In this document: in pieces, positions 1 to 64,000 of the stretch
How the letters are laid out: every line of letters starts with the position of its first letter
Numbering within the stretch: the first letter of the stretch is position 1
Origin: Bugula neritina
Lineage: Eukaryota > Animalia > Bryozoa
Direction of reading: 5' to 3'
DNA: 64,000 nt
NCBI GenBank assembly: GCA_964035545.1
Contig: OZ037766.1
Location: 15,242,722-15,306,721 of the forward strand
Program-made: the position numbers and the translations under genes
Notes under the pieces: model-generated
Database searches by the model: none
The model's input: only the letters and a program-made list of their open reading frames with translations
Told to the model about the DNA's origin: nothing

Positions 1-2920
1 TGTTAGACCAAGAGAGGTGTATGCTGTATTGAATGCTGTGAGAGCAAGTTGAAGTTCCTCCTCGGAATGAGCCATGATCATGTTATCATCAGCATACTGC
101 AGTTCATGGATAGCCTCGGTAGCTGTCTTCGTCTTAGCTCTGAGACGTCTGACATTGAAAATATCATTAAATCTATATCTGATCCTTATTCCAGATGGCA
201 TACATCCACTCACTAGTTGAAGCACAGCAGTGAGGAAAATCGAGAACAATGTAGGTGCTATCACACATCCCTGTTTTACTCCTGTGTTCACAGGAAACTC
301 CTTAGAGTGGTCTCAATCAACTAATACTGATGCCTTCATGTCATCATGTAAGATGCGAATAATGGTAACTAATTTGTCGGGGCATCCAATCTTGCCTAGC
401 ACTTTCCACAGCGTTGGTCTGTGAACTGTGTCAAAGGCTTTCTTTAGATCGATGAATGCCATAAACAGATCATGGTGCTGCTCTAGGCACTTTTCTTGAA
501 TCTGCCGAGCAGCAAAAATCATATCCACAGTTCCTCGGTAAGGTCTGAAGCCACATTGGCTCTCTGGTAGGCATCTCTCTGTCAATTGGCCAAGTCTAAA
601 ACTAACTATTCTCGTCAGAAGCTTTCCGGCAATGAATAGCAGAGAGATACCCCTATAGTTTCCACAATCGGCTCTGTTACCCTTCTTGTAAAGAGTTACA
701 ATATTAGCATCCTTCGGATCAGGATGAAGTGATTCTTTTTCCCAAATCAGCTGAAAGAGTTCCAGCAATTTTCTGTTCAGTTCTAGCCCACCACCTTTAA
801 AAATCTCTCCAGGTATTCCATCCGGTCCGGCAGCTTTTCCTGACTTAGTCATGGATAATGCTTTCTCAAGTTCGTCAATCGTTGGGGGTTCGGCTAGGTG
901 GGTCAGTATTGACAGTTGTGGCAGACATTCTAAGGTCTTCTCATCCACCATAGTGTCTTGGTTAAGCAGCTCTGAGAAATGTTCAGCCCATCTGCCCTTG
1001 ATCTCATCTTTCTCCTTATGTATTGTGGAACCATTTTTGGAAGCTATTGACATCCTCCGAAAATTGGGCCATACAATCTCTTCGTAGCGGAAAAGAACTC
1101 TTTGCTACTGTTTGTCTCAGCAAGTCTCTGAAGTTCCTCAGATTTTCGGATCCACCAGTCATTTTTTATTGTCCTTATTCTCGCCTGTACTTTCCCTCTC
1201 ATTTTATGATAATGCTCCCTTTTTTCCACATTTCTATAGTCTTGGTGCCATAAGCTGAAGGCATGGCGTCTCTCCCTCATGAGCTCGTTTATTTCTTGTT
1301 CGTTGTCATCAAACCAATCTTCATGTTTTCGTTCTGGTTTACCCAGGGTTGAGTGGCATGTTTTCAAGATCGAATCTCTCAGAGCTTCCCAGCTGCCATG
1401 AGTAGAATTTATGTCAATATCTTGGATATTCTCTGTGAGCTCACTTTGGAAGCTCTGCTTTATTTCTGGCTGGTTGAGCAGCGAGATTTATTTTTGCCTG
1501 CTTTCTTTTCCTGTTCATTTGTTTTGGATGAATACATATGTTCATCTTTGCCAGAATCAGTCGATGGTCTGTCCAGCAAGCATTAGATAGGTCCATAGCT
1601 CGGGTTATACGCACATCCTGCACATCCCGTTGTTTGACAATGATGTAGTCGATAAGGTGCCAGTGGCCAGATCTGGGATGTCTCCATGAGGTCTTGCGTC
1701 GGTCTTTCTGTCTAAAAAGAGTGTTTGTGATTGCCAAGGAGTGTTCAGCACGTTTGGTGAGCAGCATTTCCCCATTGCTATTTAGCTTCCCAATCCCATT
1801 TTTACCAATTATCTTTTTCCACACATGGTGATCTTTTCCAACCCGAGCATTAAAATCTCCAAGGACCATGATTTTCGCACTCTTGGGGATCCCTGATAGA
1901 ACCATATCTAGATTGGAGTAGAACTGCTCCTTTTCCTGATGATCAGCAAGCAATGTCGGCGCATATGCTGAGATCAATGTTGCTTTCCTGTTGCGGCGTA
2001 GATTTAGTTGGAGAGTCATCATCCTGTCGTTGATTCCCACTGGTAGCTGGTCGAGTTTCCTCACAACCTCATTCTTGATAGCGAAACCAACCCCATGAAC
2101 TCTCTGTTCATCGGCTGGTTTCCCTCTCCAGAAAAAAGTGTACCTACCACCAATTTCCATGAGCTGCCCTTCATCAGCTAAGCGAGTTTCCTGAAGGGCT
2201 GCTATGTCTACATTTAGTCTTCTGAGTTCACGAGCTATGAAAGCCGTTCTTCTCTCAGGTCTGTTTGATTTATCATTGTCCATCATTGTCCGTACATTCC
2301 AGGTTGCTATGTTCATTTGTATTTTCTGACCGCAAAAAGGTGAACCCGCTGGACGCGGTAATCCAGCCAGGTTGAGTTGGGAGCAGACTATGTTTGGGGC
2401 ACCTTTTCTAGCCCTCTCCTCTGATTGAGGTGAGCAGAGTGGGTCCTAAAAAGGACTGCTCAGTCATAGAGATCACTACCGAACAACCATACTGCTCCCT
2501 GTCCTAAGTTGAGCGACTGATAAATCTCTACCGCCTACGTGCTGGTTTGTAACTGGAAACTTCCAGGCTTCACTTCCCTGTTCCCGTCGCTACGCCCCAA
2601 TCGCCGCAGGGCTTGAGGAGGGTTGCAAGCAGAAGCTGTGCGTGGTATAGAGCATTGTCGCACGAAACGATACTCTGTAAGCTTGGCTAGGCATGTATGG
2701 ATCCAGTGGCAAGGGAGCCTCGACGACTGGAAAACATGCCTAGTTGCAGTGAATGGCCGTTGATTCATGGAATTCATTTGCCCTTTCAGTTTCCTGACGA
2801 GTGTTCACAGACCCGTTGCGTTTGTATAGGGACCACCTCCCATAGCCTTTGTGTTTATTTGAAACACATACCGCAAGGCAGCGGGTGTACACTGGTTTAG
2901 TCGCCAGCGGCTCGACCATG
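1..2920 (-). mobile_element. RTE-clade non-LTR retrotransposon (APE endonuclease + RT), frameshifted, 3' part outside window; intronic in gene B, sense orientation
   Basis: ORF 1441..2316 has APE motifs (ATWNVRT, ALQETR, GDFNAR, IDYI, TDH). ORFs 1044..1367 and 313..1053 carry linker and RT (GKAAGPDGIP, NYRGISLL, QCGFR, FIDLKKAFD). QYADD at ~88-102. Single ORF broken by several frameshifts. GC-richer 5' UTR 2317-~2920; 5' boundary approximate. Confidence 0.92.
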
Positions 2921-3202
2921 AAACGGAATAAAAGCTAAACAATAATTACAATACTTCGGCATTAGAAAGCTACCCTAAGCTTAGCTATAATTGAAGGCAT
3001 TTAAAGTTACGCCAAGAGCTTAGTTATAATTACAGTATACAAAATGGTACGAAATATGTAATTATAATACTAAAGCACATAGTTACTAGAACTTTCCAGA
3101 ACATAGTGGTGACAACTCTCAAAATCCATTACAACAATATGAACCTAATATAGCAGTGATTTAGATTAATGGCCTATTCAATACCAGCTTATTTCTTCTT
3201 AC

Positions 3203-3776
3203 CAGAGAAAAGCAAGAAGCGACTAATTGGGTATCTGTAAGATGTCTCTCCAAGCCACTCATACTCATAATGTGACTCATCCCGGCTATCGAAAATGAGG
3301 TACTTGTACTGAACAGTTCGATGACTAATGAATGGCGCATGCCATGTGCCAGTCCATACATCATCAAGGCTACAGAAAAAATATTGTGTACTTGTATTTA
3401 ACAGCAGTTATTCTTTATTCAAACAAGAATCAAACTCATAATAATTTATTTTGAAGCAATATTTATCCAACAATTTATTCAAAAATTGGAAAATCTGTAT
3501 AAACTCAGTTGTTAAATAATACCAGAGTTGTGCTCCTGCTTAGAATACAAAAATAAATTTTGTTTTCCAGCTAATCAAACTAATTACTTACTTATAAAAA
3601 TTCTACACAGTAAAATGAGAATACTAGTTAATCTGTGAACTCACCCTTTATCCATGACTGCAATTGGCTGTGTAAAGTTATCTATACTGCATTTGATCTG
3701 AACCTCTGGCACCTCAAAAGTCTTGCATGCAGTGTTAGATAACACCATTTTAAAAGTTACAGGTATAAAGGCGCGC
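3203..3776 (-). CDS. Gene B CBM20-like domain exons (3645-3776, 3203-3369)
   Basis: VTF...W...YKY...EW...R pattern typical of the CBM20-like fold in the RNF213 N-arm; missed or mis-framed in the ORF track. Confidence 0.78.
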
Positions 3777-6700
3777 CTAAGCATATACATATACAGTTAT
3801 AACTCAATTTCAAATTTTAAAAATCTAGATAATCTTAGCAGTTCTAACAGTTTCAACAACAAATTTTAGTCTTTAAAATCAGCAGGGTGAATCAGCTTAC
3901 AAAAAGCTAAGAACAAAAGTGTCAAAATTATACATATACTAGCATCTGTGCTCTCTTAGCATGCAAAGTAGGCCTAGGCTAAAAAAGATATCCATTCTTT
4001 AAAAGTATGAGAAAATGCATAGCATATGATATTGAAAAACCAGCAAGGATTTAGATGAGTTTGCTTTGGTAGTAATTGATCTTGTTTCTGTCTAGATGCT
4101 AAAAACTTACAACTGGTGTGCTTGTGGCTGGAGAAGTATGGGGTTGACTTTTCCTGCATCCAGTTCAACAGTGATCAACTAAAATATAACTTATTACATT
4201 ATCTTATTACTCCAACACATAACTTAACTACATATTTCTATTCATATTAATATAATATTATTAGGCCACGCACAATACAGAATTTTAAGCCAAAACATGA
4301 TGAAATAAGAAAAATCCATTTGGTTTGGACAGCGTTAAAATTTAAAAAAAGCTGAAATAGAAAAACCTTAGTCGTATAATTATGAGAAAATAATATGTTA
4401 TCAGTGGCCTTCGAGCCCTCACAGGACCTACTGATTTTGTAGCTAAAATATTTATTGACTACTTTATTATCGCTACAAAATTTTAAAGCAATGGCGTTAT
4501 TTTTAAATGACGGTATTGTGATCAATTTTGAAAGATAACTACTAAAATATTCCAATTATAACTACTAATTATGTGTTTACAAAAATCAATAACTACCAAA
4601 ACAATAAACTTGGTACTAAGGACGAAGATTTCAACTAATCTATCACAAAACAAAGAAATGAACCAGCAATTATAAATCTGTTTTACTGATCAATGGTGCA
4701 TCATGAACAAAACATAAATGATTTCATCTATAAGCTAAGATGACCAACTATGGATGATATATTGTTTGGTGCAAACTCTATAATCATTAGCAAGCATTAC
4801 TTGCCTCTTTTACTCCACATTTTAGGAGTATTGGGTTCAATTTCTTAGCATAATTGTTGAAGTAATTCCTCAGCCCATTCCTAGATGAAATAACACTTTC
4901 GCTGTGACCAGCAGAATGCCAATTCTTTCTATTCTGCACATTAGCATTATGCTCGGCTAGCTTTTTTCGAGCTATCTTTGCCACAGAATTGATGAAACTT
5001 TCATCCTCATTAGAAATTAGCCTCTTTGTTGACTTTTCTAGGAGGGATCGTTTAGCAGCATCAACCTTGGTTTTCATGTCCTCAAAAGCAATGACAACAT
5101 CAACACCTTTGTTGTGAAAGCTTGTGCCTAAAAATTATCAACGCAAGAGAAAGATGGAACACCATTTTAAAAAATATGGCTCAATAAAAATTGTTTCAAT
5201 ATAAAATTTTATGAAATAAAAAGTTATCAAACACAAAAATAAGAGAGATAAAAAAATTACATCAAGATATATAAAAACTAGTCAGTCAACAAAATTCAAC
5301 CTCGGGGAAAGTAAATGGCGTTCTAGAATAATAAAGAAAAATAGCAAAGTACTAATTGTTTAGAAGAAAACTCGATAAAAATGCAATTAGTCATCTTCAC
5401 CACACAGTTTATTTGAACCCAACCGAGAGACAAGGCTGAACAGTTCTGTCGAAATAAATATTCCAATAATAGGTGAATTAAACAATATCAAAACCATAAC
5501 ACTCAAAACAACCATTTAGACGGTAACATTTAAATCCGTTCAATGGAAATGGCAAAAAAACATACAAAAGCATAACTGTTAGAAAGCAGTTGCTTATTCC
5601 ATAATAACTGGCAACAATAATAAAATTTCGATATTGTGCGCACCTGAATGTTTTCCCTCATCACTCCCAGTCTCCAAATTTTTGCCAGTTTGACTTCTAG
5701 TGTTGCTTGAAGGACCATCACCTACACAATATGTGAAATTATACCCGTCATTACAAGGATGCAAATAATTCACATTTGTATAATAAGACATCGTGTAAAC
5801 TTGAAAGTCTCACTTGCAGAAAATACAAATGTAAATTTTGAGTAGTCACAACCAGTTTTTTAAGATCAACATCAACATATACAAAAAAGTATCTTCAAGC
5901 TTAAGAGTTACTACCAACATTGCAAAAGAGTGGTTTGAAAACATGCTTACTCAGTGGAACAACTTTTTTACGACGTTTTTTATATGGTTTTGGATCTACA
6001 GATGATCCTTCGGGATCATTCTCTAAGTCATCATAGCTACTGTAATCCTCACTACTCTCATCCCTGCTCTCTAAAAAGAAAAACACCAGCCAAAATTACT
6101 TCAATATTGCATAACCATTGCTAATAATTCGCAAGGTGCAGATTTTACCAAGCTTATTGGGCACATCAAAGCCGTTACTATTATATTTGTATTATATCCA
6201 TGTTACCTGCTTCTTTGTCTGTTGCAGATTCAACCTGATCATTTGTAGGTATGACTTGACTCATAAGTCCTATAGATATAAAATGAGCATTTTTAGTAAA
6301 GTTTGCTAGAAAAGTAATTACTGTAAAAATCAAGCTGCATTGAAGAAACTTATTCGAGTACTCTCATGTGGTTTAGCTTATTTTATTCCCAAAACTATGC
6401 CACTATGATAACAAAAAATTTGCCATTATCAAATAAATTTGCTGAATGACCATAAAATAACATCAAATGTTACACTTTCTATGCTTTTAAAGTAAAAGAC
6501 TATCAAATAATTACCTTCCTGCTTACTATCTTTTCCAAAAATTGGCTTCTCTTCCAGCCGCTGAGGTCCATGGCACGAAATGCCGGGAACATTCAGTTGG
6601 TGAGAATCGTTTCTGGCACCCTTATCTTCAACAGATTTGTTATCAGGTGCATGAGTTCCTTGCTTGTGATCTTTTTCTATTCCTGCATGCTTTACATCAT

Positions 6701-9700
6701 GATGGGATGTATTCACACGCACAGCAGCTCTTGGAATGTAATTATGCTGATTCTCTGGATAATTTGTCTGATGGACATCCCCGTGAAGCTCTTCAAGTGA
6801 GTGTTGTTGAAGGGGGCCATGAAGTTGAAGTAACTGAGCATCATGACCTGTGTCAGCCTGTCGTTGTTCTACACCCGAGTTATTTCTTTCATTAGATGTT
6901 TCAGTGTGAGGCCAATCATTGATACCCATAATAGAATCATGTGTCTTGGCAGCTGATTTTATTTGTTGCATTTTACGAAGATGGTCTGGGGACTCATCTT
7001 GTCTAGGAACTGCATCTTGAGAACGCAGTTCATCTGCCCTAGAATCAGGTTGTCCAGGATACCCTGAGGCTGCGCCAGGTTGTCCAGGATACCCTGAGGC
7101 TGTGCCAGGTTGTCCAGAATAATCAGGGGCTGTGCCAGGTTGTCCAGAATACCCCGAGGCTGTGCCAGGTTGTCCGGAATAATCGGGGGCTGTGCCAGGT
7201 TGTCCAGAATATTCTCGGGCTGTGCCAGGTTGTCCGGAATAATCGGGGGCTCTGCCAGGTTTTCCAACATAATCTGGAGCTGTGCTGGGTTGTTTGGAAT
7301 AATCAGGGGCTGTGCCAGGTTGTCTGGAATAATCAGGGGCTGTGCTGGGTTGTTTGGAATAATCAGAGGCTGTGCCGGGTTTTCCAATATAATCTGGAGC
7401 TGTGCCAGGTTGTCCGGAATATTCTCGGGGTGTGTCAGACTGTTCAGAATACTTTTGGAATGGGCCAGGTTGTCCAGGATAGAAAGGAGGTTGTGGAGGT
7501 TGTCTGAAGTCATTTAGATTTGGCTCTATTTGTCCAGGATAGTTATGAACAAGATCAGCCTGTCTAGGGTAGTGTGAATCAGAACCACCATGATGTTCAT
7601 GATGCTGCTGAGTAGCACAGTCTTCTTTGCCATCAGAAAATGAAGAAGTTTGAGATGTTCTTAAATGTCCAGGCTGTTCTATGTTATGAAAGAAAGCATG
7701 CTCTTCATGGCCAGTCTTCGCTTTTGTTGATCGTGGCAAACTTTCAGGTGGCAATGAAGGCATGGAAAAACTCAAATCTAAGCTATGGGGTGGTTCAGAA
7801 GTGCCAGGAAATGTCTTGCTAAGCCAAGCTTGACCTGGCTTTGCCTTACCATCACCATCAGCATCAACTTCCTTTTGAGCAGAAACCAAAGAATCAGAAA
7901 TATTGCTTTGGTTATTCTCCTCCCCGGGTCCTCTAAGTTCATGCTCAGGGAAAGGATTCACCTTAGAATAGAATGAATGCTCTCCAGCAGGCAGACTGGA
8001 AGCCCCTTCAGAATGAGAAGGAAGGAGAACAATGGCATTAGACTCGCTGTCAGCTTCTGTCTTTGGTGATTTTGTAGCCAACTCATCGGCATCTGTGAAT
8101 TGCAAAACAAATCTCTAAGCAGTGTACTAAAGTAAAAGTATGTGAATGACCATCTGACACTCCCACAAGGCAAGATGACGCAGATTCAGTATACTATGCA
8201 AGAGTGATCTTCACTTTAATGTAAAGAGAGGGTGACTTCTGCTGTCCGCTATGAATTGTGAGCCTATTTAAATGTACTTATGAGAAGGGAACAAAAAATT
8301 TAAGAGTTTAAAAGATGTGTTCATTCCGATTAGGTGTTATGAACTTTTGTAAAATAATATTCTTCAGGTATTGTTTTACAAGTTTCAGTTGTTAATATAT
8401 TGAAGCATAAACTTTATGTTCTTGGCTAAGGAAGTAAAGACTCTAATAATGAAGAGTACTATAGAATAGGCTGAATTATCAAATACACAATAAATAAGTA
8501 TCACATACAGTTATAATAATTTAATGTAGTCTTGAATACTATTTTGCTACGTTTCCAAGCTTCATGCAAAACGGAACCACAAATTCATGTATTCCAGAGC
8601 ATCTAATCGCATAATGCAAAGTAATGTAAACAAAGTGATTGTTTATTGAAAGACTGTAGCTGGGATTGACATGCATTACATATAAAAAGTGGAGTTACGA
8701 TTCATACCTTCTCCAGGCTGTAGAGACCTCTTGGGGCGTGATGGATGTCCAGTATTAGCCTGGTTTTCTCTGTAATCAATCATATACAATGTCTGATGAA
8801 CTTTTATACAACAAGAAAACGGTGCACTAACACATAGTAGCAATGTAAAGTTGTAATAATATAAGCTATCATTCAGCAGCATAGCATATGCATTTGTAAA
8901 ATGTCTTCACAGACTCCTCCCTAGTCCCGAAAAAGTAATACTAGTGAACCAACAATTTTCATAAAACTTAAGCAAAATATTAGACCAATGAATGAGTGCA
9001 AAGTTTTCTTTCTGAGGATTTAAGTAGTGGTGAAAGAGTATTGTAATAGTGAAGTTACTCTGGTGATGTCATACATGAGTAGCTGAATTCGAATATAATG
9101 TTAAAGGTAGACAATGTTGGTAGGTTTTTCACAAGTCAAATAGAAGTAGCTTTCTAGATTACTTGTTTAACTAAAATGGAATAGCTAGGAAGACCAGGTA
9201 AACATGTTTAATCTGTAACAATAGAAACATGAAACTAGACAAGGTTAAAGTTTTATTTCTTATGAACCAATATGCCATGCTCTCAGAGATGTACGAGTGT
9301 ATCATCAGAACAGCGAAAACCAGAAAAACAACGTTCACTGGGATCCTATCAGAACTCACCTGTCCCCAACCATAACCCATGAATCTGACATGTCCTGAGT
9401 ACTATCTGTAGAAAGTGGACCTTCAGCAACAGGAAGTCCATCACTAGTGGGCGGGCCTTCAGCAACAGGAAGTCGATCACTAGTGGGCGGTCCTTCAGCA
9501 ACAGGAAGTCCAGCACTAGTGGGTGAGCCTTCTTCATCAGGTGAGTTTGTATCAGCAGGCAGCTCTCCATCAGCAGGTAAGCTAATGCTAGTAGGTGAAC
9601 CAACACCAGAAGTGGGTGAATCAGGTGGATAATTAGAACCAGGTTGGTCACCACTGTTGTCAACAGGTTCAACAGGCTGGGCGCCAGTGCTTGACTCTCC

Positions 9701-12700
9701 AGATGATCCACCTTGGGTTTCCTCGACTGAAATACATCAAGACATTTGGTAGTTCATCAATACATGTAAAGCAAATGCAGTTTTACAATGAAATCGGTCT
9801 GCTGCTATACACTGTGAATGCAATAGCACAAAGCTATGTTATGGTTTAGTCATTTCAACTTGAACTAAAGTGAAACTGCTGTACATGGAAACTTCCAAGT
9901 GTACTTAACATTATATAAACACTTTATCTTTTATCAAAGCTATATCTATTGAGATGGTGACATTCATAGTGATAATGGAATGCAACTTAAAAATAAGATA
10001 ACATGAATATTACAAAGGTTGATGGGAGGAGGTGAAGCAGTAAAAGAGAAATTGGGAAAAACTTTTATCCAGCCATTACAGTGAGGGCAAAGTTGCAAAC
10101 ATGCCAGATAGTTTACAGAAATATGCAGGATGCATAATTCTTGTAAACCCATTGAAATGACTTTCATTGCTATGTATCGTAATACTATGGTATTAATTTC
10201 AGGAAATGCTACATCTTGTTTCTTCGCAAGAAATTAAGGAGTGAGGGTGTGAAAGAGAGGCAGAATCATAACCTGATACTATGTGATGTTGAACTGATCA
10301 TAGTATAATACATTTATACAGTCTTGTATGTTCCAAGCTATGTTGGCAATAACCAAGAAATTTCAATCTAGCCTGAAATTGTTAATCTAATATAATGTCT
10401 AGTTTGAGACATAGTAAGAAATGTCGAAATTTGCATAACTTCAAAAGAGTTTCTGTTACAACACAGGCTATTTGAGATTCCGTTAATGCTATATCTATTC
10501 ACCAAGCTATAACAACACAGTATTCTCAGAGACTGTGACACTCAACAAATGAGATGATATATTTCTAATCTATTTCTAATCAACTGCATAAACATCACTT
10601 TATTACCTTCTCCTGTTAGACCATCTACTTGCTGAAGTTGTGATAGAGGAGACTGTGTGATATCACTTCCTGCTTTCAATGATGAAATTGATTGAGCTCT
10701 GTTAGCACTTACAGCTCCACCACTAAAATAAATAGCAGTTTATTAAAAAATAAAATAATAAAAGCAACAAATTCGAACGTTACAGTTCATACATAAATAC
10801 ATTTGCAGAATAGTTGCTGTAGCTTTACTTGTGAGTCTGTTAGGCGATAATAGCAATCACAGCTGCTTAAAATGGATCTTCTAAAACAGTAGTGAAAGTA
10901 TAATAAAACCAGAAGCAATATTGTTCACTTATTCACTCACTGAGTAGTGTGTGCTTGCTGGTGCTGAAAGGGTGTGACTGGTTTAGCTGGAGACCCAGGT
11001 GATGTCATAGTGTCGTAGCTAGAGATGTTAGCCACACCACCTGTAGAAGGTAGGCTGGCATTGGTAACCATACTATCCAGCATGCTGTCTGACATGCTCT
11101 GATCTACAGTCATCCCTGTGAACATTAAATAACATTTGCAGTAAATTTTATGCTACACAAGATAAACAGGTCATAGGTCGTAACTTAATAAGTAATGTTA
11201 GCCTGTTCAGTGAGTACTTTGAATTAAACACAAATTTTCAACAACAAAAACATCCCTGTTCAGAAATAATTCTTTTGAAAACCCAAAGTCTAAGAGCTAT
11301 ACATTGTATGCTTATAGCTCGTATGACTAATTATATAGCTAGCTGCATATTTGCCAAGTGTTGTAGGTTATTTTCAAAAATTGGATGCCGTTTCATAAAG
11401 GAAAATATGACAAGCAGTATTTAGGACTCCTGGCAATTTTTACAACAGCTGACGGCCAACATTTTCAAGGTTTGTACAATATAGAAGCAATTAGAGAAAA
11501 TGAAGAATGGTAAGGCTGCTGGACCCGATGAGTTCTCGCTGGAGATAGTGAAGAAGCTTGGAGACCTTGGCCTTGACTGGATTACAGCGGTACTAAGGGA
11601 GGTGCAGGATGAAGGTATACCAGAAGAATTAAGGAGAAGCAAGATAACACCAATATACAAACAGAAGGGGGACCCCTTGGGCTGCGGTAATTACAGAGGG
11701 CTCAAACTGCTGAGCCACTGTCTCAAGCTAAGGGAGAGGGTAGTGAGGAATAGGATTAGAGACTTGGTAAAAATATCGGACAGGCAATATGGATTCCAAC
11801 CTGGAAAGTCAACAGTAAAACCAATGTTCTGCCTCCGGATGTTACAGGAGAAGATGAGAGAATATCAAACAGACATTCACATGGCATTCGTTGATCTAGA
11901 AAAAGCGTACGATACGGTGCCACGAGACCTCATATGGTACTGTTTAAGAAAGAAAGATGGTACCAGAGCATTATGTTAGGATTATCCGGGATATACACAA
12001 GAACTGCACTACATCAGTTACAACTAGTGAAGGAGCAACAGAAGAGATAGACATCGAAGTGGGGTTGCACCAGGGATCTGCGTTGAGTACTTTTCTGTTT
12101 ATAGTCATATTGGATGTAATCTCAGAAGAAATAGACGAGGAAACAGCGTGGGCAATGCTCTTTGCAGATGACCTAGTTATTTGCGATAGAGAGGGAGGGC
12201 GGGTAGAAGAGAGATTAGAGACATGACATGGACATCTAGAGGACGCAGGTCTCAAGGTGAGCCAGAAGTAAACTGAGCATCTTCCACCAAAAGAAAGCAC
12301 CATCAGGATCAGAATGAAGAGATATGACCAAGAAGATTACACTGAGCTACCAACAACAAACAAGTTCAAGTATTTAGAGACGGTAATAGATCAGGATGGA
12401 GGCTGTGAGGCAGAAGTCACAAAGAAGAATAAGTGCAGCGTGGGATAGCTGGAGGGACCTATCAGGAATTCTGTGTGATAACAAAGTGCCTAAGCAACTG
12501 AAGGTATTCCTCTACAAAACAATCATAAAACCAACACTGATGTATGGCAATGAAACATGGCCCATCACCCAGAGGCAAGAACAAAGAATAGAGGCAACAC
12601 ATACATGGAATAAATTGGGAGGATCATGTTAGGAATGAAGACATAAGGAGCGAAGCTAAGGTTAAGCCTGTGTCTAGGCATATAAGGAAGAGAAGACTTC

Positions 12701-13701
12701 AGTGGTATGGTCATGTGCAGAGGAGAGATAGTGAAGAGGATATTAAATATATGACTGAGTTAAAAATAGAGGGGAAGAGAAAGAGAGGACGGCCCAAACG
12801 AAGATGGATGGACACGATAAGAGATGATATGAAGCGTTGGGGCCTTAAAGCAGAGGGTGCAGAAGACCGGGAAAGATGGCAGATGCTGCAGAAGACCGGG
12901 AAAGATGGCAGATGCTGATAGAGATTGGAAGCCTGCAGACCGGTCACCCGTACAGGACTACGACCGTATAGGTGTGAAAGGTTTGAAAGTACAATATAGG
13001 TATAGCACACAGCTTAGCAACAGACTTAGCTATTGTTAGAAAAGGTAATTTCCCTATTCAAAAATTTCCAGGGAAAGTATTTTATTAGCAACTAGTCGGT
13101 GTATATCCTAGTTTGGCATTGTCACCAAGCCTCAAGTATTTAAAAGTAATTACAATTTATGCAAACTATACTCTAATTTTGTCAACAAATTAAAAATAAA
13201 ACTATTATTGATGTAACTAGTTCATATGAACTTACCTGTGATATAATTATAACCACAATAAGCACATACATTGGCCAACTTATTGGTTTTAGGAGACCTT
13301 ACTCGCTCTTCACCACACTCAGGACATTGTAATACTTCAGAATGCTGCTGTGTGGTTATCGCCACTTGTTTTCCACAAAAGGAACAAAATTTGGGGTATT
13401 TTCCTGTTGAACTCTTTATAATATCCTCTCCGCAATGAGAACATTGGAGAGTTGGCACTTTCAAAACCTCAAAAGGGTTGGTTGGCTCATCACACTCAGG
13501 ACAATTTTTAGGATATTGGCCTTTCTTATTTTTCGACAGTTCCTCACCACAGTGAGGACATTTAACTACTTCCGCAGTTTGGACTTCAGGAACAGGCTCA
13601 TTACACTCTGGGCAAAATTTGGGATAAACCCCTTTTTTGTTTTTCCTTATGACGTCACCACATTTAGCATTGGGACAGTGTAGTTGCTCTTTGTCAGCCA
13701 T
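3203..13701 (-). CDS. RNF213: Gene B: 5' portion of an RNF213/mysterin-like paralog, continuing beyond the left edge. Exons ~13236-13701, 10941-11115, 10607-10722, 9360-9726, 8708-8769, 6515-8092, 6207-6269, 5951-6070, 5644-5721, 4801-5127, 4111-4153 (tentative), 3645-3776, 3203-3369
   Basis: GT-AG junctions join in frame. The last two exons (IPVTFKMVLS...; DDVWTGTW...VQYKYLIF...YEWL...ISRFL) match gene A exons 63381-63527 and 63122-63285 (LVTFKVFLS...; NGVWWANL...FSYKYAIY...FEWL...VNRYL) with identical intron phases 2/2/1. AAA and E3 parts are not visible, so the name is inferred from paralogy. Confidence 0.8.
6515..8092 (-). CDS. Gene B large low-complexity exon with YSGQPGTAPD decapeptide repeats
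   Basis: 558-aa ORF, phase-compatible splice sites, P/Q/S/G/H-rich. Confidence 0.85.
7050..7481 (-). repeat. Coding 30-bp tandem repeat, ~14 degenerate units
   Basis: Recurrent ggttgtccagaataatcaggggctgtgcca unit on + strand. Confidence 0.92.
9420..9535 (-). repeat. Coding 36-bp repeat x3 (EGPPTSDGLPVA)
   Basis: ccttcagcaacaggaagtc...cactagtggg repeated three times within exon 9360-9726. Confidence 0.85.
11485..12988 (+). mobile_element. 5'-truncated, decayed RTE-type LINE (RT and C-terminus) with 11-bp TSD; antisense in gene B intron
   Basis: GKAAGPDE, NYRGLKLL, QYGFQPG, FVDLEKAYD, GLHQGSALS, LFADD, RLQWYGHV, RGRPKRRW; stops and frameshifts. Short-repeat tail ggtgtgaaaggtttgaaa. TSD gtacaatatag at 11474-11484 and 12989-12999. 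Confidence 0.93.
13236..13701 (-). CDS. Gene B first coding exon: four tandem CxxC...CxxC zinc ribbons (double-zinc-ribbon-like)
   Basis: CPNAKC..CPEC, CPHC..CPEC, CSHC..CSFC, CPEC..CAYC. Acceptor ctgtag just upstream of the ATG; donor gtaagt. Confidence 0.88.
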
Positions 13702-13948
13702 TATAGTGAAGCTACAGAGAAATATCAACTAATAAAAGTCAACTTCTTAAACAAAGCCAACTGTGCATAAAAAGAATTAAGCATTAAAAATCATTTGTTA
13801 GAGGAAACTGCATATGTTTGAATATTAAATACAGCAAGCTACGCTTGTAAAATATAGGCAGAATGTAAATTCCGCAACTCTTTGCCTGGATAAATGGAAT
13901 TAGGAGAATAAATATGGAGAGTACACAAGAACATATTCCATAAATACT

Positions 13949-14381
13949 ATAACTGAGTCATTTTACTTAATTGAGTACACACTGGAAATCTCAAGTTTTT
14001 AGCTATTTTTCACAATTTAGCTGCTAATGAACATGGGTTTTTACCCAAAACTAGTAGAATATGAATGAACACACTTAAATAATCAAGGTTCTTCTTAATT
14101 TTGCTTGATTTCCCATGTTTTTTCCTAATTATTCGGCTACTTTTGATTGCAGAGTGTTATGAAAAAACCAAAACTCTCCGAAATCAAAAGTAGCTGAATA
14201 ATTAGCAAAAAACATGGGAAACCAAGCAAAATTAAGGAGAACCTAGATTATTTAAGTGTGTTCATTCATATTTTACTAGTTTTGGGCAAAAACCCATGTT
14301 CATTAGCAGCTAAATTGTAAAAAATAGCTCAAAACTGGAGATTTCCAGTGTGTACTAAATTAAGAAAAATGACCCAACTAT
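13949..14381. mobile_element. Foldback/MITE-like element: ~205-bp imperfect inverted arms with short spacer
   Basis: gtacacactggaaatctc...aacatgggtttttacccaaaactagt... mirrored by ...actagttttgggcaaaaacccatgtt...gagatttccagtgtgtac. Confidence 0.85.
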
Positions 14382-15339
14382 GCCCCTTTGTGTAGCATAC
14401 CTCAGCTGAGACTGGAAGTCACATTGAATGATTGATCATGTAAGTCACATTGTAATCTAAAAAAACAAACACCAGGTAAAATGTAATATATTGACACCAC
14501 TGATCTTAAATATTGCATGAATTGTTTCATAAATTGTAGTAAACATTGAAAATTTAAAATTAGACAACCCAGTCATTTCGAGAATGTTTAAACTATATAA
14601 CATCAGCTTAACAACATACAACCATGCAAAAAATAAGTTGAAAACATGTTTAAAATAGATGTATGCAATGCCCAGCTATCAAAATGTTATCCCTTGACAA
14701 GATTTCTTAGATTATTTACTATTACTCATTGGCCACAAATTGCAGAAAAACTTCTTCCAGAAGTTTGAAGTGGTTTCAAGAACAAAAAAAGTATCACTGA
14801 CATGGTATTTGTTCTATGAAAAATACAGTAAAGGTGCTGTGAGAAATACAACATTCTTGTCAACCTCACTAAAGCAACGAGCATTGTAAATAGAGAAGCT
14901 TTATCAAAACTTCTGAAGCATCTTGGTTTCCATCTCAAATTTTTACCTATGGTTATGCGTCAGTCCACATCTGGAACTCACCGGAGGAGGACCCACTATA
15001 GATACTTAAACATTCACTTCTCAACAAAGATTCTCATACATACTTGACAAGACACTCTTTGCTTCTCTATTAAATCAGACGGAGTTATGTTCTCCACTGA
15101 TTTAGTTCCAAACCCATTAAATTATCACAACAGTTACCAAGAGTAAGATTTTAACATAACTCACAAGTCATCAGATATAACTTTACTATAACTTAAAAGT
15201 TGAAGCACAATAAATAAGTCAAATTGATATCTATAATCAATAAATCAAAATCATAATGATAATCACATAATCCTAATTATAATAATCATATTGATATTCA
15301 TAATGATAATCATAATGTCAAACATAACAGTTCATAAAT

Positions 15340-15960
15340 TAAAATTGACAGTTTGCGTTTCACTTTGAGTAACACTTAATAACCTAATAGTAGTAGTTCA
15401 CTAGTTGCTACTAGTACTAGTAGTACTGGTAGTAGTACTAGTAGGAACCAAGTCACTAACAGTAACTAAGAGTAAGAGTAACTGTAAGTACAGGTACTAA
15501 CAGTAACAGTAAAACCAACAGTAACACTGACAAATAACTAGGGTTTAGGTATTTTAGCTACTCAAATTACCATATACGTTTTACTAAAGCTAAATGTATA
15601 GAGTTTAATACAAATGACTTGAAATTTTAATTCGAATTGCAATTCAATTTTGAGTTTCTTAGCACGCCATTAATTTCTTCAACATTCTAGCGTAAAATAA
15701 GTGGGACTATTTTGGGTAAGCGCTGTGCAGATATGGCAGTTTCGATTCTCCAGACGACTAGACTGTGCTTTCAAAAACGAATACGTGGACACCAATATAA
15801 CAATTTCTATATCAGAATATTCTTTGAAAGCGTATCGAGTTGAAGATCTCGAACTATAAAATGATCGGAGCTGGGGAATTCCCGTATTTTCAATCACCTG
15901 ATGTAAAGATAGCGAGCGGTATTACGTTGCGTCACTTTAGCGAAAGACAACTCTCACGCT
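15340..15960 (-). promoter_or_regulatory. Putative promoter/5' region of gene B with NF-kB and IRF/ISRE-like motifs
   Basis: Local CpG enrichment. GGGAATTCCC at 15874-15883, CAGTTTCGATTC at 15737-15748, gtttgcgtttcacttt at 15351-15366. TSS not determinable. Confidence 0.5.
15385..15535. repeat. Low-complexity tag/agtaac short repeats
   Basis: tagtagtag and agtaacagtaa runs. Confidence 0.6.
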
Positions 15961-16431
15961 AACAGATGAGGCAGATTAATAGAAAACATTTTTTTCTCAT
16001 TTGTACATGTATTTATTACAAATGGAAGAATTAATGTTTTCGTTGTTGCTAATAGCAATTTAAGCTATACTACATTTAGGTGTTATCTGATCAAATAAGT
16101 CAAAAAATGTATATCTGGTATAAATAATTGCTAACTAAAGATTATTAACATAAATATCACGATAACAACATTTTTTATTTAATAAGTTAATAGCCTGGAC
16201 CACCATTTTATATACAATGCTCTAAATTTATGCTCAGCAATGACATTCAGTGATTGAGCACTTTAGCCATGGTCACAAACTCAAGCTGCTAGCATTTTGC
16301 AAGGCTCGTGACTCCTAGATGACCCCTAGAGTCACTTGAGCACTCTGGTTTGAGTTTACACACCTTTTAAAGACACTTTAGTACAAACCTAAGTTTCTAC
16401 TCTTGCTAAGGTGTAAACCATGGTGCTCTGT

Positions 16432-16478
16432 TCTGTGCTGAAGAGGGGACAAATCCCAAAACAGCTGCTGTACACAGA
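16432..16478 (+). ncRNA. Degenerate type I hammerhead ribozyme, likely relic of a second Penelope pLTR
   Basis: tctgtg-CTGAAGA-ggggacaaatccc-AAAA-cagctgctg-TA-cacaga: 6-bp stem I, stems II and III present, GAAA box reads AAAA; followed by (TA)n. Confidence 0.7.
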
Positions 16479-16621
16479 TTGGGTATATATATATATATAT
16501 ATATGTAGTTTCTATAATTAAAAATGAATCAAAAGAACTCAATATTTCGAAAAATAGAGTATTTATATTTGGTACTAATACAATTTTGGATATAAAAATA
16601 AACTTAGATCTTCATTCTATT

Positions 16622-16666
16622 GACTACAATATTGTTTCACGTAGTGCGAGCTACGATCATCAGGTC
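16622..16666 (-). ncRNA. Inverted copy of the Penelope hammerhead ribozyme
   Basis: Reverse complement of 17640-17684. Confidence 0.85.
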
Positions 16667-17639
16667 GTTGTGTGTACGCTTGAGTGATTTTGTTTTGAAA
16701 TTAGTATTGTTAGTGTATTACTACGCTGGAATGTTTTAACTAGCGTCTGTTAAGTGCGCAAGTAAAAATTTGCGTTTATGTCTACACGTGGTGGAAAGCT
16801 CTTTTCGTTTGTTGAGGGAAGATAATTCCGGTTGTTTTAAAAATTATATACTTCTCATAGTTGCATAAATTACATCTATTGGTTAGGTTTGAGTATGATT
16901 TGCAAATCTTTAAAATATTCCATTTTAAGCTGAATTTCGTTTTGTTGTCTTTTAAATTCCAGATGTGTCTGCTGAGTTGCGTGCTGTTAGCTTTATCTGC
17001 ATGTAGGAAAGAGGCTTTGTGGTTATTGAATCTGGTTTTGAAGGTAGTCGAACAGAGTCCTATGTATCGAACCATCACAAACTTAAAACCGCACACACCC
17101 CTACTACCGCTACTAAACTAAATGACACACAATGTAACTGCAAACAACCTTCCCACTGTCCACTAAATGGTAAATGCTTATACAAAGACGTAATATACCA
17201 AGCAACTGTAACAAGACAGGACAATAATTCCAGCCATTCATACATAGGACTCTGTTCGACTACCTTCAAAACCAGATTCAATAACCACAAAGCCTCTTTC
17301 CTACATGCAGATAAAGCTAACAGCACGCAACTCAGCAGACACATCTGGAATTTAAAAGACAACAAAACGAAATTCAGCTTAAAATGGAATATTTTAAAGA
17401 TTTGCAAATCATACTCAAACCTAACCAATAGATGTAATTTATGCAACTATGAGAAGTATATAATTTTAAAACAACCGGAATTATCTTCCCTCAACAAACG
17501 AAAAGAGCTTTCCACCACGTGTAGACATAAACGCAAATTTTTACTTGCGCACTTAACAGACGCTAGTTAAAACATTCCAGCGTAGTAATACACTAACAAT
17601 ACTAATTTCAAAACAAAATCACTCAAGCGTACACACAAC

Positions 17640-17684
17640 GACCTGATGATCGTAGCTCGCACTACGTGAAACAATATTGTAGTC
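17640..17684 (+). ncRNA. Minimal type I hammerhead ribozyme in Penelope pLTR
   Basis: gac-CTGATGA-tcgtagctcgcactacgt-GAAA-caatattg-TA-gtc; palindromic stem III (acaatattgt); predicted cleavage after GUA at 17681. Confidence 0.85.
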
Positions 17685-17734
17685 AATAGAATGAAGATCT
17701 AAGTTTATTTTTATATCCAAAATTGTATTAGTAC

Positions 17735-17867
<133 letters not shown>

Positions 17868-18695
17868 CTTTTTCTGCATAACTGTGTTTTCCTTTAGTAC
17901 ATAATAACATTTATGGCATATTATCTGAGTCACAACTATTGTATGTTATACAGGTTTTTCTGTTTGGCTTAGATTTTATAGTCTAGAGCGTTTCAAGTGC
18001 TACGAAATGTTTTTTGCCTGATAATGCATGCGTATATAATATTTACTGTGCTTAAAGTTCAGCTAACTGTGTGTGTATTACTGTTTCTGATTATAATGTC
18101 AAGAGTCGGCATTAATGTAACAAAGTTGGTGTTATACTGCAGTTGAAATGAATAGACAGATTTAAATAAAAAATTATCTATTAAACTGACTGTCCTAATT
18201 TATGTTTCATCAAATACTCCAATAGCAAAGGAATTTTGTAGGACTTGACCAAGATTACCAAGGACAGGCCAGTAAAGCCAATTTGCAGACTACTATACAG
18301 TTACAGTAGCATTAGCAGCATAACTCACAACTGAAAATAGGTCACACCAATAGATAGTAATTTGACTCTCTAGATGTATATTATAATTTGAAATAAAATA
18401 CAAAAAAACTATAGCAGTATATAAAAATATTGAGTTTGTTGACAAAAATATATTATACAGGTTATTAGGCAAAAATTTGAATTTTCAATTTTGTTTATGA
18501 AGCAACAACCATATAAAAATTCCATTGTATACTCAAAGCTTAAAAATAACATTGCATGCAGAGGCTAGCTTTACTTATGAATGGCTAATTGAAAACAATA
18601 AATCACGAGTGGCATAAATTGATTGTATTAAGCATGTCCATATTTTAAAGTGTAACTCAGCACTTCTAAATCATTTTTAATCATTCACTCTATTA

Positions 18696-21600
18696 TTACC
18701 CCAAGGGAGGAGCAACAGAAAATCGTCTCCAAATGTGACACCATGTTTTAGCTGCATGTTTAACCATCAAGTCTTCAGGTAAAGTTGGTAATTCATTAAC
18801 AAGTTGATAAGATTCCGCTTCATCATAGTTACTTCTATACATTATGAATTCCTGAAGAGCTTCTTCTAACCTACAAATAGTAATAATAATAAAATTATAT
18901 ATCTATAAATTGGTTACATGCCTTAGCGTATACTCTAGTGTATTTATAGAATACTTACGCTCTGTCGGGCTGCTCAGCTTCCTGGTTAATGGCAGCTTTA
19001 TTTAGTCTGAGAATGATGTAGGCAAACAGTTCTCTAAGAAGAAGCCTAGTTTTAGGACTTTCAAACACACAGCACTTGTTTAGTTGTGTCGGAAGGGGTT
19101 CAGTCAGAGCTTCTGTGTTCTGTGGATCAATTCCACCAAATGGCTCCTACATTAGAAGTGAAAAATATAAAACAAATAACATAAAAATCTGTATATTATC
19201 ACGGAATACTATCGCACATCATAACATATTACCTAATAACTATTATTTAATAATGAGAAATATAGAGTTTTCAATGTAAGAATTTACACATTCAACGGTT
19301 TTAAAAACACTAACTCATCAAGCCTGTGTTTTACTTAGATCAAACTCTGAATTACTGGCAGCTTTATATCTTTTCATGCATATCTGCCAAATAACTAGGC
19401 CTACATGTGAATATATGAAATAACATGAAGCTGGTGATAGTTTAACAAGTCAATCTGTCAATCTGACCAAAAGATCAGTAGCATATTCACAAAAACAATT
19501 ATACCTGCTTCTGCTTCATAACCAGTTCTGCATGAGATACTTAAAATAACATGAACCTGGTGATAATATTGAAAATAAGTCCGACCACAAAATCTGCGGC
19601 ATAGCCATTACACCAACTATACCTGTTTCTGCTTCATAAGCAGGTCTGTCTGTGCGTACTTCAACAGCAGCCAAACATGTTTGACGTGTTTAATTCCGAT
19701 TTCCTGTGACAAGTACTCCGGCTCTCGACCAAATGTTTCCTTCATGTACTCAGCCAATGAATCCTCTCCTCCGATGTGTGTTTTGAGTGACAGGAAGTTT
19801 ATGATGACTTCCAGTTCTTTTAGTTTGCTTTTCAGATTTGCCACACGGTAAGGCAACAGTCGAACCACAGACTGTGTCTGAGTTGCGGTGAGATTTTTCT
19901 ACATTAAAAAAGAGCATGTGATAAAACAGAAAATTGGATATAAATTTATAGAAATAATAAAAATAGAAAAAGAAAAACTGCCTTTAATTTAAAAAAGACA
20001 TGACAAATTTAAAATTCAAGCAAGTTAAATGTCACCTAACACAACTAAATGACACATCACGAATACCTATCTGTCACCTAATGTAACTGAGTGACATATG
20101 CCAAATACCTATCTAACTGACAACCAATACAACAGAGTGACATGTGTCAAATACCTACCTGACTGTCATTGATTGTCTGCATCTGATTGTGGAGATTAAA
20201 ATCTTCTTGATAGACATAAAATGGCAGCTGATCTCTGCTGAACTCGATCCTTGGTTTGTTACTGATATATCTGTGTATTACTTCTCTCTCTATAGCTGGC
20301 CAGTTGTATGTAACAGAAGTTGTCTCCCTTAACTCATATTCACTGTGAGACTGTATGAGGTTGAGAAGCTCATCTCCACTAGACAAACTGACGATATCAG
20401 TTTCCCGTATGTCAAAGATTCGAACCGATTGCCTGTAAAACATAAATATATAACAATGTACTGCACTTGTTGGATATTCCACATTTTACGCAGAGAAAGT
20501 TTATTTGCCTAATCAAAATAGAGTCACGCTCCAACAAAAACTTATGTTGGTAACTAAATGCAAATGTTTAAAGTTTAAATTTCAAAAGTTAGATATAAAC
20601 TATTTATTTTTATAAACTAATAAAAGGGTCATAGAATTATCAAATAGTGTTGACAATACCCTGATCTATATATGCTATGTTGCGCATGATGCCAATTTAT
20701 AAAACACACGCAATATTTAATGACCTTAAAGGCGTGTATTTCTTATTAAAATTATAGTTTTCATCACCAAAAGTAGTTTATTTTATGCAGCCTTTAAAAA
20801 CAGAAAATTAAATCAAATCGAACATTACAGCAGAGAAAATCCAGATACACGCTAAGTTGATCAAGTGTTGGCATCTTCTTGTAGCACACTGATTCTCATC
20901 GTAATATTTAATAGCTTTGTGCTAAATGTGTATAAAAATAAACCGAAATAAAAATGACTAGATAGAATAGAGAGTCATTATCTAACACTAAACAACTAAC
21001 CTGTTACTTTCAATAAACGTGGAGTTCGCTGCTTCACCAACTATCCAATTGTGAACACGAACAAGAGATTCAATTAATTCATAAGGGGCGGTACCAACAG
21101 CTGCCTGACTTTGTTTACTTCTGGTAGCATATTGATCAACCAGAAATTCAGCAATTAGAGACTGGGAGCTCATTTCTAGTAGAACAGAGTTATCCCCCAC
21201 TGTATAAGACAGTTATTGTGAATACAACAATTTAACTATTAAGCAAAATATTTTTTCAACAAGTCTGTTTTTAAAAAAATAGGTTTCACTTGTCAGCTTC
21301 TTATGCCACCCACAATCCCTCACACACCTATATACAAGCACCATTAGAGGGCTACTATTTCAGCTTCTCAAGCGTTTATATAATTAGGTTGCCAAGTATG
21401 TGTTCATAGATTGTCAAGAAGAAATAGTTATACAATCAAACTTTATGCTTTAGAATAAATTCCATTTTGTTAAGCAAAAATTTAATGCAAAAACAAAATG
21501 ATCATTGGTACGATTTATTAATAAAAAACTAAAATAAATAAATTGAATACCGATAACAAAGACTCACCCCTCAATTTATATGAAACCATGTAGTTCCAAG

Positions 21601-24600
21601 CTGAGACAAAGCTACCAACTAAACCTTCCAAAAATGGCACTTCGTTCTTTTGCAGATGACAAAAGTGACCTATCCGAATTTTCTCAGCGTATTTTCTAGT
21701 CAGTTTACCATGAAACTGTGTATTCAGTATCTTGAGTAACCGCAGAATGTCTGGCAAATGTTGAACTGCTACAAATGCTTCACTAGACTCAACAAATGCC
21801 TTGAGAGATGAACATTCCTATAAAACACAAAAACAGTACAATTTCAGTTCTTTGAGCTGAAACCGCAAAAAAGTATTTTACAACTGTGTCTGTCTTCATT
21901 TCATGATACTATAAATACCTGCACATTGCTGAGGTGGTTTTGAACCATTGCCAGAGAAAGTGGACGTCTGAAACCCCACAGACCAGGCGAGGATGATACA
22001 TTGGAATTGTCTGCTGGTTGTTGTGCTGGAGAGAGAAGTCATCTGAGATCAACAGTATCAGCAGTTCTCAGTCTACCCCTCACATCCTCTATTCTCTGAG
22101 TCTAAAGATACGAACATCACAGATTCTTCAAACAAATCACTGAAATTATTACTTGATGGTCATAGATTGTCTGAGTTTATGATCTTCACAAGTTCAAACA
22201 AAATCTGTAATGAACTTGATTGTAAACACTCCTATAGTTTGTACTGAGTAACAGTAAGATTAGTAACAATATTTCCTTTAGTTAAATCACAAACATTAGT
22301 GATTCACATCTTCAACTTTTTGACTATTTAAATGAAGTCTCGAACATTGAAAATGGGAGCTGTTAAAAAGTATTTTAGGTAAAACTTTGTACCAGTATTT
22401 CAAAAACATGACTGAGCATAACAACAAATATGCATATAATCAATTTACATAACGAAAACCTTTCTTTCTGTGTAATTACAACACTTAGACCCCCCAGTAA
22501 AGATATTTTTTATCATAAAATTTAAACTTATACTCTTTGCAATTTTCGGAAAGCGTCCCAACCTGATGAATGGTAAAACACAACTATATGAGTGAAGTAG
22601 TGAAATCTTTAAGTGAACTAAATAAAGTCATGACATTCACAGTGTATCAGAAAAATATGAAGAAAAAATATAAATAATATAACCTACATCATAATTACAC
22701 ATGAATTATTTTAAACCGACATATCGAATATTGAGGACCAGTTACATCAATTCTGAGTACTTCTGAAAGCCAACATGAGTGACATTGGTGTATGTGATGC
22801 AACAATTTTGCTGATCTAGCACAGGAATAACTTAGCTGTAAGCTACCACAACTTCTCAATAGTTTTTTATTATAAATAAAACATCATCATAGCAATACTG
22901 GGTCTTTGAATAAGATTGATGGGAAACATTATATAACATTCAAGTTTTTATGGTAAATATACATCAGCTTTATGAGTAGGAGGCACTTGAAACATAGGGA
23001 TGTCAGTTAGATTGATTAACATTTAATTAAGGTTTAATACTCTTGATGTTAAAGATACAGCAGGTATGTTTCCCCACCTGGTTACGAATAGTAGGCTGAA
23101 TATAAACATTATCAAAAGTTTTCTCCCATTGTTTTCGTAGTTGAATAGAATCGAGTGTTTGATCAGCTCCACCTTGATTAGCTAGAAACAAAAGCTTATG
23201 ATTACTGGAGAAGCCTAAGCAATACTGCTAAACACCATCTTGGCAGGAGAGTGTAATGCCATGAGTATTGTATATTATTCATGTATTCTCCATGTTAGCC
23301 TTGCTGTAAATAGTTTAGAGTTAAAGAGCATGCTCAACAATATTCACTATACTTACAAACCTTAGTTAACCTTTGTGTGCATTTAACTACTGACATGTTC
23401 TACTATATTTGCATGAAGTATTTTAATGTTTACGAAACGTTGTACTATATGTCTACCATATTTTAACATATGTTTTTTTTTATATCTCATGTAAAAACAT
23501 TTAGCAGTTAAGCTCACAATAACAGCAAAATGTGTTGACCTGAAACAACTGGGCAAATGTTTATATTCAAACTAAAATAGAATTAAAAATTGAGATCACT
23601 ATACAGAAGCGATGAATAAGTGCAAACTTAAAAACAAAACATATACAACACACATTGTCAATGAAAAAAACATTCAAGTCAAGCTTCTCCCCAATTAGCT
23701 AATTAAAATGGCGACTGCAATTTTAAATTGTAAGTAAACAGGCCTAACTTTAACTGATATGGGTCATAGGCTACAATAAACAGTTGTTTGGTTTTTATAT
23801 CACATCATAGAAGAATTAGAACAATTTGAGTGACTAAAAAATCTAAGGAAATTTATTGGCCCCAAAGAACATTATGTTATAGCTAATAGTATGGAGTGCC
23901 AAATTATAGATCTAAACTGAAATTAAAACTATGAACAGAATAAGAGCATGAGTTTAAATAGAAAGAGTGGGTTAATTATGGGCTACTATACTACAAACTA
24001 GGTGCTATGAACGCAGAACAAAATCAAAGACCAGATTCCTACAGACCATGTTTTATCCTGTTGATTACATCATGAAGTAGTAGAATACAATCATCTGTAC
24101 TCTCAGCACAACACTGAGCAATCTGTTGTAAGTCTAACTGTATGTGAGCATCTATGAATGGTCGAACTTCCTCTACTCTTGCTAAGTTTGGGCGAATCAT
24201 TTGATATACCTGAGTTATACAAAGATAACTGTATGTTGAACAGACTAGCTGTGTACATACTTAATAGTAAGTGTAAACTGTAGGTTAATAATAGAATATA
24301 TTAAACAGATATGACTTACATGCTGGATGTTGAACAGACTAGCTGTGTACATACTCAGATGAGTCAAACACCTCAACACAGCACAGGAAAGAGAATTCAA
24401 GTCTCTCTCAGGGGCAGCAGCTCGGTTTCTACCGTCTGCCGTGCCGAGTATATGACCCGGTTGAGTTCTGGCAGCTCTGCACAACACACAAGTAAAAACG
24501 CTGCATCTACTTCATCACCGTAAAGAAATTGTGCATTTCACAATTTCATATTTTATATAGATCTTCGTACTTGAAACAAAACATATATCAACCAAGCAAG

Positions 24601-27600
24601 CTCCCATCAAAAAGCATACATAAATATGTATCTGTATAATTTACAACACTTACCGATCATTGGGGTCTAAAAGGGTGTTATTCGCTTGAGCAGCATAGCC
24701 CTGACCCCGTCCACCAATATTGGCACCACATTCTGGGCAAATTGTAGAGAAAACAGGCCTACCACACTAAAAATAGTTGCCGAATGTAAAAAACTAAGCC
24801 TAAAATCCTAGCTAAAATGCCAAAAAACCTTAAAAAAGTTATAGCAGTTCAACAAAATAAAACATATATTGCTATAGGTGTACTTACATTGCCAATGTAA
24901 TATGGATGACCATTTGGACATTCTACAACATAAAATTTATTATTAGCTACTATTTTCTTACAGTAGTAATTATATTAATCTAAATAAAAGAGATACAAGT
25001 AGTAAAAGTAATTGAACTTTATTACAAAAGCTGCATAAAAACTTTATTTAGATTACAATAGTAAGTGGGTAATAAATGTCAAGAATATTGGAGCACAAAA
25101 TATACTAAATGTCATAATTGTCTATATATGAGAAGTATGAAAAGGTATGGCAAATGAAAATACTAAGAATGACATATTATGCTTTAAAACTGTCATTTTT
25201 TAAACTTACGTTTTTATTTGAAAGCAATAGTAAAGTCAGCACAAACAATATTGGCTTGAAGTTGCATTAAAATACTGCACTGGACATTGCTTTACTAATG
25301 GTAATACGGTAACTCTAGGAATTAAATAGTAATTAAAACTATGTTTTACCTACACTTGAAATATTTCATAGTCGTTCCAGCTCGAAGTAATTAACAAATA
25401 AATATTATTTTTAACTTTGTGAATATTTTTACTCAGAGTGAAGCACATGACATGATCCTATTGCTATTAGTCATTATAATATATCATTGCATACTTACTG
25501 TATGCAGTAGGATTCTCGTTGTTAGTTTGTAGAGCTGCTCGGATCACTTCCCGCATAGCCTCAATTTGATTATCAACCATTGTTGGCAGGAAATGTTCCT
25601 AAATATTTGAGCACAGCAGCATGAGTGAATAAATAAATATAATGATATATGATATGATAACCAAAGCAACAATAAAAACAATGGCATTAAGTCGAATAAA
25701 ATGGTAGATCCTAGTTAGACCACAATCAAGATATTGTGATTTAGCAACTACATTGATACAGGGTGAAAAACCCAAGAGACAAGAAAATTAATTAGTGGCC
25801 TATAAGTGACTAATGAAATATGTGTAGTACTAATAGACATACCGCAGCCTGAAGTGGTTGGCTGATGATCTCAGAGAGAGGATACAGGTCAGCCATGACA
25901 CCTCCACTACACAGACAACTGTACAAGTTTAGAACTAACATAGACAAGTTAATTCCTTTAGACTGTTTCACGTCCATCTCTCTGGGTTGTCGATTGTCTT
26001 GCAGTAACATCTCCAGTAAAGTCTGCAAAATAGTCTGAATCAGTGACAAAAAGTCAACATAATTAACTTAATGGCTGCAAAGATAAATAAGACTGGGTGT
26101 TAGTTAGTAAAGCAATTTAAAAAAAAGAAAATTACAAGAGCATTAAAGTTATCAGAATTAGAGAGTTCATGAATGACACAAAAAATGAGCTTGACTGCTC
26201 AATAATATTGAACTTATTCAAATAAATTTTCAATCTAGCAAGCTAATAAAAAAATAATGTCAGTAAAACCGGCCTCTTTAACTACCAAGACTTTAAAATT
26301 TGAATCATGAAATAGATGTCAATGCAACACAATATAATATAGCAGCATTCAGTAAAATTTCAGTTACTTACTCTGTGTTGATTATCAAGAGTTGGAGTGA
26401 GGTGTTGAAGCAGTAATGTCGGAATATGCTGAGGAACTGGAACTCTCTGAGCAAAGGTACGAGTTATTCTGTTGAACAACACTTGTAACATCAACTGTGA
26501 TTGGTTGGCACAGGTCTATAAATACAACAGTAACCACACAGTTCATTTACGGAGCAGTTGATAATTAGTTATTAGCCCAAATATTATCTCATATCCATAA
26601 ACAATGTTATAACCACCCAAGGACCCACCTGGACAAAAGCAGTGATTGCAGCAGTTAACTGCTGTTCGTTGTTAGACTGAGCAATGATTTCATCTACAGA
26701 AGTTTTTATCTGGTTGTATCTCTCTTGATCTCCCAACACAGACAGAACATCTGGTACAGTGAAAGATTCCAAATCTCTTTTCAGATCATTATGTACCAGG
26801 AAACGACGTGGAGTATTGAGAAGGTCTTTGATGTATGCTTCACCATGAGTTGCTAACAACTGCCTAGCTATGAGGTACCTGAGTAACATTATACATTGTA
26901 GTGAGTTGCATAAAGAGCTAACGGTGTATAGAATAACCATTTGAAATGCAAAAAAAAAACAAATAATCTTATGAACCAGAGTATGATCCAGTAGACAAAT
27001 AATACCACAAACTGATGTAACAAACTGTCTAATCAACAAATATCCAGCACAGAAATAAACTTCTTCACCCACCAAGGCTGCTTGTTCCCCTCTCTGTTCA
27101 TTTTCTCCAGTAGCTTCTGTAATGATGACTCTAGTCCTCGTAGGCTACGAGCTGGCAGGTCCAAGTCAGAGGTGAGAAGGTCGACAGCCATGTTGATTAC
27201 CATGTGTAGTTTAGCTATGTTCTTCAGCATCTGCACTGATACTACGGCTGTATCATCCATGTGGCTGGTGAGCATCTTCAGTTGAATAGACAACTCTGCA
27301 GGATCCCTCATGACCTGTGGAGTTGTTAGATCCTAAAAGAAATTATCAACAGGTGCATTTCTGAACAGTTTATTGAATTCAACAAAATATGAAAATTAGG
27401 TACTCATCGAGTTATTTTCGTTGATGAAAACATGTGGTAAGCAAGTTTTAGAATAAGATCTCACCTTCCAGCAGTCTATAAACAGAACCATGGTTTGTAG
27501 CTGATGGTCTCCAGAATGTGGTGTAGACTGGAGAACATGATTCAGATAGCGCTCTACCAACTCCGTCTGAGAACATCGCAGCAACAGTTTGAGTAGAAAT

Positions 27601-30600
27601 GATCTGAGAACAGGGGTTGGATCCACCACTTCTTGACTGTTGAATAAACTGAACTGTTTGGTTGTCTCTCCACCCTTGGCAGCCACACAGTCCAGCAGCC
27701 ATCTTATGATCTCATCATCAGGATCTCTTTCCTCTTCATTGAACACCATGTCAGACACAAAAGCGACAAAAAAGTTGTTGATTCTCCTTCTTAAACCTTT
27801 GAAAGAAGCCAATCTTTCTTCTCTGTAGAAATGAACAGGTTTAATGATCAAGAGAGCATTATTTATAGCTTCTCACAAACTGCAATACACACACCACACT
27901 ACTTACTCTATATCATCTGCAGATGGCCTGTATTGAAAATCTGAAGGAATCTCGTCACCACAAATAGTGCAGAGTCTTCGGCCAATCACACAACTGTCAC
28001 ATATGATGTCATTGCATGGCAGTTGAACAGGTGAGTCCAGTGTTTGTTGACATATGGGACAGTCTTTTGGGCAGTCTCTAAAGTTAGCAAAATTTCATTA
28101 TATTTTGAATATAAACTTCAAAAGCAATGACATTGGAAGAGCAGATAAACTATATAACAAGATTTAACATGCATAAATAAATATATAATTTTACAGCTAC
28201 CCTGCAGGCCTACAGCCCTCTAGGTAAGGAATCAGTATACAACTTTATAATCCAAAATACCAAAATACTTACAAACCTCTTTCACATAAAATGCAAAATA
28301 TACAAGTCAAGATTTTTTTAATGTATAATTTTAGCCCCATTCCTTTTATTTCAGAATAAAACTTACTTGTAGAGACCTCGAATCCCTAGAGCTACAGTTT
28401 CTTTGAGCGATTCCACTACTCGATTAAAAGCTTGAAACTCACAAAACTCCACGCTGGTGATACTCTGTTAACAATAAAGTAATGTTATCAACCAATCAGC
28501 TGCTGCATATACAGTACCATGTATTTTAATTAAACTGTTGATTCTGAAAGATTATAATAAATTGCTATTAGTTTAGGCAGTATTCATTCTAGATATGCTT
28601 GCTGCTCACGCTAACACACTACTTATTATATATGTACTTATTACAAAATGCCTTTAACCTGCTTATATCAACTTGAAAAAGTTTCTGCTAAAAAGTTAAA
28701 ACAAATTATTCAAATTTAGCACTAAATCAAGCTAGCCAACTTGCTTACTTACTTGCAATGCAACATTCATGAAGGTTAAAAATACAATTCACTATATCAA
28801 TGTTGCATACTATAATTTAGATACTTGAGCTCAGGTTTTGCAACCATAACGAAGAAAATCACATCAAAATTAAATAAAATTACATTAAAAGAAGCTTAAA
28901 AATGCACACGAACAATAAAATAGTACATTTGAAATACAACATTAATAAAAAGTTTTAGCAACTCTTACTTTAACGAAGAAGGTGAGGTTGTAAGGCTTTC
29001 TGCGGCCATCTTTGCTTGCCACTTTTGGACTTGGTACGATGACATGTTCAACATATAACTTTTTGATCTTCAACCTCAACCATGTCTCTCTACAAGCCAT
29101 ACACGAACTGAGATGCATATTTTTGAATACAATTGCTAGTCTGCTATAACTATACTAAGAAACTCGAACTGAATAACATCACTTATTAAATTTGATCTTG
29201 TATAAGAGGAAAACTCTTAATGCTAATAAACTCAAGTATTCGAAGTAAGAGGAAGAGGAGATGTGCTTAACCCTCTAGGCCCCACCTTCTAAAGGAGGGG
29301 ACATATGAACTGAAAGCCATCTTTCTGTATCACCGTACAAGTTTTGTTTGAGACTCACCAAAATTTTACTCAATACGTTTTTGATATACCAACATTTTAG
29401 GATTTGAATATTTCTTACAACAAGTAACGTTTTAAACCCAGATGTTGAAAAGTTTTTGTACAACTGGTTAAAGTAGTCCAACAAAAAAGTACGTTAATTG
29501 ATTATTCATAATAGCACATGCTTGAAACTCCTCATTTATAATATCTGTAATATTTCGCTTACCTGTTCAGCTCTGCATAATCTGCCACTTGCTTCAACAC
29601 CTGCTCACACCTGTCTACTTTATTCACCCAACTCTCAGGTGCTGACAAAAGCGGTTTCAATTTTGCTTCTATAAAATCTTTCACCAGCCATTCCAGGGCT
29701 AGCAGATCGCATGACTGTGTAAGTAGAGAATGTAAAGTGGTGAAATGGTGCCAGCTTGTGTGTAAAATCTTTTAGCGAATTGATGCAAGATAATGTTTAA
29801 ATGTAGTCTCAGTTATCAATTATAACAAGTAATTAACAAGTTAAATTCAGTTTTACATACATCATAGTATTAGAAAACAAGAATACAATTATTGCTATGT
29901 CATCTTTGAGTTGAATTTGAAATGATTAAAGATTATGATTTAAGATCTGCATATCCTAAACGAAAATTTATACATTATGAATCACAAATATTTTCAGGGG
30001 TTCTTCTTTGCTAAAAATTATCCATTAAATAGCTAATGTTAAAAGTGGGTTTAACTGAGTCATCAGCCAACAAAATCAATGTTTACCTTTGCAGCTTCTG
30101 GTGTTTCTTCCATCTGACCTTTGACGTAACCAGTGAGTTTAGCTGAGTCATCAGCCAATGATACGAGGTCAGTCAGCCTCTCAAACACTGGCCTTAGCTC
30201 TTCATATGCTAAGTTGATGTGCACAAAAGTAGCTTTTTCCACTGATATATTTGATTTTATCCACAGCATAATAGAGTTTCCCACAATCTAAAGCATGATA
30301 AACTTAATATAGCTCATTGGTAACACAAACAGCCATAAATGCATGAGCACAGAAAGTAACAGTTGCTGAGGTAGCAAATACATAATTATGCTAAATGATT
30401 TTCGATAGCTATAAAACCTTCAGTAAACACAGTTTTAGCAATTACTTGGTTGTAGGCATTGTAAAAGTAGCCTCAATATGTACAAATAGTAGGAATAAGC
30501 AAAATTTTGAAGATTAATATATAATTAATTATATTAATATAATATACATTTATATATTAATATGAATTTCAAATATACTTATGAAATTTGCAAGAAATTG

Positions 30601-33600
30601 TTTTATTAAAAACATATCAAAGCTTTCAATAATTGTTCTCGTAAATCATTTCAACTTCACTATTGTAAAGTCATTGAGGAGTTTTATAACAGTGTTTGTT
30701 TTCATCAGTAAAGGGAATGGTGCACTATACTAGGTTTACAGTGTATTCATTGAAGAAATAGGTAAATTAATACATTATTTAAAGAAAAATCTGCTCATGA
30801 AGTGTTGCTAAAATTACATAAGTTCTCAGAGTTATCTTACCAAGTGCTCATCTCTATCAGTACAAGGGTGTGTCATGTACACAAAATCTTTAATGTAAGC
30901 ATCAAGAAGCACTGAAAGGTTACATCTGGCACCACTCAATATTCTGCCAATATCTGTCATCTTGAACTCATTCAACACGTTTTCGATTGGTGAGCCTATC
31001 AAAATACCAAGCATTAGTAAGTGCAGCCCTTAACAGCATTCATACAGCATTCATTAATGAGTTGTCAAAATACTACACATGCATGTGTTTCCTAATTCTA
31101 TTCACCTAAAACACAATTTACAATGAGTTGGGTTACCATAAACATTTACAAAAGCTGTCTAGTTTTACAAAAACTACTTTAAAATAGATATAACATCCAT
31201 GATTTACTAGAATTCAGATTAGGAACTACTTCCACGATAGAGTAACGAGAACATAAAATAGTCAGATATTTGATTCCATCCATATTGCTAGTGTATTATT
31301 AGCAGCCTTTTTGTACCATGGATGATCAATAACAATTTAGAAACTACAAATAACCCCCTTATAACAACAACACTACAAAACTACGAATAACATAAAACCA
31401 AACGAATCCATTAGGACATACCAAAATCAGAGTTTTGATGATCAACAAGCTGTATCTTATCAATAGTTTCTTTAACAATCCAAGAGAAAGGAAGGTTCAG
31501 TGAAAAGCCCTGAGTACCATGGCCAGCTACGTGGATTGCGTATGACTTTGGCAGTTTCTACAGAAAAACCATTGTCAAGCTAATTTAACAATATAAAACT
31601 ATATTATGTGTATGTTGAATTATACTCTGAGAAAGCAAACAAATCTAATTTTTGTGACAAGTAAAATCAACGTAGGATCACTGCAAAACACCTGAGAGCT
31701 GACAGTTTTGTACCAAAAGTAAAACTCTTACAGAGCGACTTCCAGGAGTCTCAAAATTGTCTATTCTACTGATTATATAATCAAAGTTTAGTCCCAGTTT
31801 GTGAGCTTGTTCAAATATCTGTAGCCAGAGAGAACGGAAATCAGCGGATTGACTCAGAATTAGCAGGTTTTGTCTGACATCAATGAATGAGATGACGGCA
31901 GCCAGTGCAGGTACAAAGGCTCTTTCCAGAGCATCTTCTAGAGAGTGTCTAAAATTAGGCAGCATATTATAAAATGCAATCTTTCTGAAGATACAATGAA
32001 GGTGTGTCTAAAATAAAAATTGCAACACCAGGATGAAATTCTATATAGACAGAAAAGTACTGTCAAGTGACTAAGGAGTGAGTAATGTAAATAAAGTGAC
32101 CAAGGAGTGAGTAATAACGTCAAGTGGCTAAGGAGAGAGTAACGAATATCAAGTAACTAAGGAGGGAGTAATGAATATCAAGTGACTAAGGAGAGAGTAA
32201 TGAATATCAAGTGACTAAGAAATGAGTAATGAATATCAAGTGACTAAAGAGTGAGTAATGAATATTAAGTGACTAAGGAGGGAGTAAAGAATGTCAAGTG
32301 ACTAAGGAGTGAGTAATGAATAGCAAGTGACTAAGGAGTGAGTAATAACGTCAAGTGGCTAAGGAGAGAGTAATGAATATCAAGTAACTAAGGAGGGAGT
32401 AATGAATATCAAGTGACTAAGGAGAGAGTAATGAATATCAAGTGACTAAGAAGTGAGTAATGAATATCAAGTGACTAAAGAGTGAGTAATGAATATTAAG
32501 TGACTAAGGAGGGAGTAAAGAATGTCAAGTGACTAAGGAGTGAGTAATGAATATTAAGTGACTAAGGAGGGGGTAAAGAATGTCAAGTGACTAAGGAGTG
32601 AGTAATGTCACTAGTTACATGAGGTGTACCTGAGAGTTTCAGACTCCTTCATGTTGCTGGCTTTAGCAGCATCATCCTTAACCCACTTCAAAGAGGTGAA
32701 ATTCAATTCGTCTTGATGTTTTAGCAAACTTTGAACATGTCCAAGAAAGAGTCTTCTAAACTCGTCTATATTTACATAAACGATCGTACAGCCAAGTAGA
32801 AATATAATGCTGAAACATCATATTGATTATTAATTACACGAAATTTTGAGAATAGCATAAAATATATACTGAAATCTGCAGGCATGTGTTTGTAGTTTTA
32901 CATAATAAGCTGAGGCATTATCTCTACGGCTAGTTGCCAGCAGATAGATGATGTGCAGGTTGAGTCATTCTTGTAAAAACAAATTTTATGCTACTAATAG
33001 CAGTGAAAAAAGTTAATTCAATTTTTATTGTAGATTTTGATTTGGAAGGCGAGGTTGAAATTCTTGTGAGAACATAACTTAGTTTGCTACATTTTTTATA
33101 AACTAGAAAATAGGCTTTTTTTCCGATTTTTCCATTACTGCACCTACATAAATGCTGCATGCTTATCATTAATAACGGTCTAGTCATATGAAGCATATTA
33201 TACCACTCAAAAACTTTTTGTAAAAATTGGAAAATAAAATTAGTTTACACATGCAAAGTTTATGCAGCAAATATGTTGAAAAAACTCTTGCAGTAGCCAT
33301 GTAATTGACTTGGCACAATTTAGCGAACCCAGTTTCAAATTTTATTTTCCATATCCTATCAACTACAAATTGTTAAGAATATCAAGAGTGACATTCCAGA
33401 ATGAAATATTTTATACGATGGACAGTAAAGACGTCTGCAAATACAGTTAATTACTCCAGTGAACGCTCTGAATGGCAATGTATTGTGTGAGGCAAGGTAG
33501 CTCCTGCAGTAGAGTTTTACCACATGCAGTTTATCAAACAAACCGTTGCTTCATGTGTTAACACCTTAATAGTAAAATGTGTACTGAACCCTCTTCTCTC

Positions 33601-36600
33601 TGGGGTGTTGATATCTACCTAAATTCTCATAAAGCTACAAATCAGCTAAAACTTGCAAAGCAAAGCATTTACGTTGTGAATACCACTTCACACTAGAACT
33701 AAAACTATTCTCTAAAAATACAGATAGAATCTTAATATCATTTTACCATGGTTACGGAGAGTTTCTTTTAAATTCCTGAGTCGGTCATAGTGTTGATCAG
33801 CTTTGATGACAGACACTGCAGTAGGCAGACATCTTGTGATAATAAAGTTCAAAAGATCAGGTGCCACACTGTCACGTCTACCGACAGTTTGTGGAGCAGC
33901 AGGTTGGTATGTAGGAATGCCATCCATATTTTCTTCCTAAAACCACATAAAAATTAGAGATAATGCAGACACTTCAACTCAAAGTATAAACAGTAACAGG
34001 AAAAAAAAACAAAAACTGGGGGCCAAAGCCACTAACCCCAAACTAGTAAACTGTTGGACAAAATTGGCTATACCATCATTATTTCAAACCACAGCACCTA
34101 CTGTGTTCACATTATGTATTTTAGCAAATCAGAGCTTAAGTGACCAAATTATTTTGTATCTTAATTTCATTCTATGATGTAAGTTAAACAATTAGCCAAT
34201 CGAAGCTTGGTGTTTGTTCTATATCTGTTCAAAGTATTATGCGATTTCAGGTAAACATTTTAAATTCATTTATTTATATACAACTACAAATATTTTATTC
34301 ATTTCCGAACTAATAATAAAATTGATCAAAATCCAAATATAAAAGTTCAATATTGCAAATTTTTTTAGTTTTTATTACCATTATCATTGATATTTAGCAT
34401 TATAAACGAGAATTTTTTTATCAATTTATTGTTATTAACCTGTCCTAAACAATATAGTGTATTAATGGTTGGTCATTTATAATAATTTTTGATTACATCA
34501 GTTGCAACATTTAAAAAGTGCAAATTTAAAACCACAATTTTCACCCCACAGCTTTGTGCTGGTCACTGGCTAGATAGAAATCTTGCATTTTTCTAATAAA
34601 TTCTATATATTTTAAGTACCACAAGCTAAAAATTACCAGCTAGAAAAAATGAATTTAAGTATTCTCATGCCAAGTAAACACAAGTTTCATCGATACAGTT
34701 GATTGGCGACACATACCACTGACATGTTGTCATCCATACCATCAGCCTCTTCAGTTAGAAAAGCTAATATCTGACTGGGACTGAGATGAAGACATTCTTG
34801 CAGAGATGGCAAACTAACTTCAGGAGATTTCGGGTCATCAATATGAACAGTTCTCCATCTTCCACCTGTCAGCAAACAAAATAATAATACAATAGAATCA
34901 GCATAAGATTATGCACTAAAGTATAAAGTTCTAAAACTATGAAGAACTTAGTAGATAATATTTCCAAAATTGAGGGAATTTAAAAAAAATTCTATTATAT
35001 AAAAAAGGCTGTTACACGTTAGACATGACAATAATTAATATAAAACTGAGTAAGTATTTGAAGTGTGCCCATGTTACTAGTTGGAAGCAGTAGTACCTAA
35101 ATAAAAAGTTTTAAAAATGGAAAATTACTGTTGAAAGCAAATATTAGGCATCAACACCAGCCAATAGTAAAATAACTGTTGAGCTACAACACCTTGTGAG
35201 CCGGTGAAGGTGTGACCTCTGGGAATGTTCAAGAGAAGAATAGTGTGAGTGGGAGTGTGTTCTCTTTCCTGGGCAGCCTCACTTTCACGCTGAATTATAA
35301 ACCTGACTGAATCCAGGAGCTCTGTGTTCTCATTGGCCAATTCACATTGGATGAGTAACAGCTTACACTTGTATGAAGCCTCATACACTAATCTGTAGCA
35401 GAGACACAAGATGTGGTCATGGTTCATAACTAGAAATTGAACTGCAAATTCATCCAAGAGCATTGACACGAGTAATGATTTAAGTTTACTTATCTTACTT
35501 AAAAACTTCACTTTTCTGCTCAACTGACTAAACAAACTTCAAAATTTTGTCTAATTGCAGTTAGAATTGTTTAAATAGATTAAAAATAAGCATCATAAAT
35601 TATTTTGAGATACATTTTGATAACTAAAATTTGACAAAATATTATGTCTTTAATATGATTAAACATAGGAACTGTGTTAAATCCATCACTTTAAAAATAC
35701 AATTTTCAGTTTTACCTCTATACAAACCTACTTAATATTTAAAACCAAACTATTAAGTCTCTATTCGCAAAAAGTAGATTAATCAATATCAACTAAGGTA
35801 ATGCCAGTGCTAGCAGTTAATAACTGATGATGCAATGAAGTCAAAATGAGTTTTAATATTAATAATCTTTAATCGACTTGATAAAAAAGCGGTTCCCACC
35901 TTCTAATTAAGTGTGCTACTTTTAAAGCCTGATGAGACTTTAATTAGGATTTCTCACTCTGAATGTAAACTTGGCTAAATTCAGCCAACTTATGGACCTA
36001 ATTTATCAGGGGTAAAATCCCATACATATTGGGATATATGACTGGCATATAAATTAACAAATTCAGTTTATATTATTGCTCACCTAATATAGTCTGTGAA
36101 CTGATCTTCTTTAGCGAAATCTTTTAAGAAATGTGACCACATTGCGACATCAGCGTGCACATATTTTAATCCACGAGCTAACAGCGCCACATCCTGTTGA
36201 CCAAGCAGCTCGGCGAAAGAGGTAACCTTTTAAAACCATAAACACAAAGACTTCAATTTTTAGTTAAACTTAAACAAAGACTGGTAGCATTTGAGAACAC
36301 AGGGAAACATCACACTTATATGAGAAAGATTTATACAAACACAACACAAATATCACAACATGTGTAGTGTTTGAACTTTTCAGCTGAAGCACATGGATGA
36401 GGTAAGATACCTGGATGTAGAGGTTGGTAGAAGAAGTCAGGTTTACTTCCTGACTGAGATATTGAATTAGACTTTCATGAGATTGCTGAGTCATATAAAC
36501 ATCCTGAATCTGACCAGCCTCAGCTTGTAGGCGTGTCCTGTCTAGGCGTAGCACCGCCTCTCCAGTAGCACACTGAAGCATGTAAAACTTTGCCCTTTCC

Positions 36601-39600
36601 AGCACCTGGAAAACAATTCGTAAATGAGAAATATGCTTAATTTCACTGCATATGGCAAGCAAGAAAACAACTTTCAAAACTACATACTTCTTTATGCCAT
36701 CCAGGAGTTGCCTGTTCAACATCAGCAGTTGCTTGTCTAACGGCAATAGCAGTTGTCTCGGTGCTGTACCCAATAAAAGTATTCTCAGTGGTGCAGTTCT
36801 CAAAGTACTGTCTGTAACAGACAACACACCACGTACAGATGTGGACAGAGAAATATTCTTAAGTTATTATAAATCAATGGTGCAACTCAGCTAGCCCTTG
36901 TTTCGAAACTATCAATAACGCATTTCATTAAATGCCAATTTGTGTACATAACTAAAAAAAATGAATATGTATTAATGTGGTTGTGGGCCTACAATATGTG
37001 TCAAGATCCTTATTTATTTTCAATATATAAAATGTAGTAAAACATTAGCATCTGATTGAGAAAATTATAAAACCTTTTCTCTAAAGCAGCTGTATCTATT
37101 GTCCACTCAAACTCAGCATCAAGCACCTCATCACAGTCATCAACAGGACATTGGTGAGTGTCAGCTCTGAATATTCTCTCCCGGCAGCAGGGGCCAATGT
37201 AGTGATCACATGGCAACTTGAAAGGTTGGTTCAGCTCAATATCACATCCTAGGCAATGCGACGGACAGACATTTCTAAAAATACAAACATAATGGCTAGT
37301 AATGTTCACTTAAAGCAATATATAAATATAAATCTAACATGTCAAATAAATATTTAAACAAAGACATGTAAGTGTATAGAGTGTAAGAATGATTCTATAA
37401 CATCACTACTCAATTCAGGTATTGCTGTAAAACATCGCACTCAACCTGATCACTAAACCATTTAAATGTAGATTATAAGATGACTACTTGTGAACAGATG
37501 AGGGTGTGACAAAATTCTGAGCCCATTTCTCCAGCTCTCTCTTCACTTGCTTCTGTTCATCTGTGAGAAGTGAAGTAGCAGAAACGTAGTGTTTCTCCAG
37601 ACGGTTAATGAGAGGAATTGGAAACTGGGAGTGTACTTTGTTCTTGTCGGCTATCACCACCAGTCTGTTGATAAACCACACTTTTTAAAAATAAGATTAT
37701 GATAAAATACTGCAAACTGATAGGCAACTTTCCAACTAATGCAGCATTAAAACAACAGCTAGCACTAACTTTAACATAACATAAATAATAGTCAACTGGT
37801 ACAAATAAGCTGATCATATTTCTTGTAAGTGAAACTAGCAGAATGGTATAACATCATAACGATAGGATATATAAGCATAGCTCCAGTACCCAGGATGCAT
37901 AGGCAACCAGAATTAGACATCAGAACTAAGCAATATATTATTCGGGGTATAAAAATAGTCGTCAGTGAAACATATACTTCACAGCTAACAGCAACAAAAA
38001 CAGCTCTCTCACCGGAACTTGTCATTGACGAAAGTCTTGACTCTGTGAGTGCCAAGCCCAAGATCTACAAACTTTCTGTCCCCCCAAGTAGAGAAGTACT
38101 GGTTGAGGGCGTCATATAGACTCTCGTACAGATCATCAAGATTGAGTAGGATCACAGGTTTACCCATGTCCATGCATGTCTTTATTCTGTAGATGTTGTG
38201 ACACACCTACCAATGTATTCCAGAGTCTGGTGAGTGGAAGCATGCGAAACTAATTGTAGGTACAACAATTTGATTCTCAAACTTCGATAAGAGATATAAA
38301 CTGACACTACTGAACACAACAGAACTATACCAGAACCGCTTCTGTGTAATAGAAAGTCATATATCTGGACTAAGTGTAGGATAGAACCAACCTGAGTGTA
38401 GGTTACATCATCTCTAAACTTGCTTCCAAACACGACCTCTGGCTGCTGGTTGTGAGTTGAGAACTCATCCATTATGATACTGAGGACACTGAGATTCTCT
38501 GTCAGAATCAGCAGATATCTGCTCTCCATCCTACAGTATTTATCATACAGTATTAGAAGTCTATTTATATTCTATCATATCTATATGTTAAAGTAATGAC
38601 AAACATCAATGGCTATGGTAATTTACCCAGGAGCTGCAGTATCTTGGCCAGAAAGACTGGACTGAATCAGGCCAATAGAGTCAATAGGAGGACGGCCATC
38701 TTCCTGATGAGGAAGTGTGTCTAATGCCCTGCAATGTTCCCTGAAGACATCCATTGGGTCGAATGAATCAGTGTCAAACCCTCCAAAGTTACGCCGTATG
38801 CTGTGCTCTAACTGATTTCTGTTAATGGTGCCATTGTTGCCAGACGCAAAACTTGTCACCATTTTCATCAAACTAAAAATTATAATAATAGAAGAACAAG
38901 TTAAAAAAATGAATAGAGTTTCCAAGAAAACAGTGTTGAAGAAATAAGGCGCAGTTGTTTCTAGTGGAGAAGCCCGTCATTCAACTACTAAGTAACATTT
39001 AAAACTGGAAATAGAATCTTACAAAAAACTGCCTGTTAAATCCTGAAGTACATAAGTTCTTTATTTTCAAAATTAATAAAATTGTAGGGTTCAGCAGTCA
39101 AACTTTATCACATTTAGAAATTTTTACGCGCAAAAATGATTTTTATTCATCAAATTACATCTACAAACCTATAGAAATCTCGCAGTCCATAAAATTCTGT
39201 TAGATTTCTTGCTTCTGGCTTTTGCACTTCACAAATCTCCAAGTAACCCTTAGCCAATGGCGCAATGTAGTTGGCAAAATTTTGGAAAGTCTTACCACCA
39301 ATTTCTCTGCAAAAAATTAACCAGGTTAGTGTGGCCAACATAGCTGAATCCGCGAATTTCGAAAATGACAATTGGAAAACACCTATTTAGAAAATGGACA
39401 ATTGGAAAATAAATATTTGGAAAATGACATTTGGAAAATGAAAAATATTCAACATGGCCTAGTCCAGATGGGGCATTTAGTATCTGGTCGAGTTCAAAAA
39501 GCTTTTTGTAAATGTGAACAATTGTAAATTAGAACTACTCGGTAACTAATTCTACTTCCATGATAGCCTAACTGATTTGGCAATTATATTTATTTTTAAA

Positions 39601-42600
39601 AGCTTTTTGGAATCAACTAGATGTCATACAACCCCTCAGGACTATACCATGTTGAATATTTTTCATTTTCCAAATGTATATTTTCCAATTGTCTATTTTC
39701 CAATTGTCCTTTTCCGAATGTCATGTCACCAACATAGCTAGCCCAACAACAAAAGTACTTCACAGGTTTTATTAGTAATAAATACTTGGCAATCTGTTCC
39801 AGCTCCAAAGGTTGAGGAGTTCCTCTCTGGACAAATATGCCACGGTTCATCTTGGCTGGATCCAGTGCCCAGTTAGAGATGCCAACAAAAGCACACTTCA
39901 TGTATGGTTCTGGTGTTACACTACTGTCTTCACAACCATCTTCTAGCAGAGGGTGTAGAGTCTATACAAGAGTATGCAGTATTATATAATGTTATAAGAC
40001 TCAAGCTGAAAAACCAATTAAGCATTTGCTGGTGCAATTATCTGTTAGTTAATGACTAGTCTATGAGTTATACCTTAAGTGGCATGTTTTCAGAATCTTC
40101 AGCCAATCCGACTTCATCAAGTACCACAACTGAGACAAATTTCTCTAGATCCTGCCCTTCCTGGAAGTTGGCGCACTGCTTAAAGACACCAACTATTCCA
40201 GATGGTGTGGCATATCGGCTGCATTGGAAGGACACCATGTAAGTCTACAAAAATATTTCGCAGTTTTTATTATGTTCTGTAGTTAATTTTTTATTCAAAT
40301 GATAAATTAAATATTTTGTTTGCCATTAAGTGACAGGAATCAAGCATGTGGTTGATAGTGGAGTTTGAGGCAGTCAGTACAGAGTATCACCGAGTAGCAC
40401 CATGCTAGACTAATTAATGCTGCATTATACTTTATTGCATTGCTACTACACTAGCTTTCAGAAAAAAGCTACAAAATTTTTTCAGGAAAAAGCTGCAAAA
40501 GCTTTCAGAGAAAAAGCTGCAAAAAGCTTTATGTATGTATACTGATCTCACTCACACTCTCTGCACAATAAACTTATTTATCATAATTCTATAACTAAAT
40601 TATTGAGAAAAATTTGCAAACTTTCTGAGTTATGACTTTGCCAATAAACCTACTTGGAATTTTATCATGAGATATGAATCGCATGTTGGTAGAAAAACAC
40701 AATAAAATTGGTGCAACATGATGATAATAGATAGGTGTAAGATTACTGTTAGTAGATAGGGTACGTTAATTAATGCTGAGCTTCTAAAGCTATTATTTTA
40801 TCTTACTTCGACGCAGCAGGCCACATTGTTATTGCATTGAGAATGTTTATAATTTTTTTCAATTGACAATTGTCTTTTTTTTCTAAAGGAAATCAATTAA
40901 TATTTGTTGATAAACTTGCAGAAAATCCAGCTTTTGATTAATTCCTGTAAAAACTTGACTGATTCAAACAGCACATAAAACTGCCTTACATCAAGGGTAA
41001 GCAAATAGGCAATATAAATTGGGTGTAAATTTTTCAACTCAAATCCAAAGCATTAATGTTGACTGCATTTATCTTAGCTATAACTATGATCATAATTACA
41101 CAAAGGTTTGAATTTGAAGAATTATAATTACAATAAATTTAAATTGTGAGTGCTGCTAACACTGAAATAGGCAGTCTACAAACTCAGCGGTCAAATATTT
41201 TGAGTGACATTATGAGACTTGCAAGGAAAAAATGTACTTTGGCTCCTGCAAATAAATATGGCTAACATATAACCTCTCTATCAACATATTGTAACTGATA
41301 GCATTGTTGACTGTATAAAATATTTGAAATCTACAAATATTAAAATCTTAATTACCCTTTTCAAGTTTTTGAAAAAATCACTGTGTGAACTTCCACCTTT
41401 CATTGCATCCACAACCATAGCTTTGGACAGAGATTTAGAGCTGCCAGGTTTTCCAACCAGGAAAAGAGGAATTCTATTCTCAATGCAGACAATCATCATG
41501 AAGACATTTTCTTTCAGAGCTTTGTTCTTAGCAATGTTCTTGTGCACATCTGTGTTCACTACTTCGTTGATGAACATGTTTTGACATCTGCAAGCATAAG
41601 TAAAAACAAAGTCTGATCTTAGAACAATATAACACACCATGACTACCACAAAGGGCACCAGCTTGTTCAAATTCATATGGCATATGTATCTTGTTAGTGT
41701 TGCTAAAGCTATAAAGTGGTTGATAAAAAATCACAGTTAATACAAGACCACAAACTCGTTATAAGTTAGATTATACAAAATTGAAAGTGAAGAAACCTCC
41801 CACCTGTCAATTTCAGCTCTGATAAAACCTTGAGCTTCAATACCAGCTCTCCCCATGAGCTCTCCAATTTTTGGTGCGATGTATTCGATGTATTGCTCTC
41901 TGGTATCTTCTTCTAGTCTAGCAATATAGCAGACTGCTAGAGCCAGTACCAAACTTCTGGTGGTGTAGTCCTTCTATAAAACATGGATATGGTAAATGTG
42001 AATGCATCCCAAAACTTATTGAAAATTGCCTGTATGTTTCTATGACTTTTTGCTTTTGAAAAAATCAACTTATAATTTTAGAATAATCAACTAGTTGTTT
42101 ATGCTTTAGTTGTGGGTGTATGACTAAGCTTGTAAAATATAAAACTGAATTCATCCATGTGCATTGGAAGTCAGTTTATTCTTAAAGCCTAGTGACAGTA
42201 ACAACAATTATATGTCTTACGTTAGGCATGAACAGAGGCAACTCTTCATCCGTATCCTCATAATCTTCATCATCACTGGACTCCTCGACAATCTGGTCAC
42301 CATCCATAGCTGGGAAAATGTAATCTCGCTGACTATAAAACCAGTTAGTCACGTCTAGCAGTCTTTGTACGTCTCTTAGGCTAACAAAGCTGCACTCATC
42401 CTACAAATATTTATTCAAAACAAATTGGCTAAACAAAAGTATCTGCAAAACATGATAAAATAGAGTAGCTAATATTTGAAAAAATATCTCATCACAACTA
42501 CAGCAAACTTCAAAATAAAAAAACTTCCAAAATATTCAATATAATGGCCTCCTACTCACAATATTAGTAAAATAACTATGAAGTTTATTATCAAAGTGCT

Positions 42601-45600
42601 TAAATGTTTTCTACTACCTAGCATTTCTTATTAAACTAGAACATTTGAGAATCCTTAAAAATAAGCCTATATTATAATAAATTTTTTTTGTATAATAAGT
42701 AAATAGGAAAAGTACTTCTCAAATTTATCATATACGATTCCACGATACATTTTAGAAATTCTCTATTTATGTTATGAAATAGATTCTTGCAGTTATGAAA
42801 AAACATGCTGGTCAGAAAGTTTTTTCAAATATAGGAAGTTATATATGACTAGAGACGTCTGAATTATTCACAGTAAACATTTACCTCCTGCAGTCTCATA
42901 AACGCTTGAGTCATAGAAAGGATTTCTGCAACCACTGATGTGTGATTCCCAAAATGCATGCCGCCTTGCCTAGCCATAGATGCAAAATTCTACACAACAA
43001 AAACACACATCCAACAAAAAAAGCAGACAAGATTATTGTGATCACACAACTAACATTCAGGGTAATAAAATTTCTAACATATTATAAACAGATTTAAAGA
43101 TTACTTCTTAGAAAGCAAACCAATTTTTAATAAAATAAAATTCAAAATTCAACATTAGTAATCAACTTACAAACTTGGCAATCATCTGTCTGATATAAGC
43201 TGTCTCTACATCTCCAGCTTGTGGCTCACCATTTGGTAGAGGTGGTGCAGATCTCAGAGTACCAAAGTCCCAGACTAGAGGAAGTAAACTCTGGGGAAGA
43301 GCCTGAACTCTGTACACCAGATGTCTCATCGGTATCTGACCTACAATTTTCAACTTATCTTGGTTATTATCTTAAACTAATTTAAAAGTTACAATTTTCT
43401 TTATTATTAGAAAGCTATATATATTCAAACTAGAATAATGGTTTGCAAACTGTAAAATATATAAATATAAAAGTGTAAAAAGACAAAATAGCTCAAGAGA
43501 CAGCATTTAGGTATCCTAAAATATTGCACAATGCATTTAAATGATAGCAGCTATTTTTCTCCAATAGCATGGAATATGTTTCATACCTGCAGTATGTAAG
43601 TTAAACAAACCTTACACCTTATAACTATAAATCAAGTGCTAAGCGAAGAAAAAAACTTTTTAAAAATTACTGACCAAACTTATCTGTAGTCTCTGAATCA
43701 TCGACATTGTAACCAAGTCCAGCTTTTCTTAGTTTTTCTATCATGGCTTCAGAATGTCTGAAATTATGAGTCCATGGCACGTGTAAATAATTGATTTCCA
43801 AAAACATTGAAATATGGACAAAACATCATATATATAACGCACAATTTTACAAAGTTTATAACCTAATAAGAATGTTCTTCTGCTCACAGAATAACTTAAT
43901 TGTATGTGTACAGTTAGTTTAGCTAGTGCAATTAGATATTACTGAGCATACTTTCGGTAGGGATTACAAGCTGCTATGATCTTTAGTCCAGATGTTTTGT
44001 CTAGAGGTCTTCCTCTCATTCTACCATCACAGAGTATCTCTTTGACTAAACCAATAGCTTCTGTAGTGTTGGCCTCATCAAGGAATAAAATTGTGTAGAC
44101 AGAAGGTACCTGTAAAGTGTTAAACATTTCCCGAAAGTTACATGACATCACATAATAGAATTGTATGATAAACATGTGTGAACAGCTGTCCACATTGTAG
44201 AATACATATCCTTACAACTATGAAATTGTGATATCAATAAATAATCTGGTGCTAAAAAACTAGCCTACTAATTGTAAATTTAAATTGTAAGACACCTAAT
44301 TTCTTAGATAACAATTAAAAAGACCTGCTTATTGTTACTAAAACAGTGTTTAGTAAAAAATTTACTTGGTTTGAGTCAAACTTAGCAGCGTATTCTTGGC
44401 AAATCTGCTGATTCTGAAGAGCCAGTTGCTGCCCTTCTTCAACTTTCCTGATAATATCTTCTTCAGTTGTCCCACCATGAATCTGCAAAACACAAGCATA
44501 CATTTAGCAGTACCATTATAATACACCATAAAAGCCAAATTAATAACAGATAATAAATGGATAAAAAAACATTTAGAATCACAAACCTTCACAATAATCA
44601 TGGTCTTAATTTCTTCCTTCAGAGCAGTTGGTACTTGTAACTTAGACATGAACTCTATAAGTTTAGTTTTACCACAACCAGTCTCTCCCATGATTATCAC
44701 AGGAATATCAACTCTGTGCAAGTATAAATAAAGGATAAATATGAAAACTCCGTAATGACTGAATGATATCAACTTTGTATGGATAAAAGCAAAATATTAT
44801 ACTGTCACAAAAATACTTATTCATATACTGTGGAAACTACTTTGCCATAATATTTCAGATGTTCTGGTTAAGTAACATTTACTAAGAAAGATTGATGTTA
44901 AGCTAATATATTATCTCAGTATATGATGTGTGACTAGTATCTTATCTCAGTATCTGATGTATGACTAATATCTTATCTCAGTATCTAATGTATGACTAAT
45001 ATCTTATCTCAGTATCTAATGTATGACTAACATCTTATCTCAGTATCAGATGTATGACTAATATCTTATCTTAGTATCTGATGTATGACTAATATCTTAT
45101 CTCAGTATATGATGTATGACTAACATCTTATCTCAGTATCTAATGTATGACTAATATCTTATCTTAGTATCTAATGTATGACTAACATCTTATCTCAGTA
45201 TCAGATGTATGACTAATATCTTATCTTAGTATCTGATGTATGACTAATATCTTATCTCAGTATATGATGTATGACTAATATCTTATCTCAGTATCTAATG
45301 TATGACTAATATCTTATCTCAGTATCTGATGTATGACTAATATCTTATCTCAATATATGATGTATGACTAATATCTTATCTCAGTATATGATTTATGACA
45401 AATATCTTATCTCAGTATCTGATGTATGACTAATATCTTATCTTAGTATATGATGTATGACTAATATCTTATCTTAGTATCTAATGTATGACTAACATCT
45501 TATCTCAGTATATAATGTATGACTAATATCTTATCTTAGTATCTAATGTATGACTAACATCTTATCTCAGTATCAGATGTATGACTAATATCTTATCTTA

Positions 45601-48600
45601 GTATCTGATGTATGACTAATATCTTATCTCAGTATATGATGTATGACTAATATCTTATCTCAGTATCTAATGTATGACTAATATCTTATCTCAGTATCTG
45701 ATGTATGACTAATATCTTATCTCAGTATATGATGTATGACTAATATCTTATCTCAATATATGATGTATGACTAATATCTTATCTTAGTATCAGATGTATG
45801 ACTAATATCTTATCTCAGTATATGATGTATGACTAATATCTTAACTTGGTATCTGATGTATAAATATAAGTCAGCCTTAATTTTAGTTGAATGAAAAATC
45901 TCTTATAATAATCTCAATAATTGAGATTTCACCGTAGTCTTTGGTGTATGGCCAATATCTTCTTGGCATTGTCCATTGTCAGCACATAATTAGGATCTGG
46001 GTCATCGTGATTGGCAAACATAGGTTGTTCAACAGAACTCAAAGAGCCATCTGGTTCGGTCATCTTTGTGCTGTATATGACATTCTTTACCATAACATTT
46101 CGTAACTTCGTCAGCTGAGCAAGTCTGAAATGTACATAATAGAAATTGTATAATGGTAAATTTAAGGCATCCAATTTTACTGTAAAAAATTTGTTTCAAC
46201 ACTTTAAAGTAAAGAGAACACCGTTATAAGTACCTTTCCAGATTATTGAAATTTTCAGACATGGGCAGAGGGTAACGATCCAAAGCACGCTTTAGTTCCT
46301 GGGAGATCCAGTTTGGAAAAAGTTCTTCATTGGTTTGACAATCCATCAGACTGTAAGAGCCTAAAGCCCAACACAAAGGGCGTGTTTTGAAATTTTTATT
46401 ACATGATAGACATACGGGTATGTAACCCATTATACAAGATAAATGATGGGTGAAACTATAACCATGGTGGTATATTTGTAAATAGCAAAAAATATTTGCT
46501 TCAAACTACCAACTTTATAAGCAAAAAAGAGCATGATTCTTGCCAAATTTGTTAACACTAAAAGGTCTAACAATGCATCATGCAGTACTCTCATATATCT
46601 TTCAATTGTTGCCTATAATTGTAGAACAAAGAAACAATAGCATGTACCTCCAGTAAGTTGAACAAATAATCCCAAAGGTGTGAATGTGTCGCCATCTTCA
46701 TTAAAGAACAAATATGGGTGGTTGCCGCTCTCCCAGGTTCTTTTTATCCTGAGATAGTTCAGCATAGCGTCTTCATTTTCATTTTCTTCTATCTAAATTT
46801 TATGTAAAATAAAAAGTCTTTGAAGCAAATTCTTCTAATGAAATAATGTAGAAGAGGTAGTAGCTCAGTATTTTGCATCTTCTTATATTACAAGCATACG
46901 CGCAGAGTTGGTAGAATGAAAACATTACTTCTACAATTACCATTACCTCTGCAAGATGAAGTCCTGGAGTATCTTCAGCTATCTTCAAAGATCTTGTTGC
47001 AAAGTCCTGAAAAACAAAAAAAGAAGATATGTTATGGCTGTTTTTTTAAAGTTATTTATTTACTTCAGTATATTTATTAATATGTACATTACCTGCGCCA
47101 TAACAATCATGAACTTTATGACAAAGGTTCTAAAGCCTGGCAAAATGTCAGCACATTCTGAGCTACAATACGGTGACTTTTCCACTTTTTCGAGTTGGTT
47201 GCTGAGAAAGTATACGTAATGTCTCAGCTCACTCCAGGTTGGATCCACTAGACCACAGTGTCTACGTAATAACACCAGTATTATTCATTGTGAAAGTTAG
47301 AGAGATTAAAAACTTTATTATTTAATATTTTAAATACCATTTTTTGCTGATGTTTGAATGTGTCAGCATAAGTAATAGCAATAAAATAACCAAAATGTAA
47401 ATAAATGCAACCACATCTGTTGCATTTTTCAACAAAGAACATTTCAGTGAAGCATCTGAAGTGAAAAATATTTTAATGAAGTATACCATCCATTTTTTAT
47501 AACCAGTTAAATGCTTTCTTGTACATAATTTAAAAAAATTTGCAGTGAGATTAAGTGAAGAAACGTTTTTTTTTTGTAAGATTTGAATAAAATCACCATA
47601 AATGCAAAGATTTTATAAGCTCTACAAATCTTTTCAATTAGTCTATAGTTTGCCATAGATTGAAAATTCAAAATATTTCAAAGTACCATTTGAAAACTTA
47701 GGCAAAAACTCAAGCACATAAAAATAGCATCATCCGATAATGTTGTTTGCAAAGGTGTCGAAAAATGTCATTTGATTGCCTTTTAGTTAAAAGATCTTGT
47801 ATCACATTTGTACATTTGTCATGCTATCTCAAGCACTTAGAAACAACTCTATTGACATTCAAAATGCTGTACAGTCTTGGAGTGATTTTGTAAAAGTATT
47901 TACTTGATCAGTAGTTTTATAGCGTCCATAGGGGAAGCAAATGGTACTTTAGACACTTTGTAATCTCCATCCCCTTCCTCATGACGGTCAAGATACTTGA
48001 GAACAATCTGCCACTGAGCTCGCATAAGAACTCCTTCATCAAACCCAATAAAGTCCCGTTCTACAACACCATCATAGTGCAAACGCTTTTGATAATTTAA
48101 AGAAGTGACGTTTCATAACAGTGTGGGATCAAAAGGATAGAGTGGATTTTTTATCAGCTTAAAACAACTTGTTAGAAAACATTTTTATAAGGTTAAAACA
48201 AATTGAGATTTCATAGCCTAAAAAGCATTTGTATACAATTTAAATAACACTTATGTTGTCAACTGAAGGTAATTGAAAGAGTTAGTACTGAAGTTTGTGG
48301 CTTTTACAAAATTATGCTGTAAGGAAATCAGTCGAAATGTGAACATACACATTACGCAGAACACAATAATGTGCTGTAAATATGAAATAATATGAAGAAA
48401 ACAATACAATATTGTAGCAGCTAGCTATACAAAGTTTTTGTCAACCAATTTTGTTAACAGTTGCAAACTAAAAGACAACAAAATGTGAAACAATATTTAC
48501 TAAATCGATTGCTGTAACTCAATATGCGATCATTTCTTTTAATTGCTAAAAATTCTTTCAGCTGTGGGTTTAAATATTTATAAATTCACAACCATTTCGG

Positions 48601-51600
48601 TTATGTTTCTTTTTGCAACTGCTAATTTTTTAGCAAAGCATCAAAATTTAGGTAGCAAAAATCGAACATTCTTTAACATGCATTGTCTTCAATAACAATT
48701 TCAATGATAGAATTATATACTGCAGTTTGATATATTATATAACATGTCACATTTCAATAAATACAGGCTACAAGGTAGTGTCAGGTTAAAAAACAATTTA
48801 AGTAATTACTAATTCCCAAACAACATGTACAACCATACTGTTTCTTTTCTAATTGATCACAACAGCAATATTATTATCAACACCAACATTTATTATTAAA
48901 AATTAAATATATTAGTCATCTATCTAATTATATCTAAATATTGCAAAAATCAGCTAATAACAATGCTGATAGCCAAGCTTAGCCTCTCTCCATTTTTATC
49001 TGGTGAAGCTCTAACAGGCTGTGGCTATCAACATTACCACCAGATACTTGAGGTATCAAGCTCAGGCTAACAATGAGCCCAGCTGTACTTTAGTGCATTA
49101 TATCATTTTGAAGTACACAGAAATTCAAATGAAACAGATGCAGTGTGCACTCAAAACTAAACAATACTTTACATAAAAGACACTATAAAACTGTAATCTT
49201 CTCAAGTAAAACTGCATACCATTATTTTTAAAACTGAACAACGTAATTGACAAAGAACAGGCAGGTTAGAAGATAGTATAATATCAGTTGTTAGTTTTTC
49301 CACCATACCTTGAGTATTGTAATTGGCAAGAGCTTCTGTAGGAGTTGTACAGGTCAGAGTGGGGAGGAGGTCCATCACTTCATGCTGACACTTTCCACTA
49401 ATTCTGGTGAAAGGCATGCACTCAATAATGTAGTACTGAGTATTCTGTGCCTGCCATACCACACCTTCAGAGTTTACAATACTTCTCAGTATAATCAGGT
49501 TGAACAGAAGTTCATCCACACCACTGGTTACCTATAAGTAAGTTTGAGAGTATACAGAATAGTGGGCGCAATTTTATTAGCATAAAAAGCAACTTTCTGT
49601 TAGCTTGTTATCAGGTTTCACCACTTTGCACACTCACTTCGTGAGCAATGTCAAGGTGAATCGTGTGGTAACATCTTTTCTCAAAACCATTGCCTAGTTC
49701 TTCTGTTAGCCTTTTTATCAGACCGTCAACGTCTACTGTCTTGTATATGGGGATGGTGATGTCCTTGCCTCGTAATGCGTGTTTGGCTCTCAACTTGGTG
49801 CACAGGTTGAACTTCTGTAAAGACTTACCTACCCCTGCTCTGTTAGATCTGATCAGTCGTGACATAAAGCTACAAAAGTTATACGAGAAAAAAGTAATAT
49901 CACATGATGTAAGCAACTCAGATCAGAAGTGACATTGTACAACACAGGTGCTATTAGTGACTCGTCTCTCTTCAAAGTAACAGTGAACTTGTCTGTGACA
50001 CATACTTGTTGGGATCAGCGACAGCAGCAGAACTCCTAACAGAACCAGGAAGTTCCAGAAGTTTCTCTACATACTCAGCAAGGTCTGCCATTGGAGCCAA
50101 CTTCACATTCTTTACTAGATTTTTGTCCAAATAGGACCTGATTCTGGCATCTTTGGCCTCCTCTGCATAGAGGAATGCCAAGCCGTAGGTGGTTACTTTA
50201 TCATCACCTGTACTACTCAGTCTGTTCTCAATGAATCTACACACTTCATAGCTGAGGAGGTGGCAGTTTACCATACAGTAGCATGAGTCGGGGTCAGCAA
50301 GTGCTCTGTTTAGGAATATGGATACCTGTGAACAGAATTATTAAGTTAGTAACACAACTAACAGCAAGTTTACAGCTACTAAACAATTTTATACTAATCA
50401 AACTAAAAGTGAAAATAAAAACAATAGTATTCACCTCTTCAGTGTGTGTGCTTTTGTTACAGATGAGAACTTCATTTCGTGTAGGATATCCTTGATTTGG
50501 GTCACACTGGTATATTGTCAGCACCAGCCGATAAGTGTCAGCTGAATAATATAATATGCTTATAGTTATCAAATTTTAGAAATCAAATGAATTTCTTGAA
50601 ATACTGCAGAATGACTGATGATAATATAAAGGCATGCACAACATAGCCGATCGAATGAAATAAATTGCATACAGACATAATTTGTAGACATCCAAAAAAT
50701 TAATGCACAAAATACAGGAAAACATCTTAAACAAGTTTACCAAGAAGCTAATGAAGTCATTAAGATTTAAAAAATCTTTTCAATGTGGTAAATAAATTTC
50801 TAGTCCTACTTACAATTTTAATTTATAAATTGAAAAAAGCACAAGTTTTGACTTCTATTTGTAGTGAATATTATTTTTATGCAAAGCCTGCTACACGAAT
50901 AAGAAAAAGCAGAGAGAGGTGAGAATAGGCAAGAAAAATAATTTTTATGCGAAGTTTCTTCTTTTTGTAATTTTAAATCAGATCTTCTTGGAAGTTCAAC
51001 ACTTCTTTAAATATGTCTAACAGTTGCTAAGCAACAAGAAAAAATAATAATAATAATTTGAAACAACATCTACTTAGTGTCGCTGTATTTCTCAATTTAT
51101 ATTATTATAAAATCTTATTATAAAAATAAACAAACTAGTTTGCTGACCTCCCGGGATAACCAACAGACGTGGCTTTCCTCTCTCTAGCCATTCAGGAAGA
51201 TTCCGACTACGTTGACGATTAGTCTTTGCTTCTGCTGATAAAATACAGAGTTCATACAATATTCCCATCATCAATAGTTTAAACAATGAGATAGAGAAAT
51301 GATGCACCAACTTACCTTCAATTTGCGTAAGAACATAGGCTAAATGGTCAACACTGAGGAAATCTCTAATAGTTTTGCTTGTGTGTTCAACAAATCCATC
51401 CCAGAGTGTGGCAAGCTTCTTTTGAAGAGGTGAATCTCTGAAAAATAGACATAAATATACTTGGTCTATTTCCTAAAGTCAAGGTACTCATATAATAACT
51501 TGAGTCAGAAAAGGTGAAAAAGCATCTGCAGTTTTGAGCCTATTTTAAAATCCTGCTTATACAATAAATACATAAATAAGAAACAATTTATTAAATTATC

Positions 51601-54600
51601 TAGTCAACTGGTTGGACACTGTCAAGGCAACAATTAAGCTCCAGTACATACTCTGACTCATTGTGTACCAATTTCTTCATTATATCATTTGCAGTGTCTA
51701 ATGATGCACTTCCACCCTCCGTTGATCCTTCCATTCTGGAGTGAGTTTTGTTGTACAGACTTATCCACTCGGAGTAAGCCCCTGACAGCAAAATTAACAT
51801 AACTAAACTCACGGTTTTCACAATTTAGGAATAAATTGTCCAAAATTTTTCAATTTTCAATCACACAAATCGATTCATAAAGTTAGGATTAAAGACTAAA
51901 GTTGTCTTTTTATTGCAGATTCTTTGAAAGAATTATAGAATAGACAGCTTTCATGTAGTGAGCTTTTACAATATTTTTGGAGGTTGTCTTCTTTTTGAGA
52001 GCTAAAAGCCTAAATTCAGAGTAGAAAAATTATGCTAAGTAACTAAACTGCTATATTTAATAATGCTAAAGTCTTGTTGTAGGCAATTGTATTACATAAA
52101 TGATGAAAATCTAACGAGTTTTAAATATTCAATTTTGAAACGTTTTTTGTTAAAAGCTTCCCTGTACTTTTGACCATGTTTATACAACCCTTATCCAGAT
52201 TAAAACCTCCAAATTTATTTCCAAGCTGTTTCATTAAGATGGAAATATTTTTATATACAATTGCTCATAAAGACAAATGCAATAAATTTGTCAAAAACAA
52301 AACGTGATTAATGTTGCCCATACATTAGTCATAGAAAATACTATTTTTTGAAAAAAATCGCAAAATATAGTTCATCATTGACGGATGTACTTTTTGCCAA
52401 GCTTAGTCAAGACATTGTACATGTGACTAGTTGCAAATGATGTTAGTAGACAATGTAAATTAGTTGTGCTATGTTCTAGTATTGATCTGTGAAAAAAATT
52501 TCAGGGCTCTGTATGAACTAAAGACATCTTGCTTACCCATTTTCACAATGCCCTTCTCATTAACAGCCTGTACAGCCAACTCATGAGTGAAATCCTCATC
52601 TCCATCCTCCAGCTCAGTCACCATATCCTTCCACTCATCATCCATTTCTTCATATGATATAAACCGATTCCCTCCATCTTCCTCCATGACTTCCTCATCA
52701 GAACTTGTTAGACTGTTGAAGTTGTTGATGTGCTGATGCAGCAGTTCAGGATTCACAGGGTTAATCATCGCTAATAGCGGCAGAGACTGTCAGACAAAGA
52801 AATCATGTTATACACAGTCACTACACAAAGTCTAGTCAGTCATTTCTATTATTCTCTTTATCAACAGACCTGTTTGAGAGATTCAGCTCTTCCTGACTCA
52901 GAGAACCTTCCCAGTTCTTTCCTCAACACGACTAGTTGTTCCGTTGTGTAGAAGTTCAGAACAGGAAAATCTCTGAAATATATACACTTATGTAAACTAG
53001 GAAGTCATTCAAACACTCAAATAAAAACAACAGAAAAGTTGTTTTTAAGTTTTATAGAGCCAATGTAGAAAACTCTATTTAGGTATATAGAACATAAAAA
53101 AAAGATATTAGATGTAACTACTACTGGAAAGAAGTATGTGGACATAACATTTATTAGCCATTAGTTAGGAAAATAATTTAAGATAATCAGCATGCCTTCT
53201 CTTGGCGCTCATGTTCTCCTGCCATTTTGTCACACATTCATTTAAATACGTATATAGGTCACTGCAGTGGTGGCGCACATCACTTTTCTCATCAGTTTTT
53301 GCCTCCATTGTAGTATTGATTGATTTGAAGTGCATCTGTAAACTGACTTTTTTAGGATTGCAGTAAATGAACACAAGTAGTTCATCAAACTGAATACAAC
53401 CCTCTCTCCGTATAGCCAAATAGGCTTGGGCCACGTTTTCAGCCGCATCTTTCAGCTACAATACAAGAATACTAAGATATATAGCACTCCACTAGAATGT
53501 AGAGTTCAAGTATTATACTAAAGCACCAAATAAATGCTTTTAATTACATTTACATATACATTTTTATCTCTCAACACATCTTGATAAAGATATGATCGGA
53601 ATACAATATTGCAAGAAAACTGGTTTCCTAGAAAAGTTTCAAGTGTACTACACTTAACTTCTTGTTATAGCATGACATTGCATAAATCTAAAAGATGTAA
53701 TGGCTTTTTCATGTTAGCTTCAGCGCTTATTTTGTTTATTTATACACAGCTATATCAGCTTTTCTGTGCAAGTTAATATATAAGGTGGTAACACTTCTAC
53801 TGTTTTCATTGTAAATTATTTTATGATCAATACACCTGTTTGAAACACAACACTTCTGACTGAGTGAAACATTTATGAAGTTACTTACAGCGTTAAACTT
53901 GAAAATAGTGTCTTTCATATCCTTTTGCTTATCACCAGCTACAAGAGCTAGTTTACTCTGCAGATCTCGAAGATCTGCGTGAGTGAATGTTTTCTTTGAT
54001 CGCCTTTTGCCGCGATTTTCATCAACTTCAAATTCTAGCTGGATAATATCTGCCACCGTCTATCAGAAGAACTAACATGAGTCAGTCAGCATTTTGAGAC
54101 TCAAAAGCATTTAAAGTAGCAGGAATAGATGGTAATTTTAGATTAAGAAATGATTGAACATCAGCCTATTATACAGTATAAACATTATTACTATCAGTCC
54201 TTTTCAACAGATACAGGGAAATAACATGAAATAGTTGGTAAAATAAATATTACTTTGTGTTTACAATATTTTTTTATATACTTCTTAGAGTTTAAAGTTG
54301 TTGGTTTACCTAATCTTTGTCAAGTATGTTGCTAGACTAACACAAACCGCTGAAAACCAAACATACCTTGAACTCCTGGTCAGTAACTTCCGAGAAGTAG
54401 CCAATTTTGTACACCCCGGTGCTGTTGATAGACGACGCCTGGTCCAGAGAGTGCATCTCAACTTTCATGAAATGATCCTTGACCTTCTTTAGCCACTCTA
54501 ATTCCTGAGCGGAATCTTTCTAAAATAATCAGTCAACAGAATTAAATCAATTTACAAATGTTATACTTCCAATCTCACTGCATTAGGCGCTCAGCTTCAT

Positions 54601-57600
54601 CTTACTGGATTGGATATATACTCTCTCGATACATCTGAAATAGGAATGTTGGTCTAGCATGCATACATGTACAGTATTGGGTATTCAATGTACTAGATAC
54701 TACACTAACAAGATCAACAAGCTGCTCAACATGGTGTAATAGAAAATTTAAATGTAAATATCCTCAACGGCCCTCTGTTGTTCATATTACAACATTAGAC
54801 TTACTTATTCTGTTTTGTATACTGTAGAAATATTTTTTCCAACGTGTATAAAAATGAAAATGTTGTAAAGAAAACACCTCATGTATGTATCAATTAACCT
54901 TCCAAGTTTAATGTTTTCAAATGACACTTTCACTTTAATATAACACGAAACTTATTTCTCTGGTGCACATATTTTTTATGTCTTGATTCTGTAAATTCCA
55001 ATCTTTTGTCACTTTAGATAACAAAAGCTGATTATTTTTTGCTACGAGTAACTGAATATATTACAGTTAAAAATTCTGTATGTTGTTACCAGATTTCTGA
55101 CAAGCTCTTTATTCTCCTTCAGAGACTTCCACACTGAGGAACAGAGATCAAAAAATTGTTCGTATCCCATATTTCTTTTGAGATGATAGATGAGAGGACT
55201 GTACCCGGTCAGCGCATTCAGCAGCGACCTCGTCTTGTACACCGCCAAGTCGTCTTCTCCTAGCGTGCTGCTCGCCAAGTCAACAAAGTTGCTGATGTCT
55301 TTCTCTAGAGTATAAAGTAAAGGACACGTGAACAAGAAACTGTTGTATTTCATGCTCTTAGTATTTATGTCAACAAACTGCAAAATGTATTGAACCATGA
55401 TTGCATTAGTTGTCTTTTCACAACTATTGAAATAAAATTCAACATTCTTCGACTTACGAGAATAATCAACAGACAAAATATACGTGTTTTATTAATTATC
55501 CAATAAAAATAACTAAAATAAACATTCAATTTAGCAAGTCCTATAGCTGTACTAATTTTTTGCTACTATTTTATTGTTGAGGTAAAAGAAATCATCAATA
55601 GTCTGCCAATAGTTTGCCTGATATAGAGTTTAGACAAAACAGCCTAAGGCATATATTGGGATTTTATTGAGTGTCCAAGTCTTTTCTTCATGGTCATTTT
55701 ATACTTCTATAAATCAGCCATTACTCTAAGATATCTTATGAAGATTGGAACACAGTCATGAATTAGCCTACTGTGTTTTTCTTGAAATAAATATTGATCA
55801 TCTTATATAAAATAGAAATATTGACACAGCATTTATAACCAACTAACAAGGTTTCTCAGTCTTCTCACCTTTGACCTCTTGCTTCACCCATTCAATAAAC
55901 TCATGGCAATCTCTAAATGCATGCAAACATTCAAGTTCAGGCTCCGTAATATCTTTAATCTTCTCAGCACTTTTTAAAATGTCATAACTAACATCTTTAA
56001 GCTGAAGCTGTTTGTCTTTCTAAAAACACAACGGAAGTGTCTGTATGTAAAGTTACCAAAATGTAGTTTTATCTTTGATGCAAATGACAATAATAGGCAA
56101 ACGTTTCACATCTTCAATGACTTTTAACGAATCCTCTATAGCACACTCTTGCAAAGTGCGCCACTTACTGAATGAAGAATTGTCTCCATGTCAGAGAAGT
56201 TTCCTCTTTGGAGGCCATACATGTCTCTCAGCTGCAGCATAGTTTCAGCTCCATGATGAAACTTTTCCAGTTGAGAACAGAGGTCTATCTGCTCCTTCAG
56301 CCGACGCTCATTACTTGGAGACATGTGCTTCAGCTCAGCTAGCAACTCTTCCTGTTTACCACCAAAGTACTTTGATATCATACTGTCAAGTTCTTCTAGG
56401 CTGAGGGAGCCTAAAACATAGCATAATTAGTTTTAAGCCTAATAGAAAGATTGGTACTAAAATTTAACTACAAACCTTTAAAAATAGCTCAGGTGTGTTC
56501 AAGAATATAAATTCATAGTAAATGATTAAAATAGCTAAATATACAATGAAATATTATATAAAAACAAACATCTTACCAGAATCAAGTTTAGCAACATATT
56601 GTTGGTAACGGTCAAAAGCTTTCTCGTAGGCATCACCCACAATATCCAGTTCCTTGATTGGCTGACGCTGTAAATATTTTTGGAACAGTTGTAGGAATAA
56701 TTTTCGATCTTTCACTTTGTTGAAATCTTCTAGAATAGCCTTAATTGCATCTGGCACACAGTCACATATTACTGTGTGGTTCTCTAGGTCCACCAGTTTG
56801 GCAACCTGCATATTCTGATAAGATCTGTTGAGCCACTGGTGCACTGCGTCAATGTCTGTAATTATAACTCTCATGTGTATCGTAATAACACAATAAAATC
56901 ATTGAGGAATATTAGTACTTGGCTGCTTTAGTTTGTGAAGTAGAAAAATTGTAGGTTACGATTACTTGCTGGAATATTATATAATTTTAAAACCATTGTA
57001 TTAATGTGAATTTAATGTATAGAAAACATGTTGCTTTTAGTGAAAATAAGTCAGATAAATATATATACCAGGATTTTCAGTTAACATACCTGGTGCATAA
57101 CGTGAGCAAACTCCCCACAGACTATCTAACCGTCTAACAAACTCTGTGCGCATTTCTAGGATTTCTTTCAGCTGGTGAAAATGTTGTTTGAGCGGTTCTG
57201 CCGAGTTCTTCCAATCATCTGTGACTTCACAAAGAGCAATCACTTTATCTTCTTCGGCAGCAAAGTATTCAAAGTCAGCCCAAAGTATTGATCCTTCCAT
57301 GACTTGTTCCAGAACAGCATTCACTGCAGTTGATGATTGACTGATGCGATTCAAGTTTACTTCATCAATCACCTCTTTTTGATCTTCTTTCAGGTTGCCT
57401 AAAGTTACACAAAAATCCTTTTAAAACATAGAAGTAGTCAATAGATATAAAATAAATCCTGGTAGCATTTAAAACTAAACACAAATAATTTGGTCTTTTA
57501 CCATAGTGCTTGAGCATTTTACTAAATTTAGACTTCAAAAATTGGTATATATTAGAAATATTTGCAAACCTAATTTTTTCTTTTAATAGTCTTTTTTTTA

Positions 57601-60600
57601 TTTTCAGCAATGCAAATTTTTGTTTGATAAATGATAGTACTACACTTACTAAAAAACCTCCACAACGCCACAAAGTTGCCCCATTTCACAATATTCTTCA
57701 CAATGCCGACGCTGTCCTCATTCTCAGAACCCCATTTCTTACTGACAGCTTGGTTTACCAGTTTACCAATTTTTGGAGAGAAATCTTTTTGGCTAACAGG
57801 TGACTGAAATCCACATAACAAGTGACGTCTAAGTCAAATAATGATATGTTCTATACCAACCAATACAATTTCCATAATTAATTTAAACACAAAATTTCCA
57901 TACACACACGCATGCACGCACACACACACACACATATATAACCTTGTTATTCAGCTAAACATGCATAGCTTACTATAAAGATGTGTTTGAAGCCATATCT
58001 CTTGCTAGTCACAATATAAGCTAAATGTTACAAGGTTTACCCTAAATATCTGGTCAGCGTCCTTGAGAGCTAGGTCGGCTATAACTTGCTCCATGTCCGC
58101 AACTGTAAAGTCACTATTGCAGTACACATCTATTAGTGCCATCTTGTTTATTTCACGAACCTAAAATTTAAATAATTGAACATTTACACAAATTTTATTG
58201 TACTTTGAACACCACAAAAACACTTAAAATTTGAAAATATACTGCAGTTAAATAATTGTAAAAAATAACAACAATAGCAAGTGCAATAATCTACGTAAGT
58301 GTACAGGCATAGGTCAACAGCTACTGCACTATATATAGCATAATTAGCTTTTTTTTGATTATCTTAATAACTTGAGACAAACAGCTAATTAAATAAAAAA
58401 CTGTTTACTAAATCAGCTCAGTTGCATAACAAATTGCTTGAGATATAATTCATGATCACATAAAACCTACCAAGTAACTAAATCAGGCAAGGAATAGTTT
58501 CCAAATTTTACAAAATTGTTTTTCAAGTTCTCTCAAATACAATAATTTTTTAAATGTTACAGCTTGTGACTGAAACAAGATAAGATCAGCTGGGGTTTTT
58601 GGATCTATAAATATACCTGAAGCAAACGAGTTGTAAGGTTCTTTTTGCAGAGGTTTGCCCACCACCCTTGCAGCTTCTTAGCCTGACAATATGAACTGCA
58701 CTGAAATAGAGCTTCCCACATCTACAGGAAATATAGACAAATGATTAATAACAAAGTTAAACCTTCATGGAAGTTAATGAGTACTTCCAATGATATTTAC
58801 AAAATATAAAATAAAAATAATTTTCTATATAATTTAACTTTTCAAAAATTATGAGTGTCAAATATTTCACAACTACCTTCAATATTTCTACATTCTATAT
58901 ATTCTTACATGATTTCCAAAATTGAAAGGAAACCACAACAAAACCAGAAAAACAAAAGTAAATAATACCTTCATTTCCAAATCTCCAAGTTGAATTTGGT
59001 TAGGAAAGTCCTTTGTAGTAGAAAAGTAGAATGTGTTTTCGAATGATTTCAGCAACTTGTTAAAAAATTCAGCAAAATTGTCTTGGACTTGTTTCACACC
59101 CTCTTTTAGTCCATCAACTGAGAGATTCAGCACCAACAAGTTGAGTTGTATAGCACTATATATACCAATGTCAAAGGGATTCTCAAGTCTAGTGCCATAA
59201 TCAGATGATAGAACCAGATTTAGTATGTCTGTGCACACCCAAGTAGTGACATCATCTACTGCCATAGGATCACTGCAACTCAAAATGCAACAACAACTAA
59301 AGATTTGGAGCATAATAATTAAATAATAATTAAACAAACAGAAAAATAAAACAAGAGTGACCAAAAAGAGTATAAATTGCCTACGGAAACGTATATTACA
59401 TTTATATATGAACTTGAGCTATCCAAATTTTGTTTTAAAAATTATCAAAACTTCACAATAAAATCTCTTCATATACAAATTTACCTGATTTTGCACATTC
59501 TTTCTGCAAACTCAAGGGTTTTGTCAATCAGCTTCCATCTATCCTACATTTGATGGCACAAACCAGATCAGTAACACATAAGTCATTCATTATTATTACA
59601 CTTTTAAACGTATTCAATCAGAAATTCAAACTAAAACAGATAAATTGCAGTGAGATACGGCAACAAAAACTAACCGGGTGGTATTTATTGCAGTTAAAGT
59701 GATAGAGAGTACAAGCAAGAACACCATCCAGGGGGAGGCATTTTATTGCATCATCATCAGCTTTCTCTAGAAGGTTCAACAGTTGATCTGCTGTCAGAAG
59801 AGCCAGGAAGGTATATGGCAGCATCTTCATAGAAGGGAAGAAGGGCTTCAACCAGGTGTACCAGGTTTTCCATTCTTCACTAAATGACATGTTCGACACG
59901 AGAAAATTACTAAATGCCTGCAAACCTAAAGATTAATTGAAACAAAACTGATAAGGCCAAAATATTATACAATAAAATGTCACTATGAGACAAGAAGTTA
60001 TTGTTTATTAGAATGCATAAATAACAAAGATACTTCTATACCAGTTTAAATTCAAACTTGCCTCGTGTGTTTCAAACTGTAGTGGCCTGAGAGCTGTCTT
60101 CTTATGTTCCCAATGCCCCACCACCTATCAGAACTGCCAGAGTAATTTTTTCCTCGGTTCGTGATGTCGGCTTCCCCAGTAAATGCCAGGATGAAAGGAA
60201 TGAAGTAAATCCATGCATATGGGTTCTCAGAATTCTGTAACTCAGATGCCATGTTCAAAATATCTTTAAGTAGCTTGCTGAAATAAAATATACTCAGCCT
60301 TTGATAAAAATAAGTTTAGATTCCATCTGACAATAGTGCTAATGTTGGTATTCAAATTAAATTTTAAAAAGGACTAGCTATATAAAAACAGCTGTTTAGA
60401 CTATTTTCTGACACCAATTAAAATAACAAAAATTACCTTTTCTTGAGAATTCATAAAAAAAGTTTAAACCAACCCAAAATTTCTGTAAATATTTCAAACT
60501 TTCAGTATATTTGTGTTTTTTAAAGTAATTATGAAGCCTGTGTTAGTAACCTAATTGTTCTTTTTAGACTAAATATTAGAATTTGCCCTCTTGCATGAAG

Positions 60601-63600
60601 CATGATCTTTGTTTATAGCTTGTACAATATTAAGGACTTATAAATTTCTACAGTGTGTTGATGAGGTAAATTTACAGGGAGCAGCCATGGTCTAGGGGTT
60701 AGAGCATTTGCATAGTAAGCACAAAGTCATGGGTTCGAGCCCGACCACGGCCATTAGTGATGTTAGGAAGAGCATCCAGTCATAATTGCTTATGTGCCCC
60801 ACCTGAATAAGTCATTAACTGGATTTAACAAAAATCTCTTCCATCAGGGGTTTTCTCACAGGGATGTTGACTATAAACTTGCATGAGTTTATAAGGTAAA
60901 TTTACACTATTATCACATTTGTTAAGAATTAGGTTGTGAAACTTACTTCTGCATAAAATTAAACTTTTTATAACTTGCTCTGCTAAATACAGAGAAATAA
61001 TTTTGCTTAACTGCCCACTTGACATGAGATCAGCTCATTAGACCTTGAAATATATTAGAGTGTAAAGCAGAGTTGAATATGAAAAAATAATACTATCACA
61101 AAAATGTTACACATCAATCTCTGAAATATATATTCAAGAATATCATACAAAATACATACCCTGGATAATCAGATCGATCACTTAACAAAGAGGAAACCAT
61201 TGAGCTTAAATCATCAAGCACGGAACACTTCCTAAGAGTTCGATCAACTGCATGAAAAAACTTTGCCGCATGACTCGCTGAAGTGAGCCAACTTGGGAAA
61301 CATCTGGACCCCAGGCTAACGAGTCCCAACAGAGAAGCACAGGCCAGCTCTGGAGAAAGTGACTCATCCTCAAGGGCTTCAAGATGCTTTGATACACAAG
61401 TTAGAAAGTAATTTCCCAGAGCCTAGAAGTAAAATAACCCAACACTGTTGTTCAAATTGCAAGTCTCAAATTTGGTAGTAAATATATGACTTTTTAATTA
61501 AAGTAAAATAACTATTTAACAATATCGCAGCATTGTCTTCGTTCCTTTTTTTAAGTTGGATAATCAAAGTAAGTTATACAGCCAGTCTTAGACTTGGCAA
61601 TATCTAAACCAAATCTAACAGCTGTTGTTATTTATAGTTGATACTACTGAACAAAGTCTCCTTTTTATTTACCGGCTCTTTTGCTATGCTTAGTGCTTAT
61701 TTAAGGCTTATTTAAAAACCTTGTAGTTTAGCGTTATCTTACAGTCTATAACTGCGGTATCAGTAAGAATAAATGTTGAAACTTTTTGTTTTTGTGCAAA
61801 AAGTAGAGTTGAATTAAAACTAATTGATAAGTGATATATAATAATTAAACAAATGAACTTTTATAATGTATTGTTTTAGTTTAGATTATTACAGTGTAGC
61901 AGGTGTCCTTCGTTACAAAACTATACCAAAACATGTAGAAAGTGTAGAATGAGTATAATATGTCTATTAAGGAGATTACTGCAGCTAAAAACAGAAAAAT
62001 CTTTTAATGGTGCTCTTACCCACATTACTTGCTGTTGAATTAGACGGTAATCATAATAGACATAGGAATAAGCAAATCTGTCCTGCTGTCTTACGATGGC
62101 CTGGTTAATCTGAGAGATCAGCTCTTCTATAGAGTTTGTTCTCCCAATGATACACTCTATCCACGAAGGAAGCATAGCCTGAAATCCGTCACTCAATTCA
62201 TGTCCAGCTAGCTTAGGGTCAGAGGCTCCAGTTATTTTGTGCCACATATCAACCATAAATTTTTTGGCTTTCTTTAGTAAATTGGGATTAGGTTGCAGTT
62301 CCACCAACCCATCATACACAGATGCATTTTGGCTTAGACCTGTAAATACATAAATTATGCAATATACAAATTCAAAATTTTTATTTAAATGCCGTTCCAG
62401 CACCAAACTAAAGAAATGTGATTGTACTGCGTTTTATCGACTTATTACACTTATAATAATACTTGCATATCCCCACTTGATTTGAACTGCAACTTTTTTA
62501 TTTATTTCAAAAAATACATCAGCCCCTTGAATTATCAAACAAAGCTTGATTATTTTTTTTAGTTAATTCAGCATTAAAATAGAATTTTTTTCAACAGAAA
62601 CACCCACACACTCCATTTCTATAGTTCACGTTATGGAACAATGACATTCCATCATGGCTGAATAAAATATTTCGTAAGGAGACAGGGATCAGCAATTGTG
62701 ACAACAAAGAGTCACAAAATATAAACAATAATTAGGAGTGTAAGCATTTATAAAAAAATTCAACTCTGCTTTTCATCTAATAAACTAAATTTGACAAAAA
62801 CAAAGGCAGAGCGAGGGGTGTAAAAACACAGTGAGCATTACCTAAAACCAAAATTAGCCATGTCTGCTTATGGCTAGCAAAATTTAAGGGCTAATTCATT
62901 TAGATTTAGAAGCAAATGATTGACCATAGTTCAATTGTGGTTTTTCATTAAATGCAACGTGAATTAGAATCTATTTAAACCATATAAACGCAGTCACATG
63001 GTAAATATGAACCTCATGTATTACAAACATTTTCCAAAACAGCCAATTTAGTAGCAGAAAACTATTTTACTTTTTAGATTGGAATGATGGTAGCCACATA
63101 CAAATTGTTAATATCATTTACCTGAAACATTGAGATATCGATTCACAATGACATTGTAATAACCAGAATGAGAATAGGGCAGCCATTCAAACTCTGTTTC
63201 ATTATCAACATAAATTGCATATTTGTAAGAGAAGCCTCTAGATGATGATGGAATTTCTAGATTTGCCCACCAGACTCCATTCTCACTAGAAAGAAATGAG
63301 TTATCAAGTACATATTTATATATTGAAGCTAATCTTTATTAAACTAAAGAATTACTAAATGTACCAAACAAAGATCTAACCTTTCTTGACATTCAGCAAG
63401 TCTAGTCTTCCAATCATTATATAGATTTCCATATATTTTGACAACTGGTTCTTGCTTCAGTTCCTTGTACAGTTTTTTGATTTTTGAAGACAAGAAAACC
63501 TTGAATGTTACCAGTTTTTTCCCCTCGCTAAAAAATGACACAAATTTAAATTTGCTGCTAAATATGCAAGAAACTGATACATACAATTTATTTTGTATCT

Positions 63601-63764
63601 TTATGCTATAAAGCTTAGCAAAAATCCAATATATTTTCAACAGAATCAAGGTGTTCTTATTTATGCTAATCTGAAATTTGAATAGTTTATTACTTGTCTG
63701 GCTTGCTTTTGGTCTTTGCTTCTTTATGCTTGTATTTGCCTCCGGGTATATGGTCAACTGCCAT
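18696..63764 (-). CDS. RNF213: Gene A: RNF213/mysterin-like giant AAA+ E3 ubiquitin ligase, ~85 exons in window, 5' end possibly outside window; one in-frame TGA at 22039-22041
   Basis: Ordered RNF213 motifs: LNFYTTEQLV, RAGVGKS, DPTWSELRHY, GETGCGKT, ILFLDEANTT, IIAACNPYRKH, LVYRVQALP, FVSLRDV, GKPGSSKS, VVVLDEVGLAE, SNWALDPAKMNRG, YGLRDFY, SRYLLILTEN, LYDALNQY, FPIPLINRLEKH, RING, FLPTM, RZ finger, GHILG. Consecutive exons join in phase; TAA at 18696-18698. Confidence 0.96.
24654..24922 (-). CDS. RNF213: RZ-finger exons of gene A (24888-24922, 24654-24766)
   Basis: YKCPNGHPYYIGN|CGRPVFSTICPECGANIGGRGQGY. Confidence 0.92.
27907..28077 (-). CDS. RNF213: Canonical-position RING exon of gene A, 171 bp, phase 2-2
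   Basis: DCPKDCPICQQTLDSPVQLPCNDIICDSCVIGRRLCTICGDEIPSDFQY; not in the ORF track. Confidence 0.9.
32062..32610. repeat. Intronic 29-bp minisatellite (~19 units) with an 8-unit higher-order duplication
   Basis: Unit tcaagtgactaaggagtgagtaatgaata; variant gtaataacgtcaagtggc recurs at 32111 and 32342. Confidence 0.95.
37074..37274 (-). CDS. Extra (ectopic) RING-finger exon, 201 bp, phase 2-2
   Basis: NVCPSHCLGCDIELNQPFKLPCDHYIGPCCRERIFRADTHQCPVDDCDEVLDAEFEW; tttttag acceptor, AG|gtttta donor; in frame with both neighbours. Confidence 0.85.
39346..39730. mobile_element. Non-autonomous foldback element with 9-bp TSD (MULE-like)
   Basis: Arms built of ttggaaaa/ttttccaa subrepeats and aaaatattcaacatgg/ccatgttgaatatttt; direct repeat aacatagct at 39337-39345 and 39731-39739. 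Confidence 0.8.
40074..41587 (-). CDS. RNF213: Gene A AAA4 exons: Walker A GKPGSSKS (41356-41587), Walker B VVVLDE (40074-40244)
   Basis: Intact Walker motifs. Confidence 0.95.
43952..44713 (-). CDS. RNF213: Gene A AAA3 exons: Walker A GETGCGKT (44587-44713), Walker B ILFLDE (43952-44109)
   Basis: Intact Walker motifs. Confidence 0.95.
44905..45860. repeat. Intronic 31-bp minisatellite (~30 units)
   Basis: Unit tatcttatctcagtatctgatgtatgactaa; no unique spacers. Confidence 0.97.
49638..49869 (-). CDS. RNF213: Gene A exon with AAA2 Walker A (RAGVGKS)
   Basis: Motif plus IHLDIAHE. Confidence 0.92.
60677..60830 (+). mobile_element. tRNA-derived SINE
   Basis: A-box-like tggtctaggggttag and B-box ggttcgagccc, followed by a non-tRNA body (aggaagagcatccagtc); cloverleaf imperfect. 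Confidence 0.75.
63122..63527 (-). CDS. RNF213: Gene A CBM20-like exons (63381-63527, 63122-63285)
   Basis: LVTFKVFLS...NDWK...VWWANLEIP...FSYKYAI...FEWL...VNRYL. Confidence 0.8.
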
Positions 63765-64000
63765 CTAAATTACATTGAAAGAAAAATAGTAGCTAAACTA
63801 TTATTAAGAATATACTGGTATGAGGTGGTAGATTCTACTGGTGAATTTTTGGTGAGTAAAAAGAATAACAAAAACTGCTAGCCTTCAAAATATAGCCGAG
63901 ATAAAATATCAGACATCTTTACAAATGTTCCACAAATATCGAGACAATTGTTATGAAAGAGGAAACGGTCTTTTTCATGCATGTTGTTAAAATGCACTAA

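Follow-up and report, generated by a model that had tools for sequence, protein, structure and literature searches.

Vertebrate RNF213 (mysterin; mouse cryo-EM structures 6TAX and 7OIK, human structure 8S24) is a giant AAA-E3 ligase. RNF213 AAA-E3 ligases with an E3-RING and an RZ finger are already known, and so are multi-RING ligases. The role of the RNF213 RING in mammals is puzzling: mouse RNF213 deltaRING has wild-type auto-ubiquitination, and ubiquitin transfer does not depend on the RING (PMC7311170). Nevertheless, the RING has been conserved, and a bacterial effector targets it. Mind bomb 1 (MIB1) is an example of a protein with several RINGs in one polypeptide, not all of which are catalytic, and the abstract of one study emphasizes the third RING (bioRxiv 10.1101/2024.03.01.582834).

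The window, the whole stretch of 64,000 nt that was analyzed, carries an RNF213-like gene on its minus strand. Like vertebrate RNF213, this gene has AAA3 and AAA4 with their Walker A motifs and an RZ finger, and it has a putative E3-RING exon. Its distinctive feature is a second, unusual RING in the ATPase ring, here called RING2, which occurs in most copies of the gene in this genome and in another bryozoan and is absent in mouse and human. Several RINGs in one polypeptide are also found in MIB1, but there they are C-terminal and in tandem, whereas RING2 is embedded in the AAA+ ring, well away from the E3 module. Homology and fold searches were made exon by exon. The features are as follows.

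44365..44796, minus strand: open reading frame with the AAA3 Walker A motif (GETGCGKT), from the six-frame listing
41284..41730, minus strand: open reading frame with the AAA4 Walker A motif (GKPGSSKS), from the six-frame listing
37488..37664, minus strand: upstream exon (..VVIADKNKV..FPIPLINRLEKH..), end of the AAA5 large subdomain, from the mouse RNF213 alignment and an RNA acceptor joint
37275..37487, minus strand: upstream intron, 213 nt, phase 2, with GT at 37487-37486 and AG at 37276-37275, from X4 contig 22
37074..37274, minus strand: RING2 exon, predicted variant C3HC4 RING-type zinc finger, from borders, ligands, AF2/Foldseek, and RNA contigs
36812..37073, minus strand: downstream intron, 262 nt, phase 2, from an exact 262-nt RNA joint in X2 and X4
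36686..36811, minus strand: downstream exon (QYFEN..TFIGYS..), from sequence reading, the RNA joints 36603->36686 and 36814->37077, and the Watersipora homologue
27907..28077, minus strand: canonical E3-RING exon (171 nt, phase 2-2), in which Asp replaces the usual His ligand, from the zf-RING_2 match and alignment A2
24888..24974, minus strand: RZ finger, first half (ORF-limited coordinates), Pfam PF20173 positions 9-24, E 0.0011
24653..24766, minus strand: RZ finger, second half (ORF-limited coordinates), PF20173 positions 25-53, 31.1 bits (cut-off 27)

The initial annotation had described a stop-free exon of 201 bp with phase-2 introns on both sides, and the borders, the frame, and the RNA agree with this description. 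The exon (201 nt, 67 codons) has the NRLEKH exon as its upstream and the FIGYS exon as its downstream neighbor and is preceded by AG at 37276-37275 and followed by GT at 37073-37072. Its frame follows from the phase-2 junction to the upstream exon, whose last base is 37488 (...CAC AA|gt). The junction to the downstream exon, whose first base is 36811, is in phase 2 as well, so that skipping would be frame-neutral. The 66 full codons encode the pattern C-x2-C-x11-C-x-H-x4-C-C-x11-C-x4-C. From the base counts, the chance of a stop-free run of 67 codons was calculated to be about 0.007 per frame in DNA of this composition; the exon is conserved elsewhere and transcribed, and thus it is not a chance ORF. 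The two neighboring exons, 37488-37664 and 36686-36811, are likewise symmetric (phase 2-2). Therefore, the 2-2 phase is needed for exon shuffling but carries little weight as its signature.

The position of RING2 within the motor was derived from the alignment of its flanks to mouse RNF213. The upstream exon matched residues 3107-3158 of chain 7oik_A with an E value of 3e-11, and its matches were exclusively mouse and human RNF213 chains. The Watersipora continuation segment also matched RNF213 chains (E 2e-23) and aligned in mouse just after the match of the upstream exon. RING2 is thus placed after mouse residues ~3107-3158, directly behind IR5 (3063-3103) of AAA5L. The AAA core of mouse RNF213 ends at residue 3405 (PMC7311170). 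By this alignment, RING2 is a 67-residue insert in AAA5, where the large subdomain passes into the small one. About 250 residues of the AAA core still follow it, whereas the RING had at first been located at the end of the AAA+ motor. In line with the earlier statement that vertebrate RNF213 has a single RING, in the E3 shell, the NRLEKH helix segment of the mouse and human proteins runs directly into the FIGY segment, and the alignment of the flanking exon and the Watersipora segment revealed no insert between these contiguous segments.

Expression of the exon was analyzed with assembled RNA contigs, which lose rare isoforms; most of them differ from the window by 1-7%, and these differences are attributed to the closest paralog or to other strains or alleles. 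In four runs from three studies, contigs contained the RING2 exon with splice junctions, the coverage was restricted to exons, and the joints were of the GT..AG type. Contigs of X2 and X4 had a joint that omitted exactly the 262 nt of the downstream intron. X4 contig 22 connected RING2 with three downstream exons on one side and with the upstream exon on the other, where 45 nt of the contig beyond RING2 matched that exon's end. The acceptor of the upstream exon was confirmed by the RNA joint 37664->38013. Loose contig ends of X1 and X3 continued into a RING2 exon, with an exact match to the closest paralog, L002, and one mismatch to the window. An origin of the contigs (95-99% identity) from L002 only was considered and rejected, as the upstream part of X4 contig 22 fits the window and not L002. 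Both genes or alleles thus appear to be transcribed with RING2. The comparison of inclusion with skipping that had been proposed initially gave inclusion, and no joint from ~36811 to 37488 was listed in the RNA contigs. The RING2 exon is probably a constitutive coding exon.

The exon is not peculiar to the window gene. The gene itself is one member of an expanded RNF213-like family in the bryozoan genome, and eight of the nine paralogs contain a RING2 exon at the same site, adjoining the matches to the NRLEKH exon. All eight loci have AG/GT borders and phase 2-2, and the paralog without RING2 has a phase-2 intron at the same site. The search of paralogs and related genomes that had been suggested for this position was positive also outside this genome: three metagenome contigs have the order NRLEKH exon, RING2 exon, FIGYS exon, and the identical exon order is present at a locus of Watersipora subatra. 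A RING2 profile retrieved 25 matches from 1.84 billion representative proteins, mostly short unnamed ORFs, the exceptions being a generic RING protein (P0025) and one Watersipora protein. Among these 25 matches there was no RNF213-like protein of another phylum; however, a highly divergent RING at this site would score below the threshold, and thus the absence of RING2 elsewhere is unproven. Literature searches on a second RING in RNF213 and on RNF213 in invertebrates or bryozoans yielded no description of such a domain.

A RING fold comprises two short hairpins and a helix at its center. The AF2 model of RING2 had a moderate pLDDT of 76.6 and contained a helix at residues 28-37. In a Foldseek search against the PDB, all 50 matches listed were RING or U-box domains or proteins containing one (TM 0.5-0.72), and the top matches included the RING of TRAF6 (TM 0.65) and the RING of human RNF213 (9jta_C, TMt 0.73, rmsd 1.8). 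ESM features also indicated a C3HC4 domain, and the ESM Atlas clusters were generic C3HC4 only. In agreement with the initial proposal of a RING fold, RING2 is thus modeled as a RING-fold domain that is predicted to bind zinc. An alignment of 27 sequences yielded eight putative zinc ligands in the order C-C-C-H-C-C-C-C, of which five are invariant (C10, C22, H24, C30, and C42) and the other three (C7, C29, and C47) are conserved in at least 90%. The textbook RING has H-x(2-3)-C-x2-C, and its last pair is C-x2-C. In RING2, the spacing is H-x4-C-C, and the final pair is mostly C-x4-C, in a few cases C-x2-C; RING2 is therefore a variant RING. Pfam RING models did not reach their cut-offs. In the zf-RING scan proposed as a check, the window copy scored 10.2 bits (cut-off 27), and for the 27 members the best E value was ~5e-4, with no score above the cut-off among the matches listed. 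The canonical E3-RING exon (27907-28077) also scored slightly below the cut-off of zf-RING_2 (E 1.8e-5, 25.4 bits, cut-off 27.3). The dN/dS ratios of close pairs, another of the proposed checks, were 0.06-0.24. In distant pairs, dS was saturated and dN was 0.4-0.7, and the ligands were still kept. RING2 is under purifying selection.

A resemblance between the H-Y-I-G-x-C motif of RING2 and the H-x-Y-x-I-G-x-C-G motif of the RZ finger was also considered. No match to PF20173 was found at E<=1, and the spacing is off by two residues. A relationship to the RZ finger was rejected, the likeness being short and put down to chance.

The canonical exon has the phase 2-2 and the layout that the initial annotation ascribed to it, including the CPxxCxxC start. 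The canonical E3-RINGs of the paralogs (alignment A2) share with RING2 the organization as a single phase 2-2 exon, the CPxxCxxC lead-in, and the LPC motif, and in several paralogs also the final C-x4-C pair with ..DCG.EI. These canonical copies retain H-x2-C-x2-C, which in RING2 is replaced by H-[YF]-[IV]-G-x-C-C, and their C-P-[IVM]-C contains a hydrophobic residue at the position before ligand 2 that is mostly Gly in RING2. An hhalign comparison of the two RINGs yielded an E value of 7e-11. In a genome-wide search with the RING2 profile, only RING2 exons and canonical RNF213 RINGs were matched, the latter with E values down to 2e-8. The RING2 HMM gave 27-43 bits for the canonical RING exons of the family, whereas among generic RINGs of this genome, the 30 with the highest scores reached at most 20.6 bits. 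The reciprocal result was weaker: the canonical-RING HMM gave RING2 13-36 bits, compared to at most 25.5 bits for generic RINGs. The gap obtained with the RING2 HMM favors an old duplication within the gene, and both this closeness and the phase-2 intron in the RING2-less paralog fit the insertion of a duplicated 2-2 exon. The earlier proposal of an old duplicate of the gene's own RING exon was thus strengthened by the HMM and hhalign results, but not by the shared phase, which is undistinctive. RING2 would have arisen once, before the diversification of cheilostome bryozoans, when the phase 2-2 E3-RING exon of the family was duplicated into a pre-existing phase-2 intron, and the paralogs would have inherited it during the expansion of the family.

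The best PDB sequence matches point in a different direction, namely to the capture of RING2 from an unrelated, e.g. TRAF-like, RING gene by exon shuffling. In PDB sequence searches with the single exon and with the profile, only weak generic RING matches were found (E >=0.01); TRIM34, TRAF6, TRIM56, and RNF168 were the best matches, and vertebrate RNF213 was not preferred. The TRAF6 RING (2JMD, 5VO0) is the best structural match as well (TM 0.65, rmsd 2.4), and its ..CPVD.. ending is similar to the CPVDD of RING2. However, it has an Ile as the E2 contact and a regular ligand spacing, and its sequence E value is only 0.015-0.02, indicating a likeness of fold and not descent. The extra CPxxC lead-in common to both RINGs, the C-[PS]-V-x-D-C-G-x-E-I ending that they share in several paralogs, and the profile comparisons within the genome, in which generic RINGs did not exceed 20.6 bits, all argue against a capture, which we regard as improbable. 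The initial annotation also raised the possibility that the exon is an optional cassette, which would toggle between a single-RING and a dual-RING protein. The symmetry of the exon and the existence of one paralog that lacks it altogether would be in line with this proposal, but every informative RNA contig includes the exon, the neighboring exons are just as symmetric, and the exon is under purifying selection in eight paralogs. The cassette proposal is thus highly unlikely, although a minor isoform could have escaped the contigs. That RING2 is a neutral or decaying insertion devoid of function might be concluded from its not being recognized by Pfam, the odd CC ligand pair, and the CG instead of CC in one metagenomic copy. 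This is hardly credible in view of the low dN/dS ratios, ligands that remain invariant at 36-54% overall identity, and the retention of the exon in eight paralogs and several species.

With respect to function, the initial annotation had predicted a dual-RING plus RZ ligase. The RZ part is supported by the PF20173 matches, but dual-RING catalysis is doubtful. In RING-E2 complexes, a hydrophobic residue between ligands 1 and 2 contacts the E2, and a basic linchpin residue follows the last ligand. At the E2-contact position, most of the 27 RING2 sequences have Gly and the others Ala, Met, Ser, Arg, or Lys, which makes a catalytic dual-RING activity doubtful, and in the window copy, C47 is followed by D-E-V, without a basic residue after the last ligand. 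On the other hand, the Pro after the seventh ligand, a usual E2 contact, is retained, and therefore E2 binding would still be possible. This Pro, the conservation of all eight ligands under purifying selection, and a fold nearest to active RINGs such as TRAF6 are the arguments for a catalytically competent RING2, which would provide a second E2 docking site on the ATPase ring. We consider this rather unlikely, because almost all copies have Gly, Ala, Ser, Arg, or Lys at the key hydrophobic position, the linchpin-type residue is missing in the window copy, and mouse RNF213 can transfer ubiquitin even without its canonical RING (PMC7311170). The loss of the E2-contact residue and the shifted fifth ligand suggest instead that RING2 is most likely a zinc-stabilized module with a binding or structural role, situated on that half of the ring which AAA4/5/6 make up, and not a canonical E2-activating RING; ubiquitin transfer would be left to the RZ/E3 module, as in mammals. 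Taken as a whole, the account of a constitutive RING2 in AAA5 that is an intragenic duplicate and serves as a binding or structural module seems reasonably probable, its functional part being less firm. A far more speculative idea, which we think very unlikely to be correct, is that RING2 is an integrated bait, i.e., an E2-blind copy of the RING on the ATPase ring that catches microbial effectors aimed at the RNF213 RING. Shigella IpaH1.4 is described in one report as targeting the RNF213 RING in mammals (PMC11958729). Binding to such a bait would spare the E3 module or become a conformational signal linked to the ATPase, and this would account for the retention of the duplicate in a tandemly expanded, immune-type gene family.

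A probably duplicated RING in AAA5, beside the regulatory IR5, that is under purifying selection and present in eight paralogs and at least two cheilostome families offers a natural experiment on what the RNF213 RING is for. The window copy might fail to yield a full-length protein because of an in-frame TGA at 22039-22041. RING2 is also relevant for annotation: Pfam misses it, and the NCBI gene model of Watersipora breaks exactly at the RING2 exon. In XP_067940320.1, RING2 is continuous with the FIGYS segment.

The RNF213-like gene lies on the minus strand and extends from ~63 kb to ~18.7 kb of the window. The exons that are relevant for the putative second RING-type zinc finger (RING2) are the following:

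37488-37664, minus strand: NRLEKH exon, upstream neighbour
37274..37074, minus strand: RING2 exon, 201 nt, with AG at 37276-37275 and GT at 37073-37072
36686-36811, minus strand: FIGYS (FIGY) exon, downstream neighbour
27907-28077, minus strand: canonical RING exon (E3-RING), 171 nt, phase 2-2

The identity of the gene was analyzed one exon at a time. Against the PDB, the NRLEKH exon matched only mouse and human RNF213 chains (E 3e-11), and Walker A motifs of the AAA3 type and the AAA4 type were found. The RZ finger (PF20173) is divided between two exon pieces at ~24.9 and ~24.7 kb, the second of which scored 31.1 bits (cut-off 27), and the E3-RING exon scored slightly under the cut-off of the RING profiles. 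By sequence, the gene is thus RNF213-like.

Inspection of the borders and codon joins bore out the symmetric phase 2-2 character of the RING2 exon that had been proposed in the initial annotation. The NRLEKH exon ends at 37488 with two codon bases (..CAC AA, followed by gt), the RING2 exon contributes the third base of the split codon, 66 full codons and two last bases (..AAA AG, followed by gt), and the FIGYS exon begins at 36811 with the third codon base. As calculated from base counts, 67 codons in a row without a stop would occur with a probability of ~0.007 per frame. The canonical RING exon is indeed also phase 2-2 and has the same beginning. Its window copy has an Asp at the position of the His ligand of the paralogs (..LPCND.. 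versus ..LPCNH../..LPCGH..), and its last ligand pair is C-x2-C versus C-x4-C in three paralogs. An in-frame TGA is present at 22039-22041 (minus strand); if it is exonic, the product of the window copy may end ahead of the C-terminal domain.

The RING2 exon is transcribed and spliced into RNA. Four RNA runs from three studies (X1-X4) were aligned to positions 34500-40400 of the window. Coverage was confined to exons and was about zero across introns, and the majority of the listed joints were CT..AC on the plus strand, i.e. GT..AG for a minus-strand gene, showing that the material is spliced RNA. X2 and X4 each had a joint of 262 nt, which is precisely the length of intron 36812-37073. For X1 and X3, the FIGYS exon runs on into letters that match the end of a RING2 exon, perfectly in the case of the closest paralog (L002) and with a single mismatch in the case of the window. 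Contig 22 of X4 (887 nt) contains the entire RING2 exon and three downstream exons, and extends by another 45 nt that match the end of the window's NRLEKH exon, not that of the nearest paralog. Inclusion was found on both sides of the exon, and a skipping joint from ~36811 to 37488 was absent among the joints listed for the four runs, which consist of assembled contigs, in which rare isoforms are dropped. Most contigs diverged by 1-7% from the window, indicating that they stem from other alleles or strains and, in part, from the closest paralog.

The RING2 exon encodes C-x2-C-x11-C-x-H-x4-C-C-x11-C-x4-C, with an additional CPxxC lead-in ahead of it. Around the fifth ligand it has H-x4-C-C, in contrast to H-x2-C-x2-C of the textbook RING. 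In an alignment of 27 sequences, C10, C22, H24, C30, and C42 were invariant, and C7, C29, and C47 were conserved to at least 90%. An AF2 model with this alignment as input had a pLDDT of 76.6. In a Foldseek search against the PDB, all 50 matches listed were RING/U-box domains or proteins with one; TRAF6 was first, and the human RNF213 RING (9jta_C; TMt 0.73, rmsd 1.8, 31% identity) was the other leading match. Protein-language-model features indicated C3HC4. The conserved ligands and the structural matches thus uphold the proposed RING fold, but all listed scores of the curated Pfam RING models on RING2 were below the cut-offs, which is why standard annotation will miss it. The length of loop 2 ranges from 9 to 24 residues, a kind of variation that RINGs tolerate; one metagenomic copy (L026, 1139-1618) has an Asp/Glu-rich insert of ~60 residues in this loop, which separates the CC pair from the last Cys pair. 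The CC pair is replaced by HC (first Cys to His) in the database matches P0024 and P0014, and by CG (second Cys lost) in P0003, which is outside the 27-sequence alignment in which C30 is invariant. The core H-Y-I-G-x-C-C of RING2 (37074-37274, minus strand) resembles G-H-P-Y-Y-I-G-x-C-G of the RZ finger of the same gene (24888-24974, minus strand); a profile search gave no support for a kinship, and the likeness is probably due to chance.

The distribution of RING2 was analyzed by searching the Bugula genome (216,009,554 bases) with the exon. Seven further copies were found (43-88% identity), all with AG/GT borders and phase 2-2. Each lies downstream of an NRLEKH exon copy, at a distance of a few hundred bases and no more than ~1.5 kb. 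The genome contains at least nine RNF213-like paralogs (loci L001-L022). Five of them cluster on contig C2 around the window, in ~370 kb (15.07-15.44 Mb); the remaining ones are at C2:26.10, C2:26.88, C3:24.20, and C4:18.80 Mb. A tandem expansion of this kind is characteristic of immune-type gene families that evolve fast. The ninth paralog (C2:26.10 Mb) has the NRLEKH and FIGY exons and is the sole one without RING2; the 895-nt phase-2 intron between the two exons contains no RING-like ORF. Its locus is L023 (C2:26098000-26107999), in which the features of note lie at about 3136-4462 and 5693-7540; these include, further downstream, a ~1.8 kb repeat that reads ..HTSVFIILC.. in two frames.

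A RING2 profile from eight copies yielded 25 matches in total among 1.84 billion representative proteins, i.e. the generic RING protein P0025, XP_067940320.1 from Watersipora subatra, and otherwise exon-sized ORFs of metagenome assemblies. The exon order NRLEKH, RING2, FIGYS recurred in three metagenome contigs and on the Watersipora chromosome. Judged from these copies, RING2 is a family feature and not a private graft onto one gene, as the exon occurs in seven further copies and another bryozoan. In mouse and human RNF213, the helix after NRLEKH passes directly into the FIGY segment, whereas RING2 lies in between in the window's gene. In a literature search, no report of a second RING turned up for any RNF213. 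The second RING is a lineage-specific domain insertion into a known family. In Watersipora (L028, OY755163.1, 20917290-20953693), XP_067940320.1 (613 aa) begins at a Met within the RING2 exon, and the NRLEKH exon falls within the span of another model, which has 783 residues and terminates upstream of RING2. The locus has thus apparently been divided into two NCBI gene models directly upstream of RING2.

The origin of RING2 was addressed by profile comparisons. Alignment of RING2 with the canonical RINGs by hhalign gave a probability of 97% (E 7e-11). In a genome with at least 149 C3HC4 matches, the RING2 profile retrieved nothing but the eight RING2 exons, followed by the canonical RING exons of seven RNF213 genes (E 2e-8 to 4e-3). 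The canonical RINGs scored 26.9-43.3 bits with the RING2 HMM, versus at most 20.6 for the 30 best generic RING loci used as control. The reverse test was weaker, with 13-36 bits for RING2 and at most 25.5 for generic RINGs. Both RINGs share the CPxxC lead-in and, in several paralogs, the ending ..C-[PS]-V-x-D-C-G-x-E-I, which is compatible with a common origin. The profile kinship and the phase-2 intron of the RING2-less paralog thus favour the proposed old duplication; the phase match itself is little evidence, because the NRLEKH, RING2, and FIGYS exons are consecutive and each phase 2-2, resulting in four successive phase-2 introns. The best reading is that the gene's own RING exon would have been duplicated long ago into the phase-2 intron between the NRLEKH and FIGY exons, presumably ahead of both the expansion of the family and the split between Bugula and Watersipora.

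RING2 had been placed at the end of the AAA+ motor, a location that did not hold. The NRLEKH exon aligned to residues 3107-3158 of mouse RNF213 (7oik_A), with the FIGY segment no more than about ten residues on, and the AAA core comprises residues 1775-3405, the IR5 insertion of AAA5L 3063-3103, the hinge 3406-3588, and the E3-RING 3940-3999 (Ahel et al., PMC7311170). Together, the alignment and these boundaries position RING2 within AAA5, directly after the large subdomain; we infer the exact subdomain border from residue numbering.

For four close pairs, the dN/dS of RING2 was 0.06-0.24; distant pairs were saturated at synonymous sites. This conservation rules out a dead insert. In active RINGs, ligands 1 and 2 flank the residue that makes the main hydrophobic E2 contact, and in most of the 27 RING2 sequences this residue is Gly. 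RING2 is therefore rather unlikely to be a true second E2-docking RING, all the more as mouse RNF213 can transfer ubiquitin even without its canonical RING (PMC7311170). In view of both observations, RING2 most likely serves in binding or as a structural element and is not catalytic, with a slightly better than even chance.

Several further elements are present in the window. Positions 1-2445 (minus strand) contain non-LTR retrotransposon ORFs, which continue past the window start; their N-terminus resembles an endonuclease, and another part resembles a reverse transcriptase. The 168-aa ORF at 13225-13728 (minus strand) contains several repeats of a zinc-ribbon-like unit (CP.C ... KNKKG.YPK.CPEC.EP) and is a neighbouring but unrelated gene, or a fragment of one. 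The short ORF-like element ..RKKHGKS.KIKKN.DYLS.FIHILLVL.KNPCSLAAKL is found downstream of the window's gene (14013-14156, minus strand) and within a paralog intron (L023, 3697-3816), and is probably a dispersed repeat. A long dinucleotide-type microsatellite at ~17700-17900 translates as (YI)n.
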